A stretch of 59,342 nucleotides of DNA, filler included. It is 7 parts of 7 records of this genome, joined end to end, with 100 filler letters (N's around TTAATTAATTAA, not from the genome) between each part and the next. Parts side by side here need not be neighbours in the genome. Positions count along the whole stretch, not along the records: positions 50,432 to 59,342 come from SRR31147125_6016; 6 more parts are not named here. One strand, 5' to 3'. Numbering within the stretch: position 1 is the stretch's first letter; each line of letters opens with the position of its first letter. Below are positions 1 through 59,342 of this stretch, piece by piece. Below the pieces are notes generated by a model, which was not told where the DNA came from, did not search any database, and was given only the letters and a program-made list of their open reading frames with translations. The position numbers and the translations under genes were made by a program.

Positions 1-100
1 TTTTTAAAACCGTAAAAAAGCCTTTATTTGAGCACAAAAATGAATCCCAGCATAAATAGCGGAGCCCGTTCCTCGCGATCTTAAAAAACATCCACTACAT

Positions 101-379
101 CTAGCCAATCAACTCATCAAAATGGGCTGCTGTTGTCGCCGGGTAGGTTGAAAATGTAATGCCGGTAAACTGACTCAGTGCAACCGAGGACTTTAAAGCA
201 TGATCCATCTCGGGAAACTCTGCAATCAAAGCGAGATCGTAATCACCCAACAAAACATAAATGGATTGTACTTTTCCCCCGTTTTTTTCAATCAGCTTTT
301 GTGCCTGTTTCGTTCGATCTTTGCTGATTTTTTCAAGAGCACCCAGTGAATATTTCCCCAGAATTAAAAAAGTAGACAT
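101..379 (-). CDS. GYD-domain protein
   Basis: Start ATG at 379 after AGGAG; motif 'YVLLGDYDLALIAEFP' and ~92 aa size fit the GYD family. Confidence 0.8.
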   Translation of the reverse strand: MSTFLILGKYSLGALEKISKDRTKQAQKLIEKNGGKVQSIYVLLGDYDLALIAEFPEMDHALKSSVALSQFTGITFSTYPATTAAHFDELIG

Positions 380-422
380 GGTAATCTCCTTTCTACAAAA
401 GTATGTATTTATTAAAAACAAA

Positions 423-452
423 AAAGGCACATACTATCAAAGCTGTGCCTTT
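423..452 (-). terminator. Putative intrinsic terminator
   Basis: AAAGGCACA...TGTGCCTTT 9-bp stem followed on the minus strand by a T-rich run; lies downstream of the minus-strand permease gene. Confidence 0.45.
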
Positions 453-697
453 CCATTTTTGAACAACATCTTGTTTTACCACATCAACAATCATATTAAC
501 AGGAACCAGGATACATCTGATTTTAGCGTTTGAAGAGACACCCAATGGTTCATTATAAAAACACTGCCAAGCAATATTTAATTTCCAATCCCAATAAAAA
601 TCAGATCCACGTACAATTCCAGCTCATAACAAGGAGTTTTAACCCCTTGAAATATTTTATCCCCGGCGTTTTAATCCCTTTCATCCGGATAAATTTC

Positions 698-1191
698 TCA
701 TTTCACTCCGGAAAAGAAGGCCTGCGCAATCAAACCGGCAATAGGAGGAAAGAAAAAGTACTGGCCAGGCGTATAAGAGTAAATTTCCAGCCCAGGATGC
801 CCACTTCCATCGGCAACCTGCTGATCGCCCATAATGACCATCCTGTAAGAAATGCCACCATTGTGCCGACACTGGCACCTGAGCGTAAAAGACCGGCAAC
901 AATAGGTAAACTAACATATGGACCGCCGGGCGATAAACCTCCGGCCACTGTTCCAACGAGAATACCGCGCAAACCCGATTCTTCCCCGACCCACTTGGAT
1001 AACAATTCACGTGGTAAAAGGATCTGAACCATACCGGCTACGATGAAAGCGAAAATCAACAACGGTAAAATTTCAATGGTCATCTTCCATGCTGATTTCA
1101 GCCCAATAATATATTGACCCTCACCTTTTTGATAGCCAATAAACACCAAGGTGAGGGCAAGGACTCCCATTATGATCGTGGGAACAAGCAT
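698..1191 (-). CDS. Predicted permease (DUF318/ArsP-like), one frameshift near the 3' end
   Basis: Hydrophobic protein with 'PGGPYVSLPI' and 'VAFLTGW'; adding one T near 755 gives the C-terminus FFFPPIAGLIAQAFFSGVK* ending at 698. Confidence 0.7.
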
Positions 1192-1255
1192 ATTTGATTT
1201 CCTTTTTTTGTACCCATTTTATACCGTTTCAATTTTTCGTTCACTTACAATATTC

Positions 1256-2128
1256 TTAAATCTCTATCCCAAATACAGCACGAAGCAAAAAACCAATAAA
1301 AAAGCTCAAAGCCGCGACGCTAAAACTCAATCCTGTCATTTCTAAAAACCGGCTTTTAAAGGATAAATCCTTTGCCACAGATATATAATAATTAAAAAAT
1401 CCAATAATCAATACAGCTGCTATTAAAGTACCTATCAAACAAATAAAATAATTTTCAAACAATAAATAAGGTAATATAAGAATCACGACTGTAATTATAT
1501 ACGCAATTCCAGTATAAATGGATGCCTTTAAAGGATTTTGCTCTGTATCTTCCGACTTTGTTGACAAATACTCAGAAGCAGCCATTGAAAATGCAGCCGC
1601 AATACCGGTAATAGAGCCGGTAAGAGCGATGATTTTCGTATTTTGTAAAGCAAGAGTCAGACCTGCCAAAGCACCGGTCAGTTCCACCAGAGCATCATTC
1701 AAACCCAGAACCATGGAACCAACATATCGAAGCCGTTCTTCATCCAAAAGCTGAATTAACGCTTCTTCGTGATCGTTTTCATCCTGAATAATCGCTTTGG
1801 CTTCCGGGATCGAGTCCACCAGTTGACTGTAATTTTCCTGGGCATCCTCCTCGCCCTGTTCCATAAGCTTGATCCCAAATGTAAATCCAAAAACACGGCT
1901 TATCAAATAATACTTCCAGATTATAAATTTATTTGGTTTCACATCCTGTTTTGTGTATTTTTTCCAGTCATTGTAATGTCGATATTCATCCGCGGCAATT
2001 TTTTCAACAATTTGCCGATTATCATTGACCTTGATGGTTTTCGCAATTTTTTTATAAATGTGATATTCAGTTATTTCATTTCTCTGATATTCGAGTAATT
2101 TTTTCAGCAAGCCCTCAGTAATAGACAT
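1256..2128 (-). CDS. Rubrerythrin/ferritin-like domain + VIT1/CCC1 transporter
   Basis: N-terminal ExxH motifs (DEYRH, DENDHE); 'VLGLNDALVELTGALAG' and 'SMAASEYLS' VIT1 signatures. Confidence 0.85.
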   Translation of the reverse strand: MSITEGLLKKLLEYQRNEITEYHIYKKIAKTIKVNDNRQIVEKIAADEYRHYNDWKKYTKQDVKPNKFIIWKYYLISRVFGFTFGIKLMEQGEEDAQENYSQLVDSIPEAKAIIQDENDHEEALIQLLDEERLRYVGSMVLGLNDALVELTGALAGLTLALQNTKIIALTGSITGIAAAFSMAASEYLSTKSEDTEQNPLKASIYTGIAYIITVVILILPYLLFENYFICLIGTLIAAVLIIGFFNYYISVAKDLSFKSRFLEMTGLSFSVAALSFFIGFLLRAVFGIEI

Positions 2129-2185
2129 GAATTCCTTTCCTGTTTCTCCTTTTACTATTTTTCTGTTTGAAAAGTCGATTACATG

Positions 2186-2833
2186 CTACGATTTGAAAAT
2201 GTTCGTTATTATTGATCTGAAATACCGGAACGGAACAAGCATGGATACCCGCTTTTGATACCTGTGATATTCATTTCCAAATTCATGCAAAAGTTTATGT
2301 TCTTCCAGAATCGTACCGACGATTAAATAGATAGTCCATATGATATTTGTTACCAGAACTGACAGATCGATATCCCGCGCCCATATAATGAAAATCGCTC
2401 CAAGGTACCAGGGATGCCTGGTAACATTTAAAATACCGGTGGTGTTGAGTTCGCTACTTCCGGTTAAACTTTTTGAACTCGCTCCCGTACGGATCTGCCG
2501 GATACCTAAAAACTGTAGAAAATCATAATTCCGGCCGCCGACCAGAAACAGAAAACCCGCGGCAAGAAAGAGCATAATTTGAAATATAACCCATATCCCG
2601 TTCCAATAAAATATCTTTTGATTCGGCATCGAGCAGCTGTAAACCAGCACAGGCAAAATTGTTACAATAGCCAGCACATTGTAAAAAAGGCGATAAAATC
2701 TGTACTTGTTGCCAAAACGCTTTTTCACATAGTTGGTGACTGTCAGGGAAATCAGACCACTATGGATAATACACCAGAGAATCCACAAGCCAGCGAGTAT
2801 AAAATAAGATATTTGATTTATCATATCAAGCAC
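2186..2833 (-). CDS. Membrane methyltransferase, ICMT/PEMT (NnrU/MddA-like) family
   Basis: Multi-TM protein with 'IIHS', 'TRHPWYLG' and 'EEHKLLHEFGNEYHRYQKRV'. Confidence 0.7.
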   Translation of the reverse strand: MLDMINQISYFILAGLWILWCIIHSGLISLTVTNYVKKRFGNKYRFYRLFYNVLAIVTILPVLVYSCSMPNQKIFYWNGIWVIFQIMLFLAAGFLFLVGGRNYDFLQFLGIRQIRTGASSKSLTGSSELNTTGILNVTRHPWYLGAIFIIWARDIDLSVLVTNIIWTIYLIVGTILEEHKLLHEFGNEYHRYQKRVSMLVPFRYFRSIITNIFKS

Positions 2834-2912
2834 CTTCTATTCTCAAGATTCCTTAAAAAACAGTCACGCAACCAGTGATTTGATGTCTCACAAAATGAAG
2901 AGCTCTCCTTTT

Positions 2913-5900
2913 TTATCGATACAAAACAAAAGGCGGAATAACCTGTTTTTTGACACCAGGCCCCTCATATAAAGCCTGTAAATAAAGTCCAGCCCCTTTT
3001 TGAAAATAAAACACTTTGATTTTGTGTTTACCTGCTGACAGTCTTGTATCCCCACTCTTTTCACCGGGCCCATGTAAACCATCATTATTTATCAAGAGGG
3101 TATCATCAATAAACAACTGACTGCCATCATTCGAGGTTATAAAAAAACGATATTCTCCAGCCTCTTTAATATCAATTATCCCGCGAAAGACAAGACCAAA
3201 ACAATCCTCACGTGCTACTATATCATCCAGACCAATTTTGTACACCTGTCCGCTATTGAGCGGCGTCAATGAATCAAAATCAGGTAGTTTATCCCAATCC
3301 CCTTCATAATAGGCATAATTCAATCCATTTGTTTTCGGGTCAATAAAAGTAATCACAGATGTCTTGGCAAAACTTGGTTTACGTCCGGGTTTAAAAGCTT
3401 TCGCTTTGATTACAGTTGTTTTGTGAACAGAAAAGGCTTTTTTGTAAAGGGATGAGTTTTCATCTGGCTCCTGACCATCAAGGGTGTAACGAATTTCAGT
3501 TCCTTCTGTTTCCGAACTTATACGAACCAGTGCGGAATCCGGCAGAAGAACCAGAGAGTCCAGGGGCGTAATAACCGGTGTTGCAATGACAGGAACAGGA
3601 ATCAGCTTTTCAATATCTCGTGAAATAAAAGAATAATCACCGGATCCAACACGATAAACAGCAAATTGATTTTCCATTCCGACAAATGTAACGCCCGGAG
3701 ACTTTTGTGCTGCAACTCCGCTTTCAAAGACATGTTCTGCACTGTTCGCTACCACATAAACCATGGCCGTAGAGTTGACCGGAACTGTTACATCCAGCTT
3801 GAATTGCGTCTCATTCAACTCCCAAGAACTGCTTATCTCACCATACATGGAACGAATGGAAGCCCTGGTAAATTTCAGACCATTGACAGGATATGGTTTT
3901 ATTATAACATTTCTAAAACCCGGATTATTGACGTCTGCCTTGATACCGCCTAATGCTTGATAGAACCACTGACAAACACTTCCAAACATGGGATGACTAT
4001 GGGATTGGTCATCTCCCCACGCTTCCCACAGCGTTGTAGCACCCCTTTCTATTGCGAAACCAAAACTGGGAAAATCGCTTTGATTTAAAAGTGTATATGC
4101 GAGATCCACACGACCATTATTTGTAAGTACATCCAGCAATAAAGGGGTTGCAAGTATACCTGTATCAAAATGGCCCCTGTTTTTATTTTCAACATTATCA
4201 ATCAAATGATCAAAAACAGGTCGATACATATCCGCTGGCACAATATCAAAACCAAGAGGCAATATATTCGCTCCCTGCCTGCCAACGGAATAATTTTGTT
4301 TTATTTTGTTAAAAAACACCTTGTGAATGTCTCTTTTGCTGCGCTCTGCCAACGTGTTAAAATAATCACTGTCATTTCTTTTTCCCAATATATCAGCAAC
4401 ATGCGACATAAGTTTTGAAATATGACTATAATAGCACGTATTAACCAAAGCAGGTGGTAATTCTAATTTTTCAGGCGCTATCCAGTCTCCAAGCCCCTGA
4501 TCCTCAAGGATACCCTGTTCATTTGCCTGATTTTCAAGATATTCCACCCATCTTTTCATTCCCGCATAATGTGTCTGTAAAATTCCTTCATCTCCATAAT
4601 AAAGATACATGTACCATGGAATAATCACATAGGCAGAACCCCACGCTGTTCCACCACCACCATCCTGAAAGGGAACTGTGTTTGGCACATAACCTGTCTC
4701 ACTGTTTTGTGCGTCTTTTATATCATTTAACCATTTCGTATAAAATTGGGACATATCAAAATTATAAATAGCCACCTGCGCTGTGATCTGCCCGTCACCT
4801 GTATAACCCCGACGCTCACGATGGGGACAATCACTGGGAATGCCACCGTGCATATTACCCAGTTGCGTTCGATGATAATTTTCCAGGATCCGGTTAAAAA
4901 GTGTATTGGAACACTCGAAGGTGCCCGCAGATGGAACATCCGTATTGACGACCCGGCCTTCCAGATTATCAACCGTCAATTCAACAGGGGAGCCAATCAC
5001 ATCCACATATCGAAAAGCATGCCACGTGAATCGCGGCTCCCACACTTCCAATCCCTCTCCACTCAAAATATAGGTATCATTTTGCCCATAGCTCGGCCCC
5101 ATTTCCTCAATGAATCGAAGGTTTATCTTTGTGCCTGCCGGACCCTGGATGTTAAATCGCGCCCATCCGGAAATCATCTCTCCGAGATCAAATCGATACA
5201 CACCTTCTTCTGGTTTTGTCACAGAAACAGGCCTTATGGTTCTGACAACCCGATCCGGAGGGGACATCTGTGCAACCATTTTCCCTTCAGGAGCCGTGAC
5301 AACAGTCGAAAGCTGCCAATCAGAATCATCATATCCGCTTTTATTCCACCCCTTCTCCTCCAACCGCGCATCATAGATTTCACCGGTATGTAATCCGTTA
5401 TGAAGGATGGGGCTCGATTGGGTCTTCCATGTCTCATCACTGCAGATAAGCTTTCTGCTTCCATCGACAAAGTCAACCTCGATTTGCGCGATCATGCGAG
5501 GTGTATTATACCACAAAGCTGTATCTTCCGGTCTGTCACTCTGCAAATACCAGCCATTTCCAAGCACAACTCCGGCAACATTTTCACCCGTATGTATATA
5601 ATCCGTCACATCAAAGGTCTCGTATAAAACACGGGTAGACATATTCGCCACCAAAGCTTGAGGCATTATTTCTTTCTGCCTTTTGTCATAATTTGTCTGG
5701 TTGGGAGATAAAACATGGTCACCTACTTTTTGACCATTCACATAAAACTCGTAATAGCCCAAACCACTTATGTATACCCGTGCAGACTTGACAGGTTTTG
5801 CTATATCTATTTTTTTCGAAAATATGGCGCCGGCATATCCCAATTCATTTTGGATTTTTCTTGTTTAGCCCCAATCCATTTTGCCTGCCAATCCGTTGCC

Positions 5901-6364
5901 TGCAACAAACCCATCTCCCATGTTGCTATCTCACTCCATCCGGATACAAGTCCTTCTTTATCCCATACCCGAACACGCCAAAACAAAAGTTGACGGGATT
6001 GTAATGGTTTTCCGGAATAGACAATATGTACAGACTGATCAGAATCCACTTTACCGCTATCCCACATATCCCCATTGCCAGCTCCACTCTTTTCTTTGGA
6101 ACTGGAAACAAGAATCTGATAGGCATGTTGTTTTTGATCACGTTTTTCCGATTTTAAAATCCAACTGAGACGTGGTTTTATCACATCAATACCAACAGGA
6201 TCTATCATATATTCACATCGAAGCTCCTGCAAGGACAGACTGCAATCTGTCTCATAATCTGATTTCTGAACTGTGCTTTGCGGGCTAAAACAACCACTTG
6301 AAATAAGTCCAATAATAAAAAACATAAAAATGAATTGAATCCTGTTCGTAACCTTCTTGACCAT
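2913..6364 (-). CDS. Alpha-L-rhamnosidase (GH78) lipoprotein with C-terminal FN3/chitobiase-like and PA14 domains; one frameshift
   Basis: ORFs 5807-6364 and 2913-5843 join at the T7 run 5810-5816 (PAPYFRKK|IDI); lipobox LISSGC; 'SDCPHRERRGYTGD', 'GATTLWE', 'SHSHPMFG'; PA14-like 'SNDGSQL..NDGLH'. Confidence 0.88.
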
Positions 6365-6433
6365 TTTTTACAATTTCCTTTTTTAAAAGTGAATAACATA
6401 ACTTGGTATTATTTAAAACGGATGATATGGTTT

Positions 6434-7343
6434 TCAATATGTATCTTTTAATTGAGTTGTTAAATCGAGGACGAGCTCTATGAGTTTATCTGCACACTTT
6501 TCATGCACCGTATCAAATGGTAAAATCGGCTCACGCACGTTTTTTGTGGAATATATACCCTGTTTAAATAACAGGCGTTTGAAAAAATGAATGGATATGT
6601 CAAGATGCTGGTTGGAAAAAGACAATACTGGCAAAAGTTTATAAAAAAGCTCTTTTGCCTCATTATTATGCCCGGCCTTGTAGAAGGAATAAATAGCAGT
6701 ATATATTTCGTGCATTGCTGTCGGCATAAATGCATGCACACCTCGCTCCAGCCCCTCTATCATTTGAGATACTGCCCAGCCACCGGAAACATGCAAACGG
6801 GAATCAGTCGCTTTTAATACCTCTGTGTATTTTGGACCAGCGGGAACAACTTCTACCTTTAAACAACGGAAACTATCTATTTCCTCAAAAAGCTGACAGA
6901 TCAGTGGGACTGGCAACCCATACCCATTGGCATCCCAGTCCTGCAGCATAATCATATTCACATCCTGTTCTGCTACAATCGATACATCTGCTCGATATTG
7001 TGCCTTGTTCTTAAAAGGGATCTGCAGGAGAATGTCACGACAACCCAGCTCCAGTAAATCTTTGACCACAGCCAACCGTCGCTGTCGGTCTGTTTCACCG
7101 GCACCGCCGATAACAGGCACACGATTATTTGCCTGAGCCAAAACAGTTTCTACCATTTTTCGCCGCTCCAGCATGGATAATTTATAAACTTCAGACGCCA
7201 TTGCCGGCACAAGGAATCCAGCCACCCCGGCATTTATTGCTACTTCCACATTTCGTTTCAATCCGGAAATATCCAGTTCATTTTTTTGTGAACGGCGTAT
7301 TTAATACCGTTACAATTCCAAACAATGGATAAAGCTCTTTCAC
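6434..7343 (-). CDS. Dihydrodipicolinate synthase (DapA/NanA)-family aldolase/lyase; one frameshift
   Basis: GTG at 7343 gives MKELYPLFGIVTVLNTPF, which joins ORF 6434-7261 across the run 7281-7287; Schiff-base Lys in 'CLKVE'. Confidence 0.8.
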
Positions 7344-7469
7344 AGTCGTTCCTTTTTATAGTGTTTTCAAACAATACGTTTACAACAGTCCGACAGATAT
7401 TTCCTGTAAAAAACAGGGCACTATTGGGGCATTTTTTCACATGCATTTATTACCCTGATAACGCTTGTT

Positions 7470-9813
7470 CTAAAAAAGTACCTCAACAATTCCATAAGTC
7501 TTTAATTCCGGTAACAACACGGTAACCTGTCCGTTTTTCACTTCCGGCAGTTCAAGTGTTTTTTGTTCCAATCCCGGCTGCCAAAACAGGACCTTTTTTA
7601 TCTCCTCTTCTGCCTCATACGGTAAATTCAATGTTAAATCTTTTACAGGTTGGAGAATTCTTTTTCCTTCAGCTGCCGCCAATGGGACATTTTTATTCAC
7701 CAGGTGCACTGTGAAGATTTTTTTCTTGTTCTCATTTTTAATCCAAACAGTGTTACGTACACCGCTTGCCTTATTCGGATCCAATAAATGCGGTGAACGA
7801 TTCAACGCTTTTTCTATCACGTCCGTGATTGGTCCATCAGTCTGATATCGTTTAATTCCTATTTTTTTGTCCAGCTCGTTTAGCAGTGAATATTTTGTAC
7901 CTTCAAAATTGAGTGAAAAAAGTTTGCCTCTTGAAGCCTGCAAAGCTGTGCCCAGATAAGTACCGCGATAAGGCAGGGCAGATTCAAGTGATTTAAACCG
8001 AACCAGACTTTCCGGCATATCCTGACGTGCTGTAAATAGAGAATTTCCCTCCCGCGGCTGACAATATTGATCATAAACACCATTCCTTCCGATCAAAATC
8101 ACGGTACCACCTGAATGAATATAATTCTGTATGGTGTTCACCTGTTTGTCTGACATGAATTCGATATTCGCCAACAGCACCACTTTGTAATCAGCCAGTC
8201 TTTCGCTTGTGACATCCGTTTCAATAATATGATCAAAGGGGATTTGCTGATCACAAAAATATCTGTTCAAAGCATCTACTTCCCGTAAATGCTCAATATT
8301 CACACAATGAGTCTGATCAAAAAAATGAGCCAGGGCGACATCTGAAGCGGAAGTATAGCCCTCAAATAAATGGGCATGATGTTCGAAAAACGTGCGATAT
8401 TTATCCCTTGTTTCCGGATTTCTAAAAGTTGTCACAAAAACACTACTCCCGGATGCGGCCACTTCAGCGTGATGGACCTCTTCGACAGCAGGATCGTTTA
8501 GGGTATAGGGCAGCAACATGGCCCGAACATCACAGGCAAAAGCATACCTCAATTCCATATCATAGTCCAATACCACACCCGGAGCAATTATCCCTGTAGC
8601 AGAATCTTCTTCATACATGTGCCAGCTGGCACCTTTGCGCCAGCGCCGCATATCCTTGCCATCCTCTGCCCGTCCGGATGCGCCAAGTACCCGTTGACGC
8701 ACGCCCCAATTGGGTATGAGGAAAAAATCCTTTTTCACTTCACCACCCGCCGCAGTCATCTCAGCCAGCTGATCACCAATACTGGAGGCCCAAAACATCA
8801 CCGTTTCTGCCCAGCGTAAACGCCCCACTGCAGTTTGCAGAGCCGGATTGGCCAGGCGAATATTCTCATAACTGGCTTTAATATTTTCCGGCAAAACATG
8901 CTCTTTTATAAAAGCTTCACTTTCACCAAACAGCATGCCTCCGCCTGCCGCATCGACATTTATATCAGCAAGTGGACCTGTGGTATCAAAAAAGATTCGC
9001 CGTTGTTCCGGAGTATATTTTTCCTCCAGCCAGGGAATAAACTCGGAAAAGCTGCGCGCCCAATAGCGGTAATCACCCTCTTTATACAAAGTAATTTTAC
9101 TATAATCCCTGGTTCCAAAGGCTTTTTCAAATTCATCCGGAGAATATTTCTCTTTTAAATATTTTTGAAAGCGAGCCTCACAAGACTCACAATAGCAATG
9201 AATAATATTATTATCGATGAACAAGCCATTAAAGCCAATTTCAGCAGCACGCCGGGCTTCGTTATTCATAAATTGTCGCCATTCCGGGTTATTAGGACAT
9301 GGCGCGTAACGAATCTGCAGATTATCCTCATGCCGTTCCAGAAAACATTTGCGTTTATAATTATAGTGTAAATTGCCGGAAGGTTCGCGTTGCATCCAGT
9401 TGATTGGATCTGATGGTTTTGAACCCGGATTGAGAAAAAAATAATCTTCCCAGTTATCAATCACTTCCCAGGCTCCAAACCTCTTGTCATAATTTCCGGA
9501 AATCGTCTGGTTACAAAGATAGGGTGTAACCCATCGAACATCTTTTGAATGTAGGAATTCAAGATAATCCTGAATCTGTTTTTTATACAATCCATATGGT
9601 GTATGACGATTATCCATAACCGTGCTGCCAAAACCGAAACGGCCTAAATAGCGCATGCCCGGACCAGGGTGATAAAGTGTCGGCACTCCGCTGCTAAAGT
9701 TATCCCGAAACTCTGGTTTTATTGCCTGATTTTGCTGATAATCAATAACATATGTAAAAGGAACATAAGAGGTAGGAACCTTTGCAATGCCTGAACTCAT
9801 AAAACCAAAAAAA
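7470..9813 (-). CDS. Putative glycoside hydrolase-like protein (TIM barrel + GH42-type trimerisation domain), probably 5'-truncated
   Basis: 'GFNGLFIDN', 'HCYCESC' and GATase-like 'DYKVVLLANIEFMSD'; the frame is open up to the contig edge. Confidence 0.5.
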
Positions 9814-9913
9814 NNNNNNNNNNNNNNNNNNNNNNNNNNNNNNNNNNNNNNNNNNNNTTAATTAATTAANNNNNNNNNNNNNNNNNNNNNNNNNNNNNNN
9901 NNNNNNNNNNNNN
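9814..9913. other. Artificial contig spacer
   Basis: N44-TTAATTAATTAA-N44, with stops in all six frames. Confidence 0.99.
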
Positions 9914-9951
9914 CCCCAGACAAGTGCGCTACCAGACTGCGCCACGCCCCG
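9914..9951 (-). tRNA. tRNA-Pro(GGG), 5' half (truncated by contig end)
   Basis: Reverse complement CGGGGCGTGGCGCAGTCTGGTAGCGCACTTGTCTGGGG shows the acceptor 5' strand, D arm and anticodon GGG. Confidence 0.9.
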
Positions 9952-9973
9952 TTCAGTGAAGTGAAGTGAGAGC

Positions 9974-10002
9974 TATATAGCAAACTCATTTTGCTCTGTC
10001 AA
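9974..10002 (-). promoter_or_regulatory. Sigma70-type promoter of tRNA-Pro
   Basis: TTGACA-17 nt-TATATA about 23 nt upstream of the tRNA. Confidence 0.7.
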
Positions 10003-10054
10003 GCAAGTTTTGTCAGGGCAAAATATTTTTTTAAAAGTGCTTGCACCTTTTAGC

Positions 10055-10951
10055 TCAATGTTCAACATCCACAGGGCAGACGCCTTTATCCAGCTCACCA
10101 TGTTCATTGACAATATGATCAATAAGATCGAGTTTGATCAAGTCATGGGAATGGGTCGTTACCGGAAACTGCACATTGGCACTTGCACTACTGGACTCTT
10201 CTTCATAAATATATTGATCCGTTGCTTTACCATGGGAATAGTGGAGTGTATTGGCAAACAGGTGAACTTTGATTTTGTTCACATGACACATGCTCACCGT
10301 ACCGGCTGTCCCGCTGGGGGCAACGATTTGCTGATCCGACGTAACCGTCAATGCACCCAAAAACATCTTGTTGGCTGTTTCAATGTAGTGGCTGATATCA
10401 TATGCCGGAGTAACCTCATATTCGATATCATTTTCTCTCAACGCCTGAATCAATTGACGCGTTCGCTCTTTATTATGATCAAGGATAATGACTCGGAACA
10501 TCAAGTTAAGATCCTGTTTGGCTCGGATCAAAATGTTGGTGACAACAGAACTGGGCGAATGAACCATGATAATATCACCATTCTCAACGTACTTCAGTCC
10601 ATTTTGAGTCACTCTGGACGCTTTTCCTCTAAAGAGCTCAATTTTTTCTTGAAGGCTTTTTTGGGCTTTCTCCCGAATCTCTTCCAAAGATGCATCGGTT
10701 TTCATCATGTCCCGCATCTCATTCTCAAATCGTTCAATGAGATGAATTAATGGGATAATTTTGGGTTGAGAGGTTTTAATGGCATCAGCCAATTCCAGAT
10801 AAAGCGGCTTGAGCTCATCTTGTGTGCACTCCAATTCATTGGTGGACTCAATAAAGCTTTCCAGCGCCAAAATGGTGGTTCTGGCTATCCCCTGGACATC
10901 ACCGATATCCCTGAGCAGTTTGTACATATTATTTCTGTTTTTATCATTCAT
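10055..10951 (-). CDS. eIF-2B alpha/beta/delta / R15P-isomerase-like protein with degenerate active site
   Basis: Helical N-domain then 'ENGDIIMVHSPSSVV', 'MFLGAL', 'APSGT', 'HDLIKLDLIDHIVNEHG'; ATG at 10951 overlaps the upstream TGA (ATGA). Confidence 0.75.
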   Translation of the reverse strand: MNDKNRNNMYKLLRDIGDVQGIARTTILALESFIESTNELECTQDELKPLYLELADAIKTSQPKIIPLIHLIERFENEMRDMMKTDASLEEIREKAQKSLQEKIELFRGKASRVTQNGLKYVENGDIIMVHSPSSVVTNILIRAKQDLNLMFRVIILDHNKERTRQLIQALRENDIEYEVTPAYDISHYIETANKMFLGALTVTSDQQIVAPSGTAGTVSMCHVNKIKVHLFANTLHYSHGKATDQYIYEEESSSASANVQFPVTTHSHDLIKLDLIDHIVNEHGELDKGVCPVDVEH

Positions 10952-12252
10952 AATGACACCCATAAGTAAAGGCAAAGAAAAATTGATGCGATGACCAATG
11001 TAATCAATGTAATCAACGCACTGGATTTCATGAATTCAAGGAAACTGATATGAACACCGGACTGCTTGGCCATTCCCACGGAAACGATGTTGGCGGATGC
11101 ACCGATCATGGTGAGGTTTCCGCCGAAGCAAGCACCCAATGCCAACGCCCACCAAAGAATGTTGTTCGGTACAGGTGTCGCTTCAAGCATCAATCTGACA
11201 ATGGGAATCATGGTAATGGTAAACGGAATGTTATCCAAAAATCCCGATGCAATTCCGGAAACCCAAAGAACGGTAAGAACCATGACATAGGGGTTTCCGC
11301 CGATTTTCAGGAAAATATGGTGAGCAATCCATTCAATAACCCCCTTGTGCTCCAGCACACCGACTAAGATAAACAGACCCGCAAAAAAGAGCAGGGTACT
11401 CCATTCGACCTCTTCCAGCATATGCTCTACATCGACATTGGAAATGGAAAAGAGGAACATGGCCATGAACAGAGCCACAACACCCGGAGAGAGTTTTGTA
11501 ATGGTTTGTGTTACAAAAAGTATGATGGTGATTGCCAGGCAGGTCAATGATTTTTTTAAAAGCTTTTGATCGATCTGCGTGGTTAAAAACTCAGTCCTGA
11601 TTTTCTCAAGTAGAAGTTGAACCGTAAACAATTTCGCAAGGTTGTTTTTGATGGGTTGGAACTTGTCCCTGTTGACAAACCAAATATAGAGTAGGGTTGC
11701 CACAAATGAGAATGTAACCGGAATAATCAGATTTCCCATGAATTGGTTAAATGACAGACCAACCTTTGAACCGATGATGATGTTCGGGGGGTCTCCGATC
11801 AGGGTTGCCGTTCCACCGACATTGGATATTACCGCCTGACTGATGACGTAAATCTTTGGATCCAATCCCATTCCGCGCGTCAGCTCTATGATGATGGGAA
11901 TAATGATCAAAACAGTGGTGACATTATCCAGGAATGCTGAGAGAACTGCCGTAACAACTGAGAAAAGAATTAATATCTTTAAGGGGTTCCCCTTGGTCTT
12001 TTCTGCAATTTTAACGGATAGTATTGAAAAAAAACCGGATTTTCTCAATACAGCAACAATTGACATCATTCCAAGTAACAGCATAATGGTTTCATAATCA
12101 ATCAACTCTGCTGCGGTATGTTCATCAATGACATGAACCATCAACAGTACCATCACGCCCAACAACGCTGAGACTGCTTTGTTTACCAGTTCAAATGTAA
12201 TTGCGGCGTAGACCACCACAAAAACAATAATTGGCAATAGCGCACCTTCCAT
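10948..12252 (-). CDS. ArsB/NhaD (SLC13 / P-protein-like) permease
   Basis: 'SAFLDNVTT', 'GGTATLIGDPPN', 'FLDNIPF', 'GGNLTMIGASAN'; many TM helices. Confidence 0.88.
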   Translation of the reverse strand: MEGALLPIIVFVVVYAAITFELVNKAVSALLGVMVLLMVHVIDEHTAAELIDYETIMLLLGMMSIVAVLRKSGFFSILSVKIAEKTKGNPLKILILFSVVTAVLSAFLDNVTTVLIIIPIIIELTRGMGLDPKIYVISQAVISNVGGTATLIGDPPNIIIGSKVGLSFNQFMGNLIIPVTFSFVATLLYIWFVNRDKFQPIKNNLAKLFTVQLLLEKIRTEFLTTQIDQKLLKKSLTCLAITIILFVTQTITKLSPGVVALFMAMFLFSISNVDVEHMLEEVEWSTLLFFAGLFILVGVLEHKGVIEWIAHHIFLKIGGNPYVMVLTVLWVSGIASGFLDNIPFTITMIPIVRLMLEATPVPNNILWWALALGACFGGNLTMIGASANIVSVGMAKQSGVHISFLEFMKSSALITLITLVIASIFLCLYLWVSL

Positions 12253-12276
12253 TTTTTTTCCTTTTCACTAAAAAAT

Positions 12277-12372
12277 CACATTTTATTTCTTAAAAAGAAG
12301 AAAATGTGAAAGTTAAATAATGATCAGATCATTCAAAAAGACAACGTCATATGAGAATGGATTCTCACGTTG
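12277..12372. promoter_or_regulatory. Cluster of inverted repeats in a divergent promoter region
   Basis: TCACATTTT..AAAATGTGA (12277-12309), AATGATC-A-GATCATT (12319-12333), TGAGAAT-GG-ATTCTCA (12352-12367). Confidence 0.45.
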
Positions 12373-12551
12373 AAAAATGAATATCTGTTGACCCTACTGT
12401 TTTTCAGTGGCATGACATATCCTAATTTATAAAGATGCGTCAAGAAAAAATAACATTTTGCGTAACTATTGTAATAGAAAATTGTGCGAAAAATAATTCT
12501 CAGTCAGTATTTGTGCCGTATTTAGAATCCGCAGGTTAAATGTAAAAGTGA

Positions 12552-13546
12552 ATGAAAAACGATCGTTGTTTTCAAATAAATTCAAAGTGGTTATCTCCGG
12601 TGCGTCCCGTCTTGACCCATGGAGATAGCGTCGGCATATGTGCTCCATCGGGAGTATTTGATAATGAGCGGTTTCAAAAAGGGATTCGTGTTTTGGAAAA
12701 CATGGGGTTCACCGTTTTTATCCCCCCTGAGGTCTACCATACAAAACGCTATTTGGCTGGAGAAGATTGGGTAAGAGCAGATGTGGTTCATCAATTGTTT
12801 TCAGATCCCACAATAAAAGGAATTTTTGTGCAAGAGGGGGATATGGGGCAATGAGAGTGTTGGAGCATCTTGACTATGGACTGATTGCAAAAAATCCTAA
12901 AGTATTTGTCGGGTTCAGTGATGTAACTGCGCTACTTGTGACCATTTCCCATCGCTCAAAATTTCAAGTTTATCACGGGCCTGTGGTCACTTCGTTGGCT
13001 GACGGCAGTCCTGAAAACATCACTTCCCTATATGATCAAATCACATCCGCCAGGATTGCATTACAACCGCCTTCTGTCCCGGGAAACATGAGGCCTAATG
13101 ATGAAAGATGTTGTGAAACTGCTCGAATTTCCATGAAATTTCCCCATGCCATGTGTTTGAGAGCCGGGCATGGCTTAGGCACATTTATCGGGGGAAATCT
13201 GGCGACCTTATGCCATCTTATTGGAACGGATTTTCAACCGGATTTTAGCAATTCCATTCTTTTTTTAGAAGAAATCAATGAGGCGCCTTATAAAATCGAT
13301 AGAATGTTGTTCCAAATGAAAAAAACAGGGATGCTGAATGGGATTCAAGGTGTCGTTGTTGGGACACTTAAAGATTGCGGTGATGAGAGGCTGATTTATG
13401 AAATCCTTAATGAAATATTTGATTTTTTAAATATACCAATTGTTACTGGTATTCAGGCGGGGCATGATACGGAAAATTTGACATTGCCCATGGGGGGCGT
13501 TGTTAAAATGGACGGCGATCAAAAAAAGCTGGAATGGTTTGCTTGA
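12552..13546 (+). CDS. LD-carboxypeptidase (peptidase S66); one frameshift
   Basis: 'GICAPS', 'YLAGED..RA', 'CARGGYG' (joined at T5 12823-12827), 'GFSDVT', 'GGNL', 'FLEEI', 'GH'. Confidence 0.88.
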
Positions 13547-13605
13547 TGGGAAAATACGTCAAACAATGCAATTGGAAATAGAACCCGGATTAAGGAACTT
13601 GTTGG

Positions 13606-14896
13606 ATGGGGAGTGATGTTAGGGTGGCAATGAATCAGGCGATTGAAGACGGGGTGTTTCCAGGCGCTGTTTTATTGGTTTCAGTAAAAGAGAAAATTTT
13701 GTTTCATGAAGCATTTGGTGTGACGGATTTGCAGCGTAAGAAAAAGGTAACCCGCCACTCTGTATTTGATTTAGCCTCTTTAACCAAGCCCTTGGCTACG
13801 GCACTCTCCGTGATGAAGTTGATTCAAAATGGAAGTCTTTCGCTTCAAACGACGCTTGGTGAGTTATTCCCCAAGTGGTGCGGTCCGGATAAAAAATATT
13901 ACACTGGATCAACTGTTAAGGCATACATCCGGGTTGCCGTCTCATCGGTCATTTTATCTGTCGATTATTGAAAGTAAATCGGGGCTCCCATTTCATAAGA
14001 AGAGTGTTCGGAATATTGAACTAAATGGGGATAAAAATATAATAAATCTCAACCATCCCGGTATGTTCAAAAATTTATCCTCTCAAATGGATCTTGCTCG
14101 GTTAGCGCTCAAAGAACCTTTGATTTATCTGCCCGGCAGCCAACAAGTGTATAGCGATTTGGGGTACATGGTGCTTCGAAAGGTAGTTGAGCATGTTTCC
14201 GGAGAACCTTTTGATAAATATGTGCATGAAGAATTATATACGAAATTGGGGATTTCCGATTTGTTTTTTGTGAATATGAAAACAAACACGCATTTGATGG
14301 GAGACGCGCTTCAGAATACGCCATCGAATGGAGAGCACAATTGTTCAAAGTCAAAGATGGATAGTCATTCACGAGTTCATTTTGTTTCTACGGAAAAGTG
14401 CCATTGGAGAGAGAAGACTCTGAATGGTGAAGTTCATGATGACAATGCCTGGATTGCAGGCGGCGTTGACGGTCATGCCGGTCTCTTCGGGACAGCCCAT
14501 TCCGTCTGGCGTATAACGTCAATATTTCTGAAGATGATGAATTACAACGGATCAAAAGAATATCCTTCTCCGGTGGAAATTGATGCTGATTTCACGTTGA
14601 AGGGGTTTCCGGATCCAACTCTTTTCAATCAGTTTATCGCTGGTGGTGGTGATGGAAGAATGGTTGCCGGATTTGATACCCCTTCTTTGACGGGGGCTTC
14701 CGCAGGTCGTTTTTTTTCTCAAAAAAGTATCGGGCATCTTGGATTTACCGGCACATCATTCTGGATTGATCCAACAAATGAGCTGATTGTCGTTTTGTTG
14801 ACCAATAGAGTGCATCCATGTCGTGATAATACAAAGATAAAAAAATTTAGACCATACCTACATGATTTGATTGTAAAAACACTTTTACGGCACTGA
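13606..14896 (+). CDS. Serine hydrolase, beta-lactamase class C/AmpC-like; one frameshift
   Basis: SxxK 'ASLTK', 'LLRHTSGL', 'YSD', 'GEVHD', 'GHAGLF', 'GHLGFTG'; frames join at A6 13891-13896. Confidence 0.85.
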
Positions 14897-15090
14897 AGTT
14901 GGACGTAGTAAGGCCAGTCCCGGCGAGCTGGTAATCCTTGAAAACCGGAGACTTTGTTCTTGTAAAAAATTGACATTTCTGTTAGCAACTATCCTTTGAT
15001 GATTTATTGAAAAAATCAATTTGTAAGATAATCTCGTGGTGCAATGCGTAAAAAAATACTGGAATATTTCATGGGAAGGGTAGGGTATAG

Positions 15091-16138
<1,048 letters not shown>

Positions 16139-16142
16139 TTTA

Positions 16143-17008
16143 ATGTTTTCCAAAACAACTGCAGTGATGATCGGGGTGGTTCTCTTTGTGACGGCGACAT
16201 TCACCATGTTGACAATCAGCAGTCGAGACGCCCTCCCCGGTAACGCACCCCAGCGTTTGATTATTTCGCTGATTGCGCCTTTTCAATTGCTTGCTGCATC
16301 AACCTACTCAAAATGTGATTCCATCTGGCAGGTTTATTTTGACTCGGCATCCCTTGCCTTGGAATATGGCAAGTTGGAACAAGAACTTGCCGATGCGTTG
16401 GCTGCCCAAAACAGATGCAGGGAGTTAGAACTTGAAAATGCCAGGCTACGACGCTTCCTGGACTACAGCCATGTCTTGGATCAGGCGTTTATTGCCGCCA
16501 AGGTCATTGGGCGGGATCCATCGCCATGGTCAAAGACCATTATGATTGATAAAGGGGGAAAGGATGGATTGATCAAAGGGCTTTCTGTAATGGTTTCGGA
16601 AGGGGTGGTCGGGCAGATTGTTGATCTTTTTGATTCGTATGCGAAAGTGCTTTTGATCACGGATCGTACCAGTGCCGTTGATGCAATTGTTCAAAATTCA
16701 AGGGCAAGGGGGTTGTTGAGGGGAATAACAATGATGGCTGTCTTTTTAAATATGCCTTAAGAAAAGATGACATCCTTCCGGGCGATATTATTATCTCTTC
16801 CGGGTTTGATCAGGTCTTCTCAAAGGGAATGCGGATTGGAGAAGTTACTGAGGTGAAAAAAGAGAATTCCGAACTTTTTCAAACAATTTATCTTAGGACG
16901 TTTGTGGATTTCGATAAGCTTGAAGAGGTACTGGTTGCAAAACCCGGAATGCTATCCCCATTGTCAAAAGAAGATGATAAAAAAAATCATGACACGCAGG
17001 CACAATAG
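16143..17008 (+). CDS. mreC: Rod shape-determining protein MreC; one frameshift
   Basis: 'ELENARLRRFL', 'IDKGGKDG', 'GVVGQI'; one extra G at 16708-16712 extends the frame through 'ISSGFDQVFSKG..DFDKLEEVLV' to TAG 17008. Confidence 0.92.
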
Positions 17009-17068
17009 ATCGTTCGGATCAAAACTCATTGGAAATGCCAAAGAAAGAGTGATGGGTGAAGATAACTC

Positions 17069-17575
17069 ATGGTTAAAACCTTGTTCCACGGGGCCCTCAT
17101 TTTATGTTTTATCGTATTGCAAACTTCTGTTTTCCCCCGTCACGAAATATTGAATGATGGGTTTGACCTGTTGATTATCATTGTGCTGTTTTTCTCTTTG
17201 AATTTTTCCCATCCTGCCCTGTTAGCCATCTGTTTTTTTATGGGATGTTGTATGGATAGCTTTTCCGGAGCACCGTTCGGGCTTTATACTGCAGCCTATT
17301 TATGGATTTTTATCAGTGTTTGGATGCTAAAGCGTTTTGTTCATCCTGGAAATCTTATCTTTCTTCCTCTCATCAGCGGTGCAGCGGTAAGTTTGGAAAA
17401 TGCATTTCTTTTTTTCTCATTTTTTGTGAGGCATGGGAGCAGCGCACTTTCGTTGTCAGATATTGTCTTTGCAGGGTACCAGGCGTTATGGGCATTTGTT
17501 TTGATTCCTGTGGCAATTATGTTTGTCGAATGGCTCCATTCAAGATGTGATAAGCTGGATGCTGGATTGCTATGA
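17069..17575 (+). CDS. mreD: Rod shape-determining protein MreD
   Basis: Hydrophobic protein with 'MDSFSGAPFGLY', located between mreC and mrdA. Confidence 0.85.
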   Translation: MVKTLFHGALILCFIVLQTSVFPRHEILNDGFDLLIIIVLFFSLNFSHPALLAICFFMGCCMDSFSGAPFGLYTAAYLWIFISVWMLKRFVHPGNLIFLPLISGAAVSLENAFLFFSFFVRHGSSALSLSDIVFAGYQALWAFVLIPVAIMFVEWLHSRCDKLDAGLL

Positions 17576-19262
17576 AGAGCCCGGATCGGGAGTGGCTGAA
17601 AAAAGACTCGGTATGGCCGCCCTTCTCATGATGGTTGCGTTTTCTCTTCTATTGTTTCGCATTGTGTTTCTTCAGATTGTCGAAGGGGAAAACTATCGAA
17701 GGTTATCGGAAAATAATTGTATTCGTCTTCAAAGCGTTCCTGCCGCCCGTGGAATGATTTATGATCGTAATGGCACGCTTCTTGTCGATAATCGCCCATC
17801 TTTTGATCTGAAAATTACTTTGAGGGATGCTGTGCCTCTTTCAGGGACACTTCAGAAGGTGTCCCAATTGACAGGCATTCCCCTTGAAGAATTAAATCAA
17901 AAGGTTGCGGGGGAAAAAAAGTCAATATATAAACCGGTTCTTTTAAAGAAAAATATCACTCGGGATCAACTTGCAGTTGTGAAATCTAGAGGGTTTGATC
18001 TGCCGGGAGTGGCTGTGGATGTTGAACCCCGCAGGAATTATATCTATAAACAAAATGCCGCCCATGTCATTGGATATCTCGGAGAAATCAACGAAAAAGA
18101 GCTGAAAAGCGGGCGGTACCCAAACGTTAAATCCGGAGACTCCATTGGGAAATATGGTGCCGAGAAATCTTTTGAAGATGTTTTAAGAGGCAAACGTGGT
18201 GGTCGTCAAATTGAAGTTGATGCAAAAGGAAGATTGGTTAGAATCCTGAAAACGGTTGATTCTATTCCGGGAAAAAACATCTATCTGACCATTGACTTAT
18301 CCCTTCAGCAAAGATGTGAATCTCTTCTAAAAGAAAAGGCAGGGGCCGTTGTTGCCATCGATCCTTCTTCCGGGGAGGTTCTTGCCATGGCCAGCGCCCC
18401 AACCTTTGACCTCAATGATTTTATAGGGGGAATATCTGTTCCAAAGTGGAAGGCACTGATCGAAAATCCGGATCGCCCCATGTCCAATAAAGCCATTCAG
18501 GGGGAATATCCGCCTGCGTCAACGTATAAAATGGTCACGGCCATTGCAGCGCTGGAGGAAGGTGTTGCGACCCGTCATACTAAATATTTTTGCCCGGGAC
18601 ATTATAAATACGGGAATCGGGTTTATCGCTGCTGGAAAAAGTGGGGGCATGGCAATATGGATGTGCTGGGGGCCATTGAAAACTCATGTGATGTCTATTT
18701 TTATCGGATCGGTGAAGCGTTGGGGGTAGATACTTTGGCCCAATACGCATTTGGGTGCGGTCTTGGAAAACGAACCGGTATTGATCTTTCCAATGAAAGA
18801 CCGGGGCACATCCCGACGGCGGCATGGAAAAAGAAGATACGGCCGGTCTTGGCAGGGAGGGGAGACCCTCTCCATAGCCATCGGTCAAGGGTTTAATCTT
18901 GTAACGCCTTTGCAGATGGCGGTTTTTGTTGCTGCCATTGGAAATGGAGGGACGCTTTATCGCCCAAGAATATTGAAATCCACACAGATTTATAATGAAA
19001 AAGATGAATTTGTGACTCAGAAACCGGAGATAATCGGTGGGCTCCCTGCGTCAAAATCAACAATGGCCATAATTCGGAAGGGGATGCTCAATGTGGTCGG
19101 TGGAAGACGTGGAACTGCCAGACGTATTCGAATAAAGGGTGTGGAGATGGCCGGAAAGACAGGAACTGCACAGGTGTTCAGCCTGAAAAAGAAGGATCGG
19201 GAAAGTAAAAAGCGGCTGGATTATCGACTGAGGGATCATGCCTGGTTTGTCTGTTATGCGCC
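17572..19262 (+). CDS. mrdA: Penicillin-binding protein 2, 3'-truncated; two frameshifts
   Basis: ATGA overlap with mreD; 'RGMIYDRNG', SxxK 'ASTYK', 'SCDVYFY', 'KTGTAQ', 'DHAWF'; slips at A runs 17599-17604 and 18828-18832. Confidence 0.93.
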
Positions 19263-19362
19263 NNNNNNNNNNNNNNNNNNNNNNNNNNNNNNNNNNNNNN
19301 NNNNNNTTAATTAATTAANNNNNNNNNNNNNNNNNNNNNNNNNNNNNNNNNNNNNNNNNNNN
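19263..19362. other. Artificial contig spacer
   Basis: N44-TTAATTAATTAA-N44. Confidence 0.99.
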
Positions 19363-19580
19363 TTTTTCTTATCTTAAAAATACAACAACGTTTGCCATCT
19401 TCGACTTTATGGCTTATATTTCCAGTGGTCCTCATGAGAAATCAGAGCACCTGAATTCTGGCTTGCGGCACATGTAAGAATGAGAGCAGCCTCATAATCA
19501 CTGACAAAAGATCCGATCTTATTCACCAGGGCAGACGAGCGGGAGTCGTTCAACTGCTTTGCGATACAGGGTTTTAGTGG

Positions 19581-21725
19581 ATGAAGCCAAGTTTTAAATA
19601 CTGGATTTTCCTGGCAGCTATTTACTTCGCCGTTGTCAGCATCATGATTGCCTGCCTGATCGGCTCCTGGGCCAGCCTCAACGAGGCACAACAAACGGCA
19701 CTGTCAGCCATGCTGAACAAACTTGTTCCATTTCCACTGCTCGGAACAATCACCATCCTGTTTATCATCGGTGCCCTGGTCAACCTGCTCTTCAATGATT
19801 ACATCATCCCGGTTCTCAAGCTTGCAGAGAGCGCGCGGATTATCAACTCCGCAAACCCCGACCACCGGGTTCAACTCAAAAGTGCCTCAAAAGAGATCCA
19901 ATACCTGTCTGAAATCATCAATCAGTCGGCCGATTCCTTTGCCGAACTACAGCAGGATGTCGCGGGTAAAATAGCGGTTGCACAGGCAACCCTGAATGAA
20001 GAGAGAACCCGGCTGGCAGCGCTGATGTCAGAGCTTCCTCACGGGGTCATCGTCTGCAACACCGACGGACAGATCCTCCTCTACAATCAGCAGGCACAGG
20101 AATTATTCAAAGAAAACCCTCAATCGGCAGAGAAAGGGTTGCTCGGCCTCGGGCGCTCCATCTTCAGCATTCTGGATCGCGACCCGATCGTTCATGGCCT
20201 TGAGATGCTCCACAAATGTCACGCATCCGGACGTACCAAGCTGGTTAATCATTCGATGATGACTCTGCACACTGGGCACTCTCTCCACGTCAATATGGCC
20301 CCGTTTTTTGTCGAGCAGGATAAAGAAAAAGTGATTTCCGGTGTGGTTCTGACACTGGAGGACATGACCCATCAGATTGAAAGCGAAAGCCGCCGGGATG
20401 AGCTGATTCAAGCGTTGATCGACAATCAGCAGAAGGATCTGGAGGAGATCAGAGTCTCGATCACCAATATTCTCGGCCGCCCGGAACTGGATGCCGAAGA
20501 GTTGCATGCCTTCAGAAAGAAGATCGACAACGCCTCCCTGTCACTCGAACAGAAAGTTAAGGATGCCAGAGCCAACTACACGCTCCATCAGCACGCTCTG
20601 ATCAAAACAGAAAATGTTCTCGCCGACAACCTGCTGGACATCATCAAAAAGAACGTCAAAGAACGTTTTGCCTTCAAAGCCTCTGTCCTGGCCCAACCCG
20701 GAGTCTGGCTGCAACTTGACAGCTACTCCATGGTTCAGGCGCTCCTGCACCTGGCCGGCCTGTTAAAAACTCAGACAGACACAACAGAACTGCTGATGAC
20801 CATCACCAGCACCGACGATCATCAGACTGAATTTGCAGTGGCCTGGCCCGAGTCGGTTGCAGACCAGGAGCTGATCGAAACCTGGCAATCGACGCCTCTG
20901 ATTACCGACAACAAAGGTAACCTGCTGAATTTCAAAGATACGGTTGACAGTCTTTCCGGACAGATCTCCCTGCTGCAGAATGAAGACAATCAGTGCACGG
21001 GTGTGCTGATGGTCTTCCCGCCAATGGATCAGGACCGCAGGCTCGCTGTCCAGAACACCGTCGAACACCGACCGGTTTCCTACGAGTTCGACCTGTTTAA
21101 CCGTGATAACTTAAGAGAGTTGGCTGAAATGCCACTCAACAAACTGACCTATGTCGTTTTCGACACGGAAACAACGGGACTGAACCCCTCACAGGGTGAT
21201 GAAATCATCCAGATTGGCGCCATTCGGATCGTCAACGGCCAGATCCTCTACCATGAGGTGATCGATCAACTGGTCGATCCGAAGCGTTTTGTACCACCGG
21301 AATCGGTCGCCATTCACGGCATTGAACCGGCTCTTCTCAAAGGGCAGCCAACCATCGATCAGGTTCTGCCGCACTTTTACAAGTTCGCTGATAATTCCGC
21401 TCTTGTTGCTCACAACGCGGCCTTCGACATGCGCTTCCTTGAGCTTCAGGAAGAGAAGACCGGTCTGGTTTTCAAAAACCCGGTTCTCGACACACTCCTT
21501 CTGTCATCTATCGTCCACCCGAACCAGGACTCCCACTCGCTGGAAGGTCTTGCGGAGCGTCTCAACGTGACCATTGTCGGCCGCCACACGGCTCTGGGCG
21601 ACGCGATCGTCACCGCTGAAGTTCTGGTCAAGCTCTTTCCACTGCTCGAAGCGCACGAGATTTACACCCTGGGCGATGCCCTGGAGGCGTCAGCTCAGTC
21701 GCCCTTTGCCAAGGTCGCCTACTAA
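19581..21725 (+). CDS. Membrane-anchored HAMP/PAS protein with C-terminal DEDDh 3'-5' exonuclease (DnaQ-like) domain
   Basis: Two N-terminal TMs, HAMP-like linker, PAS 'GVIVCNTDGQILLYN'; Exo motifs 'VFDTETTG', 'VAHNAAFD', 'HTALGDA'. Confidence 0.85.
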   Translation: MKPSFKYWIFLAAIYFAVVSIMIACLIGSWASLNEAQQTALSAMLNKLVPFPLLGTITILFIIGALVNLLFNDYIIPVLKLAESARIINSANPDHRVQLKSASKEIQYLSEIINQSADSFAELQQDVAGKIAVAQATLNEERTRLAALMSELPHGVIVCNTDGQILLYNQQAQELFKENPQSAEKGLLGLGRSIFSILDRDPIVHGLEMLHKCHASGRTKLVNHSMMTLHTGHSLHVNMAPFFVEQDKEKVISGVVLTLEDMTHQIESESRRDELIQALIDNQQKDLEEIRVSITNILGRPELDAEELHAFRKKIDNASLSLEQKVKDARANYTLHQHALIKTENVLADNLLDIIKKNVKERFAFKASVLAQPGVWLQLDSYSMVQALLHLAGLLKTQTDTTELLMTITSTDDHQTEFAVAWPESVADQELIETWQSTPLITDNKGNLLNFKDTVDSLSGQISLLQNEDNQCTGVLMVFPPMDQDRRLAVQNTVEHRPVSYEFDLFNRDNLRELAEMPLNKLTYVVFDTETTGLNPSQGDEIIQIGAIRIVNGQILYHEVIDQLVDPKRFVPPESVAIHGIEPALLKGQPTIDQVLPHFYKFADNSALVAHNAAFDMRFLELQEEKTGLVFKNPVLDTLLLSSIVHPNQDSHSLEGLAERLNVTIVGRHTALGDAIVTAEVLVKLFPLLEAHEIYTLGDALEASAQSPFAKVAY

Positions 21726-21776
21726 CCCCCCTGCTCCAATCAGAACAGACACAAAAACTGGAATAAAAGCTGGGAA

Positions 21777-21947
21777 TTAACGCCGGAAGAAGCGGAACAG
21801 GAAGGGAAACTTGCGTTTCAGGGATTGAATTGTGCCGTGAAGCCGCCCCAGTTCACGAGCAGCGCCAGGAACACGCTTCAGCCCGAACAGGCCGACAAAC
21901 AGGAGTGCCAGAAGCCCCAGCTCGAGAGGACCGAGACCAAACATCAT
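21777..21947 (-). CDS. tatA: TatA/TatE-family twin-arginine translocase subunit (56 aa, not in the ORF track)
   Basis: [58 protein letters not shown] helix, FG hinge and amphipathic helix; ATGA overlap with the selD stop. Confidence 0.7.
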   Translation of the reverse strand: MMFGLGPLELGLLALLFVGLFGLKRVPGAARELGRLHGTIQSLKRKFPFLFRFFRR

Positions 21948-22983
21948 TGCTTTTCAAGGGTGACGGTTCCACACACGCCGTCAACCACCTCGCCCACCTG
22001 ATGAATCGGGACCTGCCTGAGGGTGAACTCGTCTTCAAGTCTGGACGCATCTTCCTCTGCGACAGAAATCAATAGACCTCCAGACGTCTGCGGATCGCTG
22101 AGAAGATCCAGCATCAGCGAATCACACTGAGCAGCATTCAACAGGCGTGAGAGATAATAATCCCGGTTGCGGTGTGCCCCGACAGGGACCAGCCCCATCT
22201 CAGCCATCTCCACCGCCCGGTCATAAACCGGGAGACCATCAGAGAAGAATCGCATCGCAACCTGGCTGGCATCAGCCATCTCCGAGGCATGTCCAAGCAG
22301 ACCGAACCCGGTGATGTCGGTACATGCGGAGGCACCGGCGGCAAGCATCGCCTCAGCAGCCTCTTTGTTGAGCTGCTTCATCCCTTCGATCGCAGCGGCC
22401 ATCTCATCCTCGGTGAGCAGCTCCCCCTTCAAAGCGGTTGTCAGCAAACCGGTCCCCAGAGGTTTTGTCAGATACAACCGATCTCCCGGTCGGCAGCCAC
22501 AGGTTGTCACCATCTTGTCAATCTCGACAAGGCCCGTGACGCTGAGCCCATATTTCGGCTCATCATCTTCAATCGAATGCCCGCCGGCCATGACAGCTCC
22601 AGACGCGTGAATCCGTTCAGATCCCCCTGGAGGATCTTGACCAGGACCTCTGGATCGAGACAATTGATCGGGAACGACACCACGTTCATGGCGGTGATCG
22701 GACGCGCCCCCAGAGCGTAGACATCGGAGAGGGAATTGGCTGCGGCGATCTGCCCGTAACTGTAGGGATCGTTCACCACCGGAGTAAAAAAATCGACCGA
22801 TTGAACGAGGGCCTGCGTCTCGCTGATCCGATAAACCGCGGCATCAGCAAAAGGAATTTCCTGGGATAACAGATCGGGGTGATCACTCTGTGGAAGCTGA
22901 CTCAGAACCTGAGCCAGGGTCTCGGGACCTATTTTGGCCGCTCACCCCGAGCTTCGCGAAAGAGATGTCAATCGAACACTCAT
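21944..22983 (-). CDS. selD: Selenide,water dikinase SelD, itself a selenoprotein (UGA at codon 14); one frameshift
   Basis: ATG 22983 gives [20 protein letters not shown]; '[12 protein letters not shown]', 'AANSLSDVY', 'GGHSIED', '[11 protein letters not shown]', 'DPQTSGGLL'; slip at C5 22623-22627. Confidence 0.93.
22913..22938 (-). promoter_or_regulatory. Putative bacterial SECIS element
   Basis: 3 nt after the UGA: GCCA-AAATA-GGTC-CCGA-GACC-C-TGGC stem-loop. Confidence 0.6.
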
Positions 22984-23021
22984 TGTTTCTCCACGGAAAG
23001 GGTTACCATGTCACCCTGCAT

Positions 23022-24938
23022 TCAGTTCGCCTCAGGAAGCTGCCAGGCCACACGCTTCTCGCCCACCCGGCGGGTGTACTTCAACCCGTCAAAATATTCC
23101 AGCAGCGCCTGTGTCAACTTGCGGCCACTACCAAGCTGATCTCTGAATTCCGCCAAGCTGAATTCCTCCTGCTGAGCGAGTATCTTTCTCAGCAGGCTCT
23201 CCGCCTTACGGTAACTGTCCACATGCAATGAACTTTCCTGATTCAGGCGCACCAGATGCCCTTCACAGGCAAGATAAGAGAGGATGGTTTCCGTATCGAT
23301 CACCTCACGCAAACCAAGGTGAGTCAGAACATCCATGTTGTTTTTTACGTCAAATCCGGACTTGCGGAAAAAGCCTTCGATCTTTTCAAGAACAGGAACT
23401 TCACTGTCCGACGGCTCCGGTTTCCATCCCGGAACGGCGATCTGATCACCCTTCAGTTCGATCAGGCCGCTTTCAATCGCCCACTGCAGCAAAAGTTCAA
23501 ACCCCTTCGGAGCCAGCTTTTCCGACAGTTGCGCTTGTAATGTCGCGCGGGGCATGCCATGCCGCAGGTGATGCAGCTGATGATACTCGGCGACCATCTC
23601 CGGCAGGCGCTGCTTCCAGCTACGTAAGCGTTCTGCGACAACCCACTGCTCCGCCAACAGCTCGACCTCTCCCGATTCCTTAAGGCGTTCCAGCCCCTGG
23701 AGCAGCTGCTCACGGCTGGTCCCGGTCTGTTTTTCAAGCTCCTTCATGCGCGCGGGTTGTGTCTCCTCCAGCTTCTGCAACCAGAAGCCGAGATCACCGG
23801 AGGACAGATCGTTCAGACGTTTGAGGACGTCCTGACGAAAACGCTTGTGGCGCTGCGGTTCCGCATCAATGATCATGCCTCCACCAATCGTCACCATCGG
23901 CGAGTAGGAGCGGATAATAAAGCGATCGCCCCGGTGGGCCAGCAGAGGCTGCTCCAGCGTCAGTTGAACCAGAGCTTCTTCCCCCTGCTCCATCTCATCG
24001 CGATCCAGCAGGATCGCCCGGGCAACCGTTCGCCCTGTTCCCAGGTGCAGGTGAACCGGATCCCTGAATTTCAGTTTTCGCGGAGCCTCCTTGAGTAACT
24101 GCATCGAGACATCGATCCGCTGGCTGGCCCGGAAGAGCGCCGGGGTTCCGATCACCGATCCGCGAGGAACCTGCTCTCTGGTCACGCCCGACAGGTTGAT
24201 TGCAACCCGCTGCCCGGCGTACACATCCTCGACCTGTTGGTCATGGACCTGTAATTCCCGGACCCGACCTTTCACGCCGGACGGGAGAATTTCCAGAGTC
24301 TCTCCGACGCGGATATGTCCGCTGTTGAGAGTCCCGGTGATAACCGTCCCGAAGCCGCTGATACTGAAACAGCGGTCCACCGGCAAGCGCACCGCGCCGC
24401 TTGAATCCTTCGCTTCAACCTTCGCCAGCTGTGCACGAATCGTGTCCATCAGTTCGGTCAGACCTTCACCCGTAATGGAAGAAACGCGGCTGCAGGGAGC
24501 CTTTTCCAGGAAGGTCCCGGCGACCTGCTCGCGGATTTCCTCTTCCACGATATCGAGCCAGTCCGGCTCAACCAGATCACACTTGCTCAGCACCAGAATC
24601 CCGTTTTTCAACTGCAGCAGTTCCATGATCTGCAGGTGCTCACGGGTTTGCGGCATGACCCCTTCATTGGCATCGACGACCAGCAGAACCAGATCGATTC
24701 CGGCAATACCGCTGAGCATCTGGGGGATAAACTTCTCATGGCCCGGCACATCAACAACGCCGGCAATCTGCCCCTGACCCAGATCGAGCCGGGCAAATCC
24801 CAGCTCGATAGAAATACCGCGCGCCTTCTCTTCTCCGAGGCGATCGGTCTCAGTTCCTGTTAAAGCCCGGATCAAAGCAGACTTGCCATGATCAACGTGC
24901 CCGGCAGTACCGATAATATAGTGTTCCTGTTGCGCCAC
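23022..24938 (-). CDS. selB: Selenocysteine-specific elongation factor SelB
   Basis: 'GTAGHVDHGKS', 'RGISIELGF', 'DVPGHEKF'; C-terminal winged helix 'SGRKLTQALLEYFD..TRRVG'. Confidence 0.96.
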   Translation of the reverse strand: MAQQEHYIIGTAGHVDHGKSALIRALTGTETDRLGEEKARGISIELGFARLDLGQGQIAGVVDVPGHEKFIPQMLSGIAGIDLVLLVVDANEGVMPQTREHLQIMELLQLKNGILVLSKCDLVEPDWLDIVEEEIREQVAGTFLEKAPCSRVSSITGEGLTELMDTIRAQLAKVEAKDSSGAVRLPVDRCFSISGFGTVITGTLNSGHIRVGETLEILPSGVKGRVRELQVHDQQVEDVYAGQRVAINLSGVTREQVPRGSVIGTPALFRASQRIDVSMQLLKEAPRKLKFRDPVHLHLGTGRTVARAILLDRDEMEQGEEALVQLTLEQPLLAHRGDRFIIRSYSPMVTIGGGMIIDAEPQRHKRFRQDVLKRLNDLSSGDLGFWLQKLEETQPARMKELEKQTGTSREQLLQGLERLKESGEVELLAEQWVVAERLRSWKQRLPEMVAEYHQLHHLRHGMPRATLQAQLSEKLAPKGFELLLQWAIESGLIELKGDQIAVPGWKPEPSDSEVPVLEKIEGFFRKSGFDVKNNMDVLTHLGLREVIDTETILSYLACEGHLVRLNQESSLHVDSYRKAESLLRKILAQQEEFSLAEFRDQLGSGRKLTQALLEYFDGLKYTRRVGEKRVAWQLPEAN

Positions 24939-24941
24939 GAT

Positions 24942-26350
24942 CTATTGGTCCCCTTGCAGTGCGGATATAAGGATCTGAGTCAACAGCGCCTCTTCGTGCT
25001 CAAACACGGCGCGCAGATTGACCAGAAGGCGATCATTCTGAACCCGGGTCACAACGGCAGGCGAATACATGCGTAAGCGCCTTGCCAACTCCGGAATTTT
25101 CTCTTGCAACGGATTGATCTCGACCGCCCAGTCCGGAAGCTCTGTCAGCGGCATGGCCCCGCCACCAACGCGTGAGACATCTTCCAACAGACGGACCTCG
25201 ATCGGCAGATCTTCCTTTTGCAGGCGTTCCAGCAGAGCTTCACACCGCTCTCGCTGACGCTCCGGCTCGGCAGCAAACATTTTCAGAACCGGCAGTTCTT
25301 CAAACGCCTGCTCCGGCTTCAGATAGAGCCGCAATGTTGCCTCCAGAGCGGCCAGGGTCAGTTTGTCGATCCGCAGCGCTCGGGCTAAAGGATGTTTACG
25401 CATCTTGTCGATGTGTTCCTTGCGCCCGATAATCATCCCCGCCTGGGGCCCGCCAAGCAGCTTGTCGCCGCTGAAGGTAATGACATCAACTCCGGCATCA
25501 ACAACTTCCTGAACCGTCGGCTCACGTTCAAGCCCATAGCGGCTGAGATCCATCAACAGACCGCTGCCGAGGTCCTCCATTAGAACCAGGTTGTTTTCCC
25601 GCGCCAGGGGCAACAGGTCCCGCGCCGGAACCTCTTTGGTAAAACCGACAATGCGGTAATTACTGGTGTGAACTTTCAGCAGAATCGCCGTGTTTTCGTT
25701 GATCGCCTGTTGGTAATCACGTAAATGGGTCCGATTCGACGTCCCGACTTCGCGCAGTTCCAGCCCTCCGGCTTCCATCACATCCGGGATCCGGAACGCC
25801 CCGCCGATTTCGACCAGCTCTCCACGCGAGACAACCGCTTCACAGCCACGGCCGAGAGCTGTCAGAGCAAGCAGAACGGCACCGGAATTGTTGTTGACGA
25901 CCAGGGCGGCTTCGGCCCCCGTCAACCGGGTCAGAATGGATTCGACGTGACTGTAACGCTGCCGCGCAAACCACTGTCGAGTTCGAATTCGAGATTGGAA
26001 TAACCCTCGGAGATGGTCTGAATCGATTTGAGAACGGTCTGAGACAGAGGGGCACGCCCAAGGTTTGTGTGCAGCAGAGTCCCGGTCGCGTTGATCACTT
26101 TGCGCAGTGATGGCTGCAGCAGAGCACGGCACTTCCGGGCGGCCGTTGCTGCAACCTGTTCCGTCAACAACCGATCCGGCGAAACCTGCTTACCGGCCAG
26201 AATCTCCTGACGCAGATCGGTGATAACCTGCTGAACAGCCCCGGAGACCTCTTCCTGCGGTAACAATTCAGCCAACCCGCTCATCGCCTCTTCACGAAGA
26301 ACACGATCAACAGCCGGAAGGGTTCGCAACAACTCCTGGCACCCACTCAT
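24942..26350 (-). CDS. selA: L-seryl-tRNA(Sec) selenium transferase SelA; one frameshift
   Basis: 'VINATGTLLHTNLGRA', 'VNNNSGA', 'SRGELVEIGGAFRIP', 'FSGDKLLGGPQAG'; frames join near 25960. Confidence 0.95.
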
Positions 26351-26465
26351 AGACATCCTCTCATAAACATCACGTGAAAGCGGATTTTTATCGCGGCGAA
26401 TATATCACGCCATTAAAAAAATGGCTATTCTTTCAATAGGATAAAGGAGACACCAATTTTAGCAG

Positions 26466-26495
26466 TTGACACCGGAAATACAGGTTTGCTATAAC
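26466..26495 (+). promoter_or_regulatory. Sigma70-type promoter of tRNA-Ala
   Basis: TTGACA-18 nt-TATAAC. Confidence 0.6.
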
Positions 26496-26508
26496 TCGCC
26501 AACCGAAT

Positions 26509-26581
26509 GGGGCTGTAGCTCAGTTGGGAGAGCGTTTGACTGGCAGTCAAAAGGTCCGCGGTTCGATCCCGCGTAGCTCCA
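26509..26581 (+). tRNA. tRNA-Ala(GGC)
   Basis: Complete cloverleaf GGGGCTG...TAGCTCCA, anticodon GGC, G3:U70 identity pair. Confidence 0.97.
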
Positions 26582-26681
26582 NNNNNNNNNNNNNNNNNNN
26601 NNNNNNNNNNNNNNNNNNNNNNNNNTTAATTAATTAANNNNNNNNNNNNNNNNNNNNNNNNNNNNNNNNNNNNNNNNNNNN
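26582..26681. other. Artificial contig spacer
   Basis: N44-TTAATTAATTAA-N44. Confidence 0.99.
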
Positions 26682-27346
26682 TTTTGGGTTTTACTCCGGG
26701 AAACACCAGCTCATATATCATATCCTTCGCATTTATTCTGCTGGGCTCCTTTCTTTTCTCAATTTTGAGATCACGAGACAAAAGGATACCACAGGAAGCC
26801 ATTATTGGGATTATTTATGGTCTATCCATTGCCGTTGCAATGGCCATAGCTGACAAATTACCAAGTGGCGGGCAGCAGATCAAAGAAATGTTGACTGGTA
26901 ATATACTCTGGGTGACCTGGGACAGTATTTTAAAATTAGTCATTGTTTACTCTGTCATTACCCTGTTTCATATCATATTTAGAAAAAAATTTATTACACT
27001 GTCCCAGGACTATGATAATGTAAAAAACATGGGCTTTTCATCAAAATTATGGGATTTTTTGTTTTTTGTTTCCTTTGGAATCGTCATCACCCTGTCAGTA
27101 CCGATAGCCGGGGTTTTACTGGTTTTTTCCTTTCTAATGATACCGGCAGCTATATCCGCCCTCTTTTCCAGCTCCTGGAACGTGCGCATCATAACCGGAT
27201 GGATAGTCGGTATTTTAGCTTGTATGTTTGGATTTTGGTATTCATACTCGCAAAATGCACCATGCGGTCCGGCAACAGTCTGCATTTTGGCGGTTATGCT
27301 TCTTTTTGCAATGTTGTTTAGACCATTTATCGCAAAGAAATCCTGA
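26682..27346 (+). CDS. Metal (Zn/Mn) ABC transporter permease, 5'-truncated
   Basis: 'PQEAIIGIIY', 'LTGNILWV', 'AGVLLVFSFLMIPA'; paralogous to the next gene. Confidence 0.85.
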
Positions 27347-27429
27347 GTTTTTTGGATCTTTAATAATGTTTTAACAATCACGTTACCGGAAATCAATTTA
27401 ATCAACTGTATATTGGAAAGATTTAAAAT

Positions 27430-28269
27430 ATGATTGAACTATTAACTTTTATGGCAGCACCCCTAACAGCATGTCTTATTCTGATAGGTATCCATGGATA
27501 TTTTGGTATTCATGTTCTCTCACGTCAGGTCATTTTCATTGATATTGCGTTAGCTCAGATCGCCGCCCTGGGAACAACCGTTGCTTTTCTAATGGAAATA
27601 AGTCCCAACAGTACATCAGCCTACTTTATATCACTTGGATTCACTATTTTCGCCGCTGCGATTTATGCATTCACGCGATTTAAAAAACAGGTTATTCCAC
27701 AGGAAGCAATTATAGGTATTACTTATGCTATTGCCGCGGCTTTATCTCTATTGCTTACGGATAAAGCTGCGGGTGGCGCTGAACATGTCAAGGAAATGCT
27801 CACAGGCAGCATCCTTTGGGTTAGTTGGGAAAAATTACTTCCCTGCGTCCTTGTTTATATAGCAGTGGGTGTATTTCACTGGATTTTTCGGGAAAAATTC
27901 ATTCTGATTTCCAGGGATTATAATAAAGCTGTGGAAAAAGGCATTTCCATCCGATTGTGGGATTTTCTTTTTTACGCTTCATTCGGACTTGTGATTACCC
28001 ATTCTGTTCACATCAGCGGCGTTCTTGTCGTATTTGCCATTTTGGTTATTCCTTCAACAATATCCGCTCTTTTTGCTCAGCATTGGGGCATTCGTGTGGG
28101 TATCGCATGGGTGACAGGTCTGTTTGCAAGTATGGCTGGGTTGTATTTTTCATACACATTTGATTTTTCCAGTGGACCATCTGTCGTTTGCTTCCTGGGC
28201 TTGTTTTTGGTTTTAGCTGTTTTGTTAAAACCCCTTATTAGAAAATTGACTTTAAATCGTCAAAGCTGA
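27430..28269 (+). CDS. Metal (Zn/Mn) ABC transporter permease (ZnuB-like)
   Basis: 'GIHVLSRQVIFIDIALAQIAALG', 'PQEAIIGITY', 'GPSVV'. Confidence 0.88.
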   Translation: MIELLTFMAAPLTACLILIGIHGYFGIHVLSRQVIFIDIALAQIAALGTTVAFLMEISPNSTSAYFISLGFTIFAAAIYAFTRFKKQVIPQEAIIGITYAIAAALSLLLTDKAAGGAEHVKEMLTGSILWVSWEKLLPCVLVYIAVGVFHWIFREKFILISRDYNKAVEKGISIRLWDFLFYASFGLVITHSVHISGVLVVFAILVIPSTISALFAQHWGIRVGIAWVTGLFASMAGLYFSYTFDFSSGPSVVCFLGLFLVLAVLLKPLIRKLTLNRQS

Positions 28270-28305
28270 CAAGATTTTAAAATATCATTAACACCCTCTT
28301 AAAAA

Positions 28306-28359
28306 ATCCACGTGTGACGGAAATAAGCAGCCTGATTTTCAGTTTCATCACACGTGGAT
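28306..28359. terminator. Inverted repeat downstream of the permeases
   Basis: ATCCACGTGTGA ... TCACACGTGGAT, 12-bp perfect stem with a 30-nt loop. Confidence 0.45.
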
Positions 28360-28583
28360 CTGCCATTTCATCAATTTTACCCTTGACTCCTTTCCTGTTT
28401 TTTAATAGTTTCTGGCAATATCTTCTAATTTGAAAAATAAGCATCATTTCACATTCAAAGAACTCTGACTTTTAAAATTAATAACACTATCTTAAATATA
28501 CACACGAGGAAAAAACCTATTTCTGATAAATAAATGTATTCAAAATAACCACTTTTTCAGCCATAACAGATAAGGAAACAGCT

Positions 28584-29060
28584 TTGTCAGATATGTTGGT
28601 AAAACTTTATGATCTCCCTTCTGCCACACCTTTCACTGAGCAATTACAGGACATTGGAATTACCATTCGCAGGGCCATGGCATATGAGAAACAAATCGTT
28701 GTGCAATGGGTACATAATGAATTTGGCTCTGGTTGGGGCAGTGAATGCGATGTCGCGTTTAGCAATCAACCGATTTCCTGTTATATTGCCACAAAAGAAG
28801 GGGCTATTATCGGCTTTGCATGCTATGATAGTACATGTAAGGACTTTTTTGGTCCCACAGGCGTGACTGAAATGGCCCGTGGCCAGGGTGTCGGCAAAGC
28901 ATTATTACTTGCCTGCCTGCATGCCATGCGAGAAAACGGGTATGCTTATGCCATTATAGGAGCTGCCGGACCCGTAAAATTTTACATGGATGCAATTGGA
29001 GCAATAGAGATTGAAGGATCCATACCGGGAATTTATAAAGATCGGTTAAAGCAAAGTTAG
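28584..29060 (+). CDS. GNAT-family N-acetyltransferase
   Basis: 'FGPTGV..ARGQGVGKALL' acetyl-CoA motif A. Confidence 0.88.
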   Translation: MSDMLVKLYDLPSATPFTEQLQDIGITIRRAMAYEKQIVVQWVHNEFGSGWGSECDVAFSNQPISCYIATKEGAIIGFACYDSTCKDFFGPTGVTEMARGQGVGKALLLACLHAMRENGYAYAIIGAAGPVKFYMDAIGAIEIEGSIPGIYKDRLKQS

Positions 29061-29118
29061 CAATAAAAAGACGTTGCAAAATGAGGACACGGGGATTATT
29101 TTAAGGAGAACATGTGGA

Positions 29119-29508
29119 ATGAATAAGATACGAATTAGTGCAGCACAGATTACATTATCAGCCGAGCTCGCCGACAATATAACAGCGCAGGAGATCTGGG
29201 AGCATCTGCCCTTGGAGGCCAATGTAAATGTTTGGGGAGATGAAATATATTTCGAAATCCCCCCTGACATACCATTGCAGGCGGATGCACGCTCTACTGT
29301 CCCTGTTGGTACCCTTGGATACTGGCCACCTGGTCGTGCTTTTTGTATCTTTTTTGGTCCAACACCTGTGAGTGTTACTGACGAGCCTCAGGCTGCCAGT
29401 CCGGTCAATATTTTTGGTCGAATTAAAGACGATGCCACTTTACTTCGTGGCATTGCAGTAAATACAAGAATAAGAATCGAACGTCTGGAAAACAACATTT
29501 CTGAATAA
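29119..29508 (+). CDS. Cyclophilin-like fold protein (DUF369-type)
   Basis: 'WGDEIYF', 'GYWPPGRAFCIFFGPTP', 'ASPVNIFG'. Confidence 0.85.
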   Translation: MNKIRISAAQITLSAELADNITAQEIWEHLPLEANVNVWGDEIYFEIPPDIPLQADARSTVPVGTLGYWPPGRAFCIFFGPTPVSVTDEPQAASPVNIFGRIKDDATLLRGIAVNTRIRIERLENNISE

Positions 29509-29541
29509 TGATACAACCTGTGTGACAAACAAAAGTTTTGA

Positions 29542-30867
29542 CTATAGCTCGCCTATCGCTTTACGAATAGCTTTATCAAATTCTTTTGTCGGGATCGGTT
29601 TTAGCAAAAGCTCACGTATTCCTAATTTCTGACACGCTTCCGCTGTTACGGAATTCCTGTAACCAGTAATGAGAATAATCGGAAGCTCTGGTCTTGTGTT
29701 TAACATTTCCCTGGCCAAATTTGTACCAGTCATTTCAGGCATCATTTGATCTGTTATGACGACATCAAAAGAGTGGGGCCGGGATTGAAATAATTCCAAA
29801 GCATCGACGCTACTTGTTTTTGTTGTCACATCATAACCTAGTCCGCCAAGTAAGAGTTGAGTCATTTCAACAATGTCTTCCTCATCATCAACGAACAGGA
29901 TGCGTGTTTTCACTTCAGAGGGTATAATTTCATTGACTGGCTCGATCGATACGGGGCTAGCCAAACATGGCAAATAAATTTGAAAGCATGTTCCTTTTCC
30001 GGGTTCACTTTCAACCAGAATTTCACCTTTATGGCTCATGATAATTCCATGAACAACTGAAAGGCCTAATCCGGTTCCTTTTCCAAGCTCTTTGGTCGTA
30101 AAAAAAGGTTCAAAAATGCGGGACATGTTTTGGGTATCGATACCTTGTCCTGTATCCTTAACAGTCAATCGTACATAATGTCCCTCTTCCAAATTCAGGT
30201 GCGCAGATGCGAATTCTTCATCCACATCACAATCATCCAGGCCAACCTCAAGCACGCCTCCATTCTCAGCCATTGCATCGCATGCATTTGTACAAAGGTT
30301 CATTAATACCTGATGTATTTGAGTGGAATCCGCCTTGACCTCAAAACCGCGATTTATAATATTCTGTCGAATTTCAACAGAGGATGGTATTGAAGCCAGT
30401 AAGAGTTGTAGTACTTCCCTCATAACAGCATCAATTCGCACCGGAACACATTTATGATCTCCCTGACGGCTAAATGTCAAAATTCGGTTTGCAAGATCTT
30501 TGGCACGATTGGCCGCTTTTAGCACTTGCCTTATATTCATTTCCGCACTGCTGCCAGAAGGCACATCCCGTAAAACCATTTCAGAATAACCGATAATTGG
30601 CACAAGTATATTATTAAAGTCATGTGCAATACCACCTGCGAGACGGCCCATGGTTTCCATCTTTTTTGCCTGGGCAAGCTGAGCTTCCAGTGCCGCACGA
30701 TGTTTTTCTGTTTCCTCACCCAGATTTCGATAGATATCCTGATTTTTTTTCAGTGATGCTTCATGTTCTTCCTGGGTGATTCGTAAATTATTGCAAAGAT
30801 GTTTAATTTTTGTATTTTGCTGTAATATCTTCTTTTCCAAATCCTCAACATACTGAGATAGCGTCAT
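29542..30867 (-). CDS. Hybrid histidine kinase (coiled coil-HisKA-HATPase-REC) without a sensor domain
   Basis: 'AHDFNNIL', 'NLCTNA', 'DTGQG', 'PFFTTK', 'GTGLGL'; REC 'FVDDE', 'ITDQMMP', 'KP'. Confidence 0.92.
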   Translation of the reverse strand: MTLSQYVEDLEKKILQQNTKIKHLCNNLRITQEEHEASLKKNQDIYRNLGEETEKHRAALEAQLAQAKKMETMGRLAGGIAHDFNNILVPIIGYSEMVLRDVPSGSSAEMNIRQVLKAANRAKDLANRILTFSRQGDHKCVPVRIDAVMREVLQLLLASIPSSVEIRQNIINRGFEVKADSTQIHQVLMNLCTNACDAMAENGGVLEVGLDDCDVDEEFASAHLNLEEGHYVRLTVKDTGQGIDTQNMSRIFEPFFTTKELGKGTGLGLSVVHGIIMSHKGEILVESEPGKGTCFQIYLPCLASPVSIEPVNEIIPSEVKTRILFVDDEEDIVEMTQLLLGGLGYDVTTKTSSVDALELFQSRPHSFDVVITDQMMPEMTGTNLAREMLNTRPELPIILITGYRNSVTAEACQKLGIRELLLKPIPTKEFDKAIRKAIGEL

Positions 30868-30869
30868 TT

Positions 30870-31904
30870 TTATAATACTCCACTCTCTTCCATTTTATGT
30901 AATTTATGGCCAACATCCTTTATGAGAACATCTAGGGAATTAACTTTTATATCAAGAATAGAACAACATTCCATAAAGAATTTTTTATCCCGATCATATT
31001 CGCCACTCCATCCAATACCATACTCATGACAACAAAAATCTGCGACATATAAAGTAAGAACTATTTTTGAAAATTTTGGGGCGACAGATGTCGGATGATG
31101 ATGATATCCGATAGCCATTACCAATTCCTCCGGAAGGTTCCAATTCAGGGTAATGGCTCTTCCAATTTCTTCATGATCAAATCCCAGTATCGTTTTTTCA
31201 GCCTCAATCAGATTTGACCTTTCCTTTTTCACTTTTTTAAGAATTTCCCTGAATTCTTCCTGTCTAAACTGAGCTTCAGCAATAATACCGAGATCATGAA
31301 GCAATCCAGCGACATAGATATCTTCTCCTTTTTCCCTAAAGATCTTTTTATAAATCATTTTGGCAAGTAAAGCGACAGCAACACTGTGTTTCCATAATAA
31401 AAGCCGTGAAAAACCATTGACAGATTCGCTATCCATAAAAAGTTTACATACTTTTTGTCGTAGTGCGAGTTCTTTTACAGCATCATATCCAATCCAGATA
31501 ATGGCCTCATTAAGGGCATTCATCTTTTTTCGTGACGCATAATAAACAGAATTAGCCAGTTTTAATATCCTGGCAGATAGGGGCGGATCAATTTCTATAA
31601 TTTTTTTCAAATCATCTGCGGTTGATTTGGGATCATTGATAATGATAAGTAAATTTGAAACAATACTTTTAATTGAGGAAAATTCGGATTGATTCACCAT
31701 GTCAACAATGTGGTCAATATCAGTCATCCGCATTTGCAAATGCCCATTATCTAACCACTGCACATTCTCGCTATTGCAATTTATGCATCTGGATTGATCA
31801 TGAAAATTGATAATGCAGTTGTTACACAAATCGGTTTGGCACGTGCCACAATGTGCAACGGCTGATTCTCCCGGATGGTAATGACAAACTCTGTTGCTCT
31901 TCAT
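30870..31904 (-). CDS. HDOD-domain protein with N-terminal B-box-like zinc finger
   Basis: 'CHYH..CGTC..LCNNC..CINC'; 'DPPLSARILKLANS', 'LWKHS', 'GLLHDLG', 'YHH'. Confidence 0.85.
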   Translation of the reverse strand: MKSNRVCHYHPGESAVAHCGTCQTDLCNNCIINFHDQSRCINCNSENVQWLDNGHLQMRMTDIDHIVDMVNQSEFSSIKSIVSNLLIIINDPKSTADDLKKIIEIDPPLSARILKLANSVYYASRKKMNALNEAIIWIGYDAVKELALRQKVCKLFMDSESVNGFSRLLLWKHSVAVALLAKMIYKKIFREKGEDIYVAGLLHDLGIIAEAQFRQEEFREILKKVKKERSNLIEAEKTILGFDHEEIGRAITLNWNLPEELVMAIGYHHHPTSVAPKFSKIVLTLYVADFCCHEYGIGWSGEYDRDKKFFMECCSILDIKVNSLDVLIKDVGHKLHKMEESGVL

Positions 31905-31996
31905 CTTATACCCCTTTATCTTCGGAATGCCGAGCTGTATCGAAAAATTATGTATTAAAAAGTTTACAGTGGCTGGACACGTGACACGAAATCAAA

Positions 31997-32012
31997 TACA
32001 AGAAATATGCCG
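31997..32012 (-). promoter_or_regulatory. Sigma54-like -24/-12 element
   Basis: CGGCATATTTCTTGTA about 90 nt upstream of the HDOD gene (GT instead of the canonical GC at -12). Confidence 0.35.
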
Positions 32013-32760
32013 TAAATTCACGGCTGTACAAAACAGTGTAAATTTTAAATTATATTTAACTTACAATTAATTCTGTTTCCATCAATAGCAGGTATGCAAA
32101 AAAATCGTCACAAAATTGCGATATTGTCTCTTAAATTTGTCGCAAATATACACCGTTGACAAGCATGAAAAATCTGTTGATCGAGTACGATCATCATCAA
32201 TAATTCCTGAGCATGGATGTGTGATCCCAGGGATTATAATTGTAAAGTAATTTAAAGATAACATGATGGCTTTCAGGAGGGAATAAAACTTTTATTCAAG
32301 CTATAACAATGCTATCAAAAAAATATATGGTTCAACCCCTCGTATTAGAAATCGACATTCCTTTTCTCATCCCTCAAGATGGACTAAACGACCACACTTT
32401 ATCACGTTGACACCACTCACAGAAACCGTTGGCATTTTAAGCGAACCTGAATTATAATAGTACAAAATTTTCATCATCAAGACAATCAATTTTTAGGAAA
32501 AATTGAAAATTTTCCTTTTATAATGAATGTTTGAAAAACAAAGAACACAGAAAACGTTAAAACAAAAGATTTTTTTTGTGATGTTTGTAACGGATTTGAA
32601 TTCAGTTCAGGAATCGGCTTCCAACTCTTTGATACACCATCAATATTTATTTTTGGTGGGTATAATATTACATTTTTTCAGAAAAGGAGTCAGACCTTAT
32701 AGATCATTCATCCTTTCGAGGTCCGTGGTTTGGATTAAGCTATAAAATCCATTGATGGCA

Positions 32761-33183
32761 TTATAGTGGTGATCCGCTAACAGGTTCTTCCCCATCTTGT
32801 TTAACAAGCAGGATGAGTCCGCTGATCCCCCAAACCTTTACCCTTTGGCTCTTGTTGATATGTGCCCCATCTTCAGATACAGTTGCCTTCCACCATTCGC
32901 CGTTAACGCGGATATAACCGGTTGGATCCAGTCTTTCCTGTGTTATGCCTCGCATGCCTACCATCGAATTCATGTGACTTGCACGTTCGGGATCGTAGGC
33001 ATGCCAGACAAATGGGAACATAATAATATCCTTGGTCACTGAAAGGGCTATCAAACCCCAGAAAAGCCACAGAGGGATTTCAACTAACCATTGCGCCAAA
33101 GTCAGACACAACATTAGTAGTAACAAACCAACCAGTTGTAAGAGAATATATCTCTTTAAAACACGGGAGGTGATCCCCCCCAT
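32761..33183 (-). CDS. NfeD-like C-terminal (OB-fold) membrane protein
   Basis: Two TMs then 'GMRG..GYIRVNGEWWKA..VKVWGISGLILLV'. Confidence 0.8.
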   Translation of the reverse strand: MGGITSRVLKRYILLQLVGLLLLMLCLTLAQWLVEIPLWLFWGLIALSVTKDIIMFPFVWHAYDPERASHMNSMVGMRGITQERLDPTGYIRVNGEWWKATVSEDGAHINKSQRVKVWGISGLILLVKQDGEEPVSGSPL

Positions 33184-33309
33184 ATTCGCTTTCCTTATAA
33201 ACCAAAAGATTAAATTCATAAATTTTATTTATACCGACTTGATAAAACCGCCAATATAAAGTCTTAAAATGTTCTTAAAAGTTATTGTTCCATAAAAGAT
33301 CCGGTATCA

Positions 33310-34620
33310 TCAGACTCTTTTGGGAACAACATAAGGTTCTCTATAATTTCGTGTCAACATTTTATCCGCTTCCGGATCATTTACAAATCTTTCCTTGGAA
33401 GGATCAAAATTCAGTACCCGTCCGAGGCGATAGGCAATATTACCAAGATGAGCCAAACCGGAAGACAGATGAGCTGTTTCAACAGGACCATTCAAGATGG
33501 ATTTATCATGTGCTCGAACAGCATCAATAAAATTCTTGTAATGATCACCGCCTGCTTCACCACTGGGACCCACTTCCTTCTTTTTGCCCAGAAAGGTTTC
33601 ATATTTGCTGTAACCCTTGACGACCATATATCCTTCACTACCATAAAAGATATTTCCGACTCCAGCACCATCTTCGGCATTAGTACACCATGGACGCACC
33701 TCAAATTCAATAATCTTTTTCTCTTCCGGATATAAATAGGTGGAAGAAAGAACCTCTGGAGTTTCTTTACAGTCATCCCACAGGAATTTGCCACCCATGG
33801 CTGTTATTTGCTCCGGAAAGCCGACATCCAGGCCCCACATACACAAATCGGTCTCGTGAATACCCTGGTTTCCAACATCGCCATTACCAAAATCCCAGTG
33901 CCAGTGCCAGTTATAATGCACAAGGTTTCTGGTGAACGGACGTTCCTGAGCCGGACCTGTCCACAGGTCATAATTTAAATAGTCTGGTACGGGTTCGAAG
34001 GGTTTGTTGCCAATGTCACCTCTCCAGCGAAAAACCAGACCGCGAGCCATATATACGTCGCCAATAAGGCCATCACGCAAATGTTGAATTGCTTCCTGAA
34101 TTGCTGCAGAACTTCTTAACTGAACACCATGTTGGACAATACGATCATATTTGGTCGCAGCCTCAACCATCTTGCGGCCTTCGTAAATATTATGGGATCC
34201 GGGTTTTTCAACGTAAACATCTTTACCAGCCTGACAGGCCCATATGGTTGCCAAAGCATGCCAATGATTACATGTTGCTATACTGACAGCGTCGATATCT
34301 TTATCTTCATAGACTTTACGCAAATCCTGTTCGATTTTCACCTTTTTGTCATATTTTTCTTTGAAATCCTTCTTGCGTTCCTGCAGAACCTCTTTGTCCG
34401 GATCGCAAAGAGTGACAACTTCAACGTTTTCCAGGTTCATAAAACCTTTAATATGGCTCTTACCACGACCGTGTACACCAAGTACGGCGACTCGAATCTT
34501 GTCGTTGGCGCCGAAAACACTTTTGGGAATAATTGTAGGAGCGGCCATAACTCCGGCAGCTACACCAGCTGATCCCTTTATAAATGTTCTTCGGGTCACA
34601 GTATTTTTTCCTGTCTCCAT
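33310..34620 (-). CDS. Tat-exported Gfo/Idh/MocA oxidoreductase
   Basis: 'TRRTFIK' Tat signal; 'GVHGRG', 'DVYVEKP', 'GNQGIHETD'. Confidence 0.92.
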   Translation of the reverse strand: METGKNTVTRRTFIKGSAGVAAGVMAAPTIIPKSVFGANDKIRVAVLGVHGRGKSHIKGFMNLENVEVVTLCDPDKEVLQERKKDFKEKYDKKVKIEQDLRKVYEDKDIDAVSIATCNHWHALATIWACQAGKDVYVEKPGSHNIYEGRKMVEAATKYDRIVQHGVQLRSSAAIQEAIQHLRDGLIGDVYMARGLVFRWRGDIGNKPFEPVPDYLNYDLWTGPAQERPFTRNLVHYNWHWHWDFGNGDVGNQGIHETDLCMWGLDVGFPEQITAMGGKFLWDDCKETPEVLSSTYLYPEEKKIIEFEVRPWCTNAEDGAGVGNIFYGSEGYMVVKGYSKYETFLGKKKEVGPSGEAGGDHYKNFIDAVRAHDKSILNGPVETAHLSSGLAHLGNIAYRLGRVLNFDPSKERFVNDPEADKMLTRNYREPYVVPKRV

Positions 34621-35029
34621 AATACCTCTACCTTTCATTTAATTGTGATAAATTAGATATTTATAAAATGAAATGAAAATGACTCAGAAGGATAGAATGA
34701 GTGAATCTATATTCTACAGCATTGAAATCCTGTTAATATATTATAGAATAATTTATGTCAAATTCAAGTACTAATTGGGAGCTCAAGTTTGATTCCCGGA
34801 TTTCCATAAACATCAAGATCTACTTTACTAATAGTCCAAATTCATGATGATTTTTAATGACTTTCTTATTGATATTTCATTCAGGAACTCGTATTATATT
34901 TTGTATGATATAAATTTCACCTAAATAGTATTTCTCACGTCGTTTTTTTTCAAAAAAAACACACATGAAAGACGTATAGAGAAAAGAAATACAATATTTT
35001 GTGATAGTTATAATTTAGGAGACAGTAAT

Positions 35030-36487
35030 ATGAAAAATCCTGTAATTTTCGTACTTTTATTATGTTTTGCTGTTATGGCTTTTGCAGAAAAGAACTATGA
35101 CTCCACCTGGGAGTCCATCAATAGTCGGCCAACTCCGGACTGGTTTCAGGATGCAAAATTCGGTATTTTTATTCATTGGGGACTCTATTCCGTGCCAGCC
35201 TGGGGACCTGTTGGTAGATACGCCGAATGGTACTGGTATCATTTCACAAACAAAAATCATGAGGGTGCCGAATTTAACTTTCACCTACAAAATTATGGCA
35301 AAGATTTTAAATATGACTATTTTGCCCCCATGTTTAAATGTGAGATGTATGACGCAGATCACTGGGCAGAAATTTTTAAAAGATCCGGTGCAAAATATGT
35401 AGTACTAACCTCAAAACATCATGAAGGATATTGTCTGTGGCCCAGTGAACAAGCCAATAAAACATGGGGACGACCATGGAACAGTGTGGATATCGGCCCA
35501 AAACGCGACCTGCTGGGCGAATTAATGCAAGCAGGAAGAAAAGTAGACCTGAAAATGGGCTTTTACTATTCTCTTTATGAATGGTACAATCCGCTCTGGT
35601 TGACAGACCGCAAGCGTTATGTAGAAGAACACATGCATCCACAATTTAAAGATGTTGTCAACCGGTATGCCCCGTCCATCATTTTTTCCGACGGTGAATG
35701 GGATATGCCAAGCCAGGACTGGAAAAGTCCGGAACTGTTGGCCTGGTTGTTTAATGAATCCCCGTGCAAAGATTATGTCGTCATTAACGATCGATGGGGC
35801 AAAGAATGCCGCCATAAAAACGGCGGTTATTTTACAACTGAATACACAAGCGGACTGGATGTAGGAGATCATCCCTGGGAAGAAAGCCGGGGAATGGGCC
35901 ATTCATATGGTTACAACAGAGCCGAGACCATTGATGATTACAAATCCGGCCGGGAACTGACACTGATGCTCATCGATCTGGTCAGCCGGGGTGGAAACCT
36001 GTTACTGGATATCGGCCCCACCGGAGATGGTCGTATTCCCACAATTATGGAAGAACGATTAGTTGAAATCGGTCACTGGCTTGATATAAATGGCGAGGCC
36101 ATTTATGGTACCAAACCGTGGAAGAAATCGCGTCAATGGAGCGAAGGTGAGATCCCAAAGGTAAAATATGGCGATCAATACATGGTCAAGTATGATGTTA
36201 TGGAAATTATTAAAGATCCAAAAGACGGTAAAGCCGCCCTCGATGCCTTTTTCACCTCAAAAGATAATAATCTTTACGTCATCTTTCCCAGATGGCCGCA
36301 AAACAGTAAATTTTATTTAAAAGACGTAAACGTCGCAAAAAATTCCAAAATCACTCTTTTAGGCCTACAAAAGAATTTAAACTGGAAAAAAAACAAGGAT
36401 GGCATTGAAATCGACCTTCCGGTCCTGACCAATGATGGATCTCTCGATCCCATTGCCTATGTCCTCAAAGTGACAGACATCAAATAA
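35030..36487 (+). CDS. Alpha-L-fucosidase (GH29), secreted
   Basis: Signal peptide; 'KFGIFIHWG', 'AEWY', 'SKHHEG', 'FSDG', 'NDRWG'. Confidence 0.93.
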   Translation: MKNPVIFVLLLCFAVMAFAEKNYDSTWESINSRPTPDWFQDAKFGIFIHWGLYSVPAWGPVGRYAEWYWYHFTNKNHEGAEFNFHLQNYGKDFKYDYFAPMFKCEMYDADHWAEIFKRSGAKYVVLTSKHHEGYCLWPSEQANKTWGRPWNSVDIGPKRDLLGELMQAGRKVDLKMGFYYSLYEWYNPLWLTDRKRYVEEHMHPQFKDVVNRYAPSIIFSDGEWDMPSQDWKSPELLAWLFNESPCKDYVVINDRWGKECRHKNGGYFTTEYTSGLDVGDHPWEESRGMGHSYGYNRAETIDDYKSGRELTLMLIDLVSRGGNLLLDIGPTGDGRIPTIMEERLVEIGHWLDINGEAIYGTKPWKKSRQWSEGEIPKVKYGDQYMVKYDVMEIIKDPKDGKAALDAFFTSKDNNLYVIFPRWPQNSKFYLKDVNVAKNSKITLLGLQKNLNWKKNKDGIEIDLPVLTNDGSLDPIAYVLKVTDIK

Positions 36488-36580
36488 TGTTTCGTCGTAT
36501 CTGTGATGCAAATGAATTAAAATTCAGACTATTTTTTGGGGAAATATATGCGTTGCGGAATATTTGCGTCAAAGGCTATC

Positions 36581-36608
36581 TGCGTCCCAAAATACAATTT
36601 GGGACGCA
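36581..36608. repeat. GC-rich palindrome (terminator- or REP-like)
   Basis: TGCGTCCCAAA-ATACAA-TTTGGGACGCA, 11-bp stem. Confidence 0.55.
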
Positions 36609-36684
36609 ACTGACACAAGAAGCTATGCTTCACTAAAGTACAAAAAACCGACATTCGCCTCAATCAAAACCAATACCAAACAAT

Positions 36685-37714
36685 GTGGAGAATAAAGTGA
36701 ATAAAAGAACTCTTATTTTAACCACTATCCTCATTAGTCTTCTGATCAGCTTTTACAACCTGTCCGCCCAGGATAAACGTCCAATGACCCTCATAGATCT
36801 TCTTGAGGTGCCCTATCTGGACGATCCTCAACTCTCTCCGGATGGTCAGCAAGTTCTATACAGACTTTCGGAAAGTAATTGGAAAGAAAACAAACAAATT
36901 GCCCATATCTGGCGAATCAATTCTGATGGAACAGACGCCATCAAATTAACCAATGGCGCCAATAGTGAAAGCAGCGCTAGATGGTCGCCGGATGGTCAAT
37001 GGATCGCTTTTCTGGCCAAACGGGATTCAGATGAAGCAAAACAGATCTATCTCATCAGCAATAAAGGAGGAGAAGCACAACAATTAAGCGACCACGAGAC
37101 AGCTGTTTCAGATATAACCTGGTCGCAGGATGGTTTGTTTATTTATTTTCTCGCCAAAGAAGCGGAAACCAAAGAGGAAAAAGAACGAAAAGAAGCAAAA
37201 GATGATGTCTTTCCATTTGATGAAGATTATAAACAACAGCATCTGTGGAAAATATCCGTAACAAAAAAAACAGAACACCGAATCACAGAGGGACATTATT
37301 CCATCTCTAGCTACCATCTTTCACGAGATGGACAAAACATTGCCTTTCATAGAGCACCCACGCCTCTTTATGATGATTCGGATGAAGCAGAAGTATGGGT
37401 TATGAACAGCTCCGGTGAAAATACCAAACAGCTGACAAAAAACACTGTCGGAGAAGCGTTTGCTCAATTATCACCGGATAATTCACGTGTTTTGTTTGTC
37501 GCCGCATCCAATAAAGAGTTCGAACCCTATTATAATGAAAACCTGTTCATTGTTCCGGCCTCGGGTGGAGATCCTGAACTGGTTTTTCCGGATTTTCCTT
37601 ATGAAATACACAACGCGAGCTGGGGACAGGATAATCATTCGATCTTTTTGATTGCCAATATGGGTGTCCATAGTGAATTATTTCAGATCAATTTAAAGGA
37701 TAAAACGTACAAAC
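36685..37714 (+). CDS. S9-family peptidase N-terminal beta-propeller (PD40 repeats), 3'-truncated
   Basis: Signal peptide and repeated 'SPDG' blades; catalytic domain lies beyond the contig end. Confidence 0.75.
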
Positions 37715-37814
37715 NNNNNNNNNNNNNNNNNNNNNNNNNNNNNNNNNNNNNNNNNNNNTTAATTAATTAANNNNNNNNNNNNNNNNNNNNNNNNNNNNNN
37801 NNNNNNNNNNNNNN
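37715..37814. other. Artificial contig spacer
   Basis: N44-TTAATTAATTAA-N44. Confidence 0.99.
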
Positions 37815-38771
37815 AAAAATCGGATGAGAGTTCTTCAACCAATACATTGCCAAGACGAGAATAAATCTCGGCGACCCGTTGATATCTAACCGGATTGACC
37901 TCTCCAAGGGGAACCAAATCCGGAGCGATCAATCCTCTGCTCATCTCCGCTTCCAGCCTTAAATTCTCCCGATTCAAGGTGGGGGCATACTTTTCGATGA
38001 TCAGATCGATGATCTCTTCCGGGTATGTCAACGCGTAATCCCAGCCTTTGATCGTGGCGCGTCTAACCCGTTCCGCGCGACCGGGAAACCGTTTCAGCTC
38101 CCATTCCGTTGTAAAGAGGTTGTCTCCGTAAAAATTTACTCCATAATTTTGGGGGGTGATGATATTGATGTTCATTCCAAATCGTTTTGTTAGGTCAAAT
38201 AAATTGGTTAAATATGTTTCAATTACGTCTGCATCTCCTGTCAAAAAACTCTCAAGAGTTCTTCTTTGAGGGATAATTGTAACTTTATCTAAATCCCCCA
38301 GGGTATTGAGCAGCATGGCTGTCAAAATAATGTTGTCTCTTCCCGTCATTACTGTTTTTCCGATAAAATCGATAGGGGAGTGAATCCCCGAGCCTTCCTT
38401 ACTGATGTAAATCGATTGAGAATGCTGAAATATTTGCGCAACCAACACAACGGGATCTCCATTCAATCGATGGGATATCAGCTGGGAGTTTGAGATCCCG
38501 TATTCGGCTTCCCCTTTCAGTACACTTTGAACGGATTTTGTTCCACCATTGCGTGGAATCAATCGAACATCGAGTCCCTCATCTTTGTAAAACCCTTTTT
38601 CTTTTGCCGCATAGTATCCGGCAAACTGAAATTGGTGGTTCCATTTTAGTCTGATGGATATGGTCTCAAGATCTTTCGATGCAAAAAGGGGGAGGTATGC
38701 ATGACCCCAAAAAAGGTTAAGAGTGTAATAGTAAACCAGATCATAGTGATCGGTCGAAAAATGATACTCAT
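37815..38771 (-). CDS. NMT1/THI5-like solute-binding domain protein (probably the sensor part of a signalling protein), 3'-truncated
   Basis: 'LKWNHQFQFAGYYAA', 'FYGDNLFT', 'GWDYA'; hydrophobic N-terminus from ATG 38771 joins via a T-run slip near 38710. Confidence 0.75.
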
Positions 38772-39446
38772 AAGTCTTTTCAGAATGGGGTTCGAACCTC
38801 TTTGGGAATAGCATATCCGGCGGCTATTTGGAAAATTCATGAGTGACCTGTAAGTTAAATTTTTAAACGCACTAAAACTCAATCTTAATTCAAAGCCTTT
38901 AAATTGGTTTCATGGATATAAATTAAAACAAAAAATGGAGAACATTCGTTTACCACTTTCGAGTTTGAGGCTTTCGACATTTTTGTCGAAATAATGCAGT
39001 TTTTGTCGATATTTGGAATATACAGCCGTCATATCTTTCACGGGGGAATGTCGATTCAGGTCATGGTCTCCGTCATCCAATGGTGTTTTTCAGAGTATGA
39101 ATCGAAATGTCGGGTAGCAAACACCCAAACAGCTTTACATTGTTTTAATGACGATCATTTAATACCACATAATATTATTTTTTGCTACTTTAATAAATGG
39201 CATAAATAATGCATAATTTCAGCACCATGAGATGATATCCCAAGATATTCAATTTGATCGATTCGATATCAAATTTTCTGAATAGACAAATAGAGAACAG
39301 AAGGAGGTTGAAATGGTGCATCAGGATTCAAAAGAAACTAGAAAAGAATTGTTGAAACAAAAATTAAAAGGAACAATTTTCACAGACAGGGAAGAGATTC
39401 GGAAAAATAGGCCCTATAATCTCACATCCAAAGGGATACGCTAGGC

Positions 39447-40514
39447 ATGAAAATTCCATTGAAAAACAATTTGAGACGAAAGCCTAAATCCAATGTCAAT
39501 AGAATCCGCTCGAAGGGTTTCTTCGTTGACCGGTGCATTCTTTTCCCTTTAAGTGTCATCGGCATCTCCCTTATCATTCCGGTATTTTTCGTGATGACGG
39601 TACCATTGTCGGGATATTGTGACGAAGCTATCAACACCAGTATCAATGACACCAAAGAACAACGAATTGTCGGTGGTGAAGAAGCCTCCGATTCCTGGCC
39701 CTGGATGGCGGCTGTTGTATCCGGAGAGAATAACTTCGTGGATTTGGAATGCGGAGCGGTGTTGATCGATTCAAAGTGGATCCTGACTGCGGCGCATTGT
39801 GTCACAGACCCTCCGTTTGAAATTCTCATGGGGACGACCAATCTCTATGAGGCCGGAACACGAATTGGAGTGGAAAATGTCTACATTCATCCCGGATATT
39901 TCAACAGTGAAGGGACTTTAATGCCGGATATTGCACTGGTGGAACTTGAATCCGATGCTCCTTTTGAACCGATCAGTCTATATGAAGAATCCGATGCCCT
40001 TGTCGGGGTATCGGCGACCGTCATCGGATGGGGATCCACGGATGCATTCGGAAGAAGATATCCCAACGATCTAATGCAAGCAGAAGTTCCCATAGCCTCA
40101 TATGAGGTTTGCAATACCGCATATAACGGTATTCTAACCCAATACGAAATCTGCGCCGGATACCCGCAAGGGGGCGTGGACACTTGTACCGGAGACAGCG
40201 GTGGCCCCATGATGGTCTATGATGAAAACCAGTGGAAATTGCTGGGGATAACCGCTTGGGGACAAGGCTGCGCCGAACCGGGATATTACGGCGTCTACAC
40301 AAGGATCAGTGCGGTGGCGGACTGGATTGCCTGGCAAAAAGAAAAACCGTTCAAAAAATCCAAAGAGACATCCGATTCAACCAATTGTGCCTCATATGAT
40401 GCTGAGTCGGGAAGGATTCATGTCCCCTGCTTGGATCTGTTCGACGAACGATATTGGTTCGACTTTCAGATTGAAAATGATTATTTGAGAATTTATAATT
40501 ACGGGCAGCAATAG
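39447..40514 (+). CDS. Secreted trypsin-like serine protease (S1A)
   Basis: 'R|IVGG' activation site, 'TAAHC', 'PDIAL', 'DTCTGDSGGP'. Confidence 0.93.
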   Translation: MKIPLKNNLRRKPKSNVNRIRSKGFFVDRCILFPLSVIGISLIIPVFFVMTVPLSGYCDEAINTSINDTKEQRIVGGEEASDSWPWMAAVVSGENNFVDLECGAVLIDSKWILTAAHCVTDPPFEILMGTTNLYEAGTRIGVENVYIHPGYFNSEGTLMPDIALVELESDAPFEPISLYEESDALVGVSATVIGWGSTDAFGRRYPNDLMQAEVPIASYEVCNTAYNGILTQYEICAGYPQGGVDTCTGDSGGPMMVYDENQWKLLGITAWGQGCAEPGYYGVYTRISAVADWIAWQKEKPFKKSKETSDSTNCASYDAESGRIHVPCLDLFDERYWFDFQIENDYLRIYNYGQQ

Positions 40515-40671
40515 CATGACAGTGATATGCCACGGTTACGATTCGCATTCCGATCGGTGTTAAGATCATTTCACCCCTTCTTGATCATCTTTTTCCTCCA
40601 AACACCGGTCGGAGTGCCTATCTTCAGCGCCGGAACGGATTTATTCCATCCGGCGTCCATTTCTTTTTCCA

Positions 40672-41995
40672 TCATAACACTTTGGAAGCCAGTTCCGACA
40701 GATTGGATCGCTCCCCCTTTGCAGATTGACGTGGGCATAAAGCGGTTGATCTTTCATCTTGTCGATGACATAAGCAAGACCATTGGTCTGACTATCCAGA
40801 TATGGGTGATCGATCTGGTAAATATCACCGGTAAAGACAATTTTTGTTCCCTCCCCTGCCCTGGTGATGATGGTTTTCACCTCATGGGGCGTTAAATTCT
40901 GGGCTTCATCCACAATGAAAAAGACCCTGACTATACTTCTGCCTCTGATATAGGATAACGGAGTGATGACAATTTTCTCTTTTTCAATAAATTCACGGAT
41001 TTGATTATCCTGGGGGTTGCATTCATTAATCTGATTCTGGATCACCATCAAATTGTCGTACAGCGGCTGCATGTAGGGATCGAGCTTTGAACCGATATCT
41101 CCCGGTAAAAAACCGATATCTTTATTGCTAAGTGGAACGATGGGCCTGGCAATAAAGATTTGACGATATTTTCTTCTCATCTCAAGAGCGGCTGCCAGCG
41201 CCAGAAGTGTTTTTCCGGTACCGGCCTTTCCTGAAACGCTGACCAGGGGAATATTGGGATCCAACATGGCATTGAGGGCAAAAATCTGCTCGGCATTTCT
41301 GGGCTTGATTCCGTAACAGATCCTGGGCTCCACCCGTTTAATCCCTCTTTTCTTTTTATTATAGATGGCTAAAACGGAAAGACTTCCGTTTTTTAGAACA
41401 ACATTTTCATTGGCCAGGAACGGGTTACTTCCATTCAGCCTCTCCGATTCCAAATGGGAAGCAGATGCGTACATCTCTTCAATGAGTGAACTCTCTACAT
41501 TCTCAATGGTTCTGATGCCGGAATTGATTTCCGACAGGTTTTCCACATACTTGTTCTGGTAATTTTCGGTCTTGAGTCCTATGGATCTGGCTTTGAGCCT
41601 TAAGTTGACATCTTTGGAGACCAGCACGGTATTTCCAAATCCCTCCTCATCTTTATGGGCCAACTGATAGGCTACATTTAAGATTCTGTTGTCGGAGCTG
41701 TGCCCGGCAAAGCTCTTGCTGATTGTTTCATGGAGCTCTCCATCAATGAAGATGGAGATGTTGCCCTTGTCGACACCGATGGGGATACCGCCATTAAAGA
41801 TTCGATCACAGCTGATGGAGTCCAGGGTTCTGAGAAAATCCCTTGCATTGCAGTTGATGATGTCGTTGCCCTTTTTGAATCTATCCAGCTCTTCAATGAC
41901 GGTGATGGGAATGAAAATATCATTGTCTTCAAACTGATAAATGCAGGAGCTGTCATGGAGGATTACATTGGTGTCAAGAACAAACTTTTTTTCAT
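40672..41995 (-). CDS. PIN-PhoH ATPase (YlaK/PhoH2-like); two frameshifts
   Basis: N-terminal PIN 'FVLDTNVILHD..EELD'; Walker A 'GKAGTGKT', 'IRGRS', 'DEAQN', 'TGDIYQID'; slips at 41986-41992 and near 40719. Confidence 0.9.
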
Positions 41996-42409
41996 AAAAA
42001 TCTCCGTTGATTGGTGAACTATGACCGATTTGATCTGATTCTGTTCAGATGGGACTACATGACCATAGTAAACATTTGTTTTTGAATTATTAAGATCAGG
42101 CTAAAGTTTCATTAGGCTCGACTGATCACAGATCGTTCAGACAATTTGCCCAAAAGGAGACTGTTGTACATCTGAATCTTAGTCCAATAGAAATCTAATT
42201 CCAATATCCATCTAACATCAATGAGTTAGCCGTCATGAATTTTGAGATTGCCGTAAGGGAGTCAGCGATTATTGATTTGCCATTTACAATTTAGATTGTT
42301 TTATGAAGACGGACTGAATGGAATTGATACTATGTTGTCTGGGGCTCACTCTTCCGATTTTGGTCATCAATCGTTATTTTGAACAGATAACCAAAAAGAA
42401 CAAGGGGGC

Positions 42410-42433
42410 TTAAGGGCCTTGTCAGGCCCTTAA
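42410..42433 (-). terminator. Hairpin downstream of the cupin gene
   Basis: TTAAGGGCCT-TGTC-AGGCCCTTAA, 10-bp stem. Confidence 0.55.
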
Positions 42434-42455
42434 CGACATAAAGACCTCTGACCGA

Positions 42456-42783
42456 TTATTTATTTGGCAGATAATCCTCCCTCACCGGCGAGAAAACTTC
42501 AATGGCCACTGAATCCCGGATCACCTCCGCTCCATGACTCACCCCCTGCGATGCACCAGCTATCTCCCGGTTTTGCATGATGCCGCTCTTCTCCAACGAT
42601 CAATACCATCTCCCCTTCAACAAGATATCCTGTCTGCTCATGGGGATGCGCATGCATGGGTAACATCGCGCCCTTTTTCAATTTAAACTCAGTCATTAAG
42701 GATTTCTCACCGAATACAAGTGTTTTCTGTTCAATCCCCGTAATGGGTTGATGGTAGCCTTCTTTACTTGTTGCTTGAAACAT
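42456..42783 (-). CDS. Cupin-domain protein; one frameshift
   Basis: 'HAHPHEQTGY', 'PGDSWCI'; correcting the run near 42544 gives 'HGAEV..AIEVFSPVREDYLPNK*'. Confidence 0.85.
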
Positions 42784-42936
42784 GGTCTCTCCTTTTTTCA
42801 TTGCCAAAAACCGTTGGATTTCGATTCCTCATACCTGACAAGTCTTCAATAATAATTGTTTTACACTAAGTACAGGAGCAAATTACATTCGATGTTTTTT
42901 CCTTAGGGATTCTATCGAATTAATTCTGGTTGGGTA

Positions 42937-43036
42937 NNNNNNNNNNNNNNNNNNNNNNNNNNNNNNNNNNNNNNNNNNNNTTAATTAATTAANNNNNNNN
43001 NNNNNNNNNNNNNNNNNNNNNNNNNNNNNNNNNNNN
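42937..43036. other. Artificial contig spacer
   Basis: N44-TTAATTAATTAA-N44. Confidence 0.99.
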
Positions 43037-43061
43037 TATAACTAAAGTACTTTAAAAGTAC

Positions 43062-44126
43062 TTAAAAGTTAAAGCCTATAGAATAAACATGGACAGCGTC
43101 GAACTGGGTGTCCTGTGTGCTCTTGTAGGCGTAATCGATTTTGACATTGCCCATGGGCAAATCAAGATTTACACCACCACCGAGAGTCAAACCTTCGGAC
43201 GTATAGTTGAATTTGTAACCACCACGAATGTAGAGCATATTGTTGAAGGAATATTCTATACCTGCATTAATACGCTCACTCCAGTCACGAGGGTGCATAT
43301 AATCTACATTAAACAGCAGATCCATGTTTTCGCTTGTTTTGTTGAGCATTTTAAAAACACTGCCGCTGACACCAAAACGGAATGTCAGTGGAATGTCATA
43401 ACCATCTCGTTCGTATTCGACTTCCTGGCCAAAGTTACGGAAACTCATCGCCAGTTGCATGTCACGAAAACCGGTATTGTAAACAGTACCAAAATCCATG
43501 ACAAAGATCGTTGTCTTGGCATCATGTTCTTCCTGTAACCAGGAACCATCAGGTTTCTGATAGGAAATTTTTGAAGACACGTTTCCACCTAACAGATCCT
43601 GGTGAGCTATTTTAACCTGACCACCGATAGCAAACTGTTCAGAGATCTGACGAGCATAGCCGAGGCCAATAGCATATTCGGATGGTTCCATCTCTCCGAT
43701 ATCGCGATAGCCGCCAGGCGCAGATGCGTCAATTTCAGTTGCCATAATCGGATCACCATAATTGTAAAAGAGTGCACTAACGCCAAACACACCGAGTGCG
43801 CCAAAATTTTTGGCAAAAGCGGCTGTCTGGACGCTGGTATCCAACAGGTAATCCATATTTCCTAACATAACGGAATTTTTCTCAATGTAAGCAATGCCTG
43901 CAGGGTTGTAGAATAACGAGGAGGCGTCTCCTGTTACCGCAGAACCTGCATCTCCCATAGCCATGAAGCGGGCGCCGCCACCTAATGATAAGAACGGCAT
44001 AGCTGCTTGTCCGGACCTTTTCCAGCCTTCCAGGTCTTTTATCATATCCGGGCTTTGAGCCAGCACCGGAAAAGTCATAGATAAAAGTAAAGTCAGAACA
44101 AGAAGGAGTTTTAGATAAAATTTCAT
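43062..44126 (-). CDS. PorV/PorQ-family outer-membrane beta-barrel
   Basis: Signal peptide; 'FLSLGGGARFMAMGDA..SSLFYNPAG'; amphipathic strands; C-terminal Phe. Confidence 0.85.
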   Translation of the reverse strand: MKFYLKLLLVLTLLLSMTFPVLAQSPDMIKDLEGWKRSGQAAMPFLSLGGGARFMAMGDAGSAVTGDASSLFYNPAGIAYIEKNSVMLGNMDYLLDTSVQTAAFAKNFGALGVFGVSALFYNYGDPIMATEIDASAPGGYRDIGEMEPSEYAIGLGYARQISEQFAIGGQVKIAHQDLLGGNVSSKISYQKPDGSWLQEEHDAKTTIFVMDFGTVYNTGFRDMQLAMSFRNFGQEVEYERDGYDIPLTFRFGVSGSVFKMLNKTSENMDLLFNVDYMHPRDWSERINAGIEYSFNNMLYIRGGYKFNYTSEGLTLGGGVNLDLPMGNVKIDYAYKSTQDTQFDAVHVYSIGFNF

Positions 44127-44207
44127 TATTCTTCTCCTTTTATATTCTCTCATTTATGAGTACCCATATTCTTATAAATACGTTTAGGTACACACCGGAA
44201 AAACAGA

Positions 44208-46343
44208 TTATCGAATGATAACCAGTTTACCAGTACCTACCTGACCGGATAAAGGTCCCTGAGTAACTTCGATGGTGTAAAAGTAAACACCGGAAGCAGG
44301 GAATTGATTATCGTCAGTGATTATTGGCCACCATCTTTCGTTGGCACTACCAGTTGTGTGATTCAATTCTTTGATCTCATCACCAACAGAATTGTAAATT
44401 TTGATGGTACAATACTCGGGCAAATTGACAAATGCTACCGTGTTTTGGTCCCGTAAATCTCCATCATAATTATAACCGGTAGAATTATGTGGCTGATCAC
44501 TTTTGTAGGTATTACCGCGTATGTTAATGGGATTTGGCACAACACGTACCTGATCGGCCCAGTCAGAAGCCTGAGTACCTCGTGCGAATGGCACAACTGC
44601 TTTATTAACCCGATTAAAGAAATGCGAGCTTTCCAGGTCATTGCCATCGACGGCTGTCACGTAATAATAGTAGTTAAAGTTTTTCGTCACATCTTCATCT
44701 ACATAGGACGTTCCAGTGGTTTCGGTAATCATGTTATAAACACGACCATTATCCACACCACCAACAGCGCGATAGACGCGGTACAGGTTGGCGCCGCTCA
44801 CAGTTTCCCATTCAATTGTATTGATTTCAGGTCCGCTTGTAGCAGACATGTTTGGCGGATCCGGAGGAAAGGGAGCAGACAGGTTTTTATTGAAATAGAG
44901 ATCTTTACCTTTTTCAAATTGAGCAAACAGGTCATCACGACCGTCTTCATAGATTTCCTGTTTTGCTGTAGCCAGGTCCATATTCCCGTCTTTTACAGCT
45001 TTACCGAGTTCTATGGCCCGTGCCTCATCGATGGAGCCCACAGCATAACAGTAGACAAGCTTTATAGATTCACCAGAGGCCAGATTGTATGGTCCGACAC
45101 CAAAGATGGGATCCCAGTGAGGTTGGGATTTTTCCTGAGGAGCATAAGGTGTGTCACCCCAGCCCGTCATGTACATATCTTTACCATCTGCGCCGGTCAT
45201 CCAGTTCCAGGCTTCGGCTAATTTTTTATCAGCCACAGGGCTGAGATGATCGTCGTAATTTACATAACGAAACGTGGCTGGCTGATCCGGATTGTCAGCT
45301 GATGGTTCCGCACCATTGGAGATGTACAGAAAAGCAAATCCACATACTTCAGGAGCTGTGAATTCACCAGTCGGCAATTCAGCAACACCCGAGCCAATGG
45401 GGCCACCACGAGGATCAAACTGATCATCACCTTCAATATCAGCAGCATCGCCGTCCCAGGTCCAGTAATAACGTTGGACCGGATCGTATTCCAGGAGCCA
45501 GTCTGCTATACCATCGTACTGCTCGAATGAACCAAAATCCAGATAAGATTGAACACCGGCAATCTGGTGTTTGACACCGATCCAGAGATTTTCCAGAGAC
45601 TGACCTGGTTTTTCAATGCCATCGAGCATCATGTTTACATCACCAGAGTTGGTAATGGTGGTTTCAACGATGATTATTTTCTCATAATCCGGATTTGTCC
45701 AGGCATACCATTTGTCGTTGAAAGTAAGACCTAATGGATGAGTCCATTGGGCTTCCAGCATACCGTCGGTTACAAGATCCGGATTGATGGAGTAAGAGTT
45801 GCCGCTTGGATCAAAAGCCACAGGCTGTTGCGCGGCATCATCTATTTTAACGACAGGCATATCGACGCGGCGATAATGTTTGGTCGGAACAAAGTCCGGG
45901 TCCGGTGTATCGATGAGTGAACTCAATGTGACCGGGCCATTATCGGAAATAAACATATCATAATGACCAGCATCAAAAAGAGCTTCGATACCATCAGGAC
46001 CCCAGTTGCCGGCAGGGGAATCCCAATTTTGGGCTCCAGCCCACCAGGAACACTGGCCGACCAATGTTTTGCCGTGACGTTCAATATTTGTTTCATTATT
46101 AATATCCACACCATGATATCCCAGATCATTTTCATAGGATGGCCATGGTTGCCAGTTCATGGCTAATGAAACAGGCATTTGACCATCGGATGTTGTACTG
46201 GACATCCAGTGTGCACCCTGTTTATCTTGTCCCATTTGCAGTCGACCCACGGTTAAGGACCTCCAGTCCTGGGCCTGTGCATTTGACAAAAAGATCAGGG
46301 CAGTCATTGCTATCATAATGGTTAGACGCAAAAGCTTTTTCAC
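44208..46343 (-). CDS. Secreted protein with FN3-like domain and T9SS-like C-terminal Ig domain
   Basis: GTG after GAAGGAGG; signal peptide; 'YRVYRA..YYYVTAVD'; 'VRVVPNP..IKIYNSVG..ASGVYFY..GKLVIIR'. Confidence 0.7.
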   Translation of the reverse strand: MKKLLRLTIMIAMTALIFLSNAQAQDWRSLTVGRLQMGQDKQGAHWMSSTTSDGQMPVSLAMNWQPWPSYENDLGYHGVDINNETNIERHGKTLVGQCSWWAGAQNWDSPAGNWGPDGIEALFDAGHYDMFISDNGPVTLSSLIDTPDPDFVPTKHYRRVDMPVVKIDDAAQQPVAFDPSGNSYSINPDLVTDGMLEAQWTHPLGLTFNDKWYAWTNPDYEKIIIVETTITNSGDVNMMLDGIEKPGQSLENLWIGVKHQIAGVQSYLDFGSFEQYDGIADWLLEYDPVQRYYWTWDGDAADIEGDDQFDPRGGPIGSGVAELPTGEFTAPEVCGFAFLYISNGAEPSADNPDQPATFRYVNYDDHLSPVADKKLAEAWNWMTGADGKDMYMTGWGDTPYAPQEKSQPHWDPIFGVGPYNLASGESIKLVYCYAVGSIDEARAIELGKAVKDGNMDLATAKQEIYEDGRDDLFAQFEKGKDLYFNKNLSAPFPPDPPNMSATSGPEINTIEWETVSGANLYRVYRAVGGVDNGRVYNMITETTGTSYVDEDVTKNFNYYYYVTAVDGNDLESSHFFNRVNKAVVPFARGTQASDWADQVRVVPNPINIRGNTYKSDQPHNSTGYNYDGDLRDQNTVAFVNLPEYCTIKIYNSVGDEIKELNHTTGSANERWWPIITDDNQFPASGVYFYTIEVTQGPLSGQVGTGKLVIIR

Positions 46344-46438
46344 AGCTTTGCCCTCCTTCATTGTATTCATGTCCATTTAATAAACATAATTATCGAACAC
46401 TAATCTCAAAACTCGTTTTTCAGGTTTAACATGTGTTC

Positions 46439-49400
46439 CTAAAAGAACAGTCGTAAACCAAACCAATAATCACGAGGTGCGCCCCAGAACATATAAAGAC
46501 GTTGTGGCATGAGATTCGGGTCGTCTGTTTCATCACCGCGTTTTTTGCCTTCAGTTTCAATGGCTTCCATATAGGCGCGCTCGTAAGCACTGGAATTACC
46601 GCGGTCCTGACGAGATGTCAAGCTGCTCCAGCTGGTGGTATTGAGATTCTTGACGTTAAACAAGTTTGTAATCTCCATAAAAGCACTTGCTGAGATACCG
46701 GCAAACTGGAAGCGTTTTTCCAGGTGCATGGTGGTCCAGTTGTAATTTTTGTTGCGACTATTATATTGACCACTGAGACTTTGCAGTCCTTCCGGATTCC
46801 AGTTGTAGGCTGAACCTTGTTTCCAGGTATGCTGGAAATCCAGCTGCCACCAACCTAACAGCTTTGCGCCACCAAAAATGGAGCCAGGGCCCCAATCCTG
46901 AGGTGTATGCAACGAAAGTTTGGCTTTCATGGCCCAATTACCCGGAGCTTGTTCGTTGATAAAAGGATCTTTAACAACATCAAGATAGCTCACATAGGTT
47001 GGATCTTTAATGGATTCTTCCAATTCCGGAGCGTAGAGTCGGCTCCAGCCATAATAGGATCGTTTATTGGTTCTGTAATCCACATTGAGAAAACCGGTGA
47101 GGTACGTGCCGTATCTCTTTTCAAGCTGGACTTCAAGACCTTTGGTATCATAGGCCAGAGAATTGAGAGCATATTCCGGATCATCATTACCACGGGCATT
47201 GATATTGACTTCATCAAGACCGTCAGTAACGTCTTTATAATAACCACGAATATTGACGACATAGTCACCATAAATACGTTGTTCATAACCAGCCTCAAAT
47301 TGAATGGTTTTGGTCATGAGCAACCATGGATTTCCGAGTTTTTCCAGAGGTTCGTCGAAACCCAACTGAAAACGGTACATGTAATCTGAAGCAGGAACAT
47401 CATAAAAGTGACCATAATTGAAAAAGATTTTGCTTTCCGGTCCTATTGGATGGGAAATACCAAATCGCGGACTAAATTTGACCTGCAGATCCGGAGTTGT
47501 TTCTGCTGCTAATCCATAATGTCCGGGATCTGGTGCATATTCGCCGTATTTTTTCCAGTGATCATCATAATAGGATGCATTGCTGGGCATATACATGTCA
47601 TTGTAATCATACCAGGATTTATTCGGTTTATGCAGATCCATACGTACACCTAAATTCAGGATCATGCCACCGAATTCCATACGATCCTGGACATAAGCGG
47701 CACCTTGCCAGGGATAGACATGAATATCATGCCAGTTGGCCTGGTCACCGGTACTACCGTCATCTTCTGTTCCAAAAATACCATCCGCTCCATTGCGGTA
47801 AGATTCATTGGTGAGGAACAGGTAATTCTGGGTGTATCCGCGTTGTTCTTTCAGGTCTTTATAGGTCCACTCAAATCCACCTTTAAGTTGATGGTGAACG
47901 TTGATCTGGCTGGTGATATCCGCAGCAACGCGAAAAGCTTTTGTGTAACTAAAATCGATTTCGCGAGAATCACGCAGGTTGTAAATATTCAGGATATCTG
48001 AACCCGGGCCTGTTTTGTAAGACCAGCCTTTTGGTCCTTCATCAAGTGAAATACCACCGACTGTATAAACAGTCCCATATTCTCTTTCACGAACATTGGG
48101 AACCTGGTTTACATCGATGTTGGTATTTTGCAGTTTTACTTCATAAAAGGTGCTTGGACTTAGAGTGTGAGTCCATGTAGCATTCAGGAAGCCGTACCAT
48201 TGGCCACGAGGAATCATTCTGGAATCCATGTTGTAGATTCTTCTATTATCAGTCCATTGGTCTCTCGCACCTTCCAGAGTTTGACCGGTTACACCATTCA
48301 TTGGTCCCGGGTCACCACGGCTAAAGTTGCGCATATCGGTATAGATACCGTTCAAGGTTAACTTCATGTCCTGGTTAAAGTTGAACAACAACTTGGCCTG
48401 TGTGGTGTTGTATCTGTTTGTGGCATTGTTAGGTGTAAAGAAGGGATACTGTGAGTATTCATTCAAATGAGACAAAACGAAACCGACCTTGCCGTTTGTA
48501 AAAGGCACAGGTCCGCCAAAGGTAAAATCCGCATTATAATCAGGATCGAAACTATACCAGTTAACAGCGTCCTGGTGTGTAGACGGAAGTTGATAAAGAC
48601 CATCGACTGTTCCGAATTCCTCACCATTATAATAGATGTTACCTTCATCATCTTCAGAACGGTGCTGCCATTGCCAGACCTGGAATGCCTCATAACCACT
48701 GATTGTCTGATCGCTGATGGTGTTGTTAGCTGCCCAGGAGTTCCAACCTTCAAAATCCGCGACGCCGTCACCATTTTTATCAGCAGCAGGATTACCGTTA
48801 TTATAGGCATAACGGCCATATTCCCACCAGTTATCATTACTGTAAACATAATCGCCAAAATGTTTCAATCCTGGAAAATCAGAATCATCACCACCCATAA
48901 GTGGACTGATACGACCTTCAAAATTGAAGAAATATTTTTGGCGAGGGGATTTGGTTACAACATTAACGATACCGGCACGAGCGTTACCAAATTCAGCATT
49001 AAAGGAACCAGTCAGTAACTGGATTTCCGAGATGGCTGTTTTACTAACGCGTGTCATGTCACGGTCCATACGTTCATCACGCATGCTCATGCCGTCAACA
49101 TAATAACCGATTTCCGTATTATTACTACCACGAATGGTAATACCCTGAGCGTCCTGATCAACGCCAACCTGGCTTGACAGAACATCATCGAGACGAAACG
49201 TGGCAGGTATAGATTCGATGGATTCTGTACTCAGGTTTGTTTGTGTGTATGAAACGTCCTGTCGGACGATTTCTCTTTCAGCTGTTACGGTTACTTCTTC
49301 ACCAGCAATTACTTCCTGACCGAGCTTAAAATCGATGGTGGTGGTTCTATCAATTCTGACGACCACATCCAGAACGACTTCCTCAGTATAACCAATAAAG

Positions 49401-49642
49401 TTGGCCCGGAGCTTGTAATTTCCAGGAGCAACATTAATTATGAAGTAATTGCCATCAATGTCTGATGACGCACCCATCATCGTGCCTTCGATCTGAATAT
49501 TTGCGCCAGGTAAAGCTTCGCCGGTTTTTGAATCTTTAACAACACCCGCTATTTTTCCGGTTGTTGCGGCAAAACTTGTTCCCAGCCATAATAATGTCAG
49601 AGCTATGAACAAGATGGGGCTAAATACAGCTCTTTTAAACAT
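46439..49642 (-). CDS. TonB-dependent receptor with N-terminal carboxypeptidase-regulatory-like domain
   Basis: 'GKIAGVVKD..GEALPGANI', plug 'IRGS..YYVDG', 'FNAEFGNA', 'SPRFGISHPI', 'NLFN', C-terminal aromatic residue. Confidence 0.92.
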   Translation of the reverse strand: MFKRAVFSPILFIALTLLWLGTSFAATTGKIAGVVKDSKTGEALPGANIQIEGTMMGASSDIDGNYFIINVAPGNYKLRANFIGYTEEVVLDVVVRIDRTTTIDFKLGQEVIAGEEVTVTAEREIVRQDVSYTQTNLSTESIESIPATFRLDDVLSSQVGVDQDAQGITIRGSNNTEIGYYVDGMSMRDERMDRDMTRVSKTAISEIQLLTGSFNAEFGNARAGIVNVVTKSPRQKYFFNFEGRISPLMGGDDSDFPGLKHFGDYVYSNDNWWEYGRYAYNNGNPAADKNGDGVADFEGWNSWAANNTISDQTISGYEAFQVWQWQHRSEDDEGNIYYNGEEFGTVDGLYQLPSTHQDAVNWYSFDPDYNADFTFGGPVPFTNGKVGFVLSHLNEYSQYPFFTPNNATNRYNTTQAKLLFNFNQDMKLTLNGIYTDMRNFSRGDPGPMNGVTGQTLEGARDQWTDNRRIYNMDSRMIPRGQWYGFLNATWTHTLSPSTFYEVKLQNTNIDVNQVPNVREREYGTVYTVGGISLDEGPKGWSYKTGPGSDILNIYNLRDSREIDFSYTKAFRVAADITSQINVHHQLKGGFEWTYKDLKEQRGYTQNYLFLTNESYRNGADGIFGTEDDGSTGDQANWHDIHVYPWQGAAYVQDRMEFGGMILNLGVRMDLHKPNKSWYDYNDMYMPSNASYYDDHWKKYGEYAPDPGHYGLAAETTPDLQVKFSPRFGISHPIGPESKIFFNYGHFYDVPASDYMYRFQLGFDEPLEKLGNPWLLMTKTIQFEAGYEQRIYGDYVVNIRGYYKDVTDGLDEVNINARGNDDPEYALNSLAYDTKGLEVQLEKRYGTYLTGFLNVDYRTNKRSYYGWSRLYAPELEESIKDPTYVSYLDVVKDPFINEQAPGNWAMKAKLSLHTPQDWGPGSIFGGAKLLGWWQLDFQHTWKQGSAYNWNPEGLQSLSGQYNSRNKNYNWTTMHLEKRFQFAGISASAFMEITNLFNVKNLNTTSWSSLTSRQDRGNSSAYERAYMEAIETEGKKRGDETDDPNLMPQRLYMFWGAPRDYWFGLRLFF

Positions 49643-50031
49643 GGATTGTCCTCCTCTATCCAAATTTAAAGTGGCAGGAAAACACAATTAATAATATTGA
49701 TTTAATAATGGACTAGTATGCGTTTCCAATAAAACACATTCGCTTACAATAATTAGTTGCTTAATGTCAATGACTTTTCCGCAGGCGCCTCCTTTCTGTG
49801 ATCAATATTATTGGTTTTTGTTATTTAATTTGTCTTAGGGCATGCACTTCCTCCTTGTTTTATTATTGGATTCTAAAAATGTTTATAGGGTATTAATTAT
49901 TAGTTTATCTTTTTTTTATACATCTTCAATTCAACCAGATATCCGTATCCATTTTAAACGGATCTATAAATAAATATAAATGTATAATTATAACATAAAT
50001 AAATAATTAGATTAAATGAGTATTTAATTAA

Positions 50032-50047
50032 TTTAAACCGGTTCAAA
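50032..50047. promoter_or_regulatory. LacI-family operator-like palindrome
   Basis: TTTAAACCGGTTCAAA with a central CG, in the AT-rich region upstream of the TBDR operon. Confidence 0.45.
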
Positions 50048-50331
50048 TAAACATTAATTATGCTTGTTTGATGGATCAGGCAGCCACATTAAAGTGGCAA
50101 TCCGAATTTAACTCTGTTCTAAACCAGAGTCCAAAAGTGAAATATTTTAGGCTACTTGAGCAATTTGACGCTTAAACCCCAGGATAAATCAACCTGGATG
50201 AACGTATAGAAAAGAATCATCAGCGCAAAATGTAGTACCCGAAAGAATAGTGTCGAATCTAACTAGATTAAGTTGATTTGAATTTTTCGATACAATGGAT
50301 GGTTGCAGGATATTTATAATTCGCAACCCCC

Positions 50332-50431
50332 NNNNNNNNNNNNNNNNNNNNNNNNNNNNNNNNNNNNNNNNNNNNTTAATTAATTAANNNNNNNNNNNNN
50401 NNNNNNNNNNNNNNNNNNNNNNNNNNNNNNN
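50332..50431. other. Artificial contig spacer
   Basis: N44-TTAATTAATTAA-N44. Confidence 0.99.
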
Positions 50432-50531
50432 TACATTTACGTTCAATTAATGGTCGATTTTAGCCAATTTTTGACCATTTCGGCCAATATTGTAGCGAAC
50501 TTGGATTAATACTATTTAGTCTTGAAGAGTT

Positions 50532-51317
50532 CTATCTTACTAATAACATCGACCTGCTTATAGCTAAATCGCCGGACGTGAGAGTGTAAATATATAAACC
50601 TGAAGGGACTTCATTCCCTTTACTATCTTTACCATCCCAAACTATCTTGTATTTTCCGGATTCTAAATAATCCTTCGCTAAAAACATTACAAGTTGCCCC
50701 TGAATATTGAAGACACTTAACGAAATTGTTTTTTGCCCTCCTGTCGGGATTTCAAATATGATGTTAGTTTGAGGATTGAAAGGATTAGGATAATTCTGAT
50801 GTAATTTAAAAACTTTTGGCAAAGGTCTGTCTTGAGAAATACCGGTTGGAAAGTCAATAGTGAATTTCCCATTGTGGGTGGTTGCTGCAGGATCTCCAGC
50901 ATTGAATACAAAACTATCAAATATTAACGCTGTGGTATCACTTGGTTTTCCAACAATATCAAAGAGCAAGTTGACTAATGAACCAACACCACTCAATGGT
51001 GATGTGCCAAAACCTCCCACACTGATCTTGCCAATCTCAGAGGTATTTACAGTCGGGGGGCCAAAAGTGCGAGACAAAGTACCTGAACTAGAAGCACCCG
51101 CAACCTCCAATACATTTTCGTCAAAAGTGACAACTGCCTGATAGGCAATCACATTTTTATCCGTAAGATCACTAACTACAATAGGTATGGTTATCGAAGT
51201 ACCGGAGGTTCCAGTAGTATCACTCGGCAATCTAACATCAATGACTTGCGAAAAGGCAAGATTGATATTCATAGTCGATAATAACCAGAACAATAGAATT
51301 ATTCTTGATATATTCAT
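50532..51317 (-). CDS. Secreted cohesin + FlgD-Ig/T9SS-type CTD protein
   Basis: Signal peptide; cohesin-like 'ITIPIVV..VTFDENVL..GSLVNLLFDI'; CTD 'QNYPNPFNP..WDG..SGLYIY'. Confidence 0.75.
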   Translation of the reverse strand: MNISRIILLFWLLSTMNINLAFSQVIDVRLPSDTTGTSGTSITIPIVVSDLTDKNVIAYQAVVTFDENVLEVAGASSSGTLSRTFGPPTVNTSEIGKISVGGFGTSPLSGVGSLVNLLFDIVGKPSDTTALIFDSFVFNAGDPAATTHNGKFTIDFPTGISQDRPLPKVFKLHQNYPNPFNPQTNIIFEIPTGGQKTISLSVFNIQGQLVMFLAKDYLESGKYKIVWDGKDSKGNEVPSGLYIYTLTSGDLAISRSMLLVR

Positions 51318-51360
51318 TTTTATACACATCTCCCAATACAATGTGATTTATTACAAATCA

Positions 51361-52401
51361 TCAATGTAAAAGTAACATTTTTCGCGATACCTTGAATGTC
51401 CCGACTTTTAATTCATATATATATACTCCTGAAGCCACTTGTACATTCTGATTGTCCAAACCATTCCATTTTATCCTGTGTTGACTGGCATCCAGAGTAT
51501 CGTCAATTAATAATTTAATCTCTACTCCATTCATACTAAAGATCGTCAATAACACCTTTGCAGGATAGGCAATACGAAATTCAATCAACGTTTCAGGATT
51601 GAATGGATTAGGATAATTCTGTGATAAAACAACATCGTTGGGTACATTTATTTCAACCTTTATTTTCTCCGAGTGCTTGAAAGTTCCATCATAATCAATT
51701 TGCTTGAGACGATAATAAACTATTCCAGATTGAAAATTTTGATCCTGAAATTCATAACTCTGTGGTTCGCTCGTCGTTCCTTTTCCAGGTATGAAACCTA
51801 TTTTTCTAAATGTATTTCCATCCATACTTTTCTGAATTTCAAATCCAAAGTTGGTGAATTCAGTTTCGGTTTTCCACTTCAAACGTACAGAAGATCCAAC
51901 CAATTGAGCTGAGAATAGGCTAAGTTCTACGGGAACGGGTGTTTGGATTACAGTTAATTTACCTCTAGTAACTTCAGCTGCAGGATTACCACTATTGAAT
52001 GCGAACGATGAAAAATTTAAATCAGTGCTTTCTAAAGGTAAACCAACGACACGGAATTGTAAAAATACCAAAGTTCCGCTACCACTTAATACATCTGTAC
52101 CAAATCCAGCAATTGCGATAAGGCCATTCTGCTGCGTGTTTACAGTTGGGGCACCAAACGAACCTGAAAGGGTTCCCATACTAGTAGCCCCTATTGCATC
52201 TAAAACGCTTTCATCAAAACTTACTTCGGTTTGATAGGAGATTACTGCACTTCCTGTGAGATCCCCAACTTCAATTGGAATTAAAATCGTTAATCCCGCC
52301 TCTCCTGTAGTATCTGGAATTGTAACTTCAATCGAAAAAAGAGGGATATAATATGTAAAGATAAAAATCAAGCTCAATGTCATTGTTTTAATGACGTTCA
52401 T
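51361..52401 (-). CDS. Secreted cohesin + PVEL beta-domain + FlgD-Ig/T9SS-type CTD protein
   Basis: Signal peptide; cohesin-like module; 'PVELSLF..YYRLKQID'; 'QNYPNPFNP..WNG..SGVYIY'. Confidence 0.75.
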   Translation of the reverse strand: MNVIKTMTLSLIFIFTYYIPLFSIEVTIPDTTGEAGLTILIPIEVGDLTGSAVISYQTEVSFDESVLDAIGATSMGTLSGSFGAPTVNTQQNGLIAIAGFGTDVLSGSGTLVFLQFRVVGLPLESTDLNFSSFAFNSGNPAAEVTRGKLTVIQTPVPVELSLFSAQLVGSSVRLKWKTETEFTNFGFEIQKSMDGNTFRKIGFIPGKGTTSEPQSYEFQDQNFQSGIVYYRLKQIDYDGTFKHSEKIKVEINVPNDVVLSQNYPNPFNPETLIEFRIAYPAKVLLTIFSMNGVEIKLLIDDTLDASQHRIKWNGLDNQNVQVASGVYIYELKVGTFKVSRKMLLLH

Positions 52402-52414
52402 GACTTGGCCTCAT

Positions 52415-55400
52415 TCATTTTAAAAATATCATTTTTTTTGAAGCGATAAACTCTCCAACGACTAATTTATAGAGATAAATTCCTGAAGCTATTGGTTGTC
52501 CGGTCTCATTTCGACCATCCCATTGAATCTCATATGAGCCAGGGGGGCGTTCTTCATCCAATAATATGCGCACTAACTTTCCATTGGCGTTATATATCGA
52601 AAGATGTGTCTTCAGCTTCTCACCATCCACCTTAGGAATATCAAATCTGATCGTGGTGCTTGGATTAAATGGATTTGGATAGTTCTGACTCAACGCAAAC
52701 TGTGTTGGAAATTTAGAGGAGCTATCTACGATAACCTTCGTGACTGAACGTTTCGCAGGATTCCCATTCAATTGATAGCGCTTAAAAGTTAGAAAGGTCT
52801 GCGATTTTTCTTCTCCAATAACTTCAAACTGCAACAAAAGCAGCGTGCCTCCTTCCTTGACTGGCTCAGTTGCAAACGCTCCAACTTTAAGTCTACCGTT
52901 CTTTGAATTGCTAAAGAGCTCCAGGTTCTCACTTAGACCTGTCTTGGTGACTCCTAAAAAGTTTAAAACTGCAGAATCGTACTCGAGCTCCATATCGATT
53001 GAGAAAAGAGAGACGCCATTTTCAATTTCTAGCGGTAAACTGATAATTTCACCAGGGTTCACGATCTTATCACAATGATTCGCATGACGACTGATCGCCA
53101 CTCTTTTGGCGGTTGTTGGAGTTATCCAATTACCATCTACATCACCTAAAAGTGTAGCTCCGTAGAATTGTTCCGTTGCATTTTCACTCAATGCTGTATA
53201 GGTCCGTCTCCTAGGGTCAAAACGCCATTGCCCGGTTTGTTGTTTCTCATTCAGTGGTGGCAGGCCGACGGCATAGCGGCAAATTAAAGCAGCATCAAAG
53301 GCAAAAATGTAGCCATCCTCATCCACATCTGCCGCTTTTTGTTGCTCTGGTGTAAATGAGATGAGACCAACAGAATGTTTTGCAGTCAGAGCGGCATCAA
53401 AACATGTGACGCAATCATCCTCGAAGTCACCGGATTTGGAAGGAACAACCGTGTAGTTGAGTCCGCCTTGGAGTTTTCCGAACTGATATTTGCCATTTTG
53501 ATCAGTGCTAAGGTTTGTTGACATCCCTCCGGATAAACCCAAAGTCACGTTTGGTACGGGACTATCTGTGATGTCGTATGTAACACTCCCTTCGATAAAT
53601 AAGTTACCTGAACCCATCACTTGAAATGAACTGCAAGGATTTGGTATAGCAACTGCAGGCTCCCCAGAGTTAAAAGATACACTTTGAATACATAAATCTG
53701 TAGCGTCACCCGGATTACCGATAACATCAAAAATTAAACCAATGAACTTTCCACTACCAGACAGCGGCTGAGTTCCAAAACCTCCAATTGTTATTTCACC
53801 GCCGATATCGGAATTCACGGTCGGTTCGCCAAAAGTTTTCGATACTGTCCCATTGCTGATTGCACCAACAGCATCCAGAACATTTTCATCGAATGTCACA
53901 ACCATCTGATATGAGACGATGTTTTGACTAGTCAGATCATTTATAAAAACATATAGTGTGTCACGTGCACCTGGAGCATTATTCAATTGAGGTTCACTCC
54001 AGCTTAAATTTAATTCATCTGTAGGACTGCCATCAGATACAGTGAGTGTTACAGGTACAGTAAGCGGAGAATCATCCGGATCGTTACTAAAAATGACCAT
54101 ATTTAATTCATAATCTCCTGAATTCAAGTCTGTCGCATCAAAGTTTGCGGAGATATCTATATTGTTGCCTGCATATATGGTACCCTTGAAAGGTTCGAGG
54201 GATAGCCAACCTACAGTCTGAGTAATTACATTATATAAAAATTGTTTATCTGAGTTGGTTCCTGATTCATGTTCGGGTAAACCTGTATGAAATATTCGAT
54301 TACCATTGACAATTAATGCTGTTTTGCTATTATCCGAAATGCCGACCAGTGTTCCGGTAGTGATGACTCCAGCTGTCCATGTTCCATTGTGAGGAATCAA
54401 GGTCTCATCTTGCCAGCCGCTGGCATATGGTTCAAAAATATTTCGCAATATGGGGTGTTCTGGTACTTCAAAGTTGATCGCACTCCCATATGTGTCATTA
54501 CCCCAGAAGTAGGTCTCGCTTACACTTAGACCTACCAATGGAGCTAAAAAATCAACATGCGGCTGCAATTCGGGAAACCCGCCATTATTAAATGTACCTC
54601 CAGATATGTACAAACCTGCGCCTTCGTTCACATATTGAGCAATGGCCATGGCTTCTGTTGGAGAAAAAGGACCATACTCATGCATAGGATTCCAGTTATT
54701 CGTGATAATGATAACGTCTGCTCCGTTTTCTGCTAATGCCTCATATGTGATATCAATTGCATGAAAAGTCGAGTAATCAATCAAGATCTCTTTATCACCG
54801 TATGCAGACCAGCTCGCATTAAGCTCATCCCAAAGGAAACTGCTCCTGGCTGTCGTACCAATGCCGTCAAGAACCACAGCATAGATTGTCTCAGTGATAG
54901 AGGAAAAGCTCTGTTGACGCTTGGCCAGGATCTCCTCCGCACCCACCTGTGATATTACACTGGAGACGTTGTTAGCGTTTTCTATTGCCAATGGTAGGAT
55001 TGACTGGGCTACTTGTTCATTTGCTCGGAGAATTTGAAGCATCCAGTCAACGTTTCGTTCTCCCATATTATTTAATTCTATGGATTTTGATAGATTAGCG
55101 CTCGAATTACCTGTGCCGTCTATCGATATATCAAAGGACAGGGTTCCTTCTCCTGTATTGCTGATTGTAAAGGGCCGAGTCGCTGTTGCACCGATTGGCA
55201 ATGTTTCGACAATATCACCGCGGATAAGGGTAATATTGGGTGGACCCGAGGTTGTCCCGGTTGGAGAATTTGACACTGTTGACTGATTACCCCATCTGTC
55301 TAGAACCTTCAAGGCAAAGTGATAAGTTGTGTTAACATCTAATCCTGTCACGGTGTACGATTCTGCAGAACCATTTTCGTGTGGTTTCGGTTCACCTTGC

Positions 55401-56902
55401 ACTGTATTAGCCGACTCGAAATTCGCTTCGTTAATTGGAAATAATGCATATCGGATATCATAAGAAGCAGCCATACGGGACGGATTGTCATCACCACTAG
55501 CGGTCCAGGCAAGGGTTATGGAATTTGATGTAGAGCTGGTAGTTACTAAATCCGTGACAGCATTTGGTGGGATTGTATCTGGTCCTGCCAAGGCATAAAA
55601 AGCATTCAGTCTACCACCTGTAACCGTTCTTCCTTCTAATGCTTGATTCGGATCTACAGAATTCATAATTCTTTGCTTGATCTCAGATCCAGTCATGCCT
55701 GGATTTTGAGACCATATTAGAGCAGCTACACCAGCCACATGAGGTGTTGCCATGGAGGTTCCGCTGAGAGATGCGTACCTATTTCCACGAATTGTGCTAT
55801 AAATGTTCGAACCTGGAGCCCCCAAGTCAACTGATGTTAGCCCAAAATTGGAAAAGGAAGATTTTGCATCATTATGCGTAGTGGCTGCAATCGAGATGAT
55901 ATTATCCAATTCATAATCAGATGGATAATGGTGTAACACATCATTATTTATGCCGTCGTTTCCACAAGCTGCCATGAACAGCATTCCCGCAGCTTCTGAT
56001 GCTGCTATCGCATCCAACAATGCTTGGGAAAATGCATCACCACCCCAACTATTGCTGGTTAATTTTGCTCCCATCATGGTGGCATATTCTATGGCCAATA
56101 TCGCATTTGAAACAGCGCCTCCACCGCTACTCCCCAAAAACTTTAGAGGTATAATTTTAGCCGACCAACACACACCAACCACACCGATACCATTATTCCC
56201 AACAGCAGCAATGGTTCCAGATACATGTGTACCATGACCATTGTCATCCATGGGATCGTTGTCCCCATTAATAAAATCCCATCCTCGAACGTCGTCCACG
56301 TAACCATTGCCATCATCATCAACACCATTATCCGGAATCTCTCCCGGATTTTTCCATATGTTCTCAGCCAGGTCTTCATGGAGCCAATCTACACCAGTAT
56401 CGATTACTCCAACCAACACATCAGTTCCGGTTTGAATTTCCCAGGCTTCAGGTGCATCGATATCTGCATCAAGCATTCCTCCTGTTTGACCAGTATTATC
56501 AAGTCCCCATAGTTGCGAAACGTTTGGATCATTTGGAATAGCATTTATCACTGAGACTAAATAGTTTGGCTCGATGTATTCAATTTGTGGGTCACTCTTA
56601 TATAGGTTAACCGCCTCATCTACAGTAACATTGGAGATTTCCCAAAGCTCGGCATCAATTATTTGCAATTTTTTGATAACTGAGGCATTGAGATTTGCTC
56701 TCATTGTCACAATGTTACTCTGTAGGTTACCTTCCTTGAATTTGACAATGAGTTGATTTTCAACATGGTCGATACTGGGTTGTGTTTGAACATCGAATAC
56801 AATAACGAGCAGAAGAAGAACTGGAAGTTTGGCAGTTATCGTTCTGCAGTTCAAGGCACTTGAACGAAAAAGTTGATAAATATTGTACATGTTATAATTC
56901 AC
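52415..56902 (-). CDS. Multidomain subtilisin (S8) protease with FN3, cohesin x2, dockerin and FlgD-Ig/T9SS-type CTD
   Basis: Catalytic triad 'VIDTG', 'HGTHVSG', 'GTSMATPH'; duplicated dockerin-like 'FDAAL' helices with 'ADVDEDG'; CTD 'QNYPNPFNP'; exact start uncertain. Confidence 0.88.
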   Translation of the reverse strand: MNYNMYNIYQLFRSSALNCRTITAKLPVLLLLVIVFDVQTQPSIDHVENQLIVKFKEGNLQSNIVTMRANLNASVIKKLQIIDAELWEISNVTVDEAVNLYKSDPQIEYIEPNYLVSVINAIPNDPNVSQLWGLDNTGQTGGMLDADIDAPEAWEIQTGTDVLVGVIDTGVDWLHEDLAENIWKNPGEIPDNGVDDDGNGYVDDVRGWDFINGDNDPMDDNGHGTHVSGTIAAVGNNGIGVVGVCWSAKIIPLKFLGSSGGGAVSNAILAIEYATMMGAKLTSNSWGGDAFSQALLDAIAASEAAGMLFMAACGNDGINNDVLHHYPSDYELDNIISIAATTHNDAKSSFSNFGLTSVDLGAPGSNIYSTIRGNRYASLSGTSMATPHVAGVAALIWSQNPGMTGSEIKQRIMNSVDPNQALEGRTVTGGRLNAFYALAGPDTIPPNAVTDLVTTSSTSNSITLAWTASGDDNPSRMAASYDIRYALFPINEANFESANTVQGEPKPHENGSAESYTVTGLDVNTTYHFALKVLDRWGNQSTVSNSPTGTTSGPPNITLIRGDIVETLPIGATATRPFTISNTGEGTLSFDISIDGTGNSSANLSKSIELNNMGERNVDWMLQILRANEQVAQSILPLAIENANNVSSVISQVGAEEILAKRQQSFSSITETIYAVVLDGIGTTARSSFLWDELNASWSAYGDKEILIDYSTFHAIDITYEALAENGADVIIITNNWNPMHEYGPFSPTEAMAIAQYVNEGAGLYISGGTFNNGGFPELQPHVDFLAPLVGLSVSETYFWGNDTYGSAINFEVPEHPILRNIFEPYASGWQDETLIPHNGTWTAGVITTGTLVGISDNSKTALIVNGNRIFHTGLPEHESGTNSDKQFLYNVITQTVGWLSLEPFKGTIYAGNNIDISANFDATDLNSGDYELNMVIFSNDPDDSPLTVPVTLTVSDGSPTDELNLSWSEPQLNNAPGARDTLYVFINDLTSQNIVSYQMVVTFDENVLDAVGAISNGTVSKTFGEPTVNSDIGGEITIGGFGTQPLSGSGKFIGLIFDVIGNPGDATDLCIQSVSFNSGEPAVAIPNPCSSFQVMGSGNLFIEGSVTYDITDSPVPNVTLGLSGGMSTNLSTDQNGKYQFGKLQGGLNYTVVPSKSGDFEDDCVTCFDAALTAKHSVGLISFTPEQQKAADVDEDGYIFAFDAALICRYAVGLPPLNEKQQTGQWRFDPRRRTYTALSENATEQFYGATLLGDVDGNWITPTTAKRVAISRHANHCDKIVNPGEIISLPLEIENGVSLFSIDMELEYDSAVLNFLGVTKTGLSENLELFSNSKNGRLKVGAFATEPVKEGGTLLLLQFEVIGEEKSQTFLTFKRYQLNGNPAKRSVTKVIVDSSSKFPTQFALSQNYPNPFNPSTTIRFDIPKVDGEKLKTHLSIYNANGKLVRILLDEERPPGSYEIQWDGRNETGQPIASGIYLYKLVVGEFIASKKMIFLK

Positions 56903-57135
56903 CTATTTATAATTAGTCAGTTACTCATTGACCGAAAACAGTCCTTTCTCTATTCTCAGTACCTAATCATTTTATTCTAATTTAATTAATTAGTCAAAAA
57001 CTCGCGCACTAAAATGCCAAGGGTAATCTCTCGAAAGTACCGCAGATTATCGCCGACAAAAACAATAACTTTTATAAAATTAAAAGTAAAAGACATGTTT
57101 TTTCTAAAAGACCTTCTCATAACAAAGCTGTTCCA

Positions 57136-57151
57136 TACAAAAACCGTGCCT
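57136..57151 (-). promoter_or_regulatory. Sigma54-like -24/-12 element upstream of the protease/cohesin operon
   Basis: AGGCACGGTTTTTGTA (GGCAC-N5-TTGT). Confidence 0.35.
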
Positions 57152-57193
57152 TTCCCTGCAAACATTAGGCTGTAATGTGTAGTCCATACCTAA

Positions 57194-59084
57194 GGGCCTG
57201 CTCAAAAATTAATTATAATTATTGATTCATAATTGTATCACAATTAAAGAGCGAGGTCATAAGATATTGTCATAACATATTGGTTTTAAAGCAAATAATT
57301 TTCTTGACTTTGACCGTAATATATGATACATTTATGAATTAATGTCCTATCGTTCATAAATGTGCCAAAGATAATGAAAAGCTCAAAAGATTCAAATAAA
57401 AATCTCATTCTTGCTTTTAATACAAAAAAGCTTCTAACCATTTATGAAATTAAAAGCATTATAAATTCAAACTCGCGAATGACTGCGCATCGCCATTTGT
57501 GTCGTCTGGATTACAATACAAGTTATTCCCACGCCGGTCGTTATTACACATTGCACTCAATAGCCAAATACAATCGTTTGGGATTATGGCGCTTTAACGG
57601 CGTTTATTTTTCAAAACACGGTTCTCTTTCGTCTACCATTGAAAAATTCGTCAATAATTCGGAACAAGGTTGTTTTGCTTCGGAACTGCGAAAAATTTTA
57701 AAAGTCTTTGTTCATAATGAGCTTTACAACTTGTTCCTGAAGGGGAAAATTTATAGAGAACAAATTGGGAATGAGTTCCTTTACATATCTCCTGTTTACA
57801 GTAACGTCCAGCTCGACAACAGAAAATCGCTCATACAAGCGTCGGTCAAAGAAGATTTAAAACAATATGCTTATAAAGCCGATCATATTGAATATTTAAA
57901 AATGTTTTTATCTATTTTAAACGAGAAGCAACGCCGTTTATTTTTAGGATTTGAATCCTTAAAACTCGGTTATGGCGGCGATACGATTATTTCAAAAAAA
58001 GCGGAGTGGGCATTCGCGCCATAAGTAAAGGTCGCAAAGAATTGCTTTCTCATAATATCGTTCCGGATCGAATTCGGAGTAAAGGCGGCGGCCGGCCGTC
58101 CATAAAAAAACTTAAATACTCGTTGAGATTGAGAAAATTATAGAAAACGACAAGGCCAGTTCGCCCGTTCAAAATCAAAAATGGACGAGAAAAAGCGCGT
58201 GCAATATCAGGAAAAGTCTAAAAGGAAAAAATACTTTCATATGCCCGAACACAACTGGCTCAATCCTTAAATTGCTGAATTATTCGTTAAAAGCGACTCG
58301 CAAGACCGTGTCGGAAACATCGCATTCTAACCGAAACGAACAATTCGAATACGTTGCCGACTTGAAAAGCCATTTTGTTGTTTTACTTCAACTGATTTTA
58401 AGCGTCGACAGGAAAAAGAAAGAGCTTGTCGGTAATTTTAAAAACAGCGGTAGAAAATGGTCAAAAGAATATGGTCATGTCTTAAATCACGACATTCGGT
58501 CAAAGGCCGTTGGAATAGCTAACCCGTATGGAATATACGATCTAACCGAAAACTATGGTTTTATTGTTATTGGAACATCCTGCGACACGGCGGAATTCGC
58601 CGGAGAAACAATTGAAAATTGGTTAGTTATGTACGATTTAAAGCGTTATAAGAATTTACAGAAAATACTTATTCTTTGCGATTCGGAAGGAAGCAATGAT
58701 TACCGAGTTCGGTTATGGAGATACGTGTTATATTGTATGCTTTCATGTAAATATAATATTTCCGTTACCGTTTGCCATTATCCCTCGGGCGCTTCAAAAT
58801 GGAATCCGCTTGATCATCGATTGTTCAGCTTTATAACCATAAATTGGGCCGTCGTGCCTTTGAGATCCTATGAAACAATGCTAAAATGCATTCGTCAAAT
58901 GACAAATAGTAAAGGCTTAAAAGTGAACGCCATTTTGAATAAAAAAGATTACGCCAAAGGCGCAAAAGTAACAAACGATCCAATGAAATCGATTAGTATC
59001 AGAGAACATAGCATACTTCATAAATGGAACTATACAATTGGTCCAAATTAAATAAAGAATTGCATTTTATTTTTGAGCAGGCCC
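57194..59084 (+). mobile_element. ISAzo13-family insertion sequence (1891 bp)
   Basis: 16-bp perfect TIRs GGGCCTGCTCAAAAAT (57194-57209 and 59069-59084), flanked by TAA direct repeats (57191-57193, 59085-59087). Confidence 0.88.
57362..59051 (+). pseudogene. ISAzo13-family (Rhodopirellula-type DDE) transposase, frameshifted/degenerate
   Basis: 'LNEKQRRLF', 'GGGRPS', 'SVDRKKKELVGNFKN', 'HYPSGASKWNPLDHRLFS', 'WNYTI'; frame breaks at A7 57994-58000 and A7 58104-58110. Confidence 0.8.
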
Positions 59085-59342
59085 TAAGTCAGTTCGTATG
59101 TTACATTTTTTAAAACTAGTATAACTTAGCTGCACCCAACTTAGATAGATTTCTCACTTGAAGAGTACAAAATTGAAATTGCGAAATTCAAAATGGAAAT
59201 AATTTCGATTACTTGCTGAATATCATCAAAGTGAGTGTCATCAACACAGCTGTTTTTAAAATTGCTAACTGAACTATTTGTTATTTTGAACATGTTACAT
59301 TGGCAAAACTATTTTAGGTAGCGTATAATTAACTGTTGCTAT

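Follow-up and report, generated by a model that had tools for sequence, protein, structure and literature searches.

Cohesin-dockerin assembly is textbook knowledge for Gram-positive cellulosomes, and the organisation of T9SS cargo on the diderm surface is poorly understood. The locus described here raises the question of whether such cargo is cross-linked, for which it provides a compact test case, with a single dockerin and four cohesins spread over three genes. The cohesin-dockerin surface protease operon observed at this locus is real.

The operon and its host

The window, a stretch of 59,342 nucleotides, is a pseudomolecule stitched from contigs at six N44-TTAATTAATTAA-N44 joints, and the cluster lies alone on one N-free segment (50432-59342). 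Its three genes, termed A, B and C, are all on the minus strand with gaps of only 13 nt (A-B) and 19 nt (B-C), in keeping with a preliminary description of three co-directional, tightly packed genes (Table 1). The T9SS-type CTD that this description placed at the end of each gene was recovered in all three as a TIGR04183 match above the cut-off at the extreme C-terminus, and the quoted motifs QNYPNPFNP, WDG/WNG and SGxYxY can be read in the translations. Hydrophobic N-termini are visible by eye in all three translations, including those of B and C, for which signal peptides had been claimed.

Gene A, described initially as a 1495-aa subtilisin, is an S8 subtilase and hence a predicted protease, with a strong catalytic-domain match (PF00082) and the Asp/His/Ser motifs VIDTGVD, HGTHVSG and GTSMATPH in its translation; orthologues occur in L078 (1548 aa), P0121 (1649 aa) and L104. 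A custom HMM ('MID') of the ~390-aa region that follows fn3 also gave matches in the S8 genes of both L078 and L104. Residues 560-901 gave no Pfam match at E<=1, residues 896-949 gave a weak HYDIN/VesB Ig match and an atlas search with the region produced weak leads and no more. The tail of A then runs in the order Coh1, beta-sandwich with inserted dockerin, Coh2 and T9SS CTD. The two downstream genes had been summarised as essentially a cohesin plus a CTD. This is accurate for C, which has 7 full-length homologues (43-54% identity) and further, more distant relatives, but not for B, in which ~110 additional residues (150-262) remained without a Pfam match at E<=1. The counterparts of B are 356 aa long in both L078 and L104.

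Table 1. Positions in the window of the three genes and their domains.
Feature	Position (nt)	Strand	Basis
Gene A, pre-pro-subtilase, 1495 aa	52415..56902	-	ORF, Pfam, NCBIfam
A Fervidolysin_NPro prodomain, residues 38-113	56564..56791	-	PF22148, 53.5 bits, GA 21
A Peptidase S8 catalytic domain, residues 159-417	55652..56428	-	PF00082, 213.4 bits
A fn3, residues 448-538	55289..55561	-	PF00041, 36.8 bits, GA 25
A ~390-aa region, residues 560-950	54053..55225	-	Accompanies S8 head in orthologues
A Coh1 (CohBC-type cohesin), residues ~964-1085	53648..54013	-	Alignment, AF2, CohBC HMM
A nested Doc unit, residues 1096-1264	53111..53617	-	AF2, VIA-align, alignment A6
A dockerin helices, residues ~1157-1215	53258..53434	-	Pfam Dockerin_1, profile-PDB matches, Foldseek
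A Coh2 (second cohesin), residues 1282-1395	52718..53059	-	Pfam Cohesin best stretch, phmmer, alignment
A T9SS type A CTD, residues 1408-1492	52427..52681	-	TIGR04183, 30.0 bits, cut-off 23
Gene B, 346 aa	51361..52401	-	ORF, Pfam, NCBIfam
B CohBC cohesin	~51952-52332	-	Pfam Cohesin, 36.2 bits
B T9SS CTD	51373-51615	-	TIGR04183, 32.6 bits
Gene C, 269 aa	50532..51341	-	ORF, Pfam, NCBIfam
C CohBC cohesin	50889-51221	-	Pfam Cohesin, 41.4 bits
C T9SS CTD	50553-50792	-	TIGR04183, 37.6 bits

The genomes closest to the window share a phylum with a KSB1 record, which supports an uncultured KSB1-type diderm bacterium as the probable host and agrees with the FCB/KSB1-like origin first suggested. Among five related KSB1 genomes, T9SS parts exceeded the curated cut-offs for SprA (5/5), PorU (5/5), PorV (5/5) and PorZ (4/5); GldK gave partial matches below the cut-off, and GldM gave matches in 0/5 in a search that had no responding positive control. 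A T9SS in the host of the window is read across from the genomes of these relatives. A segment other than that of the cluster carries a PorV-like gene (28.3 bits); as the window is a pseudomolecule, the TonB and PorV genes it contains cannot be taken as neighbours of the cluster.

It is exceedingly improbable that the cluster is an artefact of assembly or annotation, created by a chimeric contig or chance ORFs. The stitching of the window and the outlier GC of one of its segments could raise this suspicion; however, A, B and C share a single N-free segment and have strong HMM matches, the gene order is repeated in independent assemblies (L078 and L104), and all sampled words of the stretch are present in one public run, possibly the source sample itself. 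The independent syntenic loci effectively refute an artefact.

The nested dockerin and the four cohesins

A dockerin-like repeat had been placed at about 53260-53440, and the Pfam Dockerin_1 match (PF00404, residues 1162-1210, nt 53273-53419) falls within this interval. Profile searches, advised as a check on the module calls, put the cohesins above GA but the dockerin of the window just below it (21.0 bits, GA 22.9). The copies in L078 (22.3) and L079 (18.8) are also under GA, while other relatives exceed it (G061 orthologue, 27.8; L110, 26.8; L121, 35.5; L125, 28.7). Against PDB sequences, a profile from alignment A6 matched 9qf9_A (R. bromii Amy16; E 7.7e-5), 4uyp_B (ScaB; 4.6e-4), 4fl4_A (GH9; 1e-3) and, more weakly, the CelS and XynY dockerins, so that by profile similarity the dockerin of A is related to experimentally solved dockerins. 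Repeat 2 in the window has a canonical DVDEDG...D calcium loop; its consensus in alignment A6 is A-A-D-V-D/N-x-D-G-x-I-x-x-Y/F-D-A-A-L, with D97 nearly invariant and D108 invariant. Repeat 1 retains its helix (Y/F-D-A-A-L...V-G-L) and has a loop of varying length lacking DxDxDG. Helices 1 and 3 are near-duplicates.

The beta-sandwich and the dockerin-like repeat had been listed as successive domains. Both are present, but AF2 and VIA-align point to one unit, in which the strands of a transthyretin/CarboxypepD_reg-like beta-sandwich lie on either side of three dockerin helices. In the AF2 model (pLDDT 94.1, pTM 0.87) the helices occupy residues 72-116, between strands at 6-60 and 131-156, and over residues 4-158 of the model VIA-align gave Z scores of 9-10.7 to single ~85-residue sandwiches. 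Pfam CarboxypepD_reg matches residues 1103-1158 of A at 24.4 bits, under its GA of 32.3, and the best Foldseek match of the Doc unit model is 5k39_B (X-Doc; E 7.6e-4). The dockerin helices thus appear, in the model, to be inserted within a transthyretin-like sandwich, as an internal, nested element and not a free-standing terminal module.

All four cohesins of the preliminary description, two in A and one each in B and C, were recovered above the GA of Pfam Cohesin (PF00963, GA 24.1), with A scoring 62.4 bits in 2 stretches. Coh1 shares 43-46% identity with the B and C cohesins, and Coh2 25% with Coh1. The AF2 model of the A tail (overall pLDDT 87.2) renders both cohesin regions as all-beta with pLDDT mostly >90, the Coh1 sandwich spanning model residues 25-146 at pLDDT >90, and its top 15 Foldseek matches include the cohesin structures 4fl4, 3kcp, 2w1n and 3l8q. 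Hence, the cohesins of A are predicted to adopt the cohesin-type beta-sandwich fold, as are those of B and C by identity to Coh1. Among PDB sequences, Coh2 matched 2xdh_A ('COHESIN'; phmmer, E 1.5e-4), and the CohBC profile matched 3ul4_A ('Cellulosome-anchoring protein') at no better than E 1.1e-3. CTD proteins with several cohesins are found in related genomes (L091, 4 cohesins; L123, 3).

A shared cassette and its possible contacts

The Doc unit, the following Coh2 and the CTD are, to judge from the sequences compared, a shuffled cassette carried on many different enzyme heads. Heads on cassette genes include S8, FG-GAP, SBBP propeller, GH88, apiosidase-like GH and CPDreg repeats; an operon type 'built around a protease' is therefore too narrow a description. 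Cassette proteins number in the hundreds, the 775 representative clusters at E<=1e-30 being an upper bound.

Conservation of the three-gene order could be established, as the exact A-B-C order recurs in one other lineage, being shared by L078 and L104/G061 (one lineage, >90% identity). Irrespective of the head, a Doc-cassette gene is immediately followed, on the same strand, by a small CohBC-CTD gene in 15 of 20 KSB1 lineages, the sample being hand-picked small-cohesin loci from assessable distinct lineages, all <70% identical to each other. The immediate order is missing in the other five: L118 has no Doc-cassette neighbour, L121 has its Doc gene at a distance of two genes, and in L105, L106 and L108 the locus lies behind a sensor kinase and the contig ends within the cohesin gene. 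G061 (6.0 Mb) and G155 (5.6 Mb) have exactly one nested Doc unit each, encoded in both by the gene that adjoins the small cohesin gene. Across 167 genomes of the phylum, 41 had both CohBC and Doc, 24 CohBC only, 22 Doc only and 80 neither (odds ratio 6.2, with no phylogenetic correction). MAG incompleteness and thresholds contribute to the absence of a CohBC match from 22 of the 63 Doc-positive genomes and of a Doc unit from 24 of the 65 CohBC-positive genomes, and in a further three 'Doc-only' genomes (L134, L137 and L138) the Doc gene proved to be followed immediately by a CohBC gene of diverged sequence.

We tentatively favour, with somewhat less than even confidence, a conserved operon of KSB1-like diderms in which three T9SS cargo proteins cooperate on the surface via cohesin-dockerin contacts. 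A is a subtilase with a prodomain and a tail presenting one calcium-type dockerin, apparently set in a transthyretin-like sandwich and flanked by the two different cohesin types Coh1 and Coh2, and B and C contribute one Coh1-type ('CohBC') cohesin each. By analogy with Bacteroidota, all three would be exported through the inner membrane by Sec and through the outer one by T9SS, after which PorU may remove the CTDs and the PorU/PorV/PorZ complex fix the proteins to the surface. The protease dockerin would plug in trans into a cohesin, most likely the CohBC-type cohesin on B or C, and the protease would be held in a cohesin-rich, cross-linked patch and not as a lone molecule.

The earlier interpretation, in which mini-scaffoldins capture the protease dockerin, is only partly supported by these results: module identities, host, gene order and the head-independent pairing of Doc-cassette genes with a small cohesin-CTD gene agree with it, but the counts oppose it. 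Coh2 is a serious alternative partner because it follows the Doc unit in cis in 98 of 121 Doc units (global sample, 101 representative proteins) and because no separate cohesin gene was found in the stretch covered at 16 of the 20 Doc-gene loci in other KSB1 lineages, where the neighbours are Asn synthase, GNAT, PIG-L and glycosyltransferase genes. Moreover, the protease carries its own CTD, so B or C is not needed as its anchor; as all partners carry one, a scaffoldin is not required for anchoring. It is possible, if doubtful, that the dockerin pairs with the Coh2 of its own cassette, either by fold-back within the chain (in cis) or between copies arranged head-to-tail. Cassette proteins would then self-associate, and B and C would be accessory proteins (caps, competitors or sockets that receive other dockerin proteins) and not a protease scaffold. 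Such pairing would suit the presence of Coh2 behind Doc in every mapped cassette gene, the tandem (sandwich-Doc-Coh2) x3 proteins (L124-L126, L131, L132), the genomes with Doc and no CohBC match and the ~20-residue Doc-Coh2 linker, which is probably flexible given its low model confidence (pLDDT ~60 in AF2). The near-duplicate helices 1 and 3 fit dual-mode binding and are a further point in its favour. G061 also encodes cohesins away from the operon and a further two Pfam dockerins that exceed GA, and B and C could thus act with different partners. However, pairing with Coh2 explains neither the small CohBC-CTD gene behind Doc-cassette genes of any head in 15 of 20 lineages nor the Coh1-type cohesin directly before the Doc unit in S8-type tails. 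In known adaptor scaffoldins the cohesin and dockerin of one chain are usually non-cognate, which also counts against it, and a mirror-tree comparison (Coh2 0.47, small cohesin 0.42, controls 0.39) did not favour Coh2.

A third explanation, which we judge quite unlikely, is that no cohesin-dockerin binding occurs, the modules being stalks, spacers, or calcium-stabilised or glycan-binding domains, while the surface-protein genes would cluster through paralogue expansion and co-regulation. The dockerin is atypical, being sub-threshold in the window and buried in another domain, and its non-canonical first calcium loop counts against the binding model proposed above. The relationship of the Coh1- and Coh2-type cohesins to solved cohesins is distant (E ~1e-3 to 1e-4), loci of the L110-L117 type are arrays of paralogous CTD proteins and certain cassette genes lie in polysaccharide-biosynthesis-type loci. 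Yet, whatever the head, no part of the tail is better conserved than the dockerin helices and the second calcium loop. This suggests selection for an interaction surface, and cohesin and dockerin share cassette and operon far more than expected of unrelated spacers. The adjacency of the single Doc units of G061 and G155 to a small cohesin gene also counts against an absence of binding.

Should the favoured contacts occur, this would suggest that KSB1 bacteria keep proteases and glycan-active proteins on the cell surface instead of releasing them; the nesting would place the dockerin module in a structural context new to it, and the small cohesin-CTD proteins would offer a ready-made, orthogonal surface-display handle in T9SS-bearing bacteria. 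A broader reading, rather unlikely in our view, is that an enzyme-agnostic 'Velcro' cassette links T9SS cargo head-to-tail into an outer-membrane protein coat in KSB1, and probably other FCB phyla, with B and C as dedicated anchors or chain caps. If true, this would be a general diderm surface-assembly system unlike cellulosomes in purpose and in architecture, with the dockerin inside a transthyretin-like sandwich and each subunit self-exported.

Comparison with known systems

The gingipains of Porphyromonas gingivalis are secreted proteases whose T9SS type A CTD is removed by PorU, followed by surface attachment. A resembles them as a protease with a T9SS CTD, and the related KSB1 genomes have PorU, PorV and PorZ homologues; to our knowledge, there are no cohesin or dockerin modules in the gingipain system. 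The Clostridium perfringens GH84C cohesin (2w1n) and the R. bromii amylosome (9qf9 Amy16), which we take to be working non-cellulosomal cohesin-dockerin systems, use these modules outside cellulose degradation, sometimes both in one protein, as here, but are Gram-positive and without the T9SS CTDs of the KSB1 operon. A 2009 survey by Peer et al. reportedly covered non-cellulosomal cohesin and dockerin modules. The XDoc of cellulosomal scaffoldins (5k39_B, 5m0y_B) is like the modelled Doc unit in coupling a dockerin to an Ig-like beta-sandwich; however, its sandwich precedes the dockerin, whereas the KSB1 helices are predicted to lie between strands of one sandwich, and the geometric match to the Doc unit model is poor (TM 0.30-0.33, rmsd 11 A).

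OlpA and OlpC of Clostridium thermocellum, as presented in the relevant sections of PMC4045903, consist of one cohesin plus a surface anchor and are thought to hold dockerin enzymes at the surface, olpA being part of the scaffoldin operon. B and C are likewise small proteins with one cohesin and a cell-surface anchor, which is a T9SS CTD in a diderm instead of an SLH module in a Gram-positive wall; OlpA and OlpC serve cellulases whose type I dockerins are terminal.

The closest parallel is a CTD-anchored, cellulosome-like cohesin-dockerin peptidase complex of Candidatus Stygibacter (Cloacimonadota). The passages of Williams et al. 2021 (PMC8542988) on this complex place dockerins on an S8/S53 serine peptidase, a C25 peptidase and GHs, and propose that it acts on polypeptides and polysaccharides. 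Both systems, each deduced from sequence, combine an FCB-group diderm, a dockerin on a peptidase and a cohesin protein with a CTD for attachment to its own surface. As far as those passages go, the Stygibacter dockerins are C-terminal and a single 3755-aa scaffoldin bears tandem cohesins with CBM2/CBM3; the KSB1 enzyme, in contrast, has two cohesins, a sandwich-nested dockerin and its own CTD, and is accompanied in the same operon by two small single-cohesin proteins and no CBM. By Pfam, the operon falls outside a strict definition of the cellulosome, as it has neither CBM nor GH and one cohesin each in B and C. It does correspond, on predicted domains, to the Stygibacter type, which joins a dockerin on a secreted peptidase or GH to a cohesin protein with a T9SS CTD. 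A comparable system was already inferred in 2021 in a neighbouring phylum (PMC8542988).

The three-gene cluster and its surroundings

The window is a pseudomolecule of seven segments split by six N44-TTAATTAATTAA-N44 joints, and the cohesin gene cluster lies alone on the segment 50432-59342. As the joints fall between contigs, adjacency across them carries no meaning. The cluster itself is real, and the preliminary observation of three tightly packed genes is confirmed with small corrections: the genes, for a subtilase (A) and two small cohesin proteins (B and C), are co-directional with intergenic gaps of 13 and 19 nt (see the table). That the cluster is an artefact can be excluded in practice.

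Pfam models identified in A a Fervidolysin-type prodomain, Peptidase_S8 (213 bits), fn3, a weak CarboxypepD_reg, CTD models, Cohesin in two stretches (62.4 bits) and Dockerin_1 at residues 1162-1210, the last with 21.0 bits against a gathering score of 22.9. B and C each have a single Cohesin match (36.2 and 41.4 bits) plus CTD models. The Pfam search suggested earlier thus bears out the cohesins of A, B and C, while the Dockerin_1 match of the window copy remains under threshold. All three proteins pass the cut-off of 23 of the NCBIfam profile for the T9SS type A sorting domain (30.0 for A, 32.6 for B and 37.6 for C) and contain the C-terminal motifs previously quoted, upholding the claim of a CTD on each. 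Their hydrophobic N-termini and the Asp/His/Ser motifs of the subtilase are legible by eye in the translations. The first cohesin of A (Coh1) and the cohesins of B and C are paralogues with 43-55% identity, and we refer to this type as CohBC. Coh2, as we name the other cohesin of A, shares just 25% identity with Coh1. At E<=1, Pfam gave no match for A residues 560-901 or for B residues 150-266. The region of A at residues 560-950 (MID) is conserved, and wherever the S8 head occurs in the orthologues (loci L078 and L104) this region is present too; B residues 150-266 form a second conserved region without a Pfam family. A protein atlas gave weak leads for the two regions (0.90-0.91; unnamed Bacteroidota clusters and DUF4960).

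Parts of the T9SS were sought in five related genomes (G061, G155, G136, G129 and G001). SprA, PorU and PorV exceeded curated cut-offs in all five and PorZ in four; GldK gave partial matches below cut-off, and GldM gave no match in these genomes, with the controls silent too. The presence of SprA, PorU, PorV and PorZ in relatives makes export and CTD processing of the three proteins plausible. Their surface anchoring would follow by analogy with Bacteroidota.

Upstream of A, on the opposite strand, a 220-aa ORF without a family is followed by a 259-aa ORF matching positions 52-308 of a 308-position Rhodopirellula-type DDE transposase model (ISAZ013); together they look like an IS element, possibly split. 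A co-directional trio of TonB-dependent-receptor-like, 722-aa and PorV-like genes could form a separate outer-membrane uptake or secretion set; these genes were considered as members of the locus and rejected because they lie on a different contig segment. Another segment, with aberrant GC, carries genes for an RNase_T-domain exonuclease and an AIR-synthase-related (SelD-like) protein, selB and selA, and could be of foreign origin or a contig binned wrongly. No RNA runs containing the stretch were listed, and just one DNA run, possibly the source sample.

Features of the window and of loci from related genomes (positions refer to the window unless a locus is named)
Feature	Position	Strand	Size or remark
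Gene A	52415..56902	minus	1495 aa
Gene B	51361..52401	minus	346 aa
Gene C	50532..51341	minus	269 aa
A residues 560-950	54053-55225		conserved region
B residues 150-266	51604-51954		conserved region
Joints	9814-9913, 19263-19362, 26582-26681, 37715-37814, 42937-43036, 50332-50431		
ORFs spanning joints (examples)	36685..37770, 37759..38814		artefacts at their ends
ORF pair upstream of A	57362-59051	opposite to A	220 aa and 259 aa
Co-directional trio	43062-49687		on segment 43037-50331
TonB-dependent-receptor-like protein	segment 43037-50331		1082 aa; CarboxypepD_reg and Plug domains
722-aa protein	segment 43037-50331		weak CTD-like end
PorV-like protein	segment 43037-50331		28.3 bits against a gathering score of 27
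Segment of aberrant GC	19363-26581		GC 0.55, against 0.39-0.43 in the other six
tRNA-Ala(GGC)	very end of 19363-26581		
Split protease of G061	L104 (G061:C65) 11745-16341		overlapping ORFs: S8 and MID, 1072 aa; tail, 467 aa
Dockerin protein of G061	L144 4109-5113		334 aa
Coh-Doc-CTD protein of G061	L145 3754-4983		409 aa
Hybrid sensor kinase	L105 8325-10631		
Hybrid sensor kinase	L106 5411-7708		
Hybrid sensor kinase	L108 1750-4092		
Scaffoldin-like protein	L091 359-3766		
Scaffoldin-like protein	L123 3052-9387		

A probable nested dockerin in the protease tail

An AlphaFold2 model of the tail of A (residues 940-1495; 32 aligned sequences) had a mean pLDDT of 87.2 and a pTM of 0.61. The top 15 Foldseek matches of the whole tail, a noisy ranking given the multi-domain query, include the scaffoldin cohesins 4fl4, 3kcp and 3l8q and the C. 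perfringens GH84C cohesin 2w1n. Residues 1096-1264, modelled from 26 sequences, reached a pLDDT of 94.1 and a pTM of 0.87, with strands at model residues 6-60, helices at 72-82, 90-96 and 106-116, and strands again at 131-156. VIA-align, run against 48,161 chains, matched this Doc unit to transthyretin-like, CarboxypepD_reg and CnaB sandwiches of ~85 residues (Z 9-10.7) in alignments covering model residues ~4-158. Because these alignments span both sets of strands, the strands on either side of the helices seem to belong to a single sandwich that has the dockerin helices as an insertion; this reading comes from the order of secondary structure and the alignment ranges in the model.

Foldseek ranked 5k39_B, a type II X-module-dockerin, highest for the Doc unit (E 7.6e-4), though the geometry fitted poorly. 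Compared with solved dockerins, its profile matched R. bromii Amy16 (7.7e-5), ScaB (4.6e-4) and C. thermocellum GH9 (1e-3), with the CelS and XynY dockerins next, and its N-terminal part matched SusC/TonB N-terminal domains. Across the 26 aligned sequences, the calcium loop of dockerin repeat 2 is canonical; repeat 1 retains the helix but lacks a DxDxDG loop, and a conserved W.F.P...LLGDVDGNW stretch corresponds to the closing strands. Scores for Pfam Dockerin_1 fall short of the threshold in the window, L078 and L079 but exceed it in the G061 orthologue, L110, L121 and L125. Given the modelled fold, the profile matches, the calcium loop and the relatives above threshold, we accept that the unit probably holds a diverged, nested dockerin. 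The dockerin-like repeat of the preliminary description therefore keeps its identity; the beta-sandwich, described there as a separate domain, would be part of one nested unit. The atypical form of the dockerin would be compatible with a non-binding, structural role. We consider such a role unlikely; it leaves the strong conservation of the dockerin helices unexplained.

Distribution of the cassette and candidate partners of the dockerin

A search with A residues 940-1400 recovered 34 proteins, among them an S8 orthologue of 1649 aa (P0121); in the rest this tail follows Peptidase_C1, C25, M4, FG-GAP/VCBS, PKD or beta-helix heads. When 1.84 billion representatives were searched with a profile, 775 proteins reached E<=1e-30; the true number is at most this, since an abundance of CarboxypepD_reg repeats can also produce a score. 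Custom HMMs were mapped on the best 150 of these 775. The Doc unit was present in 101 of the 150, and a Coh2-type cohesin directly followed 98 of the 121 units in those proteins; 79 of the 101 had a CTD match, 17 a CohBC cohesin in cis and four an S8 head. FG-GAP/ASPIC proteins of ~1300-1530 aa at five loci (L124-L126, L131 and L132, in G017, G019, G020, G036 and G035) have three sandwich-Doc-Coh2 sets in tandem before the CTD, and L139-L141 have single-cassette genes. The surroundings at these eight loci are of polysaccharide-biosynthesis type, with asparagine synthase, GNAT, PIG-L deacetylase and glycosyltransferase genes.

Full-length homologues of C are few: seven with 43-54% identity and a few more distant, the remaining ~500 matches being to the CTD only. 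A genomic contig scan was keyed on the CTD motif QNYPNPFN alone; hence its 681 confirmed stretches are mostly unrelated CTD proteins, and the match extended into the cohesin only in L007, L071 and L016. A cohesin-only alignment (A3) found only two loci among metagenome contigs. One, L078, has the order of the window, with an S8 tail protein of 1548 aa, then proteins of 356 aa and 261 aa; the other, L079, has an apiosidase-like GH/FG-GAP protein with a Doc-Coh2-CTD tail directly followed by a 257-aa cohesin-CTD gene. The expected conservation of the three-gene order in related MAGs is thus seen in L078 and in G061 (L104), where the same cluster has its protease in two ORFs. That split may be a frameshift, an assembly error or real; in L078, >90% identical to L104, the protease is a single ORF.

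Both G061 and G155 have one nested Doc unit genome-wide, in each case in a gene beside a small cohesin gene, and all three CohBC matches of G061 fall within the operon. The idea that G061 has a single dockerin was rejected, since Pfam models add two above threshold and one below, with cohesins also outside the operon; the operon therefore holds the only nested Doc unit of that genome, not its only dockerin. Two other proteins of G061 are candidates for additional membership of this network: one of 334 aa, in which Pfam recognises nothing but a C-terminal dockerin (36.4 bits), and a 409-aa Coh-Doc-CTD protein, encoded next to a polysaccharide-biosynthesis gene. The genome search gave a further cohesin match in a CTD-bearing CBM96/GDSL esterase.

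Among 167 genomes of candidate division KSB1, the phylum of G001, 65 had a CohBC match (E<=1e-15) and 63 a Doc unit (E<=1e-30). Both occurred in 41, CohBC only in 24, Doc only in 22 and neither in 80, giving an odds ratio of 6.2, which ignores phylogeny and MAG incompleteness. Gene order was read in a first sample comprising the window segment, L078, L079, L090, L091 and 20 hand-picked neighbourhoods, 19 chosen for cohesin matches in small open frames and one (L123, G052:C5) for a multi-cohesin frame. Of these loci, 22 hold a CohBC gene that is small or cut by a contig end, and they represent 20 lineages once L078 and L104 were counted as one (all others are <70% identical) and L122 was left out. 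In 15 of these 20 a Doc-cassette gene is immediately followed, on the same strand, by the small CohBC gene. L121 has its Doc gene, with a CHB_HEX head, two genes away, and L118 has no Doc gene near the small CohBC gene. At L105, L106 and L108 the CohBC gene is cut by the contig end and directly preceded by a hybrid sensor kinase gene (CHASE8-HAMP-PAS-HATPase-REC), whose product may regulate clusters of this kind. Doc genes in this sample have FG-GAP, SBBP propeller, GH88, apiosidase-like GH or CarboxypepD_reg-repeat heads, with S8 only in the window and L078/L104. Scaffoldin-like CTD proteins with four or three tandem CohBC cohesins occur at L091, L123 and L090 (sizes include 1136 aa, and 2112 aa with many ASH/HYDIN-type Ig domains); no Doc unit lies near them, and G052, the genome of L123, has none genome-wide at E<=1e-30.

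This synteny, which holds whatever the enzyme head, weighs most in favour of the reading that we consider most likely, though at somewhat less than an even chance: the dockerin of A would enter the CohBC socket of B or C in trans after T9SS export. A, B and C would be exported, lose their CTDs and be held at the surface, where engagement of the protease dockerin by B or C would cross-link the protease into a cohesin-rich patch. A second sample, of 20 Doc-gene loci (from 17 'Doc-only' genomes and three single-Doc genomes), had a diverged CohBC gene directly downstream in three (L134, L137 and L138) and two genes away in one (L133). No CohBC gene was seen near the Doc gene at the other 16, where cassette genes, some with three sandwich-Doc-Coh2 sets in one protein, lie amid the asparagine synthase, GNAT, PIG-L and glycosyltransferase types of gene mentioned above. 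It is also possible, if less probable, that the dockerin binds, in cis or head-to-tail, the Coh2 within its own cassette, and that B and C are caps or offer their sockets to other dockerin proteins. Such pairing would fit the near-obligate Doc-Coh2 linkage and the existence of the cassette without any neighbouring cohesin gene. These are the chief rival readings, yet they are compatible and not exclusive. Complex prediction for the C cohesin with the sandwich-Doc unit, a single job without controls or custom alignments, gave 0.27 and 0.26 against a mark of 0.34, a result that counts neither towards binding nor against it. Mirror-tree correlations over 14 adjacent pairs (Spearman r 0.47 for Doc and cis Coh2, 0.42 for Doc and the adjacent small cohesin, and 0.39 for Doc/CTD controls) do not discriminate between the partners. 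The earlier interpretation, in which B and C would capture the protease dockerin, is partly supported as a whole.

Comparison with known systems

In the literature searched, which was thin on subscription journals, we found no description of a nested dockerin, a near-obligate Doc-Coh2-CTD cassette or a dedicated small cohesin-CTD gene, and none of a cohesin-dockerin system in KSB1. KSB1 together with cohesin was absent, KSB1 together with dockerin appeared only in viral-community studies in the parts available, and the accessible portion of one review (PMC12484212) yielded nothing on the subject. Williams et al. (2021; PMC8542988) inferred a cellulosome-like complex in Ca. Stygibacter (Cloacimonadota), in which S8/S53 and C25 peptidases as well as GHs bear dockerins and the scaffoldin, of 3755 aa, carries a CTD. 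Hence, the concept that FCB-group bacteria may have partly proteolytic cohesin-dockerin complexes anchored by a CTD has already been published. The closest functional analogues of B and C are OlpA and OlpC of C. thermocellum (PMC4045903), each with a type I cohesin and an SLH anchor. In summary, the locus is small enough to serve as a test case for the possible organisation of T9SS cargo through cohesin-dockerin pairing, an idea that has precedent and is here predicted from sequence.
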